A stretch of DNA of 56,034 nucleotides from a virus (Duplodnaviria; Caudoviricetes), in IMG/VR virus record IMGVR_UViG_3300033233_000048, positions 1-56,034 of that record, one strand, 5' to 3'. This document shows positions 1-56,034 of this stretch, in pieces. The translations under genes were made by a program, and so were the position numbers. The notes beneath the pieces are model-generated. The model was not told the DNA's origin and searched no databases. It worked only from the letters and a program-made list of their open reading frames with translations. Position 1 is the stretch's first letter; each line of letters begins with the position of its first letter.

Positions 1-127
1 GAGCCGACCGGGGGACCACAATGAAAGTCATTGTTTGTGGGGATCGAAACTGGATTAATCGAGACTTCATTTATTCCACTTTAGATAAGTATCCAATCAC
101 CGAGCTCATCGAAGGTGGAGCCAATGG
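1..127. repeat. Terminal direct repeat, copy 1 (circular assembly overlap)
   Basis: 1-127 is identical to 55908-56034. ORF 55659..55931 ends in an ATGA overlap with the start of ORF 21..368 across the junction. Confidence 0.95.
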
Positions 128-368
128 TGCCGATGCTTTCGCTGCTCAGTATGCTAAAGATCATGGTATAGTACATCATCAAATAATTGCCAAGTGGGAA
201 GAATTCGGTAAAGGTGCTGGCCCTATTCGCAATATGCAAATGTTAGCTATAAAACCAGATCTAGTCATTGCATTTCATAATAATATCAAACATTCTCGCG
301 GTACTGCGAATATCCTCAATAGAGCTAGACGAGCGAAAATACCTATACTCCTCTTCAAGACCAAATGA
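21..368 (+). CDS. SLOG/YspA-like (DUF2493-type) protein
   Basis: Motifs KVIVCGDRNW, LIEGGANGAD, W..FGKGAGPIRN..ML and VIAFH..SRGT. Confidence 0.85.
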   Translation: MKVIVCGDRNWINRDFIYSTLDKYPITELIEGGANGADAFAAQYAKDHGIVHHQIIAKWEEFGKGAGPIRNMQMLAIKPDLVIAFHNNIKHSRGTANILNRARRAKIPILLFKTK

Positions 369-698
369 CTCGGACAATTACCGAATTAATCACGAGGCCA
401 CAGGGAGATGCAGCTGTGGCATCAGAGGCTTCTTTGGTAACTTGTTATAGACTGACCGGGGTGGGCGACTCGGAGATTCTTAGTTGGAAACTTAGTCAAG
501 ATTTATTGAGCATTCTTATGGCAAATAAACTGTCTAAACCCACAGGGGGACACTTTGCAGACAGTTATTGTCAGCTTCAGATCGGAGGGTGCCATATACT
601 GTCCCTCCGACCGATAATACCCTATAAGGGTTATCGGTCGGGGGGACAGTATTGGCCCGTCTGATGCTTTGATGAACTTTACTGTACGAGACAGTTAA

Positions 699-977
699 AT
701 GGGAAAGATCAAAGTATTCTTGACTAATGACCAATCAGCGGTGTCATCTCTTTCAGTTCCAGATTTCAGAAAAGTAATGATAAGAATCCCAACCGGTAAG
801 AAACCAATTAGCTCACCGCATATGTTCTATCGTCACCCGTGTGAAGAACATAACGAACTCGCCCCCACTGTGGTTCTGCCGGCGTTTACTTTTGATAAAG
901 AACAGCCTGAAGGAAATCCAGTGGGCCATGTAAAAATCTGTTTTCTATGTTGGGCTCTTCTAGAAAAACTTCCTTAA
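699..977 (+). CDS. Hypothetical protein
   Basis: ORF on the early strand; CEEH and CFLC motifs. Confidence 0.45.
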   Translation: MGKIKVFLTNDQSAVSSLSVPDFRKVMIRIPTGKKPISSPHMFYRHPCEEHNELAPTVVLPAFTFDKEQPEGNPVGHVKICFLCWALLEKLP

Positions 978-1132
978 GAGCCTATTTCAAGTCGGCGATT
1001 TTTGTCAATAGCCGAGTAAATCCTCAGCATCCAGAACTAATCACTCAGCATCATCTTGGGATCCCGGCAATCAAAATGGGTTCTAAAATTTCCCAATGAG
1101 AAGGGGGCTAGGGAAAAGCCCTAAGCTTCCTG

Positions 1133-1161
1133 TTGACAAACCGACTAGGTTGTGATAGACG
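1133..1161 (+). promoter_or_regulatory. Class A promoter-like site (weak -10)
   Basis: TTGACA-aaccgactaggttgtga-TAGACG; shares the AACCGACT spacer with four other promoters. Confidence 0.5.
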
Positions 1162-1204
1162 CGTGGACAATATTAGACAATATAAAAGAGACTTCAGCTT
1201 CTTA

Positions 1205-1233
1205 TTGACAATCCTTGTAAGATGTGATATAAT
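1205..1233 (+). promoter_or_regulatory. Sigma70-type promoter
   Basis: TTGACA-17 bp-TATAAT with an extended -10 TG. Confidence 0.9.
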
Positions 1234-1276
1234 CATAGTAATGGTCAGACTAGGGACTAGGATATGGAGGTGGCAG

Positions 1277-1498
1277 ATGAAACGACCAAACTGGGCTAAC
1301 TGGTCAGACTTCCAGAAATCACTCGAGAATCTCCACCCAGACCTCAAGCGGATGATCATCGCCCGTCATGTTAGAGTAGATTCACTCTCCCTTCCAATCA
1401 ATATCGGGGAATCCTCAAGTAATCCGCTGGTGGTATCAGGGAGATCTTTTCGCGAGGATCTGAAAGGTGCCTCAATGCATGGCAGTAGATCTAACTAG
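1277..1498 (+). CDS. Hypothetical early protein (73 aa)
   Basis: GGAGG RBS before ATG 1277. The track start at 1133 is the promoter TTG. Confidence 0.55.
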   Translation: MKRPNWANWSDFQKSLENLHPDLKRMIIARHVRVDSLSLPINIGESSSNPLVVSGRSFREDLKGASMHGSRSN

Positions 1499-1597
1499 GC
1501 CGTCGCCAGCACTTCAACTATGGGGCGCTACACCTGGAACACGGATCGATCGCTCTGGTGTTCTGTCAGTACTGCCCGCGAAAGTCGGGCCGCCCCA
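1426..1597 (+). ncRNA. Candidate two-domain structured RNA
   Basis: GCTGGTGGT(1426)/GTCGCCAGC(1510) encloses two hairpins. TGGGGCG(1521)/CGCCCCA(1597) encloses GAACAC/GTGTTC and GCCCG/CGGGC hairpins. Confidence 0.4.
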
Positions 1598-1610
1598 CTT
1601 CACCTTCCTG

Positions 1611-1639
1611 TTGACAAACTGACTGAGATGATATATAAT
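1611..1639 (+). promoter_or_regulatory. Sigma70-type promoter, class A
   Basis: TTGACA-aactgactgagatgata-TATAAT. Confidence 0.9.
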
Positions 1640-1690
1640 CTTAGTAATGGTCAAACAAGACGGACCACGCAAGGGATCAGGAGGTACTAG

Positions 1691-2011
1691 TTGAGTAGGC
1701 CAGCAGCCCTACGGTACACCTCTAACCCATTTGTCCAGAAGAGGAGAGAAACAGGAAGCAAGAAACTCGGATTAGATTTTGAGAGGCTTCACCCTTCTGA
1801 CAATCTCGTCAAGGACCACTTGGAGAACTCAAGGCGGCAACAGTTTCTCAGTGGTGAACTCCAACGAGCTGAACGGGAAGGCAAATACTCGAAGTCGAGG
1901 AAGATGAGGAGACTTCTCAATCAAGCACTGGAAGAAGCCCTGTGGCTTCGTTCTACTTGGTGTCAGACTTGCCTCAATGTTCTTCACAACTGCTCTTGCA
2001 AGGAGAACTAG
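1691..2011 (+). CDS. Hypothetical protein with C-terminal Cys cluster
   Basis: AGGAGG RBS, TTG start, CQTC..HNCSC. Confidence 0.7.
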   Translation: MSRPAALRYTSNPFVQKRRETGSKKLGLDFERLHPSDNLVKDHLENSRRQQFLSGELQRAEREGKYSKSRKMRRLLNQALEEALWLRSTWCQTCLNVLHNCSCKEN

Positions 2012-2203
2012 ATGAAATATGCGGTTTACTATTTGAATCACGATGATCCAAGTTCGGCTGTTATCATTCCATTTGATGAGCTTGAGTTCTATGAAGCGTG
2101 GGAGAAAGACAAGATTGTAGAACATCTTAGTGATGAAACTCCTGGTTATAGGGTAGAAGTGGGTTCTATCGTTCATGTTGGTTTCTCTCTATTGGTAGAT
2201 TAG
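2012..2203 (+). CDS. Hypothetical protein
   Basis: AGGAG RBS; abuts the previous gene. Confidence 0.65.
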   Translation: MKYAVYYLNHDDPSSAVIIPFDELEFYEAWEKDKIVEHLSDETPGYRVEVGSIVHVGFSLLVD

Positions 2204-2212
2204 GGGAGAACA

Positions 2213-2548
2213 ATGGCAGTAGAACTGGATGAACTAAAACCTTCTCGTGATCTGGGCCCTTGCAGCCACTGTGGTAACCCGGCCCAGAAGATCTCGAGTG
2301 GAACTCCAGAATGTTGGAAGTGTTGGAACTGGCGAAAGATTGATAGCTCGGCTGCTAAGTATTGGGTGAAGGGGATTGATTCTCTCTTCAACAATGAATA
2401 TGGGGCCGGACCAGATCCTAATGACTGGGAACAATGGGGTCGGTGGGGAATGAGAGAGTCAATGATATTGGCACTACATACGCTTCGGGCAGTAGGACAG
2501 GCGTATGAGGAGATGATCGCCAATCCGCGACCATGGAGGAAGAAGTGA
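2213..2548 (+). CDS. Hypothetical protein with Zn-finger-like motif
   Basis: GGGGAG RBS; CSHC..CWKC. Confidence 0.7.
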   Translation: MAVELDELKPSRDLGPCSHCGNPAQKISSGTPECWKCWNWRKIDSSAAKYWVKGIDSLFNNEYGAGPDPNDWEQWGRWGMRESMILALHTLRAVGQAYEEMIANPRPWRKK

Positions 2549-2733
2549 GTGTGGAACAACAACACTCAAGGATCGCCGAGGCACCAAGTCAAGGGTGGGT
2601 GGTCTGGCTCTCCACAGATGCTTTTGAGTTAGTCAAGCAACTACTTGAGTCTGTGGCAGAAGATGAGAATCCAGGCTTTCGTTCTAAGGAAAATAGGAAG
2701 ATGGCCGAAGATATCTTAGAGGGGATTTACTGA
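2533..2733 (+). CDS. Hypothetical protein
   Basis: Tightly packed in the early operon. Confidence 0.6.
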   Translation: MEEEVSVEQQHSRIAEAPSQGWVVWLSTDAFELVKQLLESVAEDENPGFRSKENRKMAEDILEGIY

Positions 2734-2945
2734 TGGCTACGATTAACTCACGAGCAATTGTGGATGAACTAATCAAGGGGAATGGTATCTATCCCGGTGA
2801 TCATATTAGAGTAGTGAAGATCGTGGAATACACTAATGATTGGGGAGGACAATGTTACGGTTTGATTTATGCCGATGAACCATGGGATAACTACCATGAG
2901 AGTCAGTTTGTTCATAATCCCAAGACAATCTGGGAGTTCATCTAA
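2733..2945 (+). CDS. Hypothetical protein
   Basis: TGATG coupling to the previous gene; GAGGGG RBS. Confidence 0.7.
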   Translation: MATINSRAIVDELIKGNGIYPGDHIRVVKIVEYTNDWGGQCYGLIYADEPWDNYHESQFVHNPKTIWEFI

Positions 2946-3107
2946 ATGAGAACACAAACTGACTACACAGAGCAGAAGAACCGGTGTGCCAACTGTGGGC
3001 ATCGGCTAGTGATGCATACTCCAAAGTGTACAGTTGAGAATGGGGACGCTTATGATCCTGCTAAGTTTATGCCTTGTCTTTGTAAGAAGGCTGTGAAGAA
3101 TGGCTAG
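2946..3107 (+). CDS. Small Cys/His-rich protein (53 aa, not in ORF track)
   Basis: MRTQTDYTEQKNRCANCGHRLVMH...CLC; GGAG RBS; fills the gap exactly. Confidence 0.6.
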   Translation: MRTQTDYTEQKNRCANCGHRLVMHTPKCTVENGDAYDPAKFMPCLCKKAVKNG

Positions 3108-3309
3108 GGTACCAGAGATTCAACTGGCTGATGCACTTCTGGCAATCGAACCGGCGAAGGTGGCTGGTGGTAGTAAATCTCGTCGGGATTGGCTGGGAAT
3201 TGTTCTTGATGTTCAGGCATACTTGTTAGAGGGGGAATGGGCGGCTGATAAGTTTATTGATCGGCTCTTGGGAGAGAAGAAGATAGAAAGGACGGTAATT
3301 GGTGGCTAG
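3100..3309 (+). CDS. Hypothetical protein
   Basis: Overlapping early operon gene. Confidence 0.6.
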   Translation: MARVPEIQLADALLAIEPAKVAGGSKSRRDWLGIVLDVQAYLLEGEWAADKFIDRLLGEKKIERTVIGG

Positions 3310-3559
3310 TGATGACAAGTGGGTTGTTCATCTTGGGGATGGCACTTGGGTTGAACTCGATGAGCTTCCTACTGTTGTTCTTCTTACCAAAGATCAGTTA
3401 GAAGAGATTGAAGATTTAGAGGATTTTCCTTTGGATTGTAAACCATTCACTCATATTCATATCAAGGATTTAGTAGAACAGTCTCATTGGGCTGATCATG
3501 TTAGAGTAGATAAGGCGGTGGGATCACATGACACAGGGGATCTACATCCGAGGCAGTAG
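3299..3559 (+). CDS. Hypothetical protein
   Basis: Overlapping early operon gene. Confidence 0.6.
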   Translation: MVASDDKWVVHLGDGTWVELDELPTVVLLTKDQLEEIEDLEDFPLDCKPFTHIHIKDLVEQSHWADHVRVDKAVGSHDTGDLHPRQ

Positions 3560-3773
3560 GCCAAAGTCGAAGAAAGAGATCAAAGAGGCGGTGGTTGAGA
3601 ACCCCCATAATGTGAATATTGAGGCAACCTCATTCTTTGGTAATGAGTACGATGGGTGCGTTGCCGATCTTCCAGATGACACTAGGATCTATTTCGTTGG
3701 GCCTGATCCTTATACGAGACGTAACTTCTACGGTCAGATCATCAAGAAAGATGGGAAGGTGAGAGTGGTATGA
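3528..3773 (+). CDS. Hypothetical protein
   Basis: Protein-like composition; operon context. Confidence 0.7.
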   Translation: MTQGIYIRGSRPKSKKEIKEAVVENPHNVNIEATSFFGNEYDGCVADLPDDTRIYFVGPDPYTRRNFYGQIIKKDGKVRVV

Positions 3774-3919
3774 GTAAACGCCCACGCTGCTTCTTCTGTG
3801 GGATTGGTATTTCACAGAAACATCAGATCAAGGGGATCAAGACATCTGAAGAACGATTACTTCATGCAATCTTCAATCGTCAAGTTTGTCAGGGTTGCTA
3901 TAGGAAGGGGAAACTGTGA
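3770..3919 (+). CDS. Small Zn-finger protein (49 aa, not in ORF track)
   Basis: MSKRPRCFFC...CQGC; ATGA and GTGA overlaps with both neighbours. Confidence 0.6.
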   Translation: MSKRPRCFFCGIGISQKHQIKGIKTSEERLLHAIFNRQVCQGCYRKGKL

Positions 3920-4113
3920 ATGCAGAAGTTGTAACACGACACTTCGGGGATTGTTGGGACATCGACGTCAGTGGTGAGCTGTACTACATTGACTTCAAAG
4001 GGAAGAGGGTTGTTGGTCCAGATGGTATGGAGTACAACATTGATGTTTGGCAAGAAGAGTGGGGAGTAAATCTCTCAGAGTTGGATTTCTATGATGCAAG
4101 ACTATCTCGATAA
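3916..4113 (+). CDS. Hypothetical protein
   Basis: GTGA coupling. Confidence 0.6.
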   Translation: MNAEVVTRHFGDCWDIDVSGELYYIDFKGKRVVGPDGMEYNIDVWQEEWGVNLSELDFYDARLSR

Positions 4114-4348
4114 GGCTCGATTGGGGAAAGCAGATCTTCATCTTTGCAATAATCCCGATTGTGGGGCATTTGCTGATGATCAACATGTACCTCTGCTGAC
4201 AGAATCAGCATCTCTGGCTGAACAAGCTAAACATGAGTATGACCGACTTCCAGAAGAGGAGAAGAAGGAGGTAAAAAGAAAGTGGGATGAAATGTCAGAA
4301 GAGGAACGTCAGGAAATCAGGGATGAAGTGGAGTTCGATCTTCTATGA
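4091..4348 (+). CDS. Hypothetical acidic/helical protein
   Basis: Operon context. Confidence 0.6.
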   Translation: MMQDYLDKARLGKADLHLCNNPDCGAFADDQHVPLLTESASLAEQAKHEYDRLPEEEKKEVKRKWDEMSEEERQEIRDEVEFDLL

Positions 4349-4512
4349 AACGCCAGTGGTGGTGGTTCTGGCATGTGTATCGTTGGAGAGTTCTAGCTGC
4401 TATTTTTGGATCAATCAATCACTCCATAGAGAGATTCCATGATAGGTGGCACCAGACTAAGAAAGAATGGTGTGAGATGTGTAAGTTGAGAGAGAATGAT
4501 TATGAGTGGTAG
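4345..4512 (+). CDS. Small Trp-rich protein (55 aa, not in ORF track)
   Basis: ATGA coupling; GGAG RBS; MKRQWWWFWHVY. Confidence 0.45.
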   Translation: MKRQWWWFWHVYRWRVLAAIFGSINHSIERFHDRWHQTKKEWCEMCKLRENDYEW

Positions 4513-4786
4513 GAAAGGATACAAGGCAGTTCTGTTCTCACCAGATGGTGATTGGGTAGTTGATCACAGATATCAGACTGTGGAACAGGTTCTAGAAGCG
4601 GTTGATAATCAAGGAAGTAGATGGATTTTCTATCCATTCCCTGTAGTTATACGTGATAGAAGTCAGCTCACTACACATAGACAGCGTATAGTGAGTGCTC
4701 CAGGATTGTCTTGGTTCGTTGGAAAATCAATCAATACTCTTAGTAGACATCTCCAGGAACATGGGTGGGAGTATCTCCACGACTAG
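4496..4786 (+). CDS. Hypothetical protein
   Basis: Operon context. Confidence 0.6.
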   Translation: MIMSGRKGYKAVLFSPDGDWVVDHRYQTVEQVLEAVDNQGSRWIFYPFPVVIRDRSQLTTHRQRIVSAPGLSWFVGKSINTLSRHLQEHGWEYLHD

Positions 4787-5763
4787 AAGGGTTGGCCTCT
4801 GTGAAACAAGATCAACTCAGACCGACTCGACTCATCGAGTACATTGGGCAAGATCAAATCAAAGATCAACTTGGAGCGGCACTGGCTTCAGCAAAGGCTA
4901 GAGATACGGCACTACCGCATGTTCTTCTGAGTGGTCCACCTGGATTGGGGAAGACAACACTCGCAATGATCATCGCCAATGAAATGGGATGGACGATGAT
5001 TGACTTGATTGGATCGACGGCTGGTAATCCAACAGCGTTGACGAAGAAGATCATGCGAATCAAGCCAGAGACTATGTTCTTTATTGATGAGATTCATGCT
5101 TTGAGGAAACCAGTTCAGGAGATTCTATATCCAGTTCTTGAAGATAATCGGGTACTTTTTCGTATAGGATCAGCATCCGCTGAAGTAGATCTACCGCCAG
5201 TAACTATCATGGGCGCAACTACAGATCTAGGTAAACTGACTCAACCATTCATTGACAGATTTCAACTTCAGTTTGAGTTGTCATTCTATCATGTGGATGA
5301 ACTAATAGAACTGGGAGTTATAAGCTCCGGGAAACTGGGGCTGAATCTGCCAGAAGAGGCTATTGAGGTAATCGCTGAGAGAAGTCGTGGAACTCCGCGA
5401 TACGTCAATAACTATCTCAAATGGGTTCGTGATTTCAAGATCTTTGAGAAGGTAGAAACTGTCGATCGCAAGTTCGTTCAACATGTAATGAGGAGAAAAC
5501 TAAGGATTGACAATCTTGGCCTTAGACCATTAGATCGTAACTATCTGAGAACGTTGGCTGACTCACCTACTCCTGTGGGAGTAGAGGCGATAGGATCAAA
5601 ACTGAGACAAGCTGTAGTGACATTGGAGAACACGGTAGAGCCGTTCTTGCTTTATGCGGGATTAGCAGTGAGGATAAGAAATGGACGAGCAATCACAGAA
5701 GCCGGAAGAGCCCACCTTGACTCCCTCCATCGGAGTAGTTCGAGAAATCCTTCTCGAGCCTAA
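4765..5763 (+). CDS. ruvB: Holliday junction branch-migration ATPase RuvB homologue
   Basis: LRP..L.EYIGQ, Walker A GPPGLGKTT, Walker B FIDEIH, GATT, DRF arginine finger, RSRGTPR, and C-terminal wHTH with EPFL. Confidence 0.93.
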   Translation: MGVSPRLEGLASVKQDQLRPTRLIEYIGQDQIKDQLGAALASAKARDTALPHVLLSGPPGLGKTTLAMIIANEMGWTMIDLIGSTAGNPTALTKKIMRIKPETMFFIDEIHALRKPVQEILYPVLEDNRVLFRIGSASAEVDLPPVTIMGATTDLGKLTQPFIDRFQLQFELSFYHVDELIELGVISSGKLGLNLPEEAIEVIAERSRGTPRYVNNYLKWVRDFKIFEKVETVDRKFVQHVMRRKLRIDNLGLRPLDRNYLRTLADSPTPVGVEAIGSKLRQAVVTLENTVEPFLLYAGLAVRIRNGRAITEAGRAHLDSLHRSSSRNPSRA

Positions 5764-5920
5764 CTGGGAGAACACTGCCATGTGGCTTGAGGTTTCATGA
5801 CTTCGAGAAGACTGCCAGAGAACCCATTATCAGTTTCATTGAGCAGATTCGTTACTTATCACTCACTGATCCTGAGGCGGTGGAACGGATTATTCAAAGG
5901 TTGGGTCGATAAACTTTCAT

Positions 5921-5949
5921 TTGACAAACCGACTTTGAGATTATATAAT
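5921..5949 (+). promoter_or_regulatory. Sigma70-type promoter, class A
   Basis: TTGACA-aaccgactttgagatta-TATAAT. Confidence 0.9.
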
Positions 5950-6047
5950 AGAAGAGTCAGGGCAGGACAATATGGCCGTGGTTGAGGCAGATACCCTGAA
6001 CTGTTTTTGTTCTTCCCTGACATTTAGATCTAATGGAGGTTTAGCTG

Positions 6048-6272
6048 ATGGGAGAAGTAAAAGCACTTCTCAGTAAAGCCACATGGACGGTAGAACGAAC
6101 TGCCCTCTTAGAGGAAGTCATCTTAGATAATGAGGCGGTTAGATTTAGAGTTCAAGTGTCAGATGAAGGACGGCGGCCATTCATCTCACGCTGGTTCAAT
6201 GACCCAGTTCCGGCGGCTGACTTCATTGATAAGATAAAAGGAGGACACTTCAATGCCGAGGATGACCGCTAG
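6048..6272 (+). CDS. Hypothetical protein
   Basis: GGAGG RBS downstream of the promoter. Confidence 0.75.
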   Translation: MGEVKALLSKATWTVERTALLEEVILDNEAVRFRVQVSDEGRRPFISRWFNDPVPAADFIDKIKGGHFNAEDDR

Positions 6273-6537
6273 GCCGGTTGTAGAAGAAGCTAAGAGAGAT
6301 CCAAGATTGGAAAAGGTAGCGGGGTTTGGAAGATCTATCGCCCAGCCACCATTGCAGCTACCTGTGGATGATCACAAAGGATTCAAAGCTGATCATAACG
6401 CAATATTGCGATCAAAGAAACATAAGTTGATAAGGAGGTATGCTGAGCAGAGGATTAGTAGGGCACTTCGACTGGGAATGTCCATCTCAAAGGATCTGTT
6501 AGAACTAGCTAAGTTCAAGAAGAAGGTGGGGCAATAG
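6253..6537 (+). CDS. Hypothetical basic protein
   Basis: AGGAGG RBS. Confidence 0.7.
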   Translation: MPRMTARPVVEEAKRDPRLEKVAGFGRSIAQPPLQLPVDDHKGFKADHNAILRSKKHKLIRRYAEQRISRALRLGMSISKDLLELAKFKKKVGQ

Positions 6538-6539
6538 TC

Positions 6540-6866
6540 ATGGCGACAGAAGAGGTTCAGGTGGAAGAGAAGACTCCTGTTCCTTACAAATGGAGGGTTG
6601 ATACGGAACAGGGAATGCAGAGCGCTAGTTTCGAAATGGACGCCGGTACTGATATCGTACCGAAACATCTTGATGTCCAAGAAACTATCGCTATGGCATT
6701 GGGGGTTCGGGCCAATCAAGTCATTGTGGTGAACGTGAGCTTGATCTCTGACGGTTATTCATGGTTCGAAGCGGCTTCTGTGTCGTTCACTTTGGGTGGA
6801 GAACCTAAGGGCGGACTGATCATGAAGATCTCAGGACGTCGGATCAGGAAGACCGATTCTTACTAA
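6540..6866 (+). CDS. Hypothetical protein
   Basis: Operon context. Confidence 0.7.
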   Translation: MATEEVQVEEKTPVPYKWRVDTEQGMQSASFEMDAGTDIVPKHLDVQETIAMALGVRANQVIVVNVSLISDGYSWFEAASVSFTLGGEPKGGLIMKISGRRIRKTDSY

Positions 6867-6893
6867 AAGGGGTGGGAATAAGTTTCAAACTCC

Positions 6894-6923
6894 TTGACAA
6901 ACCGACTCAGGATCTTATATAAT
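6894..6923 (+). promoter_or_regulatory. Sigma70-type promoter, class A
   Basis: TTGACA-aaccgactcaggatctta-TATAAT (18 bp spacer). Confidence 0.85.
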
Positions 6924-6976
6924 GCAATGGACGGTCAAGACAACAAGTTCTTGACAACACACAGGAGGTTCTAGTA

Positions 6977-7429
6977 ATGCCGAAGAAGGCAGCAGTGGCA
7001 GTTGCCGACGATGAGATCGAGGAGCTCGATGAGGTTGAGGCGACTGCTGAGGCTTCAACGGAGGCGGCTCCGAAGAAGGCTCGCGCCAAGAAGGAGAAGC
7101 CTGCTCGTGCTGGAATGAGCACGAAGGAAGCGGCTGAGTCCCTTGGGATCACGCCGGTTCGTCTTCGTCGAATCCTTCGCACAGAGGATGGTGGGTTCCC
7201 AGATAAGGAATACACTCGCTACGATCTGAGCAACGAGATCGTGGAACACGTCAGAGGACTCCTCGCAAGTGGGGCCGCTGAGAAGGCTGCACGACCGCGC
7301 AAGGCGAAGACAGAGAAGGTCGAGAACGCGGCCGAGGAAGTCTCGGATGAGCTTGAGGACCTTGAGGATATCGAGGAGTCCGATGAGGACGAACTCGAGC
7401 TTGAGGATGAGGACGAGGAAGAGAGTTAG
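6977..7429 (+). CDS. HTH-like DNA-binding protein with basic linkers and a very acidic C-terminal tail
   Basis: AGGAGG RBS; MSTKEAAESLGITPVRLRRILR resembles an HTH; tail EDLEDIEESDEDELELEDEDEEES. Confidence 0.8.
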   Translation: MPKKAAVAVADDEIEELDEVEATAEASTEAAPKKARAKKEKPARAGMSTKEAAESLGITPVRLRRILRTEDGGFPDKEYTRYDLSNEIVEHVRGLLASGAAEKAARPRKAKTEKVENAAEEVSDELEDLEDIEESDEDELELEDEDEEES

Positions 7430-7435
7430 TCTTCA

Positions 7436-7568
7436 ACTGGCGAAGGTGTAACTAGGATTAGGGTTATTGCCCGGTACTGACGAGTACGTTCTAGGTTACA
7501 TGGTTGATTGTTTCACTTCGTGGAATAATCAACCGCAGAGAATGGTTTATTAGGGACGTTCTGCCAGT
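7436..7568 (+). ncRNA. Candidate multi-stem structured RNA
   Basis: Closing stem ACTGGC/GCCAGT. Arms TGTAACTAG/CTAGGTTACA (with two inner hairpins), GGTTGATTGTTTCAC/GTGGAATAATCAACC and AGAATG/CGTTCT. Confidence 0.55.
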
Positions 7569-7574
7569 AGATCG

Positions 7575-7635
7575 GGAAGAGGTAGAGCTAGGAATCCACT
7601 GACCAGTGGTGACTTAGTTCTACCTCTTCTTTTTG
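7575..7635 (+). terminator. Intrinsic terminator
   Basis: GAAGAGGTAGAGCTAG...TTAGTTCTACCTCTTC stem followed by TTTTT. Confidence 0.8.
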
Positions 7636-7770
7636 TGTGTGAAAAACCGCAGCAACTGAGCTCTGTGGAATAAAAAGCTCCTTAAGAGCCTCAGGATCAG
7701 CATCCGAATTCGTCTCAATCTTGGATGTTAAAGGTAGTCTCGCTCTGTCAACCACAACATCAAGATCATA

Positions 7771-7799
7771 TTGACAAGCCCATAAAGATGTGATATTAT
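7771..7799 (+). promoter_or_regulatory. Sigma70-type promoter
   Basis: TTGACA-17 bp-TATTAT with an extended TG; spacer end AAGATGTGA shared with the 1205 promoter. Confidence 0.85.
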
Positions 7800-7845
7800 A
7801 TGACTATGGGACCAGACACGACAAAGGGAATGAGGAGGTTGGACA

Positions 7846-8088
7846 ATGACCAAGGTTGGTACCGAATGGGATGCTTACCTCCGTCTCATCGCAACTAATC
7901 CCTCTTGGACAATAACTACTAAATGGGGTAGTTATCCCCTCAGCTTTCTAAACTTCCGTCAATATTTGGTCAATGCCTATGGTCGCCTCCAAGTTCATAG
8001 CCGAGCAGAGGCTCTTGCCGCCACTGAGGGGGCAGTTTTAGAACAGCCGCCCAGAAAGCCTAGGGGGGGTCGTTATGAACGAGGATGA
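7846..8088 (+). CDS. Hypothetical protein
   Basis: GAGGAGG RBS. Confidence 0.75.
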   Translation: MTKVGTEWDAYLRLIATNPSWTITTKWGSYPLSFLNFRQYLVNAYGRLQVHSRAEALAATEGAVLEQPPRKPRGGRYERG

Positions 8089-8281
8089 TGTTTATCTACA
8101 TCAAGAACTCGAAATCGCCGAGAGGTTTGGGAAGAAAGCCTCTGAATCAGCTAACTATGGCTGTGGAGTGTATGAAGGGAAGGATTACCTCCAAGTATCT
8201 ACCAAGATCTATGGCAAAGGCATCCTCACAACCACCTTGAGTGATGGTAAGATGAAGGATGTCTGGGAAGACTTCGACTGA
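8075..8281 (+). CDS. Hypothetical protein
   Basis: G-rich RBS; overlap with the previous gene. Confidence 0.65.
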   Translation: MNEDDVYLHQELEIAERFGKKASESANYGCGVYEGKDYLQVSTKIYGKGILTTTLSDGKMKDVWEDFD

Positions 8282-8520
8282 GATCACCACCTTCCAACAC
8301 CATCTATCAGCATCACACCTCCGCCAACCTCCAAAGTGGCTGTGGTTGATGTTGTTTTGTTGTAGTTTGATGATAGATGCTGAGGTTTCGGCCTCAACAA
8401 CAGCATCAATCATCAGCATCGATCTTTCATAAATATTCCTTTATAGGTAGGAAAGATTGATTGATGCTGAGGTTCCCGAGCAACATCACCTTAAGAGCCT
8501 CAGCATCACATCAACTTTTC
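8281..8520. repeat. Non-coding region with nested inverted repeats and CAGCATC/GATGCTG motifs
   Basis: GATGCTG(8376)/CAGCATC(8401); TGATGCTGAGG(8462)/CCTCAGCATCA(8498); further CAGCATC at 8308 and 8414. Confidence 0.6.
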
Positions 8521-8526
8521 CGAGGT

Positions 8527-8588
8527 AGACCATTTGTTCGATATGCTATATTGATATATATAGATATGTCTATTAGAACAAACGTTCG
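8527..8588. promoter_or_regulatory. Two LexA (Cheo-type GAAC-N4-GTTC) box-like sites flanking an extended -10 element
   Basis: AGAAC-AAAC-GTTCG at 8575-8588; AGACC-ATTT-GTTCG at 8527-8540 (one mismatch); TGcTATATT at 8544-8552. Confidence 0.5.
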
Positions 8589-8807
8589 GGCGTTTTGCAA
8601 GGTCTATTGCAAGGTCGGACGGTCAGTCTTGACCTTGCAATCGGTCCTGACCTAGACCCGCGAGAGACAGCGCGGACGGTCGAGGCAGGGAACGCGGTCC
8701 AGTGACGCGGCGCGGTGCCAGAGGGTAGGGTCCGGCCAGTATCGGCCCCATTGCGCGCGTACGTCCGGCGCGAGTCTGGACGTTTCTAGACCTAGGAGAC
8801 TCCCCCA

Positions 8808-9188
8808 ATGGCTGAAACATTCACGGCGCGCGTGACCGCCCTAGCGGTCACTAGCGCGCTCCGCAAGGTCGGACTCGACCGCAAGGTGGACGCGAAGCGC
8901 GTCCGCGCCTACGTGCGGGATACGATGCCAGCGTACGATGATGGCCTCTACACGGCGCACCTCTACAGCGCCGCGCTACGGGACCGCATCGTTGCAGGCA
9001 TGGTCAAGCGGTACCAAGCAGGTCGGCCCGCCAGCGCGTCACTCGGGCGTGCGTCTAAGGTCGCTACAGAGGCGGCCGTCGAGGCGCAGACTCGCAAGAC
9101 GCACAAGACCGGCCCGAAGGTCGAACGGACGGCACCGAACGGGACGCCCGTTCGCGTCATCACCCGGGACACTTCCGCCGATGCGTAG
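8808..9188 (+). CDS. Basic putative DNA-binding protein (GC-rich island)
   Basis: TAGGAG RBS; VDAKRVRAYVRD resembles an HTH helix. Confidence 0.7.
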   Translation: MAETFTARVTALAVTSALRKVGLDRKVDAKRVRAYVRDTMPAYDDGLYTAHLYSAALRDRIVAGMVKRYQAGRPASASLGRASKVATEAAVEAQTRKTHKTGPKVERTAPNGTPVRVITRDTSADA

Positions 9189-9298
9189 TCCCGTACTTAC
9201 ACGTTGCCGCTACTGCGGCAGCGTCCGCTACATCGTGGCCCGATGGGCCGACCGCGTGGTCATCATGTGCGCATGGTGCGACCGCCGCACAGTGCGCC

Positions 9299-9496
9299 AT
9301 GCATAACATGGCTCGACCCCTCACAAACGCTGAACTAGCAGAACGCGTGCGCAATGCGCGGTCGCGGCGGGATTGGCCCACCGCCCGCGAGTACGGCGCG
9401 CTCATGACGCCGGACCCTTCGGACGATGTGACCGACCCGGACGCCTGGCCCGAATGGTGCCCGACTTGCGGGGAACGTCACCCGTGCGAGTGTTAG
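9299..9496 (+). CDS. Small protein with C-terminal CPTC..HPCEC motif
   Basis: ORF in the GC-rich island. Confidence 0.5.
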   Translation: MHNMARPLTNAELAERVRNARSRRDWPTAREYGALMTPDPSDDVTDPDAWPEWCPTCGERHPCEC

Positions 9497-9511
9497 CACC
9501 TTAGACCCCCT

Positions 9512-9554
9512 GACCGGGATAGACCGACGGACCGCCCGCCAGTCTATCCCGGTC
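9512..9554. terminator. 13-bp perfect inverted repeat ending the GC-rich island (terminator-like, no U-tract)
   Basis: GACCGGGATAGAC ... GTCTATCCCGGTC. Confidence 0.55.
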
Positions 9555-9785
9555 GGCCCCAAAAGGCCCAGCCGGTGTTGCAGGTTTAGAAGATGTATGA
9601 TGTTTTTCTAAGATCTGATTCAACTTGGCGCCACCCATAGACCTGGCTGTGGCAGAAGTCATGGAGTGAGCTGCTCGAGGCTCGTAGCCATCCTGTAACC
9701 CAGGTGGCAACATTTACTCACTACGGCTTCATGTATGATTATGACTTAGAAACTTAAGAGTGATGCTGATGCTCTAAACAACCAT

Positions 9786-9910
9786 AACCCTGTACAGGGA
9801 AACTGATGATCTATGAAAAAATGGGCATAGTTTGATTTATTTCTTATCTCTTCCCCTAAATTGGTCATCAATCTCTATTAACCCTGTACAGGGTTACTGA
9901 TGATCTTTGA
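9786..9910. repeat. Direct repeat with palindromic core upstream of the terminase module
   Basis: TAACCCTGTACAGGG-aa/tt-ACTGATGATCT-a/t-TGA at about 9786 and 9879. Confidence 0.8.
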
Positions 9911-9941
9911 TGTATTCAGGTGAGGAGAAGGGAGAGCCTCC

Positions 9942-9970
9942 TTGACATATGATTTAAGATAGTATAAGAT
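9942..9970 (+). promoter_or_regulatory. Sigma70-type promoter for the late/packaging operon
   Basis: TTGACA-17 bp-TAAGAT. Confidence 0.65.
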
Positions 9971-10101
9971 AGGAGAGTAGTTGAGGTTTCTAGTCTCACT
10001 AGAGCCCCAGTTCACTCATAACCCTCTGGTCTTCCAGGGGGAGGAGTTAAGAACCAAAACCTCCCGACTACAGGGTTCGTTTCTCTTAGGAGATCGTACC
10101 C

Positions 10102-10743
10102 TTGGAAGCACCATACATCATAATCAAGGGGAAAGATTATTATACATCTCTTCCCTATGATGCTTTCAGGGAAACCCTCGATTGCCATCATTCCCATCTC
10201 TACATCCTCAAAAATTATGAGGATCAACCACTTTTTTGTGGGCTCTGTTTCTACCGAGAAGGCTGGGAGAGTGAGCTTCCTACCAGAGTTCACCTGTTCA
10301 AGACACTTGCAGAGAATGGTAATCCAGAAACTTCACCTAAGTTCATAGCCCATATGTTTCTGGTAATGGGCTTAGAACCTCCGCCAGGAATTCTTCCGCT
10401 CCATAAGTTCCAGAAACTACGGTCCCCTCGCGCGCGTGAGCAATATACCAAGCCATCATGGGGGCTCTTCCCCATCGCATCATCCCTGTGGAAGCTGATG
10501 GGATATCAACCTCCACTGGCGATTGTTCTTGTTCGCGGAGCGGGTGGGCGCTCAGAACCACAGATAGCTGATGAATTGAACTTATCTATCCTCGATGTTC
10601 ATATAAGAATGGCGAAGGCAATTCGTACCGCGATGGGGTATCTTCCAAATGGCCGACATTATCGTTCTAGATCCAGCGGAACGAACATCACCCAAAGTGA
10701 GACGAAATCTAGAAGCGACGAACCGCGGTATGAAAGTGCTTAA
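10102..10743 (+). CDS. Protein with C-terminal sigma70 region 4/LuxR-like HTH, possibly a late transcription regulator
   Basis: TAGGAG RBS; GRSEPQIADELNLSILDVHIRMAKAIR. Confidence 0.6.
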   Translation: MEAPYIIIKGKDYYTSLPYDAFRETLDCHHSHLYILKNYEDQPLFCGLCFYREGWESELPTRVHLFKTLAENGNPETSPKFIAHMFLVMGLEPPPGILPLHKFQKLRSPRAREQYTKPSWGLFPIASSLWKLMGYQPPLAIVLVRGAGGRSEPQIADELNLSILDVHIRMAKAIRTAMGYLPNGRHYRSRSSGTNITQSETKSRSDEPRYESA

Positions 10744-11266
10744 TCCTCGCGGAGCGAAAACCGTAGAAGAAGTCGAATCGGGGATGATTAAACGAAATCC
10801 TCGGATTCGCTATTCCGGTATGAAAGCCAGGATGGAGATGGCGGCTCAGGTTCTGGCTGTGGGAGGAACTCAGAGGCTTGCTGCTAAGTACGCAGGATGT
10901 AGCGAGCGCCAGATTAAGAAGTATTATACAGACCCCGATTTTCGTGTTCGCATTGAAGAGTTGAGAACAGTCCTCGCTTCGAAGGTTAAGGGTCGTATTT
11001 TTAGAGAACTGAGCCGTCGTACGACTAGTGATAAGATCAAGCAGATGGAGTTGCTTGATATGCTCCGCATCCTGGACCGGATAACGGTTGGCGGCAAGGG
11101 AATGGCGATCAACGTGTCTGGAGATGTTAATGTCGGCGACACCAACTATTATGAAGCGATTCTTGCCTCGCTCTTCAATCCTAACTCCGGACCGGATGGC
11201 GGCGATTTTCCGGTCTACGAACCTGATCGCATTCGATTATCAAGCGGAAGTCCACCAGTCGAATAA
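10649..11266 (+). CDS. terS: Terminase small subunit (HTH)
   Basis: HTH-like GGTQRLAAKYAGCSERQIKKY; lies immediately upstream of terL. Confidence 0.6.
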   Translation: MADIIVLDPAERTSPKVRRNLEATNRGMKVLNPRGAKTVEEVESGMIKRNPRIRYSGMKARMEMAAQVLAVGGTQRLAAKYAGCSERQIKKYYTDPDFRVRIEELRTVLASKVKGRIFRELSRRTTSDKIKQMELLDMLRILDRITVGGKGMAINVSGDVNVGDTNYYEAILASLFNPNSGPDGGDFPVYEPDRIRLSSGSPPVE

Positions 11267-12557
11267 GAGATTTAGGGTTGTCAATGGGGGGCGACGGATC
11301 GGGAAATCCCAATTGGGGGGTCGAGAAGCATTCGCGCAATGCGTGATTCCCGGGTCTATGGTCTGGGTTGTTGGACCTTCTATGGACCTGGCGGAGAAGG
11401 AATTCCGAGTAGTCTGGCAACTGACTGTGGATCAGGGCTATATCCCTATTCGTCGTAAGTCAGAACGAGAAACTTTTATTCAGTTCGAAAATGGCTCCAT
11501 GATTGAATGTCGATCTGAAGAGAACCCAGATCAGCTGATTGGAGAAGGTCTTGATCTTGTCATTCTTGCAGAAGCTGCAAGACTCAAGGAACGCACATGG
11601 CATCAATACATCAGACCCGCTCTTGCGGATCGCCAGGGCCGTGCTCTATTTACCAGCACTCCTCGAGGCTTTAACTGGTTCCATAACTTCTACAACAAGG
11701 GTCAAGAATCGGGGAACCCGGACCACAGTTGGTGGCAAAGTTGGACGATCCCATCTAGAATGAATCCTCTTCTTCCTGCGGGGGAGATTGAGGAGGCAAG
11801 GAAGAATACGACGCCGGAGGCCTTCGCACAAGAATGGGAGGCTAAGTTCATCGCATATGGTGGTTTGGTATTCCCAGAGTTCGATGAAACGGTCCACGTT
11901 CGTTCTCTTCAATATAATCCTCTTCTTCGTACTTCTCTTTGGGTGGATCCTGGTTCTGCTGCCCCCTATGCCTGCCTCCTAGTTCAGATCTCATCTGATG
12001 AACATGTCACAGTTCTCGATGAGATTTACGTAACACAGAGAACTACTGCTCAGATCATTCGGATAGCAGAAGAGAAGTGGCGACCTTACCTTCTTAATGA
12101 GTGGGGGAACCCACGAGATGAGATCGACGTTGTCGTAGATCGGGCTGCCGCTGAAGCAGTTGCAACGTGGAGACTCAGAGGCTATCGAACTCGAAATGAG
12201 AAACCTATCAGTATCCCCCGTGGGATTGAAGTTCACCATATGTTTTTGAGGGATCCACTCAGAAGCACTACTGATGTAATCGTTCCTCGAGTTCTCTATG
12301 ATCCTAAATGTGTCAATGCCATCAGAGAGCATGGCCTCTATCACTATCCTGATACGATCAGACAGAGAGTAGAGACGAATCCGTCCGAACGCCCTGTGGA
12401 TGTAGATAATCATACTATTGATGCAATGAGATATGGTTATTATAACTACTTCCCAGAATTATTCAATGAAGAAAGAGGGGCAACCACCATTGAATACGCT
12501 TCTTGGGATGAATTCATTCCAGATCTCCGAGAAAGAGTTAGACTCGGTTATGATTGA
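11088..12557 (+). CDS. terL: Terminase large subunit (true start probably 11151 or 11196)
   Basis: Q motif, Walker A GGRRIGKS, Walker B-like LVILAEAA, FTSTPRG, nuclease VDPG and DNHTIDAMRY. Confidence 0.95.
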   Translation: MAAREWRSTCLEMLMSATPTIMKRFLPRSSILTPDRMAAIFRSTNLIAFDYQAEVHQSNKRFRVVNGGRRIGKSQLGGREAFAQCVIPGSMVWVVGPSMDLAEKEFRVVWQLTVDQGYIPIRRKSERETFIQFENGSMIECRSEENPDQLIGEGLDLVILAEAARLKERTWHQYIRPALADRQGRALFTSTPRGFNWFHNFYNKGQESGNPDHSWWQSWTIPSRMNPLLPAGEIEEARKNTTPEAFAQEWEAKFIAYGGLVFPEFDETVHVRSLQYNPLLRTSLWVDPGSAAPYACLLVQISSDEHVTVLDEIYVTQRTTAQIIRIAEEKWRPYLLNEWGNPRDEIDVVVDRAAAEAVATWRLRGYRTRNEKPISIPRGIEVHHMFLRDPLRSTTDVIVPRVLYDPKCVNAIREHGLYHYPDTIRQRVETNPSERPVDVDNHTIDAMRYGYYNYFPELFNEERGATTIEYASWDEFIPDLRERVRLGYD

Positions 12558-12784
12558 GTTCTCCTATGAGTGAAACACACACTTCTGGGAATGGTGGTGA
12601 ATCAGCGGTAACAGTGAAACAGATGGTACTCATCCATGATAAAGAGATTGATGTACTTAAGGCTTGGCGTAATGAATTAATTGGCGCTTTTAAACTCATG
12701 CGAATAGCTTTGGGAACGTCGATCCTTTCTGCGATTATTTCGATTGTTGCTCTAGCTGTGATGTTAGGGACAGGGAAACCATGA
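12554..12784 (+). CDS. Small membrane protein with C-terminal TM helix (lysis accessory/holin-like)
   Basis: Coiled N-terminus plus hydrophobic IALGTSILSAIISIVALAVML. Confidence 0.6.
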   Translation: MSSPMSETHTSGNGGESAVTVKQMVLIHDKEIDVLKAWRNELIGAFKLMRIALGTSILSAIISIVALAVMLGTGKP

Positions 12785-12812
12785 GTTATCGGCAGCTACT
12801 TGGGATATTGAC

Positions 12813-13685
12813 GTGAGCTACCGCCTCCCCATCTTTCGACCTCAGCGCAAGGATCCGGTTGAGATACACGCCGACCACGAGAACAATAACTGTGTTATGA
12901 CCTCCGGTGCGATGGGACTCGACTACCACACAGGGGGACGATTGCAAGTTTGGGGTGGCGACCTTCGTCATCGGCAGACTGATCAGGTCAAGGGGACCGA
13001 CCTCAACGATCTCGCGACTGCATGGAAGAGCTACGGTGAGACGCTGGACATTCGCACTGGAAAGGGTTGGTCGGGCGTTGTTGCGGCACTCGACGAGGGC
13101 CGGTGCGTCATCCTGCTGGGCGATAGCGGCGATCTCCCAGCTTCCTGTGCGCAGAGTCAAGATACCGCACACGCCATCCTCATCCACCCCGACCGTGACG
13201 CAACCGGGAAGCGCCGCTACGCCGATCCCTGGTGTTCTCCGCCGGGCTGGAAGTGGGCCACAGATGCCGCCCTGAAGCGCTACGCCGCCCCGCTCGGCGT
13301 ACAGTTCGCCGTCACCGCAGCACAGGAGGATTCCGTGGCCGTCGTCGTCCTCACCCCGCTCATCCCCGTCCGCACCTTCCGCGTTGCCGCCGGGGCGACG
13401 GTGCGCGGCTTCCGGCCCGACAGACCGACCCCGGTGAAGTCGGCCCAGTTCGCGTCGGCGAAGGCGGACGCGACCGCGGTCATCACTCAAACCCCGTCCA
13501 CCCTCGTCCCGCATGGCAGCTTCGTGCGGGCCATCAGCGGCCCCCTCGCGGGGCTCTACATCCCAGCTAGTGAAGTAACACTAGATCCAGCGCCTCCGAC
13601 GGCCGATTGTGCCGCGGCGATCAAAGCAGCGGAGTTACCGCTGTTGAATAAGATTGCGGCTGCAAGAGCCGCGCTTGATAAGTAG
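12813..13685 (+). CDS. Putative endolysin with C39-like (papain-fold) peptidase domain
   Basis: Cys-His-Asp pattern NNCVMTS / HAILI / YADP; flanked by membrane proteins; GC-rich. Confidence 0.65.
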   Translation: MSYRLPIFRPQRKDPVEIHADHENNNCVMTSGAMGLDYHTGGRLQVWGGDLRHRQTDQVKGTDLNDLATAWKSYGETLDIRTGKGWSGVVAALDEGRCVILLGDSGDLPASCAQSQDTAHAILIHPDRDATGKRRYADPWCSPPGWKWATDAALKRYAAPLGVQFAVTAAQEDSVAVVVLTPLIPVRTFRVAAGATVRGFRPDRPTPVKSAQFASAKADATAVITQTPSTLVPHGSFVRAISGPLAGLYIPASEVTLDPAPPTADCAAAIKAAELPLLNKIAAARAALDK

Positions 13686-13702
13686 GAAGGGAGAACAGCA
13701 CA

Positions 13703-13996
13703 ATGGATCTCACTCTCGCAAACGTCCTCACTGCTGGTGGGGCAGTCGCTACTGCGGCGCTCATCACTGGCCTCATCGAGATCTTTAAGAAGCTTCTGCC
13801 AATTATCGGTGCAAGAAAATGGGAGCCATGGTTGGCGTTCGTCTTCAGCCTCGTCATCGTTGTGTTGGCTTTCGCGAGCAGCGCCACAACGCAGACGCTT
13901 GAAACAGCGTTCTGGGCGTTCCTCGCCTGGTACGGCATCGCCACGATCAGCATGGGTATTCATGATCAAGTAACATCAGTCCGCTCAACAGGATAA
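13703..13996 (+). CDS. Holin
   Basis: 97 aa with 2-3 TM helices, directly after the endolysin; GGAG RBS. Confidence 0.75.
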   Translation: MDLTLANVLTAGGAVATAALITGLIEIFKKLLPIIGARKWEPWLAFVFSLVIVVLAFASSATTQTLETAFWAFLAWYGIATISMGIHDQVTSVRSTG

Positions 13997-14117
13997 GAAT
14001 ATATTAGTATGATTGTTGAGGGTCGAGCTGAAGGGGTACGTTGGTCATTCGCAACTCGTGAATTGAGACCAGAAGAAGACCCATATGAAGAATGGGCCGA
14101 ATGTCATTGAAGGATTC

Positions 14118-15863
14118 ATGATGAATCAGGTCCAAGAAGTCATTGCGAAAGTTATCGGACTTGATGACGAATTCAGTTCGATGCGTGGTGAGATGGATAC
14201 CATGGTAGAAACTATGGAACATCTCGCTTCTGATAATGTGTTACTACAACGACAGATTGAAGACCTAGACTATCTCAATCTGTTTGATATGAATCAAATC
14301 AACGAAGTCCTTCCTTTGGGAGATAGGAAGAAGACCTTGGCCCGTCTCCGGCGGCTTCGCCATGACAATCCACTCGCCAAGCAGGCTGTGAAACTGATTA
14401 CACGTTTCACACTTGGCAAGGGCGTTCAATGGGTTTTGGCGAGGCCGTCCGGAGATTCAGCTGATTCACAGAGAGAATCCCCCCCTGTGGTTGAGGCTGT
14501 GATTGATGAACGAGTTGATCCCCTCAGAATTATTATCTCATCATTCTGGAATGACAATGACAATCAATTAGCTGTGACATCTCACTCAGCAATGAAGACT
14601 ATGTTGGATGAGACAGTTACAGACGGTGAAAAGTTCTACGCTTGCTTTGAAAGTAAAGCTGCCCCTTATATCAGAATGAGTGAAGTTCCCCTAGAAGAAA
14701 TTGATGCAATTATCTACGATACTAATAACAAACTTCGCCCAGTTTACTATCGTCGCCAATTCCAAGAACTGGAGTACGATGGCAGTAGCGAACAACTCAG
14801 ACCTAAAGGACAACCGAAGATTCGGTATTATCTAGATTATCGAATTACTGATGAAATGCTATCAGAAGTCACAAAAGGCATCAAGATCCCAAAGAGTAAG
14901 ATCGATCCAGATGCTAGAATCTTCCATAGTATGATCAATGAGATTCAAACGAAGAATGGGAAGCGTGGACTCTCAGAACTTTACTCATCTCGTGAATGGT
15001 TCAGAGTCTTCCGTGAGTTTATGGAAGGCCGAGCAGCAATCAATGCTGCAGCCCAAGCAATCTCCTATGTTAGGAAGATCAAGGGTGGACCCACCTCTGT
15101 GGCTTCATTCTCTGGTAAGTTTGGTGGTTTAGATGTCGGAGATAGTACAGCTAATCAAAGTAGTGAAGTTCGTAAACTGACGAAGCCGATACAAGGCGCA
15201 GTTTATGATACCAACCCGGCGGTTGATATTGATTGGATGAAGACAGATACTGGCGCTGTAAACGCTAAGGAAGATGCGAGAATGCTTCTGATGTCAGCCG
15301 GAGCTGGCGTTGGGACTATGATTCATTACTTCGGTGAAGGTGGAGACGCGAACCTGGCTACTGCTCAATCAATGGAACTGCCAATGGTGAAGTCTTATGA
15401 AGACTGGCAGCAGTTCATTGAAGACTTCTATACTAAGTTGCTCTTCTATGTACTTCAAGTCGCTAATGATGAAGAATCGGCTAAGGAAGATATCACTAGA
15501 GTTGGGTTTAACTTCCCACCGATCATTAGTCAAGATGTTGTGAAACATACGACGGCTTGGGCTCAGATTGTTCGTGATATTGCTCCGAATAACATGTCAG
15601 TTAAGAGGCAAGCAATTCAGAGTGTTCTTACTGTCATGGGTGTTCCAAACATTGATGGCCTCATGCCTGGGATTGAGGGGGAGATGGTAAAGGCTGAAGC
15701 ACTCCGCGTGCAACAGCAACAAGATATGGCCGCAGCTTTTGCATCAGTTCCTCCTAGTGGGAATGGGCCAGTGAAGATTCCAACAAGTGGAGAGAGTCCA
15801 GATTTCAAGCGAATCGCAGCTGGTAAGCCCGAGAGGGTAAGTAATGGTCCGAAGCCAGTATGA
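14118..15863 (+). CDS. Portal protein
   Basis: Size and position after terL and lysis genes; GLSELY, FGEGGDANLATA, FPPI. Confidence 0.85.
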   Translation: MMNQVQEVIAKVIGLDDEFSSMRGEMDTMVETMEHLASDNVLLQRQIEDLDYLNLFDMNQINEVLPLGDRKKTLARLRRLRHDNPLAKQAVKLITRFTLGKGVQWVLARPSGDSADSQRESPPVVEAVIDERVDPLRIIISSFWNDNDNQLAVTSHSAMKTMLDETVTDGEKFYACFESKAAPYIRMSEVPLEEIDAIIYDTNNKLRPVYYRRQFQELEYDGSSEQLRPKGQPKIRYYLDYRITDEMLSEVTKGIKIPKSKIDPDARIFHSMINEIQTKNGKRGLSELYSSREWFRVFREFMEGRAAINAAAQAISYVRKIKGGPTSVASFSGKFGGLDVGDSTANQSSEVRKLTKPIQGAVYDTNPAVDIDWMKTDTGAVNAKEDARMLLMSAGAGVGTMIHYFGEGGDANLATAQSMELPMVKSYEDWQQFIEDFYTKLLFYVLQVANDEESAKEDITRVGFNFPPIISQDVVKHTTAWAQIVRDIAPNNMSVKRQAIQSVLTVMGVPNIDGLMPGIEGEMVKAEALRVQQQQDMAAAFASVPPSGNGPVKIPTSGESPDFKRIAAGKPERVSNGPKPV

Positions 15864-16590
15864 TGATAGTTTCGCGGCGTATCGACGACCTAATGCGCCA
15901 TTCCTACAGTCTACAAGCGATTCCTTTGGACGAGTTGACGGAAGAGCTATTGGAAGATCTTTCTTGGCTGTTGGAAAACGACTCAATTCAATTCTCATAC
16001 GTCTCACTACTGATCTTAGATCCGGTACTATTAGTATTTCGGGATTCACTCTCAGAGCCAGAGCTTTTATTAGAGCAGCTTATTTCTCAGCCTATTCACT
16101 AGGCGCGATATCTATTTTTCCATTCTATACTCTTACTGACAGAGATGTAATGATACTTGATGGTGAGTTAGATGGAGAAACAGGATTTCTGCAAGAATTT
16201 GCTCGTGATATTGCTGGCCACCGACTTTTCCTTGATCCTACTATTCGCACTCGTCTTTATCTCCTCGCCTTGAGGGGTATCTTCGAACGTGGTCGGATAG
16301 AGGCCATGCCGAATGTTCCTTATAGATGGCGACTGGGACCCACAGAACACTGTGATAGATGCTTGACAGTAGCATTGAGTGGACCTTATCAACGTACTAG
16401 GAATAGTGGACTGGGTCTTCTAATTTTACCAGGTTCTCCAGGTGATGGATCTGTTTGTTTAGGGCTTACCCGTTGTGGATGTAGGATTGAACTAGAAAGT
16501 GGGATTCCACTACCGAATGAAGAACTTGCTGATAGATTGAGAGGGTTGTTATTGGAGGCTATGGATGGGATTGGCCCCACTACTGACTGA
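15844..16590 (+). CDS. Head morphogenesis (MuF/gp7-like) protein
   Basis: Follows portal; WRLGPTEHCDRC and C..RCGC motifs. Confidence 0.6.
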   Translation: MVRSQYDDSFAAYRRPNAPFLQSTSDSFGRVDGRAIGRSFLAVGKRLNSILIRLTTDLRSGTISISGFTLRARAFIRAAYFSAYSLGAISIFPFYTLTDRDVMILDGELDGETGFLQEFARDIAGHRLFLDPTIRTRLYLLALRGIFERGRIEAMPNVPYRWRLGPTEHCDRCLTVALSGPYQRTRNSGLGLLILPGSPGDGSVCLGLTRCGCRIELESGIPLPNEELADRLRGLLLEAMDGIGPTTD

Positions 16591-16792
16591 GATTGTTGTC
16601 AGTAAAGAACATCTACCTCTTCGTAGGAAATTTCTTGAAGCTACTGGCTATGGTTCTGATGATCTTTTATCATTGAACTATATCACCAAGATTTTCTTAA
16701 CGAGGAATGGCGGCGAATATCGAGTGAGAGATGACGATTCAATTGAACATCTGGGTGGTCCTCCGCCGGATGTTGAAGATCGCATCTTCTAG
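16565..16792 (+). CDS. Small head-module protein, paralogue A
   Basis: GGAGG RBS; KFLEATGY...LTRNGGEY. Confidence 0.7.
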   Translation: MGLAPLLTEIVVSKEHLPLRRKFLEATGYGSDDLLSLNYITKIFLTRNGGEYRVRDDDSIEHLGGPPPDVEDRIF

Positions 16793-16805
16793 AGAGGTTG
16801 AGATA

Positions 16806-17012
16806 ATGGCCGAGGTTCAGACTAAGAAGCAACCTACACTTCTTGATAAGTTTCTTAAGGCTTCTGGATACAGTTCGAGGGATGTCGATAAGGTCGATGA
16901 ACTTCGTCGTGTTATCCTAACCACTAACGGTGGGAAGTACGTTTATTCTCGACAAGGAGTGCTTCGTACACTCTCTGGCCCATCATATCCGAAGGAGGTC
17001 GCTGAAGAATAA
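16806..17012 (+). CDS. Small head-module protein, paralogue B
   Basis: GAGG RBS; KFLKASGY...LTTNGGKY. Confidence 0.7.
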   Translation: MAEVQTKKQPTLLDKFLKASGYSSRDVDKVDELRRVILTTNGGKYVYSRQGVLRTLSGPSYPKEVAEE

Positions 17013-18163
17013 TGCCTTTCGCAGACTACAAAGATTTCGCTGATTGTGTTAAGAAGAATTCCGATAAGAAAGATCCACAAGCCTATTGTGCAACAATCGA
17101 ACGAGCTGTACATGGGAAAGAATCGTTGGTTTCGGAAGTCATTGATGCGAAAGAAGCCCAGTTCTCGACTGATGAGACAACGGGTCGGATGACTGGTCGA
17201 GTTAAGATCATCCAAGCCGGGCGCGCTAAGAACCCAAGGAATTATCGTTCTAGCGCACTTCGTAAGGCAGCGAAGGAGGGTATCTATAACGGACTCCGTA
17301 TGTTCGTAAACCACAGTGATAAGCCGCCACTCAAGCGTTCGCTTAGTGAGCTGGTCTCTGCTGTGGAATCTACCGAGTATGATCCAAAGACAGATTCGAT
17401 CTATGGTAATATCGAATACTTCAACAAAGAGTTTTTCGACTATGCTCAACGAGCGAAGAACTATATGGGTGTTTCGGCTAGCCATAGGATCCGTGTTAAT
17501 TACGTCCAAGAAGGCAGCCGAATGATCGAAGATGTTCAGGAGATTGTTGGCGCCCATTCAGTAGACTGGGTTGTTTTCCCGTCAGCTGGGGGCGAAGTCA
17601 TTTCGTTTGCCAGAGAAAGTGAAGGAGCAGATGACGTGGAGTGGAGTGAAGTAACACTTGATCAGTTGAAGCAAAATGCGCCTCAGATTCTTGAGGAGTA
17701 TAAGACTTCGCTGGCACGGGAATCGGCCGACCCAGATCCGCCTGATGATGGCGAGAAGATCACAAAGGCCGAAGTTGGTAGGATTGTCGCTGAACAAGTT
17801 GCTAGTATTCAATCGAAGATGATTGAAGATGCAACTAAGAAGGAAGTGACAGTTAAGAAGATTCGAGATTTCGTTTCGAAGTCTGGACTTCCTAGTCGAA
17901 CACAAAATCGACTTATCTCTCAGTTCTTAGGAACTACTTCATTCGTTGAGGAAGACGTGAAGGAGGCTGTCGAGGAAGCGAAGGCTGAACTCAAAGAAGC
18001 AGGTGCTGGACCTAGAATCGTCGGTATGGGACCGTCTGGTTCTACTGGTGATGAAAGTCCTCGAAAGATCATTTCCGCAAAGGAGTCAGTTGAAACATAT
18101 TTTGGTTTCAACAAGAAGAAGGAACAGGCCACTACTACCACCGCTACTCCGAAGGAGAGCTAA
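17012..18163 (+). CDS. Prohead protease/scaffold fusion
   Basis: Protease-fold motifs KIIQAGRAKN.R.Y, FVNH, GVS, SVDWVVFPSAGG; coiled C-terminal scaffold. Confidence 0.8.
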   Translation: MPFADYKDFADCVKKNSDKKDPQAYCATIERAVHGKESLVSEVIDAKEAQFSTDETTGRMTGRVKIIQAGRAKNPRNYRSSALRKAAKEGIYNGLRMFVNHSDKPPLKRSLSELVSAVESTEYDPKTDSIYGNIEYFNKEFFDYAQRAKNYMGVSASHRIRVNYVQEGSRMIEDVQEIVGAHSVDWVVFPSAGGEVISFARESEGADDVEWSEVTLDQLKQNAPQILEEYKTSLARESADPDPPDDGEKITKAEVGRIVAEQVASIQSKMIEDATKKEVTVKKIRDFVSKSGLPSRTQNRLISQFLGTTSFVEEDVKEAVEEAKAELKEAGAGPRIVGMGPSGSTGDESPRKIISAKESVETYFGFNKKKEQATTTTATPKES

Positions 18164-18166
18164 ACG

Positions 18167-18565
18167 ATGGCCCGAACATTCGTTAACGCCGGGCGTCGCC
18201 GGCAGTTCACTTCAGCCGCCCTCCATAAGGCCGGCGATCTCGTCTATACCGATGGATTCTTTGGAGTCGTCCAAGACGATGTAAAGACCGTTGGTGATCA
18301 GACAATGCATATTCTTGATGGCGTTTGGGATCTTCCCTTCGTCAACAACGCTGCAGCTATCTCTATCGCAGCCGGTGCAAAGGTTTGGGCTGCACCTAGC
18401 GTTATTGCCACATCACTGACTCTGTATCCTGGCATCTCAGTTCCGTCAGGCGCTGCCGCGGTCGGCCGTCTGTGGTCAACTTATGCTTCTGGTGCAAGTT
18501 ATGCTCGAGTTGCTCTCTTCGGTGCTGAGAACCAGTACGCAGCGACGACACTGGCTCTCACGTAA
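18167..18565 (+). CDS. Capsid decoration/cement protein (DUF2190-like)
   Basis: MARTFV..G, AGDLV...FGV, GVWDLP; sits between scaffold and MCP. Confidence 0.7.
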   Translation: MARTFVNAGRRRQFTSAALHKAGDLVYTDGFFGVVQDDVKTVGDQTMHILDGVWDLPFVNNAAAISIAAGAKVWAAPSVIATSLTLYPGISVPSGAAAVGRLWSTYASGASYARVALFGAENQYAATTLALT

Positions 18566-18586
18566 GTAATAGGAGGTTAAGTAGAA

Positions 18587-19627
18587 GTGCCAGCCAACTC
18601 AATGGGTTTGCCTGACGGCAAGCACGTTCGTTTGTATGACGCTTATATTGAAGCTCGGGAACAAGCAGAGTCTGGTGTTCTCGATGCTGAAGAGGCGATG
18701 TCAACGAGCGACTTTGCTACTTATCTAGCGAAGTTCATTCGTCATACTTTTCTTGCCAGATTCAATGAGATTCAAGGAGTTTGGAGCCAGTATACTCGTC
18801 AGCTTGATCTCGAAGATTTTGACGATTATACGAGCTCACGATTCGGTCGTTTTACTGATATTCCGGAGAAGGCTCATAACTCTGAATATAATGAGTTTGC
18901 AGTTCGTGAATTCAACGCCGAGACGGTTCGACTGAAGACTTGGGGGGCGGCTTTCAGTCTCACTCGTCAGCTCATCATCTCTGACCGACTCAATAAAGTT
19001 GCTGAGTTCCCGAATCTTCTAGCAGAAGCTCTTGCTCGTACGGTGAGTAAGAGGGCAGCTATCAATGCTCTCCAGAGTAATCCTACAATGTATGATGCTA
19101 ATGCTCTGGTTAGTAATGCTCATGGTAATCGAGTTACTACGGCCCTAGCCGCTACGACTACCGGCCGTGATGATCTGATAACTCTAGATCTGAAGTTCGA
19201 CGACCAGACAGATGATGAAGGCTATAGCATCATCGTTCCTGGTGATCGAACACTTTTGATTCCAACTGAGCTCCGCTTCGTGGCTAAGGCAATCAATGAG
19301 AATGAACTACTTCCGAATGGTGCTAGTGCCCTTGAGGCGAACACTGTTCGTGGGATGTTCAGTAATATCATCATTGAGCCTTTCTTCACAGATGCAGACA
19401 ATTACTTCGTTCTGGCTGATCCCACAGGTCCACTTAGTCCGCTTGCATATCTCACATTGAACGGTCAGACACAACCTTTTGTTGGTCTGAAGGATCCTGG
19501 AGTTCGAGCGGTACTTGGTGGAAATGACCCATATTCATTCGACTTCGACGAGATCAAGTACAAGCTGCGCCATGACTTCAACTTCAAACCGATCGAGTGG
19601 CGCGGTATCATCGGTGCTGTCGTTTAA
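18587..19627 (+). CDS. Major capsid protein (HK97 fold, Mu gpT-like)
   Basis: STSDF, L.TWG..FSLTRQLIISD, YKLRHDF..K.IEWRG; AGGAGG RBS. Confidence 0.9.
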   Translation: MPANSMGLPDGKHVRLYDAYIEAREQAESGVLDAEEAMSTSDFATYLAKFIRHTFLARFNEIQGVWSQYTRQLDLEDFDDYTSSRFGRFTDIPEKAHNSEYNEFAVREFNAETVRLKTWGAAFSLTRQLIISDRLNKVAEFPNLLAEALARTVSKRAAINALQSNPTMYDANALVSNAHGNRVTTALAATTTGRDDLITLDLKFDDQTDDEGYSIIVPGDRTLLIPTELRFVAKAINENELLPNGASALEANTVRGMFSNIIIEPFFTDADNYFVLADPTGPLSPLAYLTLNGQTQPFVGLKDPGVRAVLGGNDPYSFDFDEIKYKLRHDFNFKPIEWRGIIGAVV

Positions 19628-19639
19628 GAAGGAGTTCTG

Positions 19640-20050
19640 ATGACAGCAACTACCGTACGTACTCCAGCTCCATATGCTCAGAATATCTTTCTAGATGCTT
19701 CTATTGGAGTTTCAGGGAATTCAGGAGTATTAACTGGGTTCGATACTGCTGCTCAGCTCAGAGCTAGACTTCTAGTTACTGGGATCGGTGGCAGTTTACC
19801 TTACCTGGGAGTTGTACTCGAGGAGACTCTTGATGATCCATCTGGAGCGAGTGTCTACTGGGGTTCTTTAGGAGTATTCCCAACGATTGGGCCAACGTTG
19901 GTTGCGGCTACTTGGGCGCTTCTCAACATCCCAGGTCCATTCTCTAAGAACCTCAGGTTCCGTCATGTGATCGGAGTAGGAGGCAGCGGCGCATCGCCGG
20001 CCTTCGTTTTCCGAGTGGATGCTATTTCTAAGTCGGGTCCCTATTCTTAA
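19640..20050 (+). CDS. Putative virion structural protein (beta-rich)
   Basis: AAGGAG RBS; follows the MCP. Confidence 0.6.
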   Translation: MTATTVRTPAPYAQNIFLDASIGVSGNSGVLTGFDTAAQLRARLLVTGIGGSLPYLGVVLEETLDDPSGASVYWGSLGVFPTIGPTLVAATWALLNIPGPFSKNLRFRHVIGVGGSGASPAFVFRVDAISKSGPYS

Positions 20051-20074
20051 CGGGTAGGACTAACTTCGTGACCA

Positions 20075-23071
20075 GTGGTCACTAGAAAGGAACTAGGCGG
20101 TATGTCTTTCAAGATTTCCCTCGGTATGATTGTTCGTAACGAGGGTAGAACTCTCAGGCAGTGTTTAGAGTCGGTGGCTCCCTTCGTAGACGAGATCGTG
20201 ATCGGTCTAGGAGGGGAGTCCACCGATGATACTGAATCAATAGCACGAGAGTTCACAGATAAGATCATTTCCATCGAATGGAAAGATGATTTCAGTGATG
20301 CTAGAAATCAGGTTCTTGATGCAGTCACCGGTGATTATTTTTTCTGGGTTGATGGTGATGATGAGGTCATTGGGGCAGAGAATCTTAGAAAATTAACTAC
20401 TCATAATCCTAATGTAGATGGTTTCTACATGGGATATGATTATGGTAGGGATGAAGCTGGAAACTGCTCATGTTACTTAGTTCGTGAACGACTAGTCAGA
20501 CTCCATGATGAACTTCCAGATCGCGGTTGGCGTTGGATTGGGAAAGTTCATGAAGTGATGGTAGCCCGAGGTTTCAAGGAAGTCTCACTACCTGTGGATA
20601 ATGTTCTTATCAAACATCACAAACCACCGAACAAGCATGACATCAACCGGAACATTGATATCTTGTATTCTCAGCTTGAGGAACAAGAGCCGAATCCAGA
20701 CCCTAGAATTCTTGGTTATCTGTGTACTGAGAATGCAGGTCGTGGTAATTTCAAAGAAGCAATTCTTCACGGGCAACGATTCATCAAGTTGTCAGGTTGG
20801 TTAGAAGAACGATACCAAATGCAGCATCGAATTGCTGATATGTATCGAGTTACCAAACAGTTTGAAAAAGCAATAGATGCCGATATGGATGCTATTCAAA
20901 TGGTTCCAGATTGGCCTGATGCTTGGTTCGGATTAGCGGAAACATATAATGCTGTTGAGAATTACAAAGCAGTAGTTGAATACACTAAGGCGGGGGCGAT
21001 CAAATCTGCTCCAAACACGATGCTAATCATCAACCCTTTAGACTATAACTTCTTTCCTGTTCTGATTCTTGCTGGGGCATATGCTCATCTCGGTGACTTC
21101 GAGATGGCACTCGCTAATTATGAGAAAGCATACGCTATTCGTCAAGACGAAACAATTGCCTATCAGATCAATCTTCTGAAGAAGGAGATTAATCTTCAAG
21201 GTGTTACTCAAGCTTTCTTGATGCTCAGAGAACATCTCGGTCGTAATGATGAATGGCTCAAAGTTCGTAAACTATTTGATGTAGTACCTAAGCATCTTGA
21301 ACAACACCCACAGGTTCATGATGCATGGCAACGCTCAATGATACAAACTGATCATGTTCTAGATCCACAAATTATGATCGATTTCTATACTGAGAATCCC
21401 CATTGGACTCCTGTAGATGAAGAACAGATCAAAGACCCCGGGTGGTTAGTATATCCACGGATGAAATTCGCCTTAGATACAGCTCGTAAGATTCATGCAA
21501 AAACTATAGTGGATTGGGGATGTTCAGATGGATTCATCGCCCTCCCGCTTGCGAGAGAAACAAGAGCCCACGTTACCGGATTCGACCTCGACCCGCGATG
21601 TGTTGATCTGGCAACGGTACGAGCTAAGGAATGGGGAGTGGACGCTCGTTTCGAGGTCGGTAACGTGGACCAGATCGGAGGATGGGAAGGTTCAAAAGCT
21701 GACCTTGCTGTAGTTTTTGAGCTACTGGAACACGTTGTTGATCCAGCTAGAACACTTGAAGGAATTGAGAAGACAGCTAATCGAATCATTATGACAACCC
21801 CATACCTCTCATGGGAAGATGGGAATATTCCACAGTGGGATCGTGTTGAACCTAAAGGTCATCTTCGTATCTTCGATCAATATGATCTTGAGAGGATCTT
21901 AACTCCGCGTGGTCGTATTTGGAATCTATATCGAGAACCTTGGGCAAAAACTGGCTGGCTCTTCACTGAGTATATTCCCGGTGAACGTCATGATAAGAAT
22001 ATCATGATTGGAGCAATGGGTGCTCCTGAACCCTGGAACCCAAGGATCATTGATACTAGTGGACTTGGTGGTTCAGAAACAGCAGTTGTTCGATTAGCAG
22101 AAGCATTCGCACGACAAGGCCACAGGCCGGTAGTTTACTCTAATATTGATGAACCTGGTTACTATGAGGGTGCTTGTTACCGAGATGCTTCTCACTTCAG
22201 GACTGAGATAGAGTCTGATCTTTACATCGCTTGGAGAGCACCAGAACAAGCTGATTGGGAGATAAATACTAAACAGCTGGTTCTGTGGATGCATGATACT
22301 GATGCAGGGGATCGACTGACTCCAACTCGGGCGCGGAAGTTCGATTCAATAGTGATTCTGACTGAGTGGCATAAGCAGTTCATGTTAGAAAAGTATCCAT
22401 TTTTGAAACCAGATAAACTCATTGTTATTGGGAATGGGATTGATCTTTCACGGTTTGAAGGAAAAGTTAAGAGAGATCCTAAGCGAGTTATTTATTCGTC
22501 TTCACCAGACCGCGGTCTGGATATTATCCTAGAAGGAATCTGGCCGAAAGTGATAGCGGCTGTCCCTGATGCTGAATTACATGTTTACTACGGATGGAAT
22601 AACTTCGATAAGTTCGCTCCGATGTATCCACATCTTCAGGAATTCAAGAATAAAGTCCAAGGTTTATTCTTGGAATCGAAGAATGTGGTTCAACATGGAA
22701 GAGTTTCTCAGAAAGAACTGGCTGAAGCTTTTCAGAAGTCTTCAGTTTGGCTCTATCCAACTTACTTCTCTGAGACTTATTGTATTACGGCGATTGAGGC
22801 TCAACTTGGAGGGGCACTGCCAATTACTAATGAACTCGCCGGTCTAAAAGAAACAGTAGTATCTGGTGATATAATCCCTGGTGATGTAAGAAATTCAGAA
22901 GTTCAAGAACTTTACGCAAGAGCAGTGATTCAAACATTGAATACACCTCTAAAAGATCGGGGTACAATGCATAAGAGGATCTTAGAAAATGCTCCTGCGC
23001 AAAGTTGGGATTGGGTCGCCAACCTGTGGCGTCATTACTTCCTTCAGGAAGGAGAAGTAACTCGTGGCTAA
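20075..23071 (+). CDS. Multidomain GT2 + TPR + SAM methyltransferase + GT-B (GT4-like) glycosyltransferase (start may be 20102)
   Basis: GT2: ISLGMIVRNE, DDFSDARN, WVDGDD. TPR-like helices. MTase: IVDWGCSDG, GFDLD, ELLEHVVDP. GT-B: GGSET, YSSSPDRGL, ETYCITAIEA. Confidence 0.9.
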   Translation: MVTRKELGGMSFKISLGMIVRNEGRTLRQCLESVAPFVDEIVIGLGGESTDDTESIAREFTDKIISIEWKDDFSDARNQVLDAVTGDYFFWVDGDDEVIGAENLRKLTTHNPNVDGFYMGYDYGRDEAGNCSCYLVRERLVRLHDELPDRGWRWIGKVHEVMVARGFKEVSLPVDNVLIKHHKPPNKHDINRNIDILYSQLEEQEPNPDPRILGYLCTENAGRGNFKEAILHGQRFIKLSGWLEERYQMQHRIADMYRVTKQFEKAIDADMDAIQMVPDWPDAWFGLAETYNAVENYKAVVEYTKAGAIKSAPNTMLIINPLDYNFFPVLILAGAYAHLGDFEMALANYEKAYAIRQDETIAYQINLLKKEINLQGVTQAFLMLREHLGRNDEWLKVRKLFDVVPKHLEQHPQVHDAWQRSMIQTDHVLDPQIMIDFYTENPHWTPVDEEQIKDPGWLVYPRMKFALDTARKIHAKTIVDWGCSDGFIALPLARETRAHVTGFDLDPRCVDLATVRAKEWGVDARFEVGNVDQIGGWEGSKADLAVVFELLEHVVDPARTLEGIEKTANRIIMTTPYLSWEDGNIPQWDRVEPKGHLRIFDQYDLERILTPRGRIWNLYREPWAKTGWLFTEYIPGERHDKNIMIGAMGAPEPWNPRIIDTSGLGGSETAVVRLAEAFARQGHRPVVYSNIDEPGYYEGACYRDASHFRTEIESDLYIAWRAPEQADWEINTKQLVLWMHDTDAGDRLTPTRARKFDSIVILTEWHKQFMLEKYPFLKPDKLIVIGNGIDLSRFEGKVKRDPKRVIYSSSPDRGLDIILEGIWPKVIAAVPDAELHVYYGWNNFDKFAPMYPHLQEFKNKVQGLFLESKNVVQHGRVSQKELAEAFQKSSVWLYPTYFSETYCITAIEAQLGGALPITNELAGLKETVVSGDIIPGDVRNSEVQELYARAVIQTLNTPLKDRGTMHKRILENAPAQSWDWVANLWRHYFLQEGEVTRG

Positions 23072-23489
23072 TGTTCTTTATGATAAAGGAAGGAATGCTT
23101 TCCTTCAAGGTTCGATCAACTGGGCTGTTGATAATATCAAACAACAGTTTGTTTCAATTTCAAACCAGCCAACTGCCTATGTATTCAATGCATCGTTAGA
23201 TGAGTTCTTTGCCTCTGTGCCTACTGGGGCTAGAGTTAATACATCAGCAAGTTTGAATTCTAAAACAGCGACTTCTGGTATTGCAGATGCCGCTGATCAG
23301 ATTTCATCTGGTGTTTCTGGTCCAACGATCGGTGCAATCGTTATTTACAAGGTAACTGCTACTGCTTCAGCTACAGATCAGCCACTGATTGCTTACATTG
23401 ATACTGCTACTGGAATGCCAGTTGGCCCTAACGGTGGAGACATCACAACTCAATGGGACAATACAACGAATAAGATCTTCAAGCTGTAG
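23064..23489 (+). CDS. Virion structural protein
   Basis: MANVLYDKG.., LIAYID, NGGDIT.QW..IFKL pattern typical of phage structural proteins. Confidence 0.65.
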   Translation: MANVLYDKGRNAFLQGSINWAVDNIKQQFVSISNQPTAYVFNASLDEFFASVPTGARVNTSASLNSKTATSGIADAADQISSGVSGPTIGAIVIYKVTATASATDQPLIAYIDTATGMPVGPNGGDITTQWDNTTNKIFKL

Positions 23490-23496
23490 GTTAAAG

Positions 23497-23946
23497 ATGG
23501 CTCTCTACGACTTCTCCATCGACGGCCTCGCCCTCGTCGCGGCGACGGCGAAGACCGTCCTCGAACTCGGCACGGCCTCGACCGACCGGGCCAAGATCGT
23601 CCGATGGTGGGTCGAGTTCGACGGCGCGACGAGCATGGCCGTTCCCGTCAAGGTCGAGGTCGGCCGCTTCAGCGCGGCCGTGACGACGGCCACCACCGGC
23701 ACGGCCAACAAACAGGATAACGCCGACGCCACGCCCACCACGGTCGTCAAGCACTCGACCACGACCGAGGGTGCGGGCACCGCCGAAGCCGGGCTCGAAA
23801 TCCACCGCATCCACCCGCAGGGCGGCCTCGTCATGCAGACCCCGCTCGGCAACGAGAAGACCCTCGCCGTCTCGACGTTCTGGCGTATCCGCTGCACCGC
23901 TGCTGCGGGCGTCAACGTGACGGCGGGTGTCGAATGGTCGGAATGA
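23497..23946 (+). CDS. Putative structural protein (GC-rich island)
   Basis: Thr/Ala-rich beta protein in the structural operon. Confidence 0.6.
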   Translation: MALYDFSIDGLALVAATAKTVLELGTASTDRAKIVRWWVEFDGATSMAVPVKVEVGRFSAAVTTATTGTANKQDNADATPTTVVKHSTTTEGAGTAEAGLEIHRIHPQGGLVMQTPLGNEKTLAVSTFWRIRCTAAAGVNVTAGVEWSE

Positions 23947-24515
23947 CCGTGCGTCGCGTCCTCGCCGCACTCGTCACGGCCCTGCTCCTCGCGACTCCCG
24001 TTCTCGCAGCGCCGGCGCCGACCGGCTTGGTCCAACTATGGGACTGGTGGACGAAAGGTTACGAGTCCTCGCTGGTCATCTCGCGCACGCCGCCCCACTG
24101 CTTCGTCACCGACGACTGGAGCCTGCAACTGTGGAGCGGTACGCTCGGCCCGGGCCAGACATTCGAGGCGCGTGTCGATTTCTGCTACCGGGCCGATGTC
24201 GTGCTGCTTCGGGAGATCAGCGATAACCACGAGTCGATGATCGTCAATGCGGACGGTCGGGGCAATCTGCGGCTCGAAGTCGTGAGCGCCCTGTTCACGT
24301 CCGGCTATGAGACTGCGGAAACGACGAACAGCCGGGACTATTGGCAAGGCTGCGGCCTGTTCGAATACCGCCAGCAGGATGCCGCGGGCTGGTATGCCGG
24401 GCCGGTATTCGTCCGCCTGACGAACGTCGGGTCGCGCACGGCGCGCGACGTGTCGCTGCTCGCCGAAGTCAGTCTCGACGCTTCGGGGTTCCGCGCTCGC
24501 TGCGCGGGGAGCTGA
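23943..24515 (+). CDS. Predicted secreted protein with Sec-type signal peptide
   Basis: MTVRRVLAALVTALLLATPVLA-AP; ATGA coupling. Confidence 0.65.
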   Translation: MTVRRVLAALVTALLLATPVLAAPAPTGLVQLWDWWTKGYESSLVISRTPPHCFVTDDWSLQLWSGTLGPGQTFEARVDFCYRADVVLLREISDNHESMIVNADGRGNLRLEVVSALFTSGYETAETTNSRDYWQGCGLFEYRQQDAAGWYAGPVFVRLTNVGSRTARDVSLLAEVSLDASGFRARCAGS

Positions 24516-24520
24516 GCCAG

Positions 24521-25312
24521 ATGGCGATTGCTTTCGTCCATAACCTCGGGACCGCCCAGACCAAGGTTGGCGCGCTGACACTGGTCATCACGACTTCGGC
24601 CGCAGCCAGCGCTGGCAATACGATCATCGTTCGCGCGGTTGGAGTCGACGCGATTCCGAATGCAAGTGTTACCGATACCGCGGGCAACACCTACGTGCTC
24701 GATACCGACAACTCAGGCGCCAACCCCCGAAACGACATCTGGCGGGCCGACAACGTGGCCGCCCTCGCCAGCGGTAGCTCGATCACGGTCACATACAGCA
24801 CCACGTTCTCCGCCGCAGCCGCAGCGGCCGATGAGTTCAGCGGGGTCACGGCCACGAGCCCGAAGGATGTCAGCGGGGTCGGATCAGGCTCCTCGACCAC
24901 GCCCTCGGCGACGGCCGATCCCGTCGCGACGAACGACCTGATCTTCGGCCACGTTTCCGTCAATGGGCCGACCGGCGACACCTATACCGAGGACACCGAC
25001 AGTACCGGCGGCGATACCTGGCACACGCTCACCCGGATCGGAACGTCAGGTGCCGGGGCGACGAGCAACGTCACCAGCAATGGGGCTTACAAGATCGCCA
25101 CGGACGGCTCGGCACAGACGTATAACCCGACGCTCGGCACGTCCCGGGCTTGGCGCGATACGGTGACGAGCGAGACAGCCGCTGCCGCCGCAGACGCCCG
25201 CCCCGCCCCCATCCGTGTCGCATCGCAGGCGGTGACCCGCGCCGCTGTCTGGTGCAAGGATCATTCTGGGCTATGGGTTCCAAAGCGACGACTTTGGGTT
25301 CCTGGTGGATAA
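24521..25312 (+). CDS. Ser/Thr-rich beta-sandwich structural protein
   Basis: GGGGAG RBS; MAIAFV, ASVTDTAGNTY, EFSGV; C-terminal GLWVP..LWVP. Confidence 0.7.
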   Translation: MAIAFVHNLGTAQTKVGALTLVITTSAAASAGNTIIVRAVGVDAIPNASVTDTAGNTYVLDTDNSGANPRNDIWRADNVAALASGSSITVTYSTTFSAAAAAADEFSGVTATSPKDVSGVGSGSSTTPSATADPVATNDLIFGHVSVNGPTGDTYTEDTDSTGGDTWHTLTRIGTSGAGATSNVTSNGAYKIATDGSAQTYNPTLGTSRAWRDTVTSETAAAAADARPAPIRVASQAVTRAAVWCKDHSGLWVPKRRLWVPGG

Positions 25313-25318
25313 TAAGTA

Positions 25319-27124
25319 ATGGCTAGAATCGGGCGAAGTTTTCCACAAAGTACAAGACTGCGACTGGCGCCGAAAGATACTGGGACAACCATTGTTCCGA
25401 CTTCTATTTCATCTCAAGAAGCGATTGGAACACCAGCATTTATTCTCACCAATACTGGTATTTCACCGTCAGCTGTTGGTTCAACTGAGGCTGTTGGTTC
25501 TCATACTCTTAAAGCCACAAATGTTATTTCTCCATCTGCAATAATCTCAGGCGAAACCTTAGGAACACCTGCACTTATCCTCAGTGGAATTTCTATTCTA
25601 CCAACCGGCGTTATTTCTACAGAAGCTGTAGGAACTCCAACTCTAGTTCTCACTGGTATCAGTATTCTACCAACTGAGATTGTAACAGACGAAGCAGTTG
25701 GTGCTCATACTCTTAAAGCCACAGCTACTATCTCTCCTTCGTCTATTAGTTCTGCAGAAGCGGCTGGTTCATCGACTCTTATCGCAGTTGCTTTTATTAT
25801 TCCAACTGCCATCTCAAGCGATGAAGCAGTTGGTTCACCCACTCTTGCAATCCCTATTCAAACTATTCAACCAACGGCGATTGCTTCAGCGGAAGTAATA
25901 GGTACTCCTTCTCTCATCCTTGCTAATATTAACATTCTACCATCGTCAATTGTTTCAGCCGAAGCGGTTGGAACATCCTCTCTTATTCTAACCAACATCA
26001 ATATTCTACCAACTTCTATTATTTCAAGTGAAGCGGTTGGTTCTCATTTACTTAAAGCTACTAATTCAATCCTACCATCAGCTATCAATTCAGCTGAAGC
26101 CACTGGAACGCCCTCATTAGTTCTCAGTGGTATCAATATTCTACCAACTGGGGTATCAACTGCGGAAGTAGTAGGTACTCCTAATCTTCTGGCAATCAAC
26201 ACAATTTTGCCAGTTGCTATAGCAAGTAATGAGGCATTAAGCGCCCCATCTCTAATTCTTGCTAACATCAATATTCTACCCACAGCAGTCTCATCTGCTG
26301 AGGCAATAGGCGCTCACGTTCTCAAGGCTACAGCAGTCATCTTACCAACTGCTATCAATTCAGCAGAGGTTTTTGGTTCTCTCAGATTCGACCCCCTGTG
26401 GCCTACTCCTATCTCATCAGATGAGCAGTTAGGAACTCCAACTTTAGTTGCTGGACAGCCTGGCGCTGTAAACATTCTACCAACGTCAGTTTTATCTGAA
26501 GAGGGAACTGGAACACCTTCCTTATTAGCTGGTGGAGTTAGTGTTCAAATATCAGCTATAGGATCAGCCGAAGCAGTTAGCACTCCGAGCTTAATTGCTA
26601 CAGCTAAGATTCTTCCAGTAGTTATCAATACTGAAGAATCTGTTTCCCAACCGGTTCTCTACAGTTCAGCGACTATTAGTCCCGCCTCTATTAATCCACA
26701 AGAGGTACTGGGTACTCCGTCTATCATCGTCGGGGCATCTATAATTCAACCAAGTGGAGTTAATAGCGCTGAAATTAGTGGCAATCCAATACTTGTACCA
26801 GGACAAGTTTCTGTTCTTCCAAATAGTATTACTGCAAGTGAACTATTTGGATTACCAATTCTTATCCCTACTAACACAATCATTGTAGAATCTGCTGCTT
26901 CAGCAGAAGCATTTGGTTTCCCGGTTCTATCACTCGGTGTTACTCGAATCATCGTGAACGGAATTCCATCAGATGAATCCTTCGGTACTCCGACACTTCC
27001 AGTTCTTATTGCAGGTTGGCGGTGGATAAATCGCAGTCCTGCCTGGAGAACTACTAAATCTAGAGGATGGAGTGAAGCGCAAGATTCTCTTGTCAAGACT
27101 CGAAGAAATGAAGGCGATAGCTAA
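25319..27124 (+). CDS. Ser/Thr-rich tandem-repeat fibre-like virion protein
   Basis: About 24 copies of a 22-23 aa repeat, I.P..I.S.E.(V/F)G.P.L. Confidence 0.85.
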   Translation: MARIGRSFPQSTRLRLAPKDTGTTIVPTSISSQEAIGTPAFILTNTGISPSAVGSTEAVGSHTLKATNVISPSAIISGETLGTPALILSGISILPTGVISTEAVGTPTLVLTGISILPTEIVTDEAVGAHTLKATATISPSSISSAEAAGSSTLIAVAFIIPTAISSDEAVGSPTLAIPIQTIQPTAIASAEVIGTPSLILANINILPSSIVSAEAVGTSSLILTNINILPTSIISSEAVGSHLLKATNSILPSAINSAEATGTPSLVLSGINILPTGVSTAEVVGTPNLLAINTILPVAIASNEALSAPSLILANINILPTAVSSAEAIGAHVLKATAVILPTAINSAEVFGSLRFDPLWPTPISSDEQLGTPTLVAGQPGAVNILPTSVLSEEGTGTPSLLAGGVSVQISAIGSAEAVSTPSLIATAKILPVVINTEESVSQPVLYSSATISPASINPQEVLGTPSIIVGASIIQPSGVNSAEISGNPILVPGQVSVLPNSITASELFGLPILIPTNTIIVESAASAEAFGFPVLSLGVTRIIVNGIPSDESFGTPTLPVLIAGWRWINRSPAWRTTKSRGWSEAQDSLVKTRRNEGDS

Positions 27125-27717
27125 TGGCTCTCACTAGTATCCAAGCTGTTAGATTAAAGTCATCAGATAAATCTACTATCACTAAAGAAGAAGCAAAGGG
27201 CGATGGTACTAGTAAGTTCTTCAAACTTAGTCATGCGCCAATTCTGAACTCTCCTGATATTGAGGTCAGGAAGAACGATGTATTGCTAGTCAGTGGATAT
27301 ACTATTGATTATACAAATGGTATTGTAACATTCACAACTGCGCCGTTAGTAACTGATGAACTTGAGTTTACCTACTACTGGAGTATCTTCACCGACGCTG
27401 AAGTTCAGTATTTCTTGGATGAATCATCATCTGATATCACGATCGCCACAGCCAGGTTATTGCTTGCCATCGCAGCTGATGCTTCTAAGATTGCTCAACG
27501 ACAATCATTAGCTGGTGGTGGTGGACTTGGTGCTGTAACAATCGACACATCTGTCACCGCCAGAGAACTTAGAAATACAGCTGCTGCTCTTCTAGAACAG
27601 AAGAAACTCGAACAACAGGTTGCTCAACTTGAGCCAGCTGATGGACTCACCGAGCCTCTGTGGACTGAGTTTGGTTATCAGCAACAGCTTGAACAGCATA
27701 TCATTCGGGAGAGTTAG
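27124..27717 (+). CDS. Head-tail adaptor with N-terminal beta domain
   Basis: GDGTSKFFKL..YTIDYTNGIVTFTTAP, then a FTDAEVQYFLD adaptor-like helical domain. Confidence 0.65.
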   Translation: MALTSIQAVRLKSSDKSTITKEEAKGDGTSKFFKLSHAPILNSPDIEVRKNDVLLVSGYTIDYTNGIVTFTTAPLVTDELEFTYYWSIFTDAEVQYFLDESSSDITIATARLLLAIAADASKIAQRQSLAGGGGLGAVTIDTSVTARELRNTAAALLEQKKLEQQVAQLEPADGLTEPLWTEFGYQQQLEQHIIRES

Positions 27718-28254
27718 ATGTATCAGGAGGAGGTGGCTGATCTCACTGCAGTACATCTACGGAGCCATATTGGTGCTCTCCTCAGTTCTGTTTCCACTAT
27801 CTATGCAGATAAGGTTAAACTTCAGAAACCTAAGAGTATAGAAACTGCAAATCTGGTAGGTGGAGTTTATAACGCGAATCCTGATGAAATGCCTGCTTAT
27901 GCAGTAGATATCATTAGTAAAGCTTTCTCTGGGGTATCACCGGAGGGGCTCTGGCTCTATTCCTATGATGGTCATATCGCTGGTGTTATCTCAGGCGGTA
28001 GTGAAGCTACTGTTAATGCAATGATCAAACGACACGAACAAGCAGTAGAAATGTTCGTGAAGAGTCATCAGCATTTACATCAAACTGGTAGCACTCTTGG
28101 TAATGATTTCAAAATCATCGAATTGGGATTCTCTGGTGCCGCTTTCTCGGGAGCCGAACAAGTGAATGCAGCCAATGATCGGGAACTCTGGATTGCTGGA
28201 TTCAGGATTGATCTAGTCTGGATTGTTAGTGAAGATGGCCCCGGAGATTACTGA
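27718..28254 (+). CDS. Tail completion/terminator-like protein
   Basis: Position and size in the neck module. Confidence 0.5.
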   Translation: MYQEEVADLTAVHLRSHIGALLSSVSTIYADKVKLQKPKSIETANLVGGVYNANPDEMPAYAVDIISKAFSGVSPEGLWLYSYDGHIAGVISGGSEATVNAMIKRHEQAVEMFVKSHQHLHQTGSTLGNDFKIIELGFSGAAFSGAEQVNAANDRELWIAGFRIDLVWIVSEDGPGDY

Positions 28255-28874
28255 TGCCAATTATAGGACTTCAGTTTAGAATTGAAGGCGCCAAAAATGC
28301 AGCTGGTAAAGTTCAAGCATTCAATGCTGAAGCTCTCAAGGTAGTTCGTGAGAAAGCTAAGGAACGCGCAAGACAGACTGTCTTCCAGTTCAAGACTCAG
28401 ATGGCTCGTGAATATACAAGTGCTTGGGCTACAGGGATGCTCGCTCAAGGAGTCACTTATCGTACCTTCGTCAGGGGTGATGGGATTGAGGTAAAGTTCT
28501 ATATCGGTGAGAGGAGAGAACTGAGATACATTACAGCTGCTTTGGGCGGTCACTTTCGCCGATTCCCTGTAGGTCCTTTCATCATTCGTCCAATTCCGCC
28601 TAAGAAAGTACTCGCGATTAGGTTTCCTAATTCTGCTGCTCGTCAATTCATTAGAGGTCCAATAGGTGGTAGACTAGCTGGAGCTAAACCTACAAGAGGT
28701 GATGAAGATTATCCTCATGGTATCATCAGAATTAGGCAAGTTCTTTGGGGTAGACGAACAGGAGGGTTTTCACGGGACGTGATTAGTGAAGTAGCAGAAC
28801 AAGAAAGTATCTTATTTGTTCAAGATATGGCAGCAGCGGTTAAGAACGCTGCTGTCAAAGTAACAACTCCATAG
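28254..28874 (+). CDS. Neck protein (HK97 gp10-like)
   Basis: ATGML..G and IIRP..KKVL motifs; basic. Confidence 0.5.
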   Translation: MPIIGLQFRIEGAKNAAGKVQAFNAEALKVVREKAKERARQTVFQFKTQMAREYTSAWATGMLAQGVTYRTFVRGDGIEVKFYIGERRELRYITAALGGHFRRFPVGPFIIRPIPPKKVLAIRFPNSAARQFIRGPIGGRLAGAKPTRGDEDYPHGIIRIRQVLWGRRTGGFSRDVISEVAEQESILFVQDMAAAVKNAAVKVTTP

Positions 28875-28884
28875 GAGGAAACAA

Positions 28885-29511
28885 GTGACTCAAAGGCAGA
28901 TCCTCGAGAACTCAATTGATCTGCTCAAAACACTCAGAGGACCAGCTAAGATTCTTTGGGCAGCATCTGCAGTTGGATTCCCGACATTGATCGAGAATGT
29001 CATTAATCCGAGTACAGGAGCTCCTGGAGCTAGCTGGATTCCATTCGGATTGACACGCGGCGGTGTCAATGTCAGTAAGAACTTAGATATTGCAATTCGT
29101 GATGATGTTGATCAACTCCTTGGAGCTTATGATCAAGATATCGTTGGCCGAGCTTATGTTATCACCTCTCAGTTGGCTGAAGTTATGGGCGACACCACTC
29201 AGCTGGCTGTGGGGATGGATATGGGAGTTGCGAGTGTTGTTGGCACTCTCGCTACGCAGACATTCAGACCGCTGGATGATTCAGATAATAAGACTGAAGA
29301 ACGACGTTGGGCTATCGTATTCCCAAAGGCAACTAATGGTAAGGTTCTCGCATTCGTCTTCCGTCGAGCTGCCATCGCAGGTGGTGAGAAGGTCTTCAGA
29401 TTTGACAAGAATGATCCGGCGAGTCCCCCGCTTGAGATCAGAGCCTTCCCTGAGATTGCTACAACAATCGCACCAGAGCTAGCGTTCGGTGCTCTCTTTG
29501 ATCACGGGTAG
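28885..29511 (+). CDS. Major tail (tube) protein
   Basis: AGGAGG RBS; LRGPAKI, FGLTRGGV, DVDQ; precedes the chaperones. Confidence 0.75.
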   Translation: MTQRQILENSIDLLKTLRGPAKILWAASAVGFPTLIENVINPSTGAPGASWIPFGLTRGGVNVSKNLDIAIRDDVDQLLGAYDQDIVGRAYVITSQLAEVMGDTTQLAVGMDMGVASVVGTLATQTFRPLDDSDNKTEERRWAIVFPKATNGKVLAFVFRRAAIAGGEKVFRFDKNDPASPPLEIRAFPEIATTIAPELAFGALFDHG

Positions 29512-29516
29512 AAGAA

Positions 29517-30047
29517 ATGGATAACAGGCGGCAAGCTTTCCGGCGTGAACCTATCGTAATAGAACTAGATCCCAATTTCTCACTCCCTGTGGATCCTATT
29601 CCGTGGGAACAGAGAACTGATTTTGGTAATGAAGTCGTAAGACAGCATGTTCAGATTCTTAATGAGGCCGTGAAGATCTATGTAGATGAGGACACTGGAC
29701 TTCCACAGCTAGAAGCAAAACTGACTCAGAAGTTCAGTAATCCTTTAGAACTATTTCGTTCTGGTCTACCTGAAGAGACATTCAATCTCTTGAAGGATCT
29801 ACCACTCTACCACAATCAGGTGGTAGAGATTCTTTTGGCGATCTGTGATATCAATGATCTTCCACAACTCAAACCGATGCTTGACCCAAACTCCCAGACC
29901 CCGACGCCACTTGGTGGGATTCTTTCTACTCTGATCGCGCCGGGGGCAGATATTCCGAAGACAGGATCTGGGGAAGACTCCTTACCTCAGGTCTCAGAAG
30001 AGACACCATCAGAACTCTTACCTACCCCGAGCTTAGTTCAATCTTAG
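29517..30047 (+). CDS. Tail assembly chaperone (gpG-like)
   Basis: Between tail tube and TMP; contains a slippery site. Confidence 0.8.
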   Translation: MDNRRQAFRREPIVIELDPNFSLPVDPIPWEQRTDFGNEVVRQHVQILNEAVKIYVDEDTGLPQLEAKLTQKFSNPLELFRSGLPEETFNLLKDLPLYHNQVVEILLAICDINDLPQLKPMLDPNSQTPTPLGGILSTLIAPGADIPKTGSGEDSLPQVSEETPSELLPTPSLVQS

Positions 30048-30211
30048 AAGAAATTGAACTAACAGTCTGGGCTGATAGGAACTGGCATCTAGCACTCAAG
30101 ACTACTAACCCTATAGAATCGTTCAGAGAACTTCAAGAGACTCTTGAGAAAGAAGAGAATCATGTCTCGATTGATGATCTACCAAACAAAGACTGGTTGA
30201 GACAGACGTGA
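29885..30211 (+). CDS. -1 frameshift extension of the tail chaperone (gpGT-like)
   Basis: Slippery C CCA AAC at 29885-29891 is in frame. The -1 frame is open for 108 codons to TGA 30209-30211, which overlaps the TMP GTG. Confidence 0.8.
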   Translation, partial: PKLPDPDATWWDSFYSDRAGGRYSEDRIWGRLLTSGLRRDTIRTLTYPELSSILEEIELTVWADRNWHLALKTTNPIESFRELQETLEKEENHVSIDDLPNKDWLRQT

Positions 30212-32619
30212 GTTTCCCTTCTACTGCTGGTAATCCACGGCTGGGTCAATCTCCAGCAGCTCTTACTTCCCTCGGTGCGGTTGGTGGCCCCCGAGGTGCA
30301 GGTGCTGGCGCTCTTAGAATTCTGGTAGAATTCGCTACTGTTTATGATAAGGAAGCAAGCGAGAGATTACAGAATGATCTACGTCAATTAGATCATGCTG
30401 CGAATAATTCAGCCATTGCTGAAGAAAAACGACAGAACAAATTACTTCAAGTTCGCGGTAAACTGGCCGAGTCTGAAGCTTTATTCAGAGGAAAACTCGA
30501 TACTGCTGGTCGTTCAGAACTTAAAAGAATCGAATCTCTAGCTTCGAGTCGTAGTAAAGCAAACAAAGCAGAAGCCGCGGCTGCTTTGGTGCAATTCAAC
30601 GCTGCTCAGAAAAGTGCCGGATTCACTGATAATGAGTTGAAAATTCTTGGACAGCGTACTGGGTTAAGAAAACGGGAACTTCAGCTTATTGCTCAACAAG
30701 CAGCAGCTGAAGAAGGTCAACACAGAAGGGCTAAATCTAGGTTAGCCGTAGAAGAACAAATCAATAAAGTTCAAGTAGGTAGAGCTTCGCTTGGAGCAAA
30801 ACTTGGTGGTCTTGCTCTTGGCCTCGTCGGTGGGGCGATTGGTGCCGGGCTTATTGGCGGTGCTTTCGCTCTTGCTGGGGCTGGTATTGATCTACTTAGT
30901 CAGAAAGTTCAGGATATTCTTGATCCAGCCCGTCATGCCAAGGAAGCTTTAGTCGATGTAGCTAAAGCTGTAGATAAGATTGCCCAGTCTGAAGGTATCT
31001 CAATCTTAAAGGCGGCTGGTAAGTATCTTGAACAGATAGGATTGCAAGCAGACAATGCAACAAGAGCTCTGCTGGCTAAGTCTGTTCTAGATCAACAAAC
31101 TTTAGATTTACTTAAACAACAGAATATTGCAGCTGAAATTTTCCTTCATTCTAAAGCTCTTGAGAAACAACTAAGGGATGAAGCTAGGGAAGCAATCATC
31201 AAAGAAGCTAAGGCTCTAGGAACTTATCAAGAGATTGTTAATCCTAAGGCACCAAGACGTTCAGTTCAAATTCTCATTGATGGATTAACTCTTGAAGCAG
31301 CTGTTACTAATAGAGTTGGTCAATCAATGGATTATGCGGCTGGAGCTGCTGATCGTTTAAGTGCTGCACAACAAGCATTAGCACTTGGTGCTGCCAGAGC
31401 TTCTCTTGGTCAAGAACTTCTTGCGAACGCGATTCAACGGCTCACTGAATCTCAAACGGCCCCGCTCCAAGCACAGATAGATGCTCTTTCAATCGAACCA
31501 AGTGCTAGAACTAAGCAACTTGAAGCAGCACTTGAACGTGCTTCAGGGGGTGGAACTTCTACTCAACTTCGCAACATTGCCGAAGAACGCGCCCTTATTC
31601 TTCTTAGACAACGATTACGTCTCTTAGGTGCTGCAGTTGATCTCGAGAAGTATAGTGGTAAATTCTTACTCGAAGCAATAAATGCTAAGATCAATGCACT
31701 CCAAAAAGAAGGCCAAGCTCAAGAGCGATTGAATCAGTTGCTTGACCTCCAGTTCCGCATGTCTCAGACGATCAAACGCCAACAAGGTGAGTCTATTGCT
31801 GACTTCCTTGGTCGTCGAGCACAAGAGAATAGACACCTTCTCGCTGAACAAGCTAACTTAGAACGACAACAAAAGATTGATAGTCTTGAGCTGCTGCGTG
31901 ATAAAGTCCAAGATGAAGTAGCTCTGGCAGAGAACGCCGAACAGAGAAAGAATGTTATAGCCGCAGCTGGTGCTACTGCTAGACAGAAACTTCTTCAGAA
32001 GGAACTTGAAGCTTCTAAGAAACATGACAAAGAAGTATATGAGGCGCAGAAGAAGGCTCTCGAAGATCAGAAAGCAGCTATAAAGGAAGCTGGTAACGAA
32101 TCACTCAGATTACTTTCAGAGTCTGAATTAGAAAAAACTAAGATCACTCTCATTGCTGCATTCAACGCACAACAGCTCGCTAGAGTTCAAGGTCGTATTC
32201 AAGGATATACTACAGCGAAAGCAATATTGGAAGCAATGGCAGAAGCTTTCATACTTCCTGATTTCATGGTTAGACCTCTTCTTGATAAGATAGATGCATT
32301 ATTGAATACTTACAGACAGAAAAGTAATCTCTTTAATCAGCCACCTATTCCTGGGGTGGGTATTCGACCATTCGCCCATGGTGGAGTTTTCCAGCTCAAC
32401 AACGCCTCTACTCAATTCGGTTCTAACATCAGAACTGGTGAGCAAGGAACAGAACTCGGCGTGGTTCTTTCACATCGAGTAGCTGCTATTTTACAGAAAC
32501 AGAAAGGTGGTCCTAATCAAATTGGGCCATTCAATCTCTATGGATCACAAGATCCACTCCGTGATAAGTATGCTTTTAAGCGCCTCGTGAAAGAAGCTGT
32601 TTCGGAGGCTCTTGCATGA
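30208..32619 (+). CDS. Tape measure protein
   Basis: 803 aa Ala/Gln/Leu-rich helical protein; Gly-rich hydrophobic segment; C-terminal FAHGG..GEQGTE. Confidence 0.85.
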   Translation: MSFPSTAGNPRLGQSPAALTSLGAVGGPRGAGAGALRILVEFATVYDKEASERLQNDLRQLDHAANNSAIAEEKRQNKLLQVRGKLAESEALFRGKLDTAGRSELKRIESLASSRSKANKAEAAAALVQFNAAQKSAGFTDNELKILGQRTGLRKRELQLIAQQAAAEEGQHRRAKSRLAVEEQINKVQVGRASLGAKLGGLALGLVGGAIGAGLIGGAFALAGAGIDLLSQKVQDILDPARHAKEALVDVAKAVDKIAQSEGISILKAAGKYLEQIGLQADNATRALLAKSVLDQQTLDLLKQQNIAAEIFLHSKALEKQLRDEAREAIIKEAKALGTYQEIVNPKAPRRSVQILIDGLTLEAAVTNRVGQSMDYAAGAADRLSAAQQALALGAARASLGQELLANAIQRLTESQTAPLQAQIDALSIEPSARTKQLEAALERASGGGTSTQLRNIAEERALILLRQRLRLLGAAVDLEKYSGKFLLEAINAKINALQKEGQAQERLNQLLDLQFRMSQTIKRQQGESIADFLGRRAQENRHLLAEQANLERQQKIDSLELLRDKVQDEVALAENAEQRKNVIAAAGATARQKLLQKELEASKKHDKEVYEAQKKALEDQKAAIKEAGNESLRLLSESELEKTKITLIAAFNAQQLARVQGRIQGYTTAKAILEAMAEAFILPDFMVRPLLDKIDALLNTYRQKSNLFNQPPIPGVGIRPFAHGGVFQLNNASTQFGSNIRTGEQGTELGVVLSHRVAAILQKQKGGPNQIGPFNLYGSQDPLRDKYAFKRLVKEAVSEALA

Positions 32620-33056
32620 ACCCGAATCTGGTTGTTCTTTCCCATGCCACTTACGTTGGAGCTTCTGGAGCTACTGCAGCTGCTACGCATTCTTTCTTCA
32701 CTAAGGACTATAAACCGCCCGCCGAAGAACGCTTCGTGGGAGTAGATGAGGTTAAGAATCAGAATGGTAAATTCAAATATGTATATGACAACGGCCCAGG
32801 TTTCAGGATTTGGTCGCCTTTCTCTGTGGTATGTGAAGAGAAATTCACTGATTTAGGTAGTGCCCAAACACAATACGATAATCTGCGTAAGTTCTGGAAT
32901 CATCCTGGCTTACTGGGGATGAAAGCTCCTGATGGAATATACACTATCCATTGGACGGCTAATCCAATGGAAAAGAATTTCCGAGTCTTCCCAGTAGTCG
33001 CCGGTGCTACATCTATCGAGTATGAAGTAGTTGTCCAGTTTGAGGAAGCATCATGA
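32616..33056 (+). CDS. Distal tail-like protein
   Basis: Immediately after the TMP. Confidence 0.55.
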   Translation: MNPNLVVLSHATYVGASGATAAATHSFFTKDYKPPAEERFVGVDEVKNQNGKFKYVYDNGPGFRIWSPFSVVCEEKFTDLGSAQTQYDNLRKFWNHPGLLGMKAPDGIYTIHWTANPMEKNFRVFPVVAGATSIEYEVVVQFEEAS

Positions 33057-33742
33057 GTGGTCAATCCAACTTCCCGACTTCTGTGGATGACGATACTTCA
33101 CTATTTGATGTAACGGATGGTACTAGTACTTTGATTGCTAGTCATCACAATAACATCAAAGAAGCAGTTAAGGCGATCGAGCAGAAAGTCGGCATTTATA
33201 GTACCGCAGCACCGACTACTATTGATTACCGCCTTGGTAATCCGACAGATAGCCACAGACATGATGGAGCATCTGGGCATGGACGCAAGATAGATCCAAC
33301 GAACATCGTAGTTCCATCCGGTGGTTTTCCGTCTGGATTATCACTATATGACCACTTCCTTGACACTCAGATCCATAACCCATCCGGTGGTCGGAGATTC
33401 ACAGAAACGATCCATCTGCATGGCAGCGCAGTAGTTGGATCTAATGTGGCAGCCCCTGTGACTTTTGGCCGTTCGATGCAGATTGAAAATATCTCTGGTG
33501 TTCTTCGTCGTGGTCCTAGCGGTGCAACAACCGCATTTGATCTCATGATTGGCCCGACTTCAATTTATCAAGCATCACAACTATTCAGACCGATCTTTCC
33601 AGCAGGTGTAACATATTACGGTAATGCTAGTCCGAATCTCATTACTTATCCATCTGGTGGAATTATTACTTTAGATGTTGATGCTGTTGGATCTAATGAT
33701 CCCGGTCAAGATCTAACAATTGCTTTCGTTTTCCGAGACTAA
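33053..33742 (+). CDS. Minor tail/fibre-associated protein
   Basis: SNFPTSVD, ASHHNNIKEAVKAIE.KVG; C-terminal DVDAVGSNDPGQDLTI. Confidence 0.6.
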   Translation: MSGQSNFPTSVDDDTSLFDVTDGTSTLIASHHNNIKEAVKAIEQKVGIYSTAAPTTIDYRLGNPTDSHRHDGASGHGRKIDPTNIVVPSGGFPSGLSLYDHFLDTQIHNPSGGRRFTETIHLHGSAVVGSNVAAPVTFGRSMQIENISGVLRRGPSGATTAFDLMIGPTSIYQASQLFRPIFPAGVTYYGNASPNLITYPSGGIITLDVDAVGSNDPGQDLTIAFVFRD

Positions 33743-33743
33743 G

Positions 33744-36323
33744 ATGCCGATTACTACTTACAATGATGGATCTAAATACGGTGATGCTGATGCGATTTAT
33801 GGACGAATCTCTACAGATTTAGTGGTTGCTCAAAACAGTCAAGCCAGAGAAACTGGTTTGAAAGTTACTGTGATAGATGATAGATCGAATGCTTGGGAAT
33901 ATTTCATCGGTACTGATCTTAACGCCCGTGAATTATTCATCTCGACTAATAAGAACCCGCCTGCTGATAATCAGGGATATTGGTCTTATCGCCTTGGGGC
34001 TTCTATGATAAAGCTCAGTGGCGGTAAAATCATCCGTATTCGTAATGGAGATGGGTCACTGGGTGATCGACAAGTCTATGTTCAAGAGATTACCGACCCA
34101 ACGGTAGCTTCTCAATGGACGAGTTGGAGTCTTCTTTACAGTGGTAATCATTACGGGATTGCACTTCAGGAAGCTACATCAACAACCTATGATGTTTTCT
34201 CAGCGAAGTCTGATGGACTTTATAAGAACAATTCTAAGAAATGGGATAAAACTGGACTTATCGCTATTTATCCAGTTGTTGGACAGAAAGACGCATTATT
34301 CGTTCTGAGAGTTTCAACTGATCCTATTGAAGGCCCTCCCTACAGAGATCTCGATCTATTCTACACTGACAATATAGAGGTAACTGCACCTACAGCGGAT
34401 CCTGTCAATTATAGATGGTACCGTAATAGCATCTCTGCGATGAAACTAAGTGATGGTAGAGTTGCTAGAGTTCAAGCGATGGGGCTGTACCAATCACCCC
34501 GTGTTAGAAACAATGGTGATTCAATTACTGTCGCTTTCAATAAGGACGTTTCTACTAATATTCCAAGTGAACCACGATTAATTAGAGGTTTAGCTGGTCA
34601 AGTCGGCCACAATACAATCACTTGGCCCAAGTTATTTCAACTTTCTGATGGGTTTTATTATCTATTCTATTCAGAAACTCATGCGGATAATGACTACGAT
34701 GCTATTTCTAACTTCTTAACATCTCCAGCATGGCAACGTTCCAAGAATCTGTTACATTGGTCAGAACCTGTACCAGCTCCAATTGGCGGTGGGTGGGGCT
34801 TCGCTGGGGTTGTTGAAGCAAGTGGGTATGTATGGTTCGCTGGGAATGGGTCTGTTTACCGCCGCCCATCTACTTCAGTCTCCTATGATATCAGTAACTA
34901 CGTACCACAACTTCAATTCGATATCCCCAGAGATAATCAACCTGGAAATGGTAGTTTCCCTGTGGCAAATCTCGCTGGAATTAATGATACTATCCTCGGT
35001 TTAACAGATCGAAAAGTCAAGATTGAAGTTGGTATCAAAACTGCTACTGGATTGTTTGAGTTCGCTCAATTCAACGATTGGTGGGTCAGGAATGTATCGC
35101 GGCAAATTGATGGGGAAGCTCAGAGACTACAACTTGAGTTCGGTGATCTCTGGTTCAGATTAGAGAATCTACTTCGAGATACTTACAACTTTGTCGGTAA
35201 ACTTGACTGGCAAGATTGGGCGGAGGGAAAACGGAACAAGAAGTTTAACTATTATGGGGCTGGTTCAGCTATAGAAACTGCTGATTTCCGTTTGAAAACT
35301 AGTGGACTCATTCTTTATACTGGCTGGAAAGGTCATAACCCATTAACTGAAATTCAATTCAATGCTACTATCAGTGGTGATACGCCGGCTTTAGTTTATA
35401 GATACAAAGATTCTAAGAATTACTACAAAGCTGAATTAGATGGAACTAATCTTAATCTCATTAGAAAACGAGATGATGTTGATTCAACCTTAGCTACTGT
35501 AGCTGTAACGGCTGATTCGACCCCTAATATTCGTGTAGAAGTTATCTGGGCAATTCATAAGATCTATCTGAATGGTGTTCTAAAGATTACACATACAGAA
35601 ACTGTACCGGGAGCCGATCCTGGTTATGTAGGTTTTAGAGGCACTAAAGCCTATACTATTTCTAACTTCTTACTCACCGATTGGGAAACCGCATATACCA
35701 CTGAGGATCTTATTAGAGTCGCTCTTGCGATGGGTGATTATCATGATGCGAAAGTTGCTGGCGGTGGAGATAGACAGCTTGCTATCATCTGGGGTCCACA
35801 GACGGATATTCCATCCGCTGCTGATGGGTTACGTTTCTCTCTAGAATCAGCGAAACTTCAAATGATCTGGCGTGATGGATTTATTGAGGTTGGTAAGTTC
35901 ACAGATAAATCTATCGTTAAAACAATTCAAGATCGGATCATTAGTACAGAACATTCCGAAAGTGCTGATCGTAGAATTAATGTGGCTGTTATAGACGGGA
36001 ATGAGCACAGTTGGATTGAACTAGACGATGCTGATCTAATTCTTCGTAGTCGTGCTTTGAATGGTTATTTCGATTTGCCTGAGTTACTTGATCAATCAGC
36101 AGTCACAGCTAGAGCCCAAGAAGAAATCAGGCGTGGAAAACTAGGATCAGCCCCTGGTGGTTCAGTTGTTCTATTTTTAGATCTTTGGCGAATGGACGCC
36201 GTAACTTGGATTGATAATATCGGTAATTCAAAAGATGTACGGATCGAGGGGATGGTAGTAGATGTTAATCAAAGTAGTGAACCTCATCAACGAATGAACA
36301 TTGATACGAGTTTATTAGCATGA
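33744..36323 (+). CDS. Large tail tip/hub protein
   Basis: About 860 aa, beta-rich, with a lectin-like insert; tail-module position. Confidence 0.65.
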   Translation: MPITTYNDGSKYGDADAIYGRISTDLVVAQNSQARETGLKVTVIDDRSNAWEYFIGTDLNARELFISTNKNPPADNQGYWSYRLGASMIKLSGGKIIRIRNGDGSLGDRQVYVQEITDPTVASQWTSWSLLYSGNHYGIALQEATSTTYDVFSAKSDGLYKNNSKKWDKTGLIAIYPVVGQKDALFVLRVSTDPIEGPPYRDLDLFYTDNIEVTAPTADPVNYRWYRNSISAMKLSDGRVARVQAMGLYQSPRVRNNGDSITVAFNKDVSTNIPSEPRLIRGLAGQVGHNTITWPKLFQLSDGFYYLFYSETHADNDYDAISNFLTSPAWQRSKNLLHWSEPVPAPIGGGWGFAGVVEASGYVWFAGNGSVYRRPSTSVSYDISNYVPQLQFDIPRDNQPGNGSFPVANLAGINDTILGLTDRKVKIEVGIKTATGLFEFAQFNDWWVRNVSRQIDGEAQRLQLEFGDLWFRLENLLRDTYNFVGKLDWQDWAEGKRNKKFNYYGAGSAIETADFRLKTSGLILYTGWKGHNPLTEIQFNATISGDTPALVYRYKDSKNYYKAELDGTNLNLIRKRDDVDSTLATVAVTADSTPNIRVEVIWAIHKIYLNGVLKITHTETVPGADPGYVGFRGTKAYTISNFLLTDWETAYTTEDLIRVALAMGDYHDAKVAGGGDRQLAIIWGPQTDIPSAADGLRFSLESAKLQMIWRDGFIEVGKFTDKSIVKTIQDRIISTEHSESADRRINVAVIDGNEHSWIELDDADLILRSRALNGYFDLPELLDQSAVTARAQEEIRRGKLGSAPGGSVVLFLDLWRMDAVTWIDNIGNSKDVRIEGMVVDVNQSSEPHQRMNIDTSLLA

Positions 36324-36592
36324 AGCGGATAGTTAACCCTAATAGAAGATTACAAGAGATCAGCCAGACTCAAAATAGACAACGAGCTCATAGAGGATAT
36401 CTAGTAGAAAACTATGATGGGATTGGACAATACATACTCGTGGCATTATCTCGAGGTTCTACTGCTTCAGCATATAAAGCTAGAATAGCTTCTGGGGATT
36501 TTGGAACTGGACAGGTTATACCAGTTGGAACTCCAGTGATCGTTACCAGTATCAGAGGTCAGATAGAAATCTTATCAATGGGCGCTAAATGA
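36320..36592 (+). CDS. Small tail-tip protein (paralogue of the next gene N-terminus)
   Basis: HRGYL.E.YDGIGQY..V.L.RGST..AYKARIA.GDFG shared with 36589..37476. Confidence 0.75.
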   Translation: MKRIVNPNRRLQEISQTQNRQRAHRGYLVENYDGIGQYILVALSRGSTASAYKARIASGDFGTGQVIPVGTPVIVTSIRGQIEILSMGAK

Positions 36593-37476
36593 AGACTCGA
36601 AAATCTATTCCTGAACTCCTTAAATTACCACAAAGAATTCATAGGGGGTATTTGGCTGAAGCCTATGATGGGATCGGCCAATATGTGATGGTTACTTTGA
36701 CGAGGGGTTCTACCTCAGCGGCGTATAAGGCTAGAATTGCCGCCGGAGATTTCGGGGGTGGAAGAACTTTCCCAGTTGGAACTCCAGTACCAGTCTTCTC
36801 TATTCGTGGTCAATTAGAAATTCTACTTGGTAATCTACCAGGTTGTTTCCCTAATGCTCGTGGAAAGGTCATCGATTCATTCAGTCGAGTAGAATCTAAC
36901 GGCTTAGGAATTTCTAATTGGGGCTCTACATGGGATGGAACAGGAACTTATGACAATGCTAGATTAACAGCAGATGGTAATAATGCCGTCTTTGATCGAA
37001 GTTTACCTGGTTACGTTGATACTAATTTATGGTATGATGATACTGTTAATCCAAAACTTGGATGGCCTCTACCGCAAGATATCTATTGGTTCTTAGAACA
37101 TGAAGGTCCAATCGATCCAGCTTATGGGTTGAATCTGAGATTCAGTAATACAGTATATGTAAGTTTTTTTAATAGAGCTTTTAGTCCACCTTTCTTCCCA
37201 GGCGCGCAAGTTAACTGGCAAGATTCGAGTTTTAATACCCATACTTATGATGACCCATTCAACTGGTCAATAACAAAATGGGCTTTTAGAATACAGATAG
37301 AATTAGATCAAGTTTCTTACAAACGTTGGGATAGTAGTCTACCTGAACCAGATTGGATGTCAGTACTCTCCGCCACTGGGATAGGAGATGAGTTACCTTT
37401 GGATTGGGAATTCTCTAGTAATGCTAAAGTAGCCGGGGAGATCTGGAAATGTGATTGTATGCAACTGGCCCAATAG
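36589..37476 (+). CDS. Tail-tip/receptor-binding-like protein
   Basis: Shared N-terminal domain plus a C-terminal DSFSR..KRW....EP.W lectin-like domain; last structural gene. Confidence 0.6.
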   Translation: MKTRKSIPELLKLPQRIHRGYLAEAYDGIGQYVMVTLTRGSTSAAYKARIAAGDFGGGRTFPVGTPVPVFSIRGQLEILLGNLPGCFPNARGKVIDSFSRVESNGLGISNWGSTWDGTGTYDNARLTADGNNAVFDRSLPGYVDTNLWYDDTVNPKLGWPLPQDIYWFLEHEGPIDPAYGLNLRFSNTVYVSFFNRAFSPPFFPGAQVNWQDSSFNTHTYDDPFNWSITKWAFRIQIELDQVSYKRWDSSLPEPDWMSVLSATGIGDELPLDWEFSSNAKVAGEIWKCDCMQLAQ

Positions 37477-37487
37477 AATATCATAAT

Positions 37488-37817
37488 TTATGACCGAGGA
37501 AGCCGGACCTCCTGGACCTCCTCGATCCGGTCGAGTTCTGCCTCGGCTTGCTCGACTGTATGGATCAAGGCCACAACGCCGCCTGTGGCCTTGATCCTCT
37601 CCAAGTAATAAAGTTGCAGGCGAGTAGGTTTGCCAACTGCATCTCGTTTCACCTCGAATGCGCAGAAATGGCCGTGATAACACCCGAGAATATCGGGTAA
37701 TCCAGCCACCATGAATGGTGAACCATGCAACTTTATCCAGAAACCCCCCCTAGAACGAAGTCGTTCAAGTATCTTCTTGACGACTGTTCGTTCTAGAGGG
37801 GGTTTTCTGGTGTTCAC
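37488..37817 (-). CDS. VRR-NUC domain nuclease
   Basis: AGLPDILGC..F.AFEVKR..GKPT.LQ. Confidence 0.88.
   Translation of the reverse strand: MNTRKPPLERTVVKKILERLRSRGGFWIKLHGSPFMVAGLPDILGCYHGHFCAFEVKRDAVGKPTRLQLYYLERIKATGGVVALIHTVEQAEAELDRIEEVQEVRLPRS
37741..37806. repeat. Long imperfect inverted repeat just 3-prime of the tRNA
   Basis: AAACCCCCCCTAGAACGAAGTCGTTCAAG / CTTGACGACTGTTCGTTCTAGAGGGGGTTT. Confidence 0.7.
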
Positions 37818-37821
37818 TATA

Positions 37822-37905
37822 TGGTACCGGGAAAGGGATTCGAACCCTCACTCCTCGCGGAAACGGATTTTAAGTCCGCCGTGTCTGCCATTCCACCATC
37901 CCGGC
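37822..37905 (-). tRNA. tRNA-Leu(TAA) with encoded CCA
   Basis: GCCGGGATGGTGGAATGGCAGACACGGCGGACTTAAAATCCG...GGTTCGAATCCCTTTCCCGGTACCA; long variable arm. Confidence 0.95.
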
Positions 37906-38050
37906 ATTGTTCACTGGCGATCCCGGCTGTCCCTGATTTTCTACGGGCAATCTTGAGACGTCTCTCATATATCCTACGGGGGCACCTAGCAATGGGCTTC
38001 GTGATACCATGGTATCCTCTCAGCTTATGACTAGTAGGACCAGCTCTTAA

Positions 38051-38581
38051 CTAAAGATCGTCTAAATCGAGTTCCTCAAGATTCTCATCCTCGGTATCAG
38101 AATCAGTTTCTTCTGTGGTTTCTTTGTTCTCTTCAGTTACCTGGAAGGCATCCTTCTTGAAAGTAGCTTGGATCTTCGACTTTGTCTTGCCCTCATATTC
38201 ATCATCATCAAGTGTAGCTCCGATAATCAATCCTTTCTGGACAATGGCAGCAATCGGGACTTCAACTTGAGACTTAGGAACCTTAACTCCAAGATCCTCA
38301 AGGAAGTTACGTAGATTCCACAGGGCTTCTGGCTTAAGGCTGGTAACGTGCCAGATTGATCCAGCGTTCTTGTATTTGTCAGGGGCGTGAATCGTCAAAC
38401 GCCAGTTCAAATACTTAGAAGTTGCACCTTCCTTAGTCTTCAGTTCGCAACCTACTACCTTTAGAAGATAATCTCCTGTAGGCACATGGGCGGCCTTTCC
38501 GCCTTCGCGTCGATCCTCGACGTCACTAAAATCTACTGTGAGTTTAGATGGTAACTTCGGCGCCGGCATTGTTTTCTCCAT
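38051..38581 (-). CDS. Single-stranded DNA-binding protein (DUF669-like)
   Basis: VPTGDYLLKV, ALWNLRNFL; acidic C-terminal tail; next to the Sak4-like ATPase. Confidence 0.75.
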   Translation of the reverse strand: MEKTMPAPKLPSKLTVDFSDVEDRREGGKAAHVPTGDYLLKVVGCELKTKEGATSKYLNWRLTIHAPDKYKNAGSIWHVTSLKPEALWNLRNFLEDLGVKVPKSQVEVPIAAIVQKGLIIGATLDDDEYEGKTKSKIQATFKKDAFQVTEENKETTEETDSDTEDENLEELDLDDL

Positions 38582-39380
38582 AGATCCGATCGATGAATGA
38601 TTGGAGAGTTGGATTTCGTTCTATTGGTCTTAACTCCTCAAAACGATTACCAGATACATACTTCGGACGTGATCCAAGTAATATCCGTCGTTCCATGACC
38701 TTCTTTCCTTTGATCTCTACCTCACTTACGTAGATTCTACCAACAATATTAGTAGCTGAAAGGAGAACTGACCTCGGCGCCGGGGAGAGTTCTGGATGTG
38801 TCTCAATAAGTGTGTTACCCTCTTCATCTTCATCTGTAGTAGTCTTCTCTTGAGCATTGAAGATGATATGATACGGAAGGTTTCGGAACTTGATAATGGC
38901 ATCTTTCATAATTTCACCATTCTTCAAATAAACCCTCCTATCTGGAGTTAATGGATCACGAGACATATCTCGATCGAAATCATCCTTCAAGACCCATTTG
39001 ATACCAATTGACATCAACATTGTGATAGTATCAATGACGATTACTTGATAATCATGTTTGCCGCCACGAAGGAACCAGTAGATAGGATCAAGGTCTTCCC
39101 ATCTAGTTACTTCATAGACCTCCACATTCGGCCGCTTGCGAACTGAGGCGTAGCCCTTTTCATTGCAATCGATTATAAGTGTCTTCAAACTAGAAGAACA
39201 AGAGAAAACTGTCTTTCCTACTTTATTCCTTCCATAAAGACACATCTTGATGTATGGATCAACTTCCTTGGCTGATTTGATCTTACCTTGAGCGGTCGTT
39301 GCAGACTCATCCCTTTGCGTCTTCGTCGTCACTGACTTCGACGGTGTTAGAGTTACTGCCAACGTAATCCTCCTCTCCAA
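38544..39380 (-). CDS. AAA_24/Sak4-like recombination ATPase (true start probably about 50 nt downstream)
   Basis: LYGRNKVGKT, IIDCNEKG, VIVIDTIT. Confidence 0.85.
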   Translation of the reverse strand: MERRITLAVTLTPSKSVTTKTQRDESATTAQGKIKSAKEVDPYIKMCLYGRNKVGKTVFSCSSSLKTLIIDCNEKGYASVRKRPNVEVYEVTRWEDLDPIYWFLRGGKHDYQVIVIDTITMLMSIGIKWVLKDDFDRDMSRDPLTPDRRVYLKNGEIMKDAIIKFRNLPYHIIFNAQEKTTTDEDEEGNTLIETHPELSPAPRSVLLSATNIVGRIYVSEVEIKGKKVMERRILLGSRPKYVSGNRFEELRPIERNPTLQSFIDRIYGENNAGAEVTI

Positions 39381-40338
39381 TAATGAAATTAGTTTCCCGC
39401 ATCATAGTCGTGTCAAACCCATTAAGTTCGGCTCGGCAGAGATCATGATAAGGGCATTGAGTACTACATTCCCTTGTGATAGTCCTAGTGAATCGCTTAG
39501 TCGCCTGGGCCCTCTTCACCACAGACAAGGCGTCCAGTAGGACCTCTCGTGTAACGTGAGATTCTCTTGGGAGCCGGTAACGGCGAAGGAATGGTGATCT
39601 CTTTGACAATGGACGAAGTACATCCAGGAAGTCAGCTGGATTGAAGTTATTCGTCTTAAGAAACTTGAGAAGTGTAGGATAATCTGTCGCTACTTTACGT
39701 TTACTCAATGCTCCATCTTGGTTAAGTTTAGGAATAGACGGTGGTTTACTCCCAACATAATTGTAGATTACTCCGGCGATTTTAATTTTGAATTGAATCT
39801 CAACTGCCCACGGGTATAACATTAGTTGAGGATCCATCGCGTGATATGACGTCGGTTGTGGAATAACACTGGCTGACTTGTGATCTACTACCCAGAGTAG
39901 ACCATTTTCATCCTCAACAATGAGATCAAGTCTGCCCTTGAAAACGAACCTCTTTCCATTGACAACAAGAGGAGTTTCTACTTCAAGAAGCTGTTCTACC
40001 ATATATGGCTTCCAGCCATCATTCCGATAGTACCAGGCATACGATCGCATGATCCGCTCAACTGCCTGTGGTAGTGGACCAAACTTCTTGCTTAATAGTT
40101 GTTTCTCTTCATCAAAGAGTTTGTTCCAATCAGCTACATACTCGTTGTGACCAATCTTCCAATCACTTTGTGCGTAGTATGTTTCTAGTGCCTTATGAAT
40201 CCAAGACCCCGTATAGAGTGGTCTTGCTCGTTGTTTAGATTGTAGTAGTTGAACATACTTGTATTCATAAGATTTGGGGCAGCGATTGAAAGTTTTAATC
40301 CTTGACTGATTGAAAGTAATCCTTTCTAATTCAATCAT
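39307..40338 (-). CDS. PD-(D/E)XK exonuclease (Cas4/RecB-like)
   Basis: S.IKTFNRCP, GSWIH.ALE, GRLDLI..VVDHKS, QLMLY, C..CPY..LC. Confidence 0.88.
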   Translation of the reverse strand: MIELERITFNQSRIKTFNRCPKSYEYKYVQLLQSKQRARPLYTGSWIHKALETYYAQSDWKIGHNEYVADWNKLFDEEKQLLSKKFGPLPQAVERIMRSYAWYYRNDGWKPYMVEQLLEVETPLVVNGKRFVFKGRLDLIVEDENGLLWVVDHKSASVIPQPTSYHAMDPQLMLYPWAVEIQFKIKIAGVIYNYVGSKPPSIPKLNQDGALSKRKVATDYPTLLKFLKTNNFNPADFLDVLRPLSKRSPFLRRYRLPRESHVTREVLLDALSVVKRAQATKRFTRTITRECSTQCPYHDLCRAELNGFDTTMMRETNFIIGEEDYVGSNSNTVEVSDDEDAKG

Positions 40339-40756
40339 CTAACCACTTCCTGAGATATGCTGTTAATGCTTCCGCAAGTTCTGGATCATCTGACAGGAAA
40401 CCAATTGCTAGATTGCAATCTTGGCAAATGATACCACGTGATCGATTTGTCTGGTGATTATGATCTTGAGATAAAGCTTTCAATCTTCCACTGCCATTAG
40501 CTCGTCTGCTTTCTAATTTCTTACAGACTGCACAAACTCCACCTTGAAGCTGAAGAGTACTCTGATACTGTTCAACTGAAATACCTAGTTTATAAAGCCT
40601 TCTTTTAAGTCTCTGTTCTGGTTGTTTAATAAAAGCTTGGTGTCTACGCTTCTTTATCTTCAGTCCACAATCGTCGCAATATCTCTGAGCATTAGATTGA
40701 GGAAAGTACGTAGTACTGCATTCTTGACAAATTCCTAGTTCTGCTATCGCCGCCAA
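40331..40756 (-). CDS. Endonuclease VII-family (His-Me) nuclease with N-terminal Zn ribbon
   Basis: QGGVCAVC, DHNHQTN..RGIICQDCNLAIG. Confidence 0.85.
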   Translation of the reverse strand: MAAIAELGICQECSTTYFPQSNAQRYCDDCGLKIKKRRHQAFIKQPEQRLKRRLYKLGISVEQYQSTLQLQGGVCAVCKKLESRRANGSGRLKALSQDHNHQTNRSRGIICQDCNLAIGFLSDDPELAEALTAYLRKWLDD

Positions 40757-40788
40757 GGATATCTCCTGGTCTATTTTGCCTTCATTAT

Positions 40789-40817
40789 ATTATACCAAAC
40801 TGCTAAACCTTTGTCAA
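40789..40817 (-). promoter_or_regulatory. Sigma70-type promoter, class B
   Basis: TTGACA-aaggtttagcagtttgg-TATAAT on the - strand. Confidence 0.85.
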
Positions 40818-40942
40818 GGTTCATACTTCCTGCATCCACAAACAGAACACCCAGTCTTCGTCGGTACTCCTATCTGCTTTCTCTCTGTATGCAAGTTCTT
40901 AGGATGACCGCACCACAGACAGTGGCCTCTGCCATGACTCAT
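40814..40942 (-). CDS. Small Cys/His-rich protein (42 aa, not in ORF track)
   Basis: MSHGRGHCLWCGHPKNLH...CSVCGC; ATGA overlap with the polA stop. Confidence 0.55.
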   Translation of the reverse strand: MSHGRGHCLWCGHPKNLHTERKQIGVPTKTGCSVCGCRKYEP

Positions 40943-43350
40943 TTCTCACCCCAATGTTGAGATATAACTACTTCTGCTTCGATCGGAATTGTCGGTGAGA
41001 ATCCGAACAATCGCTTCAATGGCAGATTCTCCATCACCTGTTTAACTAACGTAGCTACTTCTTCTACAACATCTTCACGGGCTTCGAGTAGGACGGAGTC
41101 GTGTACATTCCCGATAATCCTGGCGGATCTTCGATCAGTAAGACGACTCGAGAGGATGACCATTGAGAGGATGGTGAGATCTGATGCGAAACCTTGAACA
41201 GGAGCATTGATAGCTTCTCTCTCAGCTTCCCCCTGAACCCCCTCATCTGTGGATAAAATGGTAGGAAGATGACGAATCCGTCCAATGGGACTTTGAACGA
41301 ATTGAAGGTTTCGAACGAGGCGCCGTTGACGATCATGCCAGGCCGGTAATCCTCGATATTGGTCAAAGAATGCTTGACGATAGGCTTTTGCTTCATCATC
41401 ACTTACCTTAATCTGGAATTTCTCATCGGCATAAGTTCTGAATTTTTTCCAGCCCATCCCATAAAGGAAGCCGAAGTTAACAGCCTTCGCCATCTTCCTT
41501 TCTTCCTTGGTGACTTCTGCCGGAGGCTTGTTCAGGACTTTAACTGCTGTTTCAAGGTGTGGATCACCGCCTGTAGTGAATGCATGCGTGAGTGCTGAGT
41601 CCCTGGAAAACATAGCAGCAATGCGGAGTTCGACTTGAGAAAAGTCAGCCTCAATGAATTTCCATCCTGGTCGACTCCCGATGATACTTCGAATGTATAT
41701 ATCCCTGGGCACCTGTTGCATATCTGATGATAAACGCCCGGTGACAGTTCCGGAGAGATTATAAGAGGTGTAAAGTCGTGGCTTGCGAGCAACTCCAATT
41801 CGAGCAAGCCAGTTTCGAGTATAGGTTGATTCATACTTCTGCCATTTTCTTAACTCCATTAATAGATCAACTGCTTCGTGTTTCTTTCGAAGCTGGAGGA
41901 GTACTGACTCCGCTGTGGAAGGTCTTCCAGATTTTGGTGATACAACGATAACTGGTAGTTTCAGATATTCAAAGAAAAACCAACCGAGGAAAACAACTGA
42001 ACGTAAGTTAGCGATTCCCTTCTTCTCTTCTGGTACAAATGAAAGAATCTTATCTTCAGTCTCTGCAATTATCTGTTTAATCTCAGTATGACGTTGACGA
42101 AGTCGTTCCATGTCCACAGGAAAACCGTTAGTTTCTAGATCAATGAACGCTCGACACGCCGGCATCATTAGTTTCGTGAAAAGACGGTGAAGTCTTGGTT
42201 GTTTCTTTAACTCTTCTCTGAACAGATGGTATAAACGGAGAGTGTAATCGGCATCTTTTCCATTGTAGATAGCGAGCCGAGTAAGTCCCGTAACAGAATT
42301 AAAACTGACCCCAGTTTCGTAATCATCAGCGCCAAGATAAGTTCTGGCAAGAGGTTTAAGTCCTCCAGGTCGATTTTCATCGAGGAGATGTGCGGCAAGT
42401 TTCGTGTCAAAGTGAGCATAGAGTTCTACTCCTTTAGCTGCCATCCATTGACAATCAAACTTGATGTTATGTCCAACCATTCGTTTCCCAGCCAGAGCCA
42501 CACTGAGTGCTTCGTAAACCCGATCAATGGGGATATCCCATTCAATTTCTGGGTGTTCAAGACCCACAACGTAAGATTTACCTGGTTCCCAGGAGAAGGC
42601 AGCGGTATGAATAACTCCGTCTGGTGCCCAAGGTTCAAGCCCTCCTCGGTCACGAGTCATCTCCTTTGTTCCAGTCTCAACATCGAATGAAATTGGTGTT
42701 TCCACAGAGGCTAATATTTGGCAGAACTTAGCTAGTCCCTTCGATGATCGGATAAGTGCAGTTTGAGTTTCCGGGCGCCGATCTTGTCCATTGACAAGGC
42801 GGACAAAGGACAGCAAGTCGGCCTTGAAGATGCCCTCATGCGCCGGATTTCTTAGGACGGCCGCTGGATGTATAGTAGCAAAGACTGTTCGCCCATTAAT
42901 CTGCTTAGCGATCCCTCGTTTAGACATAATTCCTGTGGAACCGGTTATCGCTTGGAGAGCGGCATTTCCCAGAAGAAGGATATATTGAGGATTAACAATA
43001 TCAAGTTCACGTTGCATGAAAGTTGCGCAAGTCTTGATCTCGGTCCTTGTCGGTGTCCGATTATCTGGCGGGCGACAGCGAACCGCATTGGTGATATAGA
43101 CAGAGGCTCTAGATAATCCGACTTCCGATAAAATCCTATCCAAATACTGGCCAGCGACCCCTGAAAATGGGCGTTCAATATCATCTTCCCGTGCACCTGG
43201 AGCCTCTCCAATCAACATGATCTTGTTTGGAACTGGGCCGTCACCTAGAAGACAGACAGTTCTTGCTTCTTTATGAAGTGAACAGAGAGTACAATTCTGA
43301 TCTCTGACTGGAAGCCAGACTAGTTCTCTTGCTTGTGGATTAAGTGTCAT
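40939..43350 (-). CDS. polA: Family A DNA polymerase with N-terminal family-4 uracil-DNA glycosylase domain and 3-5 exonuclease
   Basis: UDG: CTLC, IGEAPG, PFSG.AG, TNAVRCRPP.NRTP, HPAA. Exo: FDVET, HNIKFD. Pol: TGRLSS, ADFSQVELR, RKMAKAVNFGFLYG, VHDS. Confidence 0.95.
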   Translation of the reverse strand: MTLNPQARELVWLPVRDQNCTLCSLHKEARTVCLLGDGPVPNKIMLIGEAPGAREDDIERPFSGVAGQYLDRILSEVGLSRASVYITNAVRCRPPDNRTPTRTEIKTCATFMQRELDIVNPQYILLLGNAALQAITGSTGIMSKRGIAKQINGRTVFATIHPAAVLRNPAHEGIFKADLLSFVRLVNGQDRRPETQTALIRSSKGLAKFCQILASVETPISFDVETGTKEMTRDRGGLEPWAPDGVIHTAAFSWEPGKSYVVGLEHPEIEWDIPIDRVYEALSVALAGKRMVGHNIKFDCQWMAAKGVELYAHFDTKLAAHLLDENRPGGLKPLARTYLGADDYETGVSFNSVTGLTRLAIYNGKDADYTLRLYHLFREELKKQPRLHRLFTKLMMPACRAFIDLETNGFPVDMERLRQRHTEIKQIIAETEDKILSFVPEEKKGIANLRSVVFLGWFFFEYLKLPVIVVSPKSGRPSTAESVLLQLRKKHEAVDLLMELRKWQKYESTYTRNWLARIGVARKPRLYTSYNLSGTVTGRLSSDMQQVPRDIYIRSIIGSRPGWKFIEADFSQVELRIAAMFSRDSALTHAFTTGGDPHLETAVKVLNKPPAEVTKEERKMAKAVNFGFLYGMGWKKFRTYADEKFQIKVSDDEAKAYRQAFFDQYRGLPAWHDRQRRLVRNLQFVQSPIGRIRHLPTILSTDEGVQGEAEREAINAPVQGFASDLTILSMVILSSRLTDRRSARIIGNVHDSVLLEAREDVVEEVATLVKQVMENLPLKRLFGFSPTIPIEAEVVISQHWGEK

Positions 43351-43841
43351 ATTACTCTCACTTGTTCAGCTCCATCAGGAACAGGAATTTGCCAGATACC
43401 AATCCCGGCAGTGACGAGGAGTGCAAGTCCACTAGTATCTCTATATGGAGTTTCGAAATAAACTGCGATAATACCAGCATTAATAATGAGTTTAGCGCAT
43501 TCGAGACATGGTGAATGAGTACAGTAGAGTTTAGATCCATCAGTACTCGTTCCAGCCCTAGCAGCAAAAGAAATTGCATTCGCTTCGGCATGAACTGTTC
43601 TGGTGCATCCCCCATGATTACCAACTTCACATCCAACAGTTGTGCAATGAGGAAGTCCAGAAGGTGCTCCAACATATCCTGTTGAGATGATTCTTCCTTC
43701 TCTTGCAATTACAGCCCCTACTGAAGCCCGTTCACAGGTACCTCTGAGAGAGATGACTGTGGCAGTTCTCATTAACATTTCTTCTCTACTGATCCTAGAA
43801 GACATCAACCACATCTTTCTTATAAACGTGAAGAGAACCAA
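43347..43841 (-). CDS. dCMP deaminase (ComEB-like); start probably near 43806
   Basis: VGAVI, TGYVG.P, HAEANAI, SPCLECAK. Confidence 0.92.
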   Translation of the reverse strand: MVLFTFIRKMWLMSSRISREEMLMRTATVISLRGTCERASVGAVIAREGRIISTGYVGAPSGLPHCTTVGCEVGNHGGCTRTVHAEANAISFAARAGTSTDGSKLYCTHSPCLECAKLIINAGIIAVYFETPYRDTSGLALLVTAGIGIWQIPVPDGAEQVRVI

Positions 43842-44493
43842 TCCAATGCGTGAAAAATCCAGGTTGTATTTCTATAAGTTCTGCAATATATCGCTGCAGT
43901 TTGTGGGTAAGATACATATCATTCGCTAAGTGTGTGAAGTAATCTCCTGACCGCTGTAGATACGTGATATGGAGTTTTCTATTTCGCAAAGCGAACCAGT
44001 ACCCCAATGAACAAGGGACACGTCGTTGCCCGAGTTGTTCATTGTCCAACTCCCTCCACACTGGCATGAAAAGCTGGCGGGAATCTGGATGCTTCCGTAA
44101 TTCATCAACGATGGAAATGAGAGTTCCTTTCGAAGAATTCTGAAACTTTCGATATCTTTCTCCGTAAGTGTAACCGAAACCACGGTCTGCAAATTCCTGC
44201 CAGATTTCTGGCCTGAGACGCCAAGCGGATAGTGACTCATCATCCGGCCCCAATCCCTGTAATCTTTCTTCAAATTCAGCTTCGCACCAATCTACATTAG
44301 CAACGTTATACAGGTCAGTTAGATCTGGTTTGGTCACAGTATAGATCATATTCAGATATTCTTGGGTTTGATATTCTGGATCGTCCGCGATCTGTTTATC
44401 TTGCATCGTTTGTGGATGAACTTTCATACCGAGTTCAGCGATATCCCGTTTCAATTCATCAAGAGCCTCTGGGAAATTCCTATAGATTCTCAA
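43795..44493 (-). CDS. Thymidylate-synthase-fold enzyme with a dCMP-type specificity residue
   Basis: YTYGER, PDSRQ, RVPC, YLQRSGDYFTHLAND, HWIGSLHVY. Confidence 0.85.
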   Translation of the reverse strand: MRIYRNFPEALDELKRDIAELGMKVHPQTMQDKQIADDPEYQTQEYLNMIYTVTKPDLTDLYNVANVDWCEAEFEERLQGLGPDDESLSAWRLRPEIWQEFADRGFGYTYGERYRKFQNSSKGTLISIVDELRKHPDSRQLFMPVWRELDNEQLGQRRVPCSLGYWFALRNRKLHITYLQRSGDYFTHLANDMYLTHKLQRYIAELIEIQPGFFTHWIGSLHVYKKDVVDVF

Positions 44494-45371
44494 ATCGTCG
44501 CCTCCCCGATGTCAAGAATTCCAGACCCACGTTTACCTTCACCTGTTAAAACAAGAGTAGAAGCTTGTTGCGAAGTAAGTTTGCGATTAACTCTCCTATG
44601 TGTCGCCCACCCTTTTAGAACTAGATTCGCCACAGGGAAAGAACGGTACTCTCCAGCTTGTGCGTTCTCAAATTTCGTCTTCCATCTACGGGCAGCTCTC
44701 CATTTAATCTCTTCTTCTGGTCTATTCATATATTCATGATAGTATCTGACTGAATCACCGATTCTACCATCATGCTTCATAAATTCTTCGAGGCGTCCGA
44801 AGGTGTAGAGGGTAGCAACTGTTTCAACGGTTTTGATGATGAAGTTTGGGCAGTAGATCCGAAGCCTGATATCTTCCTGATCAATGCCCATACGTTCAGC
44901 AAGTTTGCGAGCGACGAAATCAGAAAGCGCGTAATCGGCGACTCCTGAGAAACCGAGTGACTGGGCTCGTGTATAGAGAGTGAGAGTTGCAGGTTTAGGC
45001 TGCCGTCTGAAGCTGAAGCCGAGTAGACAGTTACCCCATTGGTGGACCGCCTTCTGACCCCCGAAATTTGGCGGAACGATTCTGAATGTCCAGAGGGCAT
45101 CATAGGTTCTCACATTCATGGCATTGTTCACCCAGGCGTGTAGAGTTTCTGGGTCAACATATTGCCCGGTAAACTTCGTCCATTTCGTCGGCGTCAAACC
45201 AATCTTACCAAGATCAAAGTCGAAAACAGCTGACTTGGCTTCCATCTGATTACCGAAAGAGTGAATAATGTTACGTTGATAATAGTCAATGTAACCTGGT
45301 TTATCTTCGAGCATACCAAAGTATGCCCCTTCCCACATAGCTTTGATATCAGGAAATTCTTCGATAATCAT
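44490..45371 (-). CDS. Divergent second thymidylate-synthase-fold protein
   Basis: GNCLLGFSF and LYTRAQSLGFSGVADY align with the TS catalytic Cys and the RSxD...(N/D) segment; ATGA-coupled to the first TS. Confidence 0.6.
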   Translation of the reverse strand: MIIEEFPDIKAMWEGAYFGMLEDKPGYIDYYQRNIIHSFGNQMEAKSAVFDFDLGKIGLTPTKWTKFTGQYVDPETLHAWVNNAMNVRTYDALWTFRIVPPNFGGQKAVHQWGNCLLGFSFRRQPKPATLTLYTRAQSLGFSGVADYALSDFVARKLAERMGIDQEDIRLRIYCPNFIIKTVETVATLYTFGRLEEFMKHDGRIGDSVRYYHEYMNRPEEEIKWRAARRWKTKFENAQAGEYRSFPVANLVLKGWATHRRVNRKLTSQQASTLVLTGEGKRGSGILDIGEATI

Positions 45372-45625
45372 CCGCGATCAGAGTCTAAATTAGCTTCACG
45401 ACGACGCTCATCTTCAATTCTATTACACTGCATCACCATCGAGTCAATGAATTCATTTGGTCTGATTACACCTGTCAGATAAAGTAAGTTGAGGATTACC
45501 GAAATCTCAGCTCGAAGTACAGTTGCTTCTCCATATTTTCCAACTAATTCATCTCGATTGACAGACTTCCGATACATCTCGCTCTGTGGCATTGGAACCC
45601 AAATCTTGCGTTTATCAATACTCAT
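45368..45625 (-). CDS. Hypothetical protein in the nucleotide-metabolism operon
   Basis: Coupled to both neighbours. Confidence 0.65.
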   Translation of the reverse strand: MSIDKRKIWVPMPQSEMYRKSVNRDELVGKYGEATVLRAEISVILNLLYLTGVIRPNEFIDSMVMQCNRIEDERRREANLDSDRG

Positions 45626-46069
45626 CTAGTAGTTACTCTCCTGTCGGAACTTATTGACTTCGGACTTCTTGAAGTAGAGTTTGTAAACCATCTCAGCGTC
45701 TAGTCCGACGATCAGGCAGAGTCTAACGAAAAAGTGGAGTGCATCCATCAACTCTTCGTAGAAGTGGGCTTGATCTGTCAAGACATGAGTTGTCTTCCAT
45801 GGCTTATTCTTCAAGCAGTTAGTTGCTTCGCTGATCTCTTCAATCATACGATAAGCGGCATCTTTGATATACCACTGAGAGACTGGATCATCCAGATCTA
45901 CATCAAGTCCCCTGTGGAGAGTATATCCATTAGCGATTTCAATTTCATCATACTTCCCCTCAAGTTCCTTCTGACGCTCAAAGATAGCTTCAAACATATC
46001 TCTAATACGGACAGGACCTGACCAAGTCTCAGGAGCTTCAGTTTTGATATCGTTAATGTTCACTGACAA
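45626..46069 (-). CDS. Dimeric all-alpha dUTPase/dCTPase
   Basis: EEISE, KPWK, EELMDALHF, KKSEVNKFRQESNY. Confidence 0.85.
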   Translation of the reverse strand: MSVNINDIKTEAPETWSGPVRIRDMFEAIFERQKELEGKYDEIEIANGYTLHRGLDVDLDDPVSQWYIKDAAYRMIEEISEATNCLKNKPWKTTHVLTDQAHFYEELMDALHFFVRLCLIVGLDAEMVYKLYFKKSEVNKFRQESNY

Positions 46070-46266
46070 TTCCGACAGAGGTAATAATTGGATACTGTTT
46101 CTTGGAACTCAAGCGGATTATGAGATTTAACCGGTTCCATTCGACGACCACATTTAGTGATGGCTGCATCTTCAATGAATGATTCTACTAGATGCCAAAA
46201 AGTAATTTGGCGTCTCTTACTTCCATAAGCAGTAATCCGACAAACCCATTGTCCGATGTTTGGCAT
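46060..46266 (-). CDS. Small Zn-binding protein
   Basis: WH...TKCG...CRNC; GGAGG RBS. Confidence 0.6.
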   Translation of the reverse strand: MPNIGQWVCRITAYGSKRRQITFWHLVESFIEDAAITKCGRRMEPVKSHNPLEFQETVSNYYLCRNCQ

Positions 46267-46631
46267 TATCTTCCTAACCTCCAGTAGATCGGCCCGGTAA
46301 AACAATGTTGGAGATATATGCAGAGGCCGCCCGACAGATCCCAAATCCGGCCTTCAACGTAGGGACCTCGATCGATAACAGGAACCGTTTTCTGTTCTCC
46401 TTTCCATCTGAAAGTAACGAGAGTTCCACACGGTAGCGTCCGATGCGCGACTCCGAAGATCCTTTTGGTATAGGCTTGTCCACAAGCGGTGTGATTTCCG
46501 TAGAATCCAGGACCATACCACGAGATTTCTTTATCGTAGTTCCATCCTTTCTCAACTGAATGCTGGCTGAAGATTGTTGTGATAATAAGTAAGAGATATG
46601 TTATCCATTTAGAGATTTCATCTAATATCAC
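46266..46631 (-). CDS. RlpA-like double-psi beta-barrel protein with N-terminal membrane anchor
   Basis: SWYGPGFYGNHTACG, VAHRTLPCGT, VIDRGPY..GRIWDLS. Confidence 0.85.
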   Translation of the reverse strand: MILDEISKWITYLLLIITTIFSQHSVEKGWNYDKEISWYGPGFYGNHTACGQAYTKRIFGVAHRTLPCGTLVTFRWKGEQKTVPVIDRGPYVEGRIWDLSGGLCIYLQHCFTGPIYWRLGR

Positions 46632-47157
46632 CCTTCAAGTATCCTCGTACGATTTCAAATAGTTCTAGTATGTTTGAGTTCCATTTATAGTGAATGAACC
46701 TCTTCCCATACCAATTCATTTCTGAAGACATCACTTCATCGTAAAGTTCCACGAGTTGAATGAATCGATCTTCAACTCCTTCCATCTGATCTTTAGTTTT
46801 GATACCAAGGCGTAATTCATCAGTCGTCGGACGAACATAGATCAATAAGGCGGAGGTTCTAAGAAACCACAGGATATTGTTGATGAGTGGTGGTTCAGCA
46901 GTAATACGGCCCCTAAGTACTGGCCCATAAACGAGTTCTGAATAAAAGAATCTGTCATGGATAGGAATTATATCCGATTCTTCTCGATCCATTTGTTGGG
47001 GCCACCATACACTGAAATCCTGTTCTGGACCAAGTTCATTACGAATCAGCTCTAATTGTGGAAATCCTCTCATCAACTTATGAACAAGAGTAGTTTTTCC
47101 GCTACCATCCACTCCTTCAACAATGATTCTTTTCTCTTGTCTAAGTGGGCTGATCAA
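46618..47157 (-). CDS. dNMP (thymidylate-like) kinase
   Basis: IIVEGVDGSGKTT, HDRFFYSELVYG.VLRG. Confidence 0.85.
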   Translation of the reverse strand: MISPLRQEKRIIVEGVDGSGKTTLVHKLMRGFPQLELIRNELGPEQDFSVWWPQQMDREESDIIPIHDRFFYSELVYGPVLRGRITAEPPLINNILWFLRTSALLIYVRPTTDELRLGIKTKDQMEGVEDRFIQLVELYDEVMSSEMNWYGKRFIHYKWNSNILELFEIVRGYLKGDIR

Positions 47158-47181
47158 AGTCTAACCTCCCTGTATTGGTAT

Positions 47182-47210
47182 ATTATAAGGCATCTTGGTA
47201 TCCCTGTAAA
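47182..47210 (-). promoter_or_regulatory. Sigma70-type promoter for the nucleotide-metabolism/pol operon
   Basis: TTTACA-17 bp-TATAAT, then a GGGAGG RBS. Confidence 0.75.
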
Positions 47211-47213
47211 GGG

Positions 47214-48692
47214 TCAGTTTTCAAGAAGAATATGGGGATTATGAAGTACAGCTTCTGCGATACTTCCCTTCTCTTTTAGTACTTTCAACACTACAGAATC
47301 TATAGTTCGTGGAGCCACGAGATGATAGTATGTAACTTTCCTAGTTTGACCGATACGATGAAGTCTGTCTTGCGCTTGCCAATAGTTTCCTGCATTATAG
47401 TCAAGACTGTAAAAGATACACACATCCGCCGGTGTAAGATCAATACCAAGGCTTCCCGCTTGAATTTGGCTAATGAATACTTTAAGACTACTATCTTCAT
47501 GGAATCTCTCTACTAAACTGTCTCTGTCCCGGGAGGGGACACTTCCAGACAGTATTGCATAGTCGATTTTACGCTCACCAAGTTTCTGTGCAATTCGATC
47601 AATATCCAATCTGAATCGAACAAAGATGACAACTTTGTGATCTTCTTCCAATAGATCGTCAACCAGATCCATGCAAGTATTAAGCTTAGAACTATCCAAG
47701 ATTCGAATTTGTCCTTCCACATCTTTAATGAACCCAGATGTAATCTGGGAAAGTCGAAGAAGTTTGACCAGAACGATTGCTGCGGTGGCATGAGTATCTT
47801 CAATCTCTACAATCATCTCTTCAGCCATCTTCTTATAGATTCCCTGTATTCTGTCTGGAAGTGTGATAGGGACAGTTTCAAACAGTTTAGGTGGGAGATC
47901 TAGACACTGTTCCTTCTTGATTCTGTATGAGTTTTCTCTGACTTTAGTGACAAGTTGTTTAAGATTACGGTAACCACGAAGTTGATATCTACCGAACCCA
48001 CCCCAGATCCCATAAGTGAATTTGAAATGGAACCAATTAGTTCCAAAAATTTCAGGCTTCATCGCACGGAACTGACCAAAGATATCTAGTGGTGATTTAG
48101 TGATCGCAGTTCCAGTCAGGAGCATCCGCATTCTTGCAGCTTGTCCAATACGAAATGCTGAACGACTCTGTTTAGAACTCGGACTCTTTAACCTGTGGGA
48201 CTCATCGAAAACAACAATATCTGGTTTCCAACGAATTAAGAGTTCTTCGATTGAAGGACCTCTAACAGGCGAGCGCCAGGTCCCTTCATAGTTGATAATA
48301 AGATAAGTGACATACTCATTGCTATGAGGATCTCGTTGGATTCTCCTGATGGCGGTAGCTCTACTCGAAGTAGAACCTTCGAGTCGGAAAATCCGAGTGG
48401 GCGCACCTGAATGTTGACGAATCTGTCTGGGCCACACTCCAAGAACAGAGAGTGGGGCAATAATGAGAACTCGTCTAACGTTATCATTGTAGAATCCGAT
48501 TCCTGCCCAATCAATTACAACTTTCGTCTTTCCTGTTCCCATCTCCATCAGGAGCCCACCACTCCCGTTCAAATCAAAAAGTTTCCGCAGGGCTTTCTTT
48601 TGATGGGAGAAAGGTTCAGTCTTATATGTATATTTAAGCTTATTCGGCCGCTCGAGGATCACGGTCCCCTTCTGTGTATGTTTGATTCTCAT
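47214..48692 (-). CDS. SNF2-family helicase
   Basis: MEMGTGKT, FDESH, LLTGT, GIDLT, QAQDRLHRIGQ; start at 48692 inferred. Confidence 0.9.
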   Translation of the reverse strand: MRIKHTQKGTVILERPNKLKYTYKTEPFSHQKKALRKLFDLNGSGGLLMEMGTGKTKVVIDWAGIGFYNDNVRRVLIIAPLSVLGVWPRQIRQHSGAPTRIFRLEGSTSSRATAIRRIQRDPHSNEYVTYLIINYEGTWRSPVRGPSIEELLIRWKPDIVVFDESHRLKSPSSKQSRSAFRIGQAARMRMLLTGTAITKSPLDIFGQFRAMKPEIFGTNWFHFKFTYGIWGGFGRYQLRGYRNLKQLVTKVRENSYRIKKEQCLDLPPKLFETVPITLPDRIQGIYKKMAEEMIVEIEDTHATAAIVLVKLLRLSQITSGFIKDVEGQIRILDSSKLNTCMDLVDDLLEEDHKVVIFVRFRLDIDRIAQKLGERKIDYAILSGSVPSRDRDSLVERFHEDSSLKVFISQIQAGSLGIDLTPADVCIFYSLDYNAGNYWQAQDRLHRIGQTRKVTYYHLVAPRTIDSVVLKVLKEKGSIAEAVLHNPHILLEN

Positions 48693-48849
48693 TAAGGAAC
48701 TGTCGGCCACAGTATGGGATACCACCACTGGAAGATTTGTTGTGAATGAAACCCTGTTTAGTTTCTCCCTTTCCCCAAACCTTTTCTGGATCAGGGGGTT
48801 CTTTAACTTCTTGATCGCAATACAAACACCGTCGAATCTCATTTGCCAC
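48640..48849 (-). CDS. Small CxxC protein
   Basis: GGAG RBS; GTG start; CLYC..YC. Confidence 0.5.
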   Translation of the reverse strand: MANEIRRCLYCDQEVKEPPDPEKVWGKGETKQGFIHNKSSSGGIPYCGRQFLNENQTYTEGDRDPRAAE

Positions 48850-49264
48850 GTAATCTTCTCCTAATAACTTCTTCACTCTTGAGTTCAGCCCGACCCTCAA
48901 ACCTCAATACCATATCAAGATTATACTTCCTAACATAGTAGTTATGGATACTGATAGTACAGACAGGGCATCTCCATAGAATGGGGCTTCTAGTGCCATC
49001 AGAGCCTTCAATAGAAGTTTCTTGGAATTCCACCCACTTCAAACAGTAAGGGCACCAGAGCATTCCTAGCACTGGTGCTTGTCGTTTATCTTTCGGAGGA
49101 GCGAATGCCTTCCGTTGCGAAACTATACGAACTGACTTGGAGCCAGTTCTCTGCAGACGTTTCCCAAAATCTACAGCGCCTGAGTCTTTGGGAGAATCTC
49201 CTTCAAACTTCCGGACTAACTTCTTACCATCCTTGAACCAGATCACCTTCCACCCGTTGACCAT
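48839..49264 (-). CDS. Zn-ribbon protein
   Basis: AGGAGG RBS; WCPYC..RCPVC. Confidence 0.7.
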   Translation of the reverse strand: MVNGWKVIWFKDGKKLVRKFEGDSPKDSGAVDFGKRLQRTGSKSVRIVSQRKAFAPPKDKRQAPVLGMLWCPYCLKWVEFQETSIEGSDGTRSPILWRCPVCTISIHNYYVRKYNLDMVLRFEGRAELKSEEVIRRRLRGK

Positions 49265-49350
49265 CCAACCCTCCTGATGATGCGACCACACTCTGGGAGA
49301 GGATAGAACTCGGGGGGAGAGTACTACCCCGCGAGTGTGGTCGCAATACT

Positions 49351-49435
49351 ATAATATGACATCTTAGAACCTTTGTCAAGGTAGAGTTTCGACCAAATCT
49401 CACCCCTTGACAAAGGTTTTGAGACAATATATAAT
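49351..49435. promoter_or_regulatory. Back-to-back divergent class B promoters
   Basis: - strand TTGACA(49379)-17-TATTAT; + strand TTGACA(49407)-17-TATAAT; both begin CCTTGACAAAGGTT. Confidence 0.9.
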
Positions 49436-49522
49436 AGAGTTTAGGACAAGGCGACGGGCATGGGCACAACATCTCATCGCCTTGTCCACCGATGACTATA
49501 TGGTCCACGCACGAGGTAAGAA

Positions 49523-49741
49523 ATGGCGAAAATCTATTCAGCACGAAAGGCCGGCGTAATTCTCGGGATTCCACATCTTGAAGTTATTCGCCGAATCCAC
49601 AAGGGAGATATCAAGGCCAGGAAGCTCGACTGGAACTGGTTGATTACCGATGAGGCGATTGAAGAAGCCAAACAGAGTGACTGGTATAAGCGGCGGATCG
49701 AACGACAGGGACACCGAGAAGTTACTTCAGCTACCTCGTAA
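49523..49741 (+). CDS. HTH_17/excisionase-like DNA-binding protein
   Basis: YSARKAGVILGI...VIRRIHKGDIKARK...WLI. Confidence 0.8.
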   Translation: MAKIYSARKAGVILGIPHLEVIRRIHKGDIKARKLDWNWLITDEAIEEAKQSDWYKRRIERQGHREVTSATS

Positions 49742-49753
49742 TTCCATATTCTG

Positions 49754-51685
49754 ATGGAAGAACGGGTCGTGCGGCTGCTTTCCGCCGTGTGGGGTGGTCG
49801 ATCTGGGTATGTGTTCTTACCATATAAATCGCAAGATGACATTTGGCATGAAACACCTGGTATTCCATATAGTGGTTCTTTACCAAGGCTAAACATCACT
49901 CAACACGTAGACCAATACTTTTGTCCAGTAGTATTCAGCAAACCACATAGGAAGAAAGAATATGCCCTACCTGCGGATTTTCTCTGGGCAGATCTTGATC
50001 CTGTCCACCCAGATCAGTGTAGACTCCGCCCGTCTGTTGCTTGGGAATCAAGCCCAGGTCGGTATCAGGCTCTCTGGTTCCTTACTAATGAAGTCGCTCC
50101 AGAAGAAGCCGCTGCCCTCTCTAAACGGATCGCTTATGCTGATGGGGGAGACAAAGGCGGATGGGATCTTACCCAAGTTTTACGGCTCCCTGGAACCCAT
50201 AACTTTAAGTATGAAACTGCTCCAGAAGTTCGACTCCTTTGGGCCAAATCTAGATCATATGCCGTCGAAGAAATCAAAGGGGCGTATCCACCGGTCAATG
50301 GAGAAACACCTTCAGAAGTTAGTGAATCTTGGCCGGAAGTAGATGAATCAATCATTCAGTCGGCTATTTCATCATTGCCGATTGGATATCGTCGGCGTCT
50401 CATGCAAGATACCGCAGGCGCTGACCGTTCTTTAGAATTACAGAAGTTGACACGGGACTTGGTACGCTTCGGCGTAGCCCACGAGATCGTTCTTCTCATC
50501 ATCCAACGAAGTACTTGGAACAAATTTCATAACCGAGCTGATGAGAAACTACAACTTCAGAAACAATTATCATCTGCCATAGTTGCAGTCGAGGCAAGAG
50601 CTAAGAAACCCAAAGCAGAAGCTCCTCAGCTAGAACAGATTGAAGACATGAGAGTTCACCATTGGGCGGACTTCATGCAGATTCCTACTCATTTGAGGTG
50701 GTTAATTGATGACTCTTGGGTTGACGGGTCCGTGGGGTTTATTTCAGGAAGAAGTAAATCCTATAAGACTTGGATTGCGCTTGATCTTGCACTCTCTCTT
50801 GTGTCAGGGGTTCCATTCCTTGGTAGGTATTCAGTCAGGAAAACTGGTCCTGTATTACTCATCCAGGAAGAGGATCCGGCGTCTGTTCTTCAAGAACGTT
50901 TAAGACTGATTGGTAAAACTAAGGGAATGCTTCCCAAAGTAGTGGAAGCTCGTTCTGACTTCGTCAAGGTAGAGTATCCGGATTATCCACTTCATATCAT
51001 CAACTTGCAGAGCTTCAGTTTAGGTTCCACAGAGAAAGTGGCTCAGGTTAGAAAGTTAATAGCAGAGATCAATCCGGTGATGGTAATCCTCGACCCCCTG
51101 ATCGTAATGCTCGGTCAAGGGGTCGATGAGTATAAGGCGAATGAAGTTTCAGCCGTTCTCCAATCAGTTAAGATGTGGCGAGAAGAGTTCGGTTGTTCAG
51201 TTCTGATTGTGCATCACTGGAATAAAGGAAAAACTGAAGAGGGGGAACAATTCGCTCAACATATGTATGGATCATTCGCCTTCCACGCTTGGCTAGAGAG
51301 TGCTTTACATGTGATGCCAGTCATTGAGGAAGAACAAGAACGTATTGACACAGTGATTGTAGAGAGAGAATTCAAAGCTGCACCATCTGGACAGAGTTTG
51401 AAACTACGATTCGCTATTGATTCTGTGAAAGAATACAGTTACTCAGTTGTATTTGAAGATGACATTCGTGTTGGATCAAAAGAACAAGTCATCCTTGATA
51501 TGATTACTCAAGCCGGAGCCTCTACTACACCAGAGATCGTCGCAGCCACAGGGTTCAGACGCCCAGATGTGGTAGAGATGGCTGGAAGGCTCGTTAGGGC
51601 GAAACTCTTGATGGGACGGAAGGGCGGAGGTCGGAATAACCCAACAGTCTACTGGCTTCCTGATCAGAAAGCTCCATCTAGTTGA
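49754..51685 (+). CDS. Primase-helicase: RepB-like primase, AAA_25 helicase and C-terminal wHTH
   Basis: LWADLD, ESSPGRYQALW, VLRLPGTHN; GRSKSYKT, LIQEED, VILDPL, IVHHWNK. Confidence 0.88.
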   Translation: MEERVVRLLSAVWGGRSGYVFLPYKSQDDIWHETPGIPYSGSLPRLNITQHVDQYFCPVVFSKPHRKKEYALPADFLWADLDPVHPDQCRLRPSVAWESSPGRYQALWFLTNEVAPEEAAALSKRIAYADGGDKGGWDLTQVLRLPGTHNFKYETAPEVRLLWAKSRSYAVEEIKGAYPPVNGETPSEVSESWPEVDESIIQSAISSLPIGYRRRLMQDTAGADRSLELQKLTRDLVRFGVAHEIVLLIIQRSTWNKFHNRADEKLQLQKQLSSAIVAVEARAKKPKAEAPQLEQIEDMRVHHWADFMQIPTHLRWLIDDSWVDGSVGFISGRSKSYKTWIALDLALSLVSGVPFLGRYSVRKTGPVLLIQEEDPASVLQERLRLIGKTKGMLPKVVEARSDFVKVEYPDYPLHIINLQSFSLGSTEKVAQVRKLIAEINPVMVILDPLIVMLGQGVDEYKANEVSAVLQSVKMWREEFGCSVLIVHHWNKGKTEEGEQFAQHMYGSFAFHAWLESALHVMPVIEEEQERIDTVIVEREFKAAPSGQSLKLRFAIDSVKEYSYSVVFEDDIRVGSKEQVILDMITQAGASTTPEIVAATGFRRPDVVEMAGRLVRAKLLMGRKGGGRNNPTVYWLPDQKAPSS

Positions 51686-51710
51686 CAAACCGACTGAGAT
51701 TATATATAAT
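51682..51710 (+). promoter_or_regulatory. Sigma70-type promoter, class A
   Basis: TTGACA-aaccgactgagattata-TATAAT. Confidence 0.9.
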
Positions 51711-51762
51711 AGAAAGACTGGACGGACGCATGGACCGTCAAAAGAAGAGAAGGAGAGGCGGT

Positions 51763-52047
51763 TTGTTAACAGCTATGATGGAACGACAAGTAGATGTTAA
51801 ATCTCTACTTAAATCAGTCAGAGAGATAGAAGATAAAACTGTCTTAATTGCAGTAGCTGGTAACAATGGATATGATGATGAGATAATTACTGCTCTTATT
51901 CTCGCTTTCGTAGAGAATGGAGAAGACCCAGAACGACAAATTGTTGTCCCTGACCTTCTGTGGGCTGGAGCTTTACTTGATCATCTTGATACTCAAGGAT
52001 TTGAGATAACGAGGAAAAAGCTTAAGAGGCCCGAGAATGACCGATGA
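51763..52047 (+). CDS. Hypothetical protein (start 51763 or 51775)
   Basis: AGGAGAGG RBS after the promoter. Confidence 0.65.
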   Translation: MLTAMMERQVDVKSLLKSVREIEDKTVLIAVAGNNGYDDEIITALILAFVENGEDPERQIVVPDLLWAGALLDHLDTQGFEITRKKLKRPENDR

Positions 52048-52264
52048 ATTTGTCACTAAAGAAGAATTTACCAAGTTCCGCAGAATATTGATAAGACATC
52101 TCGACAAACGATTCGGCGAAGTATTCGAAAAGATGGCTGAGTACGATGATGCCGAAACACGAGTAGCTGATGAAGCCATGGAGAAAGCAGACCGAGCAGT
52201 TCGCCTTGGACGAAGAATTGAGAAGAAGTTGAATGAACATATGAGCGATCACACAGATGTCTGA
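52037..52264 (+). CDS. Hypothetical coiled-coil protein
   Basis: Operon context; FVTKEEF. Confidence 0.65.
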   Translation: MTDEFVTKEEFTKFRRILIRHLDKRFGEVFEKMAEYDDAETRVADEAMEKADRAVRLGRRIEKKLNEHMSDHTDV

Positions 52265-52556
52265 AGGCCGATCTCTTCGAGGTCTCATAGAAGATCCAAG
52301 TACTCATCTTATTACTCGAATGCATATCGCGGTAGTAAGTAGTGCTTACCCAACTCAGAACTTGTTTGCTGCTAATATGGCAGGTTTCGAAGAGGGATTA
52401 GCATTAGCCCTCGCCAGCCCAATGCTCGCGAAGCGAATTCTTGGAGATTTTTTAAATCATCAACCTGAAGCTTTCACAACTGACCTGGCTCTCCAAATTG
52501 ACGATTATGTTAAACTCTGGGATGAAGAAAAGAATAGATCTAATGGACATATTTGA
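52257..52556 (+). CDS. Hypothetical protein
   Basis: Operon context. Confidence 0.6.
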   Translation: MSEGRSLRGLIEDPSTHLITRMHIAVVSSAYPTQNLFAANMAGFEEGLALALASPMLAKRILGDFLNHQPEAFTTDLALQIDDYVKLWDEEKNRSNGHI

Positions 52557-52630
52557 ACTCACAGAGGTAGTAGTTCTAGTGACTATTCTTTTAGTTCTTA
52601 TCATGATCATGAAGGATAACATCTCTAGCC

Positions 52631-52816
52631 ATGAATGATAAACTTGATACAAAGTATCGTGGAAGAACCTCAGAGGCTCCACTTCATACAGTTGGAGTAG
52701 ATACAGAAGTTTATCGCCTGATTCTGCAACGTCGGAATGAGCTACGGAATGATTTCTATCCAGAGAAGATAACTATGGGCCAGGCTTTGAGAAGCATGCT
52801 GAAGATGTCATGGTAG
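52631..52816 (+). CDS. Hypothetical protein, possibly ribbon-helix-helix-like
   Basis: TVGVDTEVYRLI...ITMGQALRSML. Confidence 0.5.
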   Translation: MNDKLDTKYRGRTSEAPLHTVGVDTEVYRLILQRRNELRNDFYPEKITMGQALRSMLKMSW

Positions 52817-53490
52817 AGATAGATTACACTCAACTGTGGCAAGAAGAATATGGTCCACACGCGAGAGAAAGAGATCCAAGAGATAAAGATAGGAGGAATT
52901 ACTTGGGCGATGATCATGTGAACCCATTGATGAGGCCGACGGTTCAGAAACTTTACAATAAACTCTGGTCAATGAAGATTCTTCATGATCAGGATAACAG
53001 AGTTCATATCCTCCAACGCCTGGCTGTGGAGCTAGATCCGCCACATCTTGCAGAATTGATCTGGCAATTGCAAGGTCGGCTCTACTACAAGCTGGGTTAT
53101 ATCTCTACAGCTGAGGAAAAAGGATGGCCAGTACTCCACTTTGGAGATGCTAAATGGCCGTGGCAGTGGGGGGAAGAGCCTAAGCTTCCATTGGCGGAGC
53201 CCCTAGTTTCTGATGGCGGCGCCCATGTTGAAGTCATTGGAACAGATCTCACTGGATCAGTTGATCTAGAAGCTGGTATCAAGAATGGTTTACTCAATAT
53301 CATCAAGGAACATACTCCAATATTCGGCGCACAGAAAGTAGTTTGTTATTGTGATAAAGAATATCATGGGCGAGTAGAATGGGCTAATCATCTCCGAGTT
53401 AAGATTTGGAGTTACTTGGAAAATGAATCCATTGTCGGATTGGAAAGATCCGTGCCCGAGATGCGGACGACCGAAGTCAATCAAAGCTGA
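52810..53490 (+). CDS. Hypothetical protein
   Basis: 226-aa ORF in the early arm. Confidence 0.7.
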   Translation: MVEIDYTQLWQEEYGPHARERDPRDKDRRNYLGDDHVNPLMRPTVQKLYNKLWSMKILHDQDNRVHILQRLAVELDPPHLAELIWQLQGRLYYKLGYISTAEEKGWPVLHFGDAKWPWQWGEEPKLPLAEPLVSDGGAHVEVIGTDLTGSVDLEAGIKNGLLNIIKEHTPIFGAQKVVCYCDKEYHGRVEWANHLRVKIWSYLENESIVGLERSVPEMRTTEVNQS

Positions 53491-53834
53491 TGTTTGTATC
53501 GTATGTTATAAGGAGAAGAGAAATGGTAGAACCTATCCAAAGTCGTGAAGTTTTTGGAAATGTCTCTGCTTCATTAGGAGATGCACCAATTCATACAGCG
53601 AATGGTCATAAACAATGCGCCTATTACATTCCTCCACCTGAACTATCAGATGATCCAATTACTGAATCAAAGTGGCTACAGTGCCCACATGGACGAGAAG
53701 CTGATGGGGCTTTCTATTCCGAAGACTACATCAAAGAGTTGAAATTAGCCTGCCATAGACTACTTCATGAACTTGATACAAGTCGATCATTCACTACAAC
53801 AGCCGTTGAAGACGTTAGAAAGTTGACAGTCTAA
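53490..53834 (+). CDS. Hypothetical protein
   Basis: TGATG coupling. Confidence 0.6.
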   Translation: MFVSYVIRRREMVEPIQSREVFGNVSASLGDAPIHTANGHKQCAYYIPPPELSDDPITESKWLQCPHGREADGAFYSEDYIKELKLACHRLLHELDTSRSFTTTAVEDVRKLTV

Positions 53835-54055
53835 TGGATACTAGAACTGGTGAGATTCGTCAACTCAAGAATGGTGAAGAACCAAAGGAAGATGAAGTCG
53901 AACTCACTAATGAACAACTAGAAGAAAGCATCAATCTAAGTCCACAGGAGAGAGTAGCCTGGTGGGCTGGAAGAGTACGGGGTAAGGATCGAAAAGCCGC
54001 TCATCGTGGTCAACATGCGAAAGCAAAGATGAAGAGACGAGCTAAGAAGAGATGA
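53834..54055 (+). CDS. Hypothetical protein with basic C-terminus
   Basis: MDTRTGEI; TAATG coupling. Confidence 0.65.
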   Translation: MDTRTGEIRQLKNGEEPKEDEVELTNEQLEESINLSPQERVAWWAGRVRGKDRKAAHRGQHAKAKMKRRAKKR

Positions 54056-54263
54056 ACAGACAGCTATTATCTCCGAAAGAATTAGCCGTTCTCGCCGCTT
54101 TTATGGGCGTCTGAGTGATCAAAGTGAAGTAGCCCATTCTCTCCATATGTCTCTACATACTGTGAAAAATCATCTATCTACTATCTATGCTAAACTGGGT
54201 GTTTATAAGAATATTGATGCTTTTCGAGTTGTTGGTTGGCTTAAAATCCCAGAAGAATTATAA
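54052..54263 (+). pseudogene. LuxR-type HTH gene interrupted by a frameshift at a T4 run
   Basis: Frame 0 reads MNRQLLSPKELAVLAAFMGV* (TGA 54112). The -1 frame continues YGRLSDQSEVAHSLHMSLHTVKNHLSTIYAKLGV to TAA 54263. Confidence 0.75.
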
Positions 54264-54436
54264 TGGCTGACTTCTGTATCTGTGATGCACAACTACAACC
54301 ACATGATCGTATGCCGTGGGTTTGTCCCCTTCCTGAAGACTTTTCATGGATCACTGCCAGCCGTGAACTCAGGCATGAAGCAGCTGAACGAATTCTGTTG
54401 AACGAACCAGAAGAGATGGAGAGAATTGATGGCTAG
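54263..54436 (+). CDS. Small hypothetical protein (57 aa, not in ORF track)
   Basis: TAATG coupling; MADFCICDAQ. Confidence 0.5.
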   Translation: MADFCICDAQLQPHDRMPWVCPLPEDFSWITASRELRHEAAERILLNEPEEMERIDG

Positions 54437-54446
54437 AGCAGTATGA

Positions 54447-54833
54447 ATGAGTATTATGATGGCTATTATCATAGTTGATGAAAAATTACGTCAGCTCACA
54501 TTTCGTATCAATTCTGATGGACGAACTGTTAGATCTCAGGATTTGATCATTGATCGAGCTGATATAGAACGTGAAGCTATCGAGCGCCGAAATGCTGAAG
54601 CCGATGCGATCCTCGACCAGCCAGATGTTCAAGCAGCGATGAAAGCATTCATTGCCAAGAAGGAAGCGAAGTTAGTGGCTGAGGCTGTTGTTCGCGTCCT
54701 TCGCGAGCTGGCCGACGAGGTGGCGGGGCTTCATGATGATTACAACAAGACGGGCGAGTCCGGTTGGATTGGGCGTTCTGACGTGATTGGCCTCATCGCC
54801 GCGAAGGCCGAAGTCGAAGGAATGACGTTGTGA
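54447..54833 (+). CDS. Hypothetical mosaic protein
   Basis: Carries a 34-aa module also present in the next gene; GC content shifts within the gene. Confidence 0.65.
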   Translation: MSIMMAIIIVDEKLRQLTFRINSDGRTVRSQDLIIDRADIEREAIERRNAEADAILDQPDVQAAMKAFIAKKEAKLVAEAVVRVLRELADEVAGLHDDYNKTGESGWIGRSDVIGLIAAKAEVEGMTL

Positions 54834-55312
54834 CCGAAGCCGGGAAGCTGCTGATAGTTGGTGCCGGTCATGGCTCGCACCGACCGGGTTACACCTGCCT
54901 GGAGTGTGAGCGCCAAAAGGAGAGACTGATGACTGATCCCATCGACCTGCTCGACGAAGCCTCGTGGCTCGACGGCGATGCTCCCACCGCCGTCGAAGAG
55001 GACCGGCCCGTGGCGCTTGCTGTTGACTTCAGCCGCACCGTGGGTGACCTTCGCCACCTCATCGCCCTGGCCCAAGACGCGGAGCAGCTGCGGGCGGCCG
55101 TCACTGCCATCGAGGCCGAGGCCGTCGCCAACCGAGACGCCGAGGCGGACGCCATCCTCGACCAGCCCGACATACAGGCGGCGATGAAGGCGTATTTCGC
55201 CAAGAAGGACGCAAAGCTTGTAGCCGAGGCCGTTGCCGCCGAGCGCGCCCGCATCGTGGGCGACCTTCGCCGCCTCCTCGCCCTGCGTATCATCAAAGGA
55301 GAGACACCATGA
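54830..55312 (+). CDS. Hypothetical mosaic protein (alternative start 54929)
   Basis: GC-rich; duplicated module and internal VGDLR.L.AL repeat. Confidence 0.65.
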   Translation: MTEAGKLLIVGAGHGSHRPGYTCLECERQKERLMTDPIDLLDEASWLDGDAPTAVEEDRPVALAVDFSRTVGDLRHLIALAQDAEQLRAAVTAIEAEAVANRDAEADAILDQPDIQAAMKAYFAKKDAKLVAEAVAAERARIVGDLRRLLALRIIKGETP

Positions 55313-55662
55313 CCGATGACCGAGGCGCGGCGGCGCTAGTCAGGCTAATCCACAGGTTCTGGGATGACCTACCCAAAATCCAAGCCGACTACGAGGGCTG
55401 GCCTGCTGCCTTCGATAGCGCGCTCGCCGCTGCCATCCTTGGCGAGCACGGCGTGTTCCTGCCGGATGGCGCCGCGACGCGAGCCTTCACGACATGGTTG
55501 GAGTCCGATGAGCCGAGCGCGCAGGCCGAAGTCGAGCGGCTACGCGCAGCGCTGGAATACATCCGAGATGAGCTCGGTGTACCAGGCCCGGGCTATCCGA
55601 TGCCGATTGCGAACGCTGCAAACCGGGCTCGCGCCGCCCTCGCCCCGGAGCCGAAGCCATGA
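55309..55662 (+). CDS. Hypothetical protein (GC-rich)
   Basis: AAGGAG RBS; ATGA coupling; EVERLRAALE. Confidence 0.7.
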   Translation: MTDDRGAAALVRLIHRFWDDLPKIQADYEGWPAAFDSALAAAILGEHGVFLPDGAATRAFTTWLESDEPSAQAEVERLRAALEYIRDELGVPGPGYPMPIANAANRARAALAPEPKP

Positions 55663-55931
55663 GCGACGCCGAGCTGGAGGCCATTCGGACACGGCTCGCC
55701 AAGCACGATGATTGTTGGGTTTCTGCCGACGACATCCGTGATTGCCTGGGTGAGGCGCAACACGACCGCCGCATCCTCCTCGCCCGCCTCGATGCCACCG
55801 AGGTCCGCGAGCGGGCGCTGCGGGATTTCCTGTGGCGAGTATGGACGAGATGGCCGGTTGATGCATTGCCCGAGAAAATGCTGGTCGAGGCCGAAGCCCT
55901 CCTCGCCGAGCCGACCGGGGGACCACAATGA
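55659..55931 (+). CDS. Hypothetical protein (GC-rich)
   Basis: GGAG RBS; ATGA coupling; ELEAIR.RL..DRRILLARL. Confidence 0.7.
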   Translation: MSDAELEAIRTRLAKHDDCWVSADDIRDCLGEAQHDRRILLARLDATEVRERALRDFLWRVWTRWPVDALPEKMLVEAEALLAEPTGGPQ

Positions 55932-56034
55932 AAGTCATTGTTTGTGGGGATCGAAACTGGATTAATCGAGACTTCATTTATTCCACTTTAGATAAGTATC
56001 CAATCACCGAGCTCATCGAAGGTGGAGCCAATGG
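55908..56034. repeat. Terminal direct repeat, copy 2
   Basis: Identical to 1-127. Confidence 0.95.

Follow-up and report, generated by a model that had tools for sequence, protein, structure and literature searches.

An operon encoding two thymidylate-synthase-fold proteins in a 56-kb phage: a candidate cassette for C5-modified cytosine

Here we describe, on the minus strand of a complete 56-kb virus record with direct terminal repeats (IMGVR_UViG_3300033233_000048; the window, analysed over its whole length of 56,034 nt), an operon that is probably a phage nucleotide-pool cassette replacing DNA cytosine with a C5-substituted cytosine. Gene content, fold, residue conservation and co-occurrence were observed directly, and from these we infer substrates, products and the modification of virion DNA. 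The cassette type is already known: D177 thymidylate synthases beside PRA-PH-type NTP pyrophosphatases, dCMP deaminases and PolA are enriched in modified-cytosine contigs, as described in the available portions of two reports (PMC8670742; bioRxiv 10.1101/2024.12.05.627091). Here it also contains TS-B, which, judged from its predicted structure, is a second member of the thymidylate synthase superfamily that has diverged past sequence recognition, and whose family appears undescribed so far.

Gene content and layout of the operon

The cassette runs from 47157 down to 40939 on the minus strand and encodes, in order, a kinase, an RlpA-like protein, an NTP pyrophosphatase, an 85-aa protein, TS-B, TS-A, a dCMP deaminase and a UDG–exonuclease–PolA protein. 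An open reading frame check recovered, in place and on the minus strand, every gene named in an earlier sequence-only reading of this DNA, although that list had overlooked the RlpA/DPBB-like gene between the kinase and pyrophosphatase genes. Three junctions (85-aa protein/TS-B, TS-B/TS-A and deaminase/PolA) show a 4-nt stop/start overlap. One promoter had been proposed to drive the whole operon. A sigma-70-like match (TTTACA-17-TATAAT, 11/12; 47182..47210, minus strand) indeed lies upstream of the kinase gene, in the 56-nt gap separating it from an SNF2 helicase gene, but because a scan of the region returned 17 sites where shuffles predict 15.4, we regard it as a consensus match only. The SNF2-family helicase gene itself (47214..48842, minus strand; PF00176 E 4.4e-20, PF00271 E 1.6e-18), directly upstream of the kinase, occupies by synteny the position of the helicase gene in phages Muddy and Mayweather.

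The first gene encodes a 179-aa, thymidylate-kinase-like P-loop NMP kinase (46618..47157, minus strand; phrog_761 thymidylate kinase, E 1.2e-17); Pfam Thymidylate_kin matches only its N-terminal part, under the cut-off (E 1.7e-4). The RlpA/DPBB-like protein that follows (121 aa; 46266..46631, minus strand; PF03330 DPBB_1 E 1.3e-11; TIGR00413 rlpA E 5.7e-14, under the cut-off) probably lies outside the pathway; its gene was seen in one of 80 related loci. The pyrophosphatase (147 aa; 45626..46069, minus strand; PF08761 E 1.9e-9, phrog_12184 E 5.8e-33) is an all-alpha enzyme of the dimeric dUTPase/T4 gp56 dCTPase family. Next comes an 85-aa protein of unknown function (45368..45625, minus strand), an open reading frame without a Pfam, PHROG or NCBIfam match and present in only the four closest of the 80 loci.

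Downstream of the TS-B and TS-A genes lies a dCMP/dCTP-type zinc deaminase (43347..43841, minus strand; PF00383 E 1.3e-21, phrog_174 E 3.7e-48), whose length of 164 aa counts from the first TTG, so that the true start may be more internal. The operon closes with a single 803-aa protein (40939..43350, minus strand) combining a family-4 UDG (PF03167 E 3e-31), a 3′-5′ exonuclease (PF01612 E 5.8e-14) and a family A DNA polymerase (PF00476 E 7.1e-83); the best matches among isolates, at 35-41% identity, come from phages of Streptomyces, Mycobacterium (Muddy, FF47) and Gordonia. Genome-wide searches found neither ThyX nor DHFR, profile searches found no second thymidylate synthase, and the single PF00303 match in the genome is TS-A, bearing out the earlier statement that canonical ThyA and ThyX are absent.

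Two proteins of the thymidylate synthase fold

TS-A (232 aa; 43795..44493, minus strand; PF00303 E 2.6e-19) is a short thymidylate-synthase-family enzyme whose translation contains the string QRSGDYFTHLAND, as first reported from sequence. Alignments with ThyA and gp42 place its D192 at E. coli N177 and T4 D179, in agreement with the dCMP-type Asp originally proposed, and this residue is Asp in all 71 distinct TS-A relatives. Equally kept in 71/71 are C161 (E. coli C146), R181 and S182 (R166, S167) and D184 (D169). The accessible text of PMC8670742 and PMC13326640 reports that an N177D change turns thymidylate synthase to dCMP, and residue conservation thus supports TS-A as a putative dCMP-type homologue. 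The position of E. coli L143 is less easily read: acidic in T4-type enzymes and tied to hydroxymethyl products, it is Arg158 in TS-A and Arg in 71/71 relatives, agreeing with neither the methyl nor the hydroxymethyl rule (rules as given in the accessible part of PMC13326640).

The protein lacks about 50 C-terminal residues of canonical ThyA in alignments, ending about 10 residues past the H207 equivalent, roughly like T4 gp42. With an AlphaFold2 model at pLDDT 91.3, Foldseek returned the hydroxymethylase MilA as the nearest solved fold (E 3.2e-16, TMq 0.80, 21% identity), with flavin-dependent 5-hydroxy-dCMP synthases also among the top matches.

TS-B (293 aa; 44490..45371, minus strand) has no Pfam or PDB sequence-profile match, and the PHROG family that it does match, phrog_13667 (E 2.3e-24), carries an unknown-function label. 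The expected string TRAQSLGFSGVAD is present in its translation. Its AlphaFold2 model (pLDDT 91.4) points to a very divergent thymidylate synthase fold, as the sequence-only reading had supposed: VIA-align superposed it on the phage dCMP hydroxylase AfhB (9iqu) with Z 15.3 and rmsd 3.5 A over 184 residues, on MilA with Z 14.5 and on thymidylate synthases with Z about 11. Against the TS-A family profile, hhalign gave E 1.3e-4 with C115, R135 and D146 in register with C161, R181 and D192, and the spacings from Cys to Arg (20) and from Arg to Asp (11) are identical in E. coli ThyA, TS-A and TS-B. The two are therefore paralogues at profile and fold level only, since pairwise BLAST shows no similarity between them.

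TS-B had also been called very degenerate while keeping a Cys and the Asp. These residues are indeed retained, but because the family hardly varies at Cys, Arg and Asp, the protein is not simply degenerate: among 61 distinct relatives, C115 and R135 are each kept in 60, D146 in all 61 and Y71 in 59. Since the nucleophilic Cys, the Arg that binds phosphate and the Asp that reads cytosine are all kept, TS-B probably acts on a cytosine nucleotide and, on this conservation, is probably a second active enzyme rather than a dead partner. The D169-equivalent position varies, being Glu in 41/61 distinct relatives and otherwise residues including Tyr and Ser. The copy in this genome carries Ser138 there and departs from the family consensus at three more conserved positions (K63, I172 and K180), deviations with which it could be less active.

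Co-occurrence was sampled in 80 IMG/VR loci carrying a TS-A relative. TS-B was present in 65, in 64 cases lying upstream of TS-A on its strand; a kinase homologue was found in 70, the pyrophosphatase in 72 and the deaminase in 42. Phages Muddy, Mayweather and Clo-PEP-1 share the same gene order, including the TS-B/TS-A pair.

A proposed cytosine pathway and its alternatives

In the pathway that we propose, the gp56-family pyrophosphatase would convert dCTP (and dUTP) to the monophosphate, TS-A would use methylene-tetrahydrofolate to place a one-carbon unit on C5 of dCMP, the Tmk-like kinase would phosphorylate the product, and the phage PolA would put the modified nucleotide into DNA. TS-B would probably catalyse a second or alternative C5 step on a cytosine nucleotide, and the deaminase would form an optional branch supplying dUMP or thymine-type nucleotides. 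For the TS-A product we tentatively favour a hydroxymethyl group; a methyl group is possible but less favoured. In support of the modified-cytosine reading we count the short TS-A C-terminus, the lack of DHFR and MilA as the nearest fold; against it stand Arg158 in 71/71 relatives, the Tmk-like kinase and an annotated gene set that would also make a plain dTMP route. The literature searched held no nucleoside analysis for any cassette-carrying phage and, in its searchable part, no DNA-modification report for well-studied carriers such as Muddy.

An XP12/PaMx74-like scheme, in which TS-A with or without TS-B makes 5-methyl-dCMP, 5mC replaces C and the deaminase turns part of the pool to dTTP/dTMP, would leave the phage with no need for a dUMP-dependent thymidylate synthase. 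The accessible portion of bioRxiv 10.1101/2024.12.05.627091 offers considerable precedent: of 149 deaminase genes on modified-C contigs, 104 have a thymidylate synthase gene less than 3 kb away, five of seven deaminase-linked D177 enzymes tested yielded 5-methyl-dCMP and not 5hm-dCMP, deaminase mSCD-B5 converts 5mdCTP to dTTP, and the published neighbourhood of thymidylate synthase, PRA-PH, PolA and exonuclease matches the operon. The thymidylate-kinase-like kinase and the lack of any other ThyA or ThyX also suit it. We nevertheless consider this scheme unlikely, as TS-A lacks the roughly 50 C-terminal residues present in the enzyme of the 5mC phage PaMx74, PaMx74 encodes a DHFR and this genome none, and TS-B, which PaMx74 lacks, is left unexplained. 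Because the deaminase occurs in only 42/80 loci, deamination is not the pathway core; of the earlier suggestion that dTMP arises by deamination, what stands is the published precedent, which is on the triphosphate.

The same reading had proposed that the two proteins form an obligate heterodimer, with TS-B as a non-catalytic or half-site partner completing or regulating the truncated TS-A. Their genes share a 4-nt overlap in this genome, 35 of the 65 loci with both have them overlapping or at most 10 nt apart, and TS-B accompanies only the short RVPC-type TS-A subfamily, being absent beside the full-length PaMx74 enzyme. Thymidylate synthases function as obligate dimers, each active site using the partner's Arg126′ and Arg127′; TS-A retains only the first of this pair (R139, followed by Q140), and some TS-B alignments with L. 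casei thymidylate synthase extend into the C-terminal part, which TS-A is missing. Obligate pairing is nonetheless quite improbable and found no support in our analysis: 10/65 pairs lie more than 300 nt apart and one has reversed order, no recognisable TS-B was found in 7/80 TS-A loci, no fusion occurred among 150 representative matches or, as weak evidence, in a search for longer proteins, and the full catalytic-type residue set of TS-B suggests catalysis of its own.

Least probable is ordinary thymidylate supply (dUTPase to dUMP, thymidylate synthase to dTMP, thymidylate kinase to dTDP, with unmodified DNA and TS-B as an unrelated accessory): public records for Muddy, Mayweather and Clo-PEP-1 do label these genes thymidylate kinase, dUTPase and thymidylate synthase, the kinase is Tmk-like, the intact-looking UDG domain on PolA suits a phage excluding uracil from its DNA and the searched literature held no report of modified DNA in carriers, but the N177-position Asp, which converts thymidylate synthase to a dCMP enzyme (in the available text of PMC8670742), occurs in all 71 TS-A and all 61 TS-B relatives, the segment that ends canonical ThyA is missing from TS-A and the genome has no DHFR.

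Comparison with known systems

The modified-cytosine cassette that we favour can be set beside four known systems. MilA (PDB 5jnh, 5b6d), a hydroxymethylase specific to a cytosine nucleotide that acts on CMP in mildiomycin biosynthesis, shares the thymidylate synthase fold with TS-A, its best Foldseek counterpart, and with TS-B, but it is a 318-aa enzyme of bacterial secondary metabolism with a ribonucleotide substrate, and carries Asp at the N177 position and again at the L143 position (accessible part of PMC13326640), where TS-A has Arg at the latter. Among solved structures, the TS-B model comes closest to the flavin-dependent 5-hydroxy-dCMP synthases (RB69 gp48, DLP3 gp80 and HY126 AfhB; PDB 9iqu, 9iqc; Z 15.3 and 15.0; described in the same accessible text of PMC13326640). 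These are short enzymes of the thymidylate synthase fold that act on dCMP, as we propose for TS-A, and they likewise have the N177-position Asp. They share only 8-9% sequence identity with TS-B, however, and their diagnostic D169N is missing here, the position being Asp184 in TS-A, Ser138 in TS-B and Glu, Tyr or Ser in the TS-B family.

The XP12/PaMx74 type likewise has a D177 homologue by an NTP pyrophosphatase and a dCMP-family deaminase, joined in metaviromic contigs by PolA and an exonuclease (available portion of bioRxiv 10.1101/2024.12.05.627091). The PaMx74 enzyme, however, is full length at 298 aa with Asn at the L143 position, against 232 aa and Arg158 in TS-A, and has a DHFR gene nearby and no TS-B, whereas here DHFR is missing and TS-B present.

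The parallel with T4 gp42, gp56, gp1 and cd drawn from sequence holds in part. Like TS-A, gp42 combines the thymidylate synthase fold with the catalytic Cys, the Arg-Ser-x-Asp motif, the N177-position Asp and a short C-terminus; gp56 falls in the same Pfam family as the pyrophosphatase and aligns with it by pairwise BLAST (E 8e-9, 37% identity over 49 aa); and a dCMP-type deaminase, like cd, is encoded here too. T4-type hydroxymethylases differ in being acidic at the L143 position (PMC13326640, accessible part), gp1 was ruled out as a homologue of the kinase, which has a Tmk-like profile match and no BLAST alignment to it, and TS-B has no counterpart in T4. Whereas genes 56, 42 and 1, as located in the T4 record, lie tens of kb apart, the genes here form one operon joined to a PolA replication module.

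The gene row and its genome

At 56,034 bp and with direct terminal repeats, the window makes up a complete virus record (CheckV completeness 100%); it occurs as contigs in two sediment metagenome runs. The sequencing-run listing yielded these two DNA datasets and no RNA dataset with the window sequence. A promoter-like site at 47210-47182 (-), matching 11 of 12 consensus positions, lies upstream of a tightly packed minus-strand gene row in which several junctions are 4-nt overlaps. The row comprises a Tmk-like P-loop kinase (46618-47157; phrog_761, E 1.2e-17), an RlpA/DPBB-like protein (46266-46631; PF03330, E 1.3e-11), an NTP pyrophosphatase (NTP-PPase) of the dimeric-dUTPase family (45626-46069; PF08761, E 1.9e-9), an 85-aa orphan matching nothing in Pfam, PHROG or NCBIfam (45368-45625), the divergent 293-aa protein TS-B (44490-45371), the short, 232-aa thymidylate-synthase-family protein TS-A (43795-44493), a dCMP-family deaminase (43347-43841; PF00383, E 1.3e-21) and a fusion of uracil-DNA glycosylase (UDG), 3'-5' exonuclease and PolA (40939-43350). 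Every gene named in an earlier, sequence-only reading of this DNA was recovered in this row; its list had overlooked the RlpA/DPBB-like gene. That gene, of lytic-transglycosylase type, sits between the kinase and NTP-PPase genes and is found in one of 80 related loci.

Several other features stand out. Residues 36-171 of the PolA protein form an N-terminal family-4-like UDG domain (PF03167, E 3e-31), with GEAPG and HPA in the translation, which we take to be family-4-like UDG motifs; the domain suggests active uracil exclusion during replication. Toward the left end of the genome lie a YAcAr/SLOG-family protein (21-368 (+); PF10686, E 1.4e-15) and a RuvB-like AAA+ ATPase (4765-5763 (+); PF05496, E 5.2e-43). 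Four 2-kb blocks (8001-10000, 12001-14000, 24001-26000 and 54001-56000) have a G+C content of 0.54-0.58 against a background of 0.41-0.49, suggesting that parts of the genome are of mosaic origin. A 998-aa protein (20075-23071 (+)), encoded two genes downstream of the major capsid gene, has glycosyltransferase domains of the GT2 and GT4/GT1 types together with TPR repeats and a SAM methyltransferase, and could glycosylate virion proteins or DNA. We rejected it as a DNA-glycosylating partner of the cassette, and left it out of the proposed pathway, because only two of five related complete cassette-carrying genomes encode it.

A short thymidylate-synthase subfamily

TS-A is the sole PF00303 match in the whole genome (E 2.6e-19; 69.9 bits, well above the curated cut-off of 24.3), and it matches many thymidylate synthases in the PDB (E down to 5e-13), identifying it by sequence as a genuine member of the family. 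A whole-genome search found neither ThyX nor DHFR, in keeping with the earlier statement that no canonical ThyA or ThyX is present.

We aligned TS-A with E. coli ThyA, the T4 dCMP hydroxymethylase gp42, the thymidylate-synthase homologue gp52 of phage PaMx74, Mayweather gp53 and Clo-PEP-1 gp1. The catalytic Cys (C161 on E. coli C146), the phosphate-binding Arg-Ser pair (R181 and S182 on R166 and S167) and D184 (on D169) are all in place, D192 falls on E. coli N177 and T4 D179, and R158 falls on E. coli L143 and T4 D145. All six residues are invariant among 71 distinct relatives drawn from 80 IMG/VR loci, confirming the dCMP-type Asp that had been noticed from the sequence. TS-A ends 10 residues past H222, the equivalent of E. 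coli H207, so that the last ~50 residues of ThyA are absent; because its relatives span 220-244 aa, this shortness is a family trait. In canonical ThyA, Asn177 reads uracil, and the ~50-residue C-terminal segment past the H207/Y209 strand closes over the folate. TS-A departs from the canonical enzyme on both counts, with Asp192 for Asn177 and the C-terminal segment missing. Its AF2 model (pLDDT 91.3) is closest among solved folds to the CMP hydroxymethylase MilA (E 3.2e-16, TMq 0.80), with AfhB, the dCMP hydroxylase of phage HY126, and ordinary thymidylate synthases ranking close behind.

PMC13326640 provides rules for relating such residues to substrates and products: N177D denotes dCMP as the substrate, hydroxymethyl products are associated with an acidic residue at L143, and D169N marks flavin-dependent 5-hydroxy-dCMP synthases. 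By these rules TS-A carries the N177D change and keeps Asp184 rather than D169N, and its invariant Arg158, at the L143 position, fits no published rule. TS-A forms a new subfamily, its invariant Arg being unexplained.

TS-B and its association with TS-A

No functional assignment for TS-B exists in Pfam, PHROG or NCBIfam. Its sequence matches nothing in Pfam, NCBIfam or, by phmmer, PDB sequences; its PHROG, 13667, is without function; and its database relatives, 150 at E up to 0.001 in a search of 1.84 billion representatives, are all unnamed or 'hypothetical', as are the proteins of Muddy, Mayweather and Clo-PEP-1 ('hypothetical protein'). Neither TS-B nor any of 88 family members matches PF00303, the family profile finds nothing meaningful among PDB sequences (best E 2.7), and pairwise BLAST detects no similarity between TS-A and TS-B.

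Profile and structure comparisons nevertheless place TS-B as a remote member of the thymidylate-synthase superfamily. In the 88-sequence alignment, Y71, G113, C115 and R135 are invariant and D146 nearly so. Profile-profile comparison of the two families (hhalign; E 1.3e-4, probability 54%, 123 columns) pairs C115, R135 and D146 of TS-B with C161, R181 and D192 of TS-A, and E. coli ThyA, TS-A and TS-B share the same spacings (Cys-Arg 20, Arg-Asp 11). The loci yielded 61 distinct TS-B relatives, all of which keep D146; C115 and R135 are kept in 60 each and Y71 in 59, whereas the D169-equivalent position varies (Glu 41, Tyr 9, Ser 6, Gly 2, Val 2, Arg 1; Ser138 in the window). The catalytic-type residues are under strong constraint, a pattern to be expected if TS-B is an enzyme rather than a decayed paralogue. 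We obtained a confident AF2 model of TS-B (pLDDT 91.4, pTM 0.87) and ran the Foldseek search proposed in the sequence-only reading; the top PDB matches were all thymidylate-synthase-fold enzymes. VIA-align superposed the model on AfhB (9iqu) with Z 15.3 and rmsd 3.5 A over 184 residues, on MilA with Z 14.5 and on thymidylate synthases with Z about 11. In total, 396 chains reached Z 8 or more, the alignments covering residues 1-192 and in some cases extending to about residue 259. Among predicted viral structures, BFVD entry A0A8S5MQL3 (408 aa, Myoviridae sp., named for a CMP/dCMP-type deaminase domain) also matched the TS-B model (Foldseek E 1.2e-4); in it a thymidylate-synthase-like fold and a deaminase may be naturally fused.

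The cassette recurs widely. A survey of co-occurrence, suggested earlier as a check on the cassette, found a clear TS-B in 65 of the 80 IMG/VR loci holding a TS-A relative, alongside the kinase in 70, NTP-PPase in 72, PolA in 52 and deaminase in 42, counts that include some incomplete contigs. Of the 15 loci without a clear TS-B, three lack upstream DNA, five have a weakly matching ORF in the slot and seven have none; the slot ORFs of loci L014, L030-L032 and L065 match the profile weakly (E 1.7e-5 to 0.03; hhalign probability 3-27%). TS-B lies upstream of TS-A on the same strand in 64 of 65 loci, with the order reversed in one, and the genes overlap or lie within 10 nt in 35 cases, are 11-300 nt apart in 19 and farther apart in 10. 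Locus searches queried with single distant TS-B proteins returned zero and two loci, and one with a TS-B sub-alignment returned 14, all on contigs already reached through TS-A.

The cassette order is the same in Gordonia phage Mayweather, in mycobacteriophage Muddy and in C. perfringens phage Clo-PEP-1, whose gp2 is TS-B by hhalign (97.9%, E 4.6e-13). In Muddy (locus L086), gp47 (4743-5636, annotated 'hypothetical') belongs to the TS-B family (E 1.9e-82 against the family hmm) and gp45 (6409-6951, annotated 'hypothetical protein') is a dCMP-family deaminase (PF00383, E 2.5e-18). By tblastn, TS-B was found in 85 phage records, all actinobacteriophages; none was found in PaMx74.

The obligate TS-A:TS-B heterodimer proposed in the sequence-only reading has gene adjacency as its sole basis. 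It is not borne out: no TS-B-TS-A fusion occurs among 150 representative matches, a search for longer, fused TS-B forms found none (weak evidence in itself), and some TS-A loci lack TS-B. Complex prediction for the pair scored 0.00 in both runs, which had no controls and bear neither way on binding.

A candidate cytosine-modification pathway and its counterparts

The operon most likely encodes a pre-replicative pathway for a C5-modified cytosine nucleotide. We favor this reading because the NTP-PPase is of the T4 gp56 (dCTPase-dUTPase) family and because metavirome studies, PMC8670742 and a preprint (bioRxiv 10.1101/2024.12.05.627091), have linked exactly this set of neighbors to DNA with modified cytosine: PolA and its exonuclease, a dCMP deaminase, an NTP-PPase of the PRA-PH type and a D177 thymidylate synthase. 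The cassette would deplete the dCTP pool, modify dCMP at C5, rephosphorylate the modified nucleotide and pass the product to the phage polymerase. Since only about half of the loci encode the deaminase, we treat it as a side branch that may supply dUMP to the host thymidylate synthase; alternatively, as in the preprint, it may yield thymine-type triphosphates from modified dCTP. For TS-A itself, hydroxymethylation seems somewhat more likely than methylation because the protein is truncated and DHFR is absent.

Public annotations instead imply a plain dTMP route. The kinase, Tmk-like rather than like the T4 dNMP kinase gp1, is consistent with that route and counts against modified cytosine; TS-A, by contrast, lacks two canonical ThyA features, Asn177 and the C-terminal ~50 residues. 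Two further points weigh against the favored pathway: Arg158 lies outside the known product rules, and five of seven comparable enzymes described in the preprint made 5mdCMP. In our literature search, which covered few subscription journals, no carrier of the cassette, Muddy included, was described as having modified DNA.

Within the C5-modification pathway, TS-B could catalyze a second step, make an alternative product or serve as a partner subunit. That it forms a new catalytic branch of the superfamily performing a second C5 reaction on a cytosine nucleotide is an outside prospect; in such a reaction, for example, some nucleophile other than water or hydride might capture an exocyclic-methylene intermediate made from the product of TS-A. 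Because its catalytic-type residues are kept across very distant phages of Actinobacteria and Firmicutes as well as metaviromic phages, TS-B is a concrete candidate for new nucleotide chemistry. Were the new-branch reading true, an undescribed cytosine modification, made only at the nucleotide level, would occur in the many siphoviruses with this gene pair, among them Muddy, a mycobacteriophage used in therapy, and phages of Gordonia and C. perfringens. Modified cytosines shield phage DNA from defences that target it, restriction enzymes among them, and are a source of enzymes for epigenome sequencing. Their presence in therapy phages such as Muddy would bear on host range and defence resistance, and on how the DNA behaves in sequencing and engineering.

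The cassette type is already known from T4, XP12/PaMx74 and MetaGPA work. The TS-B family appears undescribed, and the literature searched (supplements and most subscription journals lay outside its coverage) held no description of the TS-B/TS-A pair. PaMx74, which replaces C with 5mC according to bioRxiv 10.1101/2024.12.05.627091, differs in several respects. Its 298-aa gp52 can be aligned through to the last part of E. coli ThyA, ~50 residues beyond the point at which TS-A stops; Asn occupies the L143 position of gp52, and DHFR is encoded nearby, where the window has Arg158 and no DHFR. The score of gp52 against the TS-A family hmm is only 1.7e-16, whereas true pairs reach 1e-34 or better. 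The 5-hydroxy-dCMP synthases RB69 gp48 and AfhB have Asn for Asp169, in contrast to Asp184 in 71 of 71 TS-A relatives and to TS-B relatives, in which Asn occurs in 0 of 61. T4 gp42 has the Asp at the N177 position in common with TS-A, and differs in the acidic residue at L143 that defines its type in PMC13326640, TS-A having Arg158 in all 71 relatives. Of the further T4 parallels drawn from the sequence, that to gp1 fails: gp1 scores 3e-107 on PF21448, whereas the window's kinase has no PF21448 match and no BLAST alignment to gp1, and is Tmk-like (phrog_761). The parallel to gp56 holds at family level, as both it and the NTP-PPase match PF08761 and align with each other at BLAST E 8e-9.
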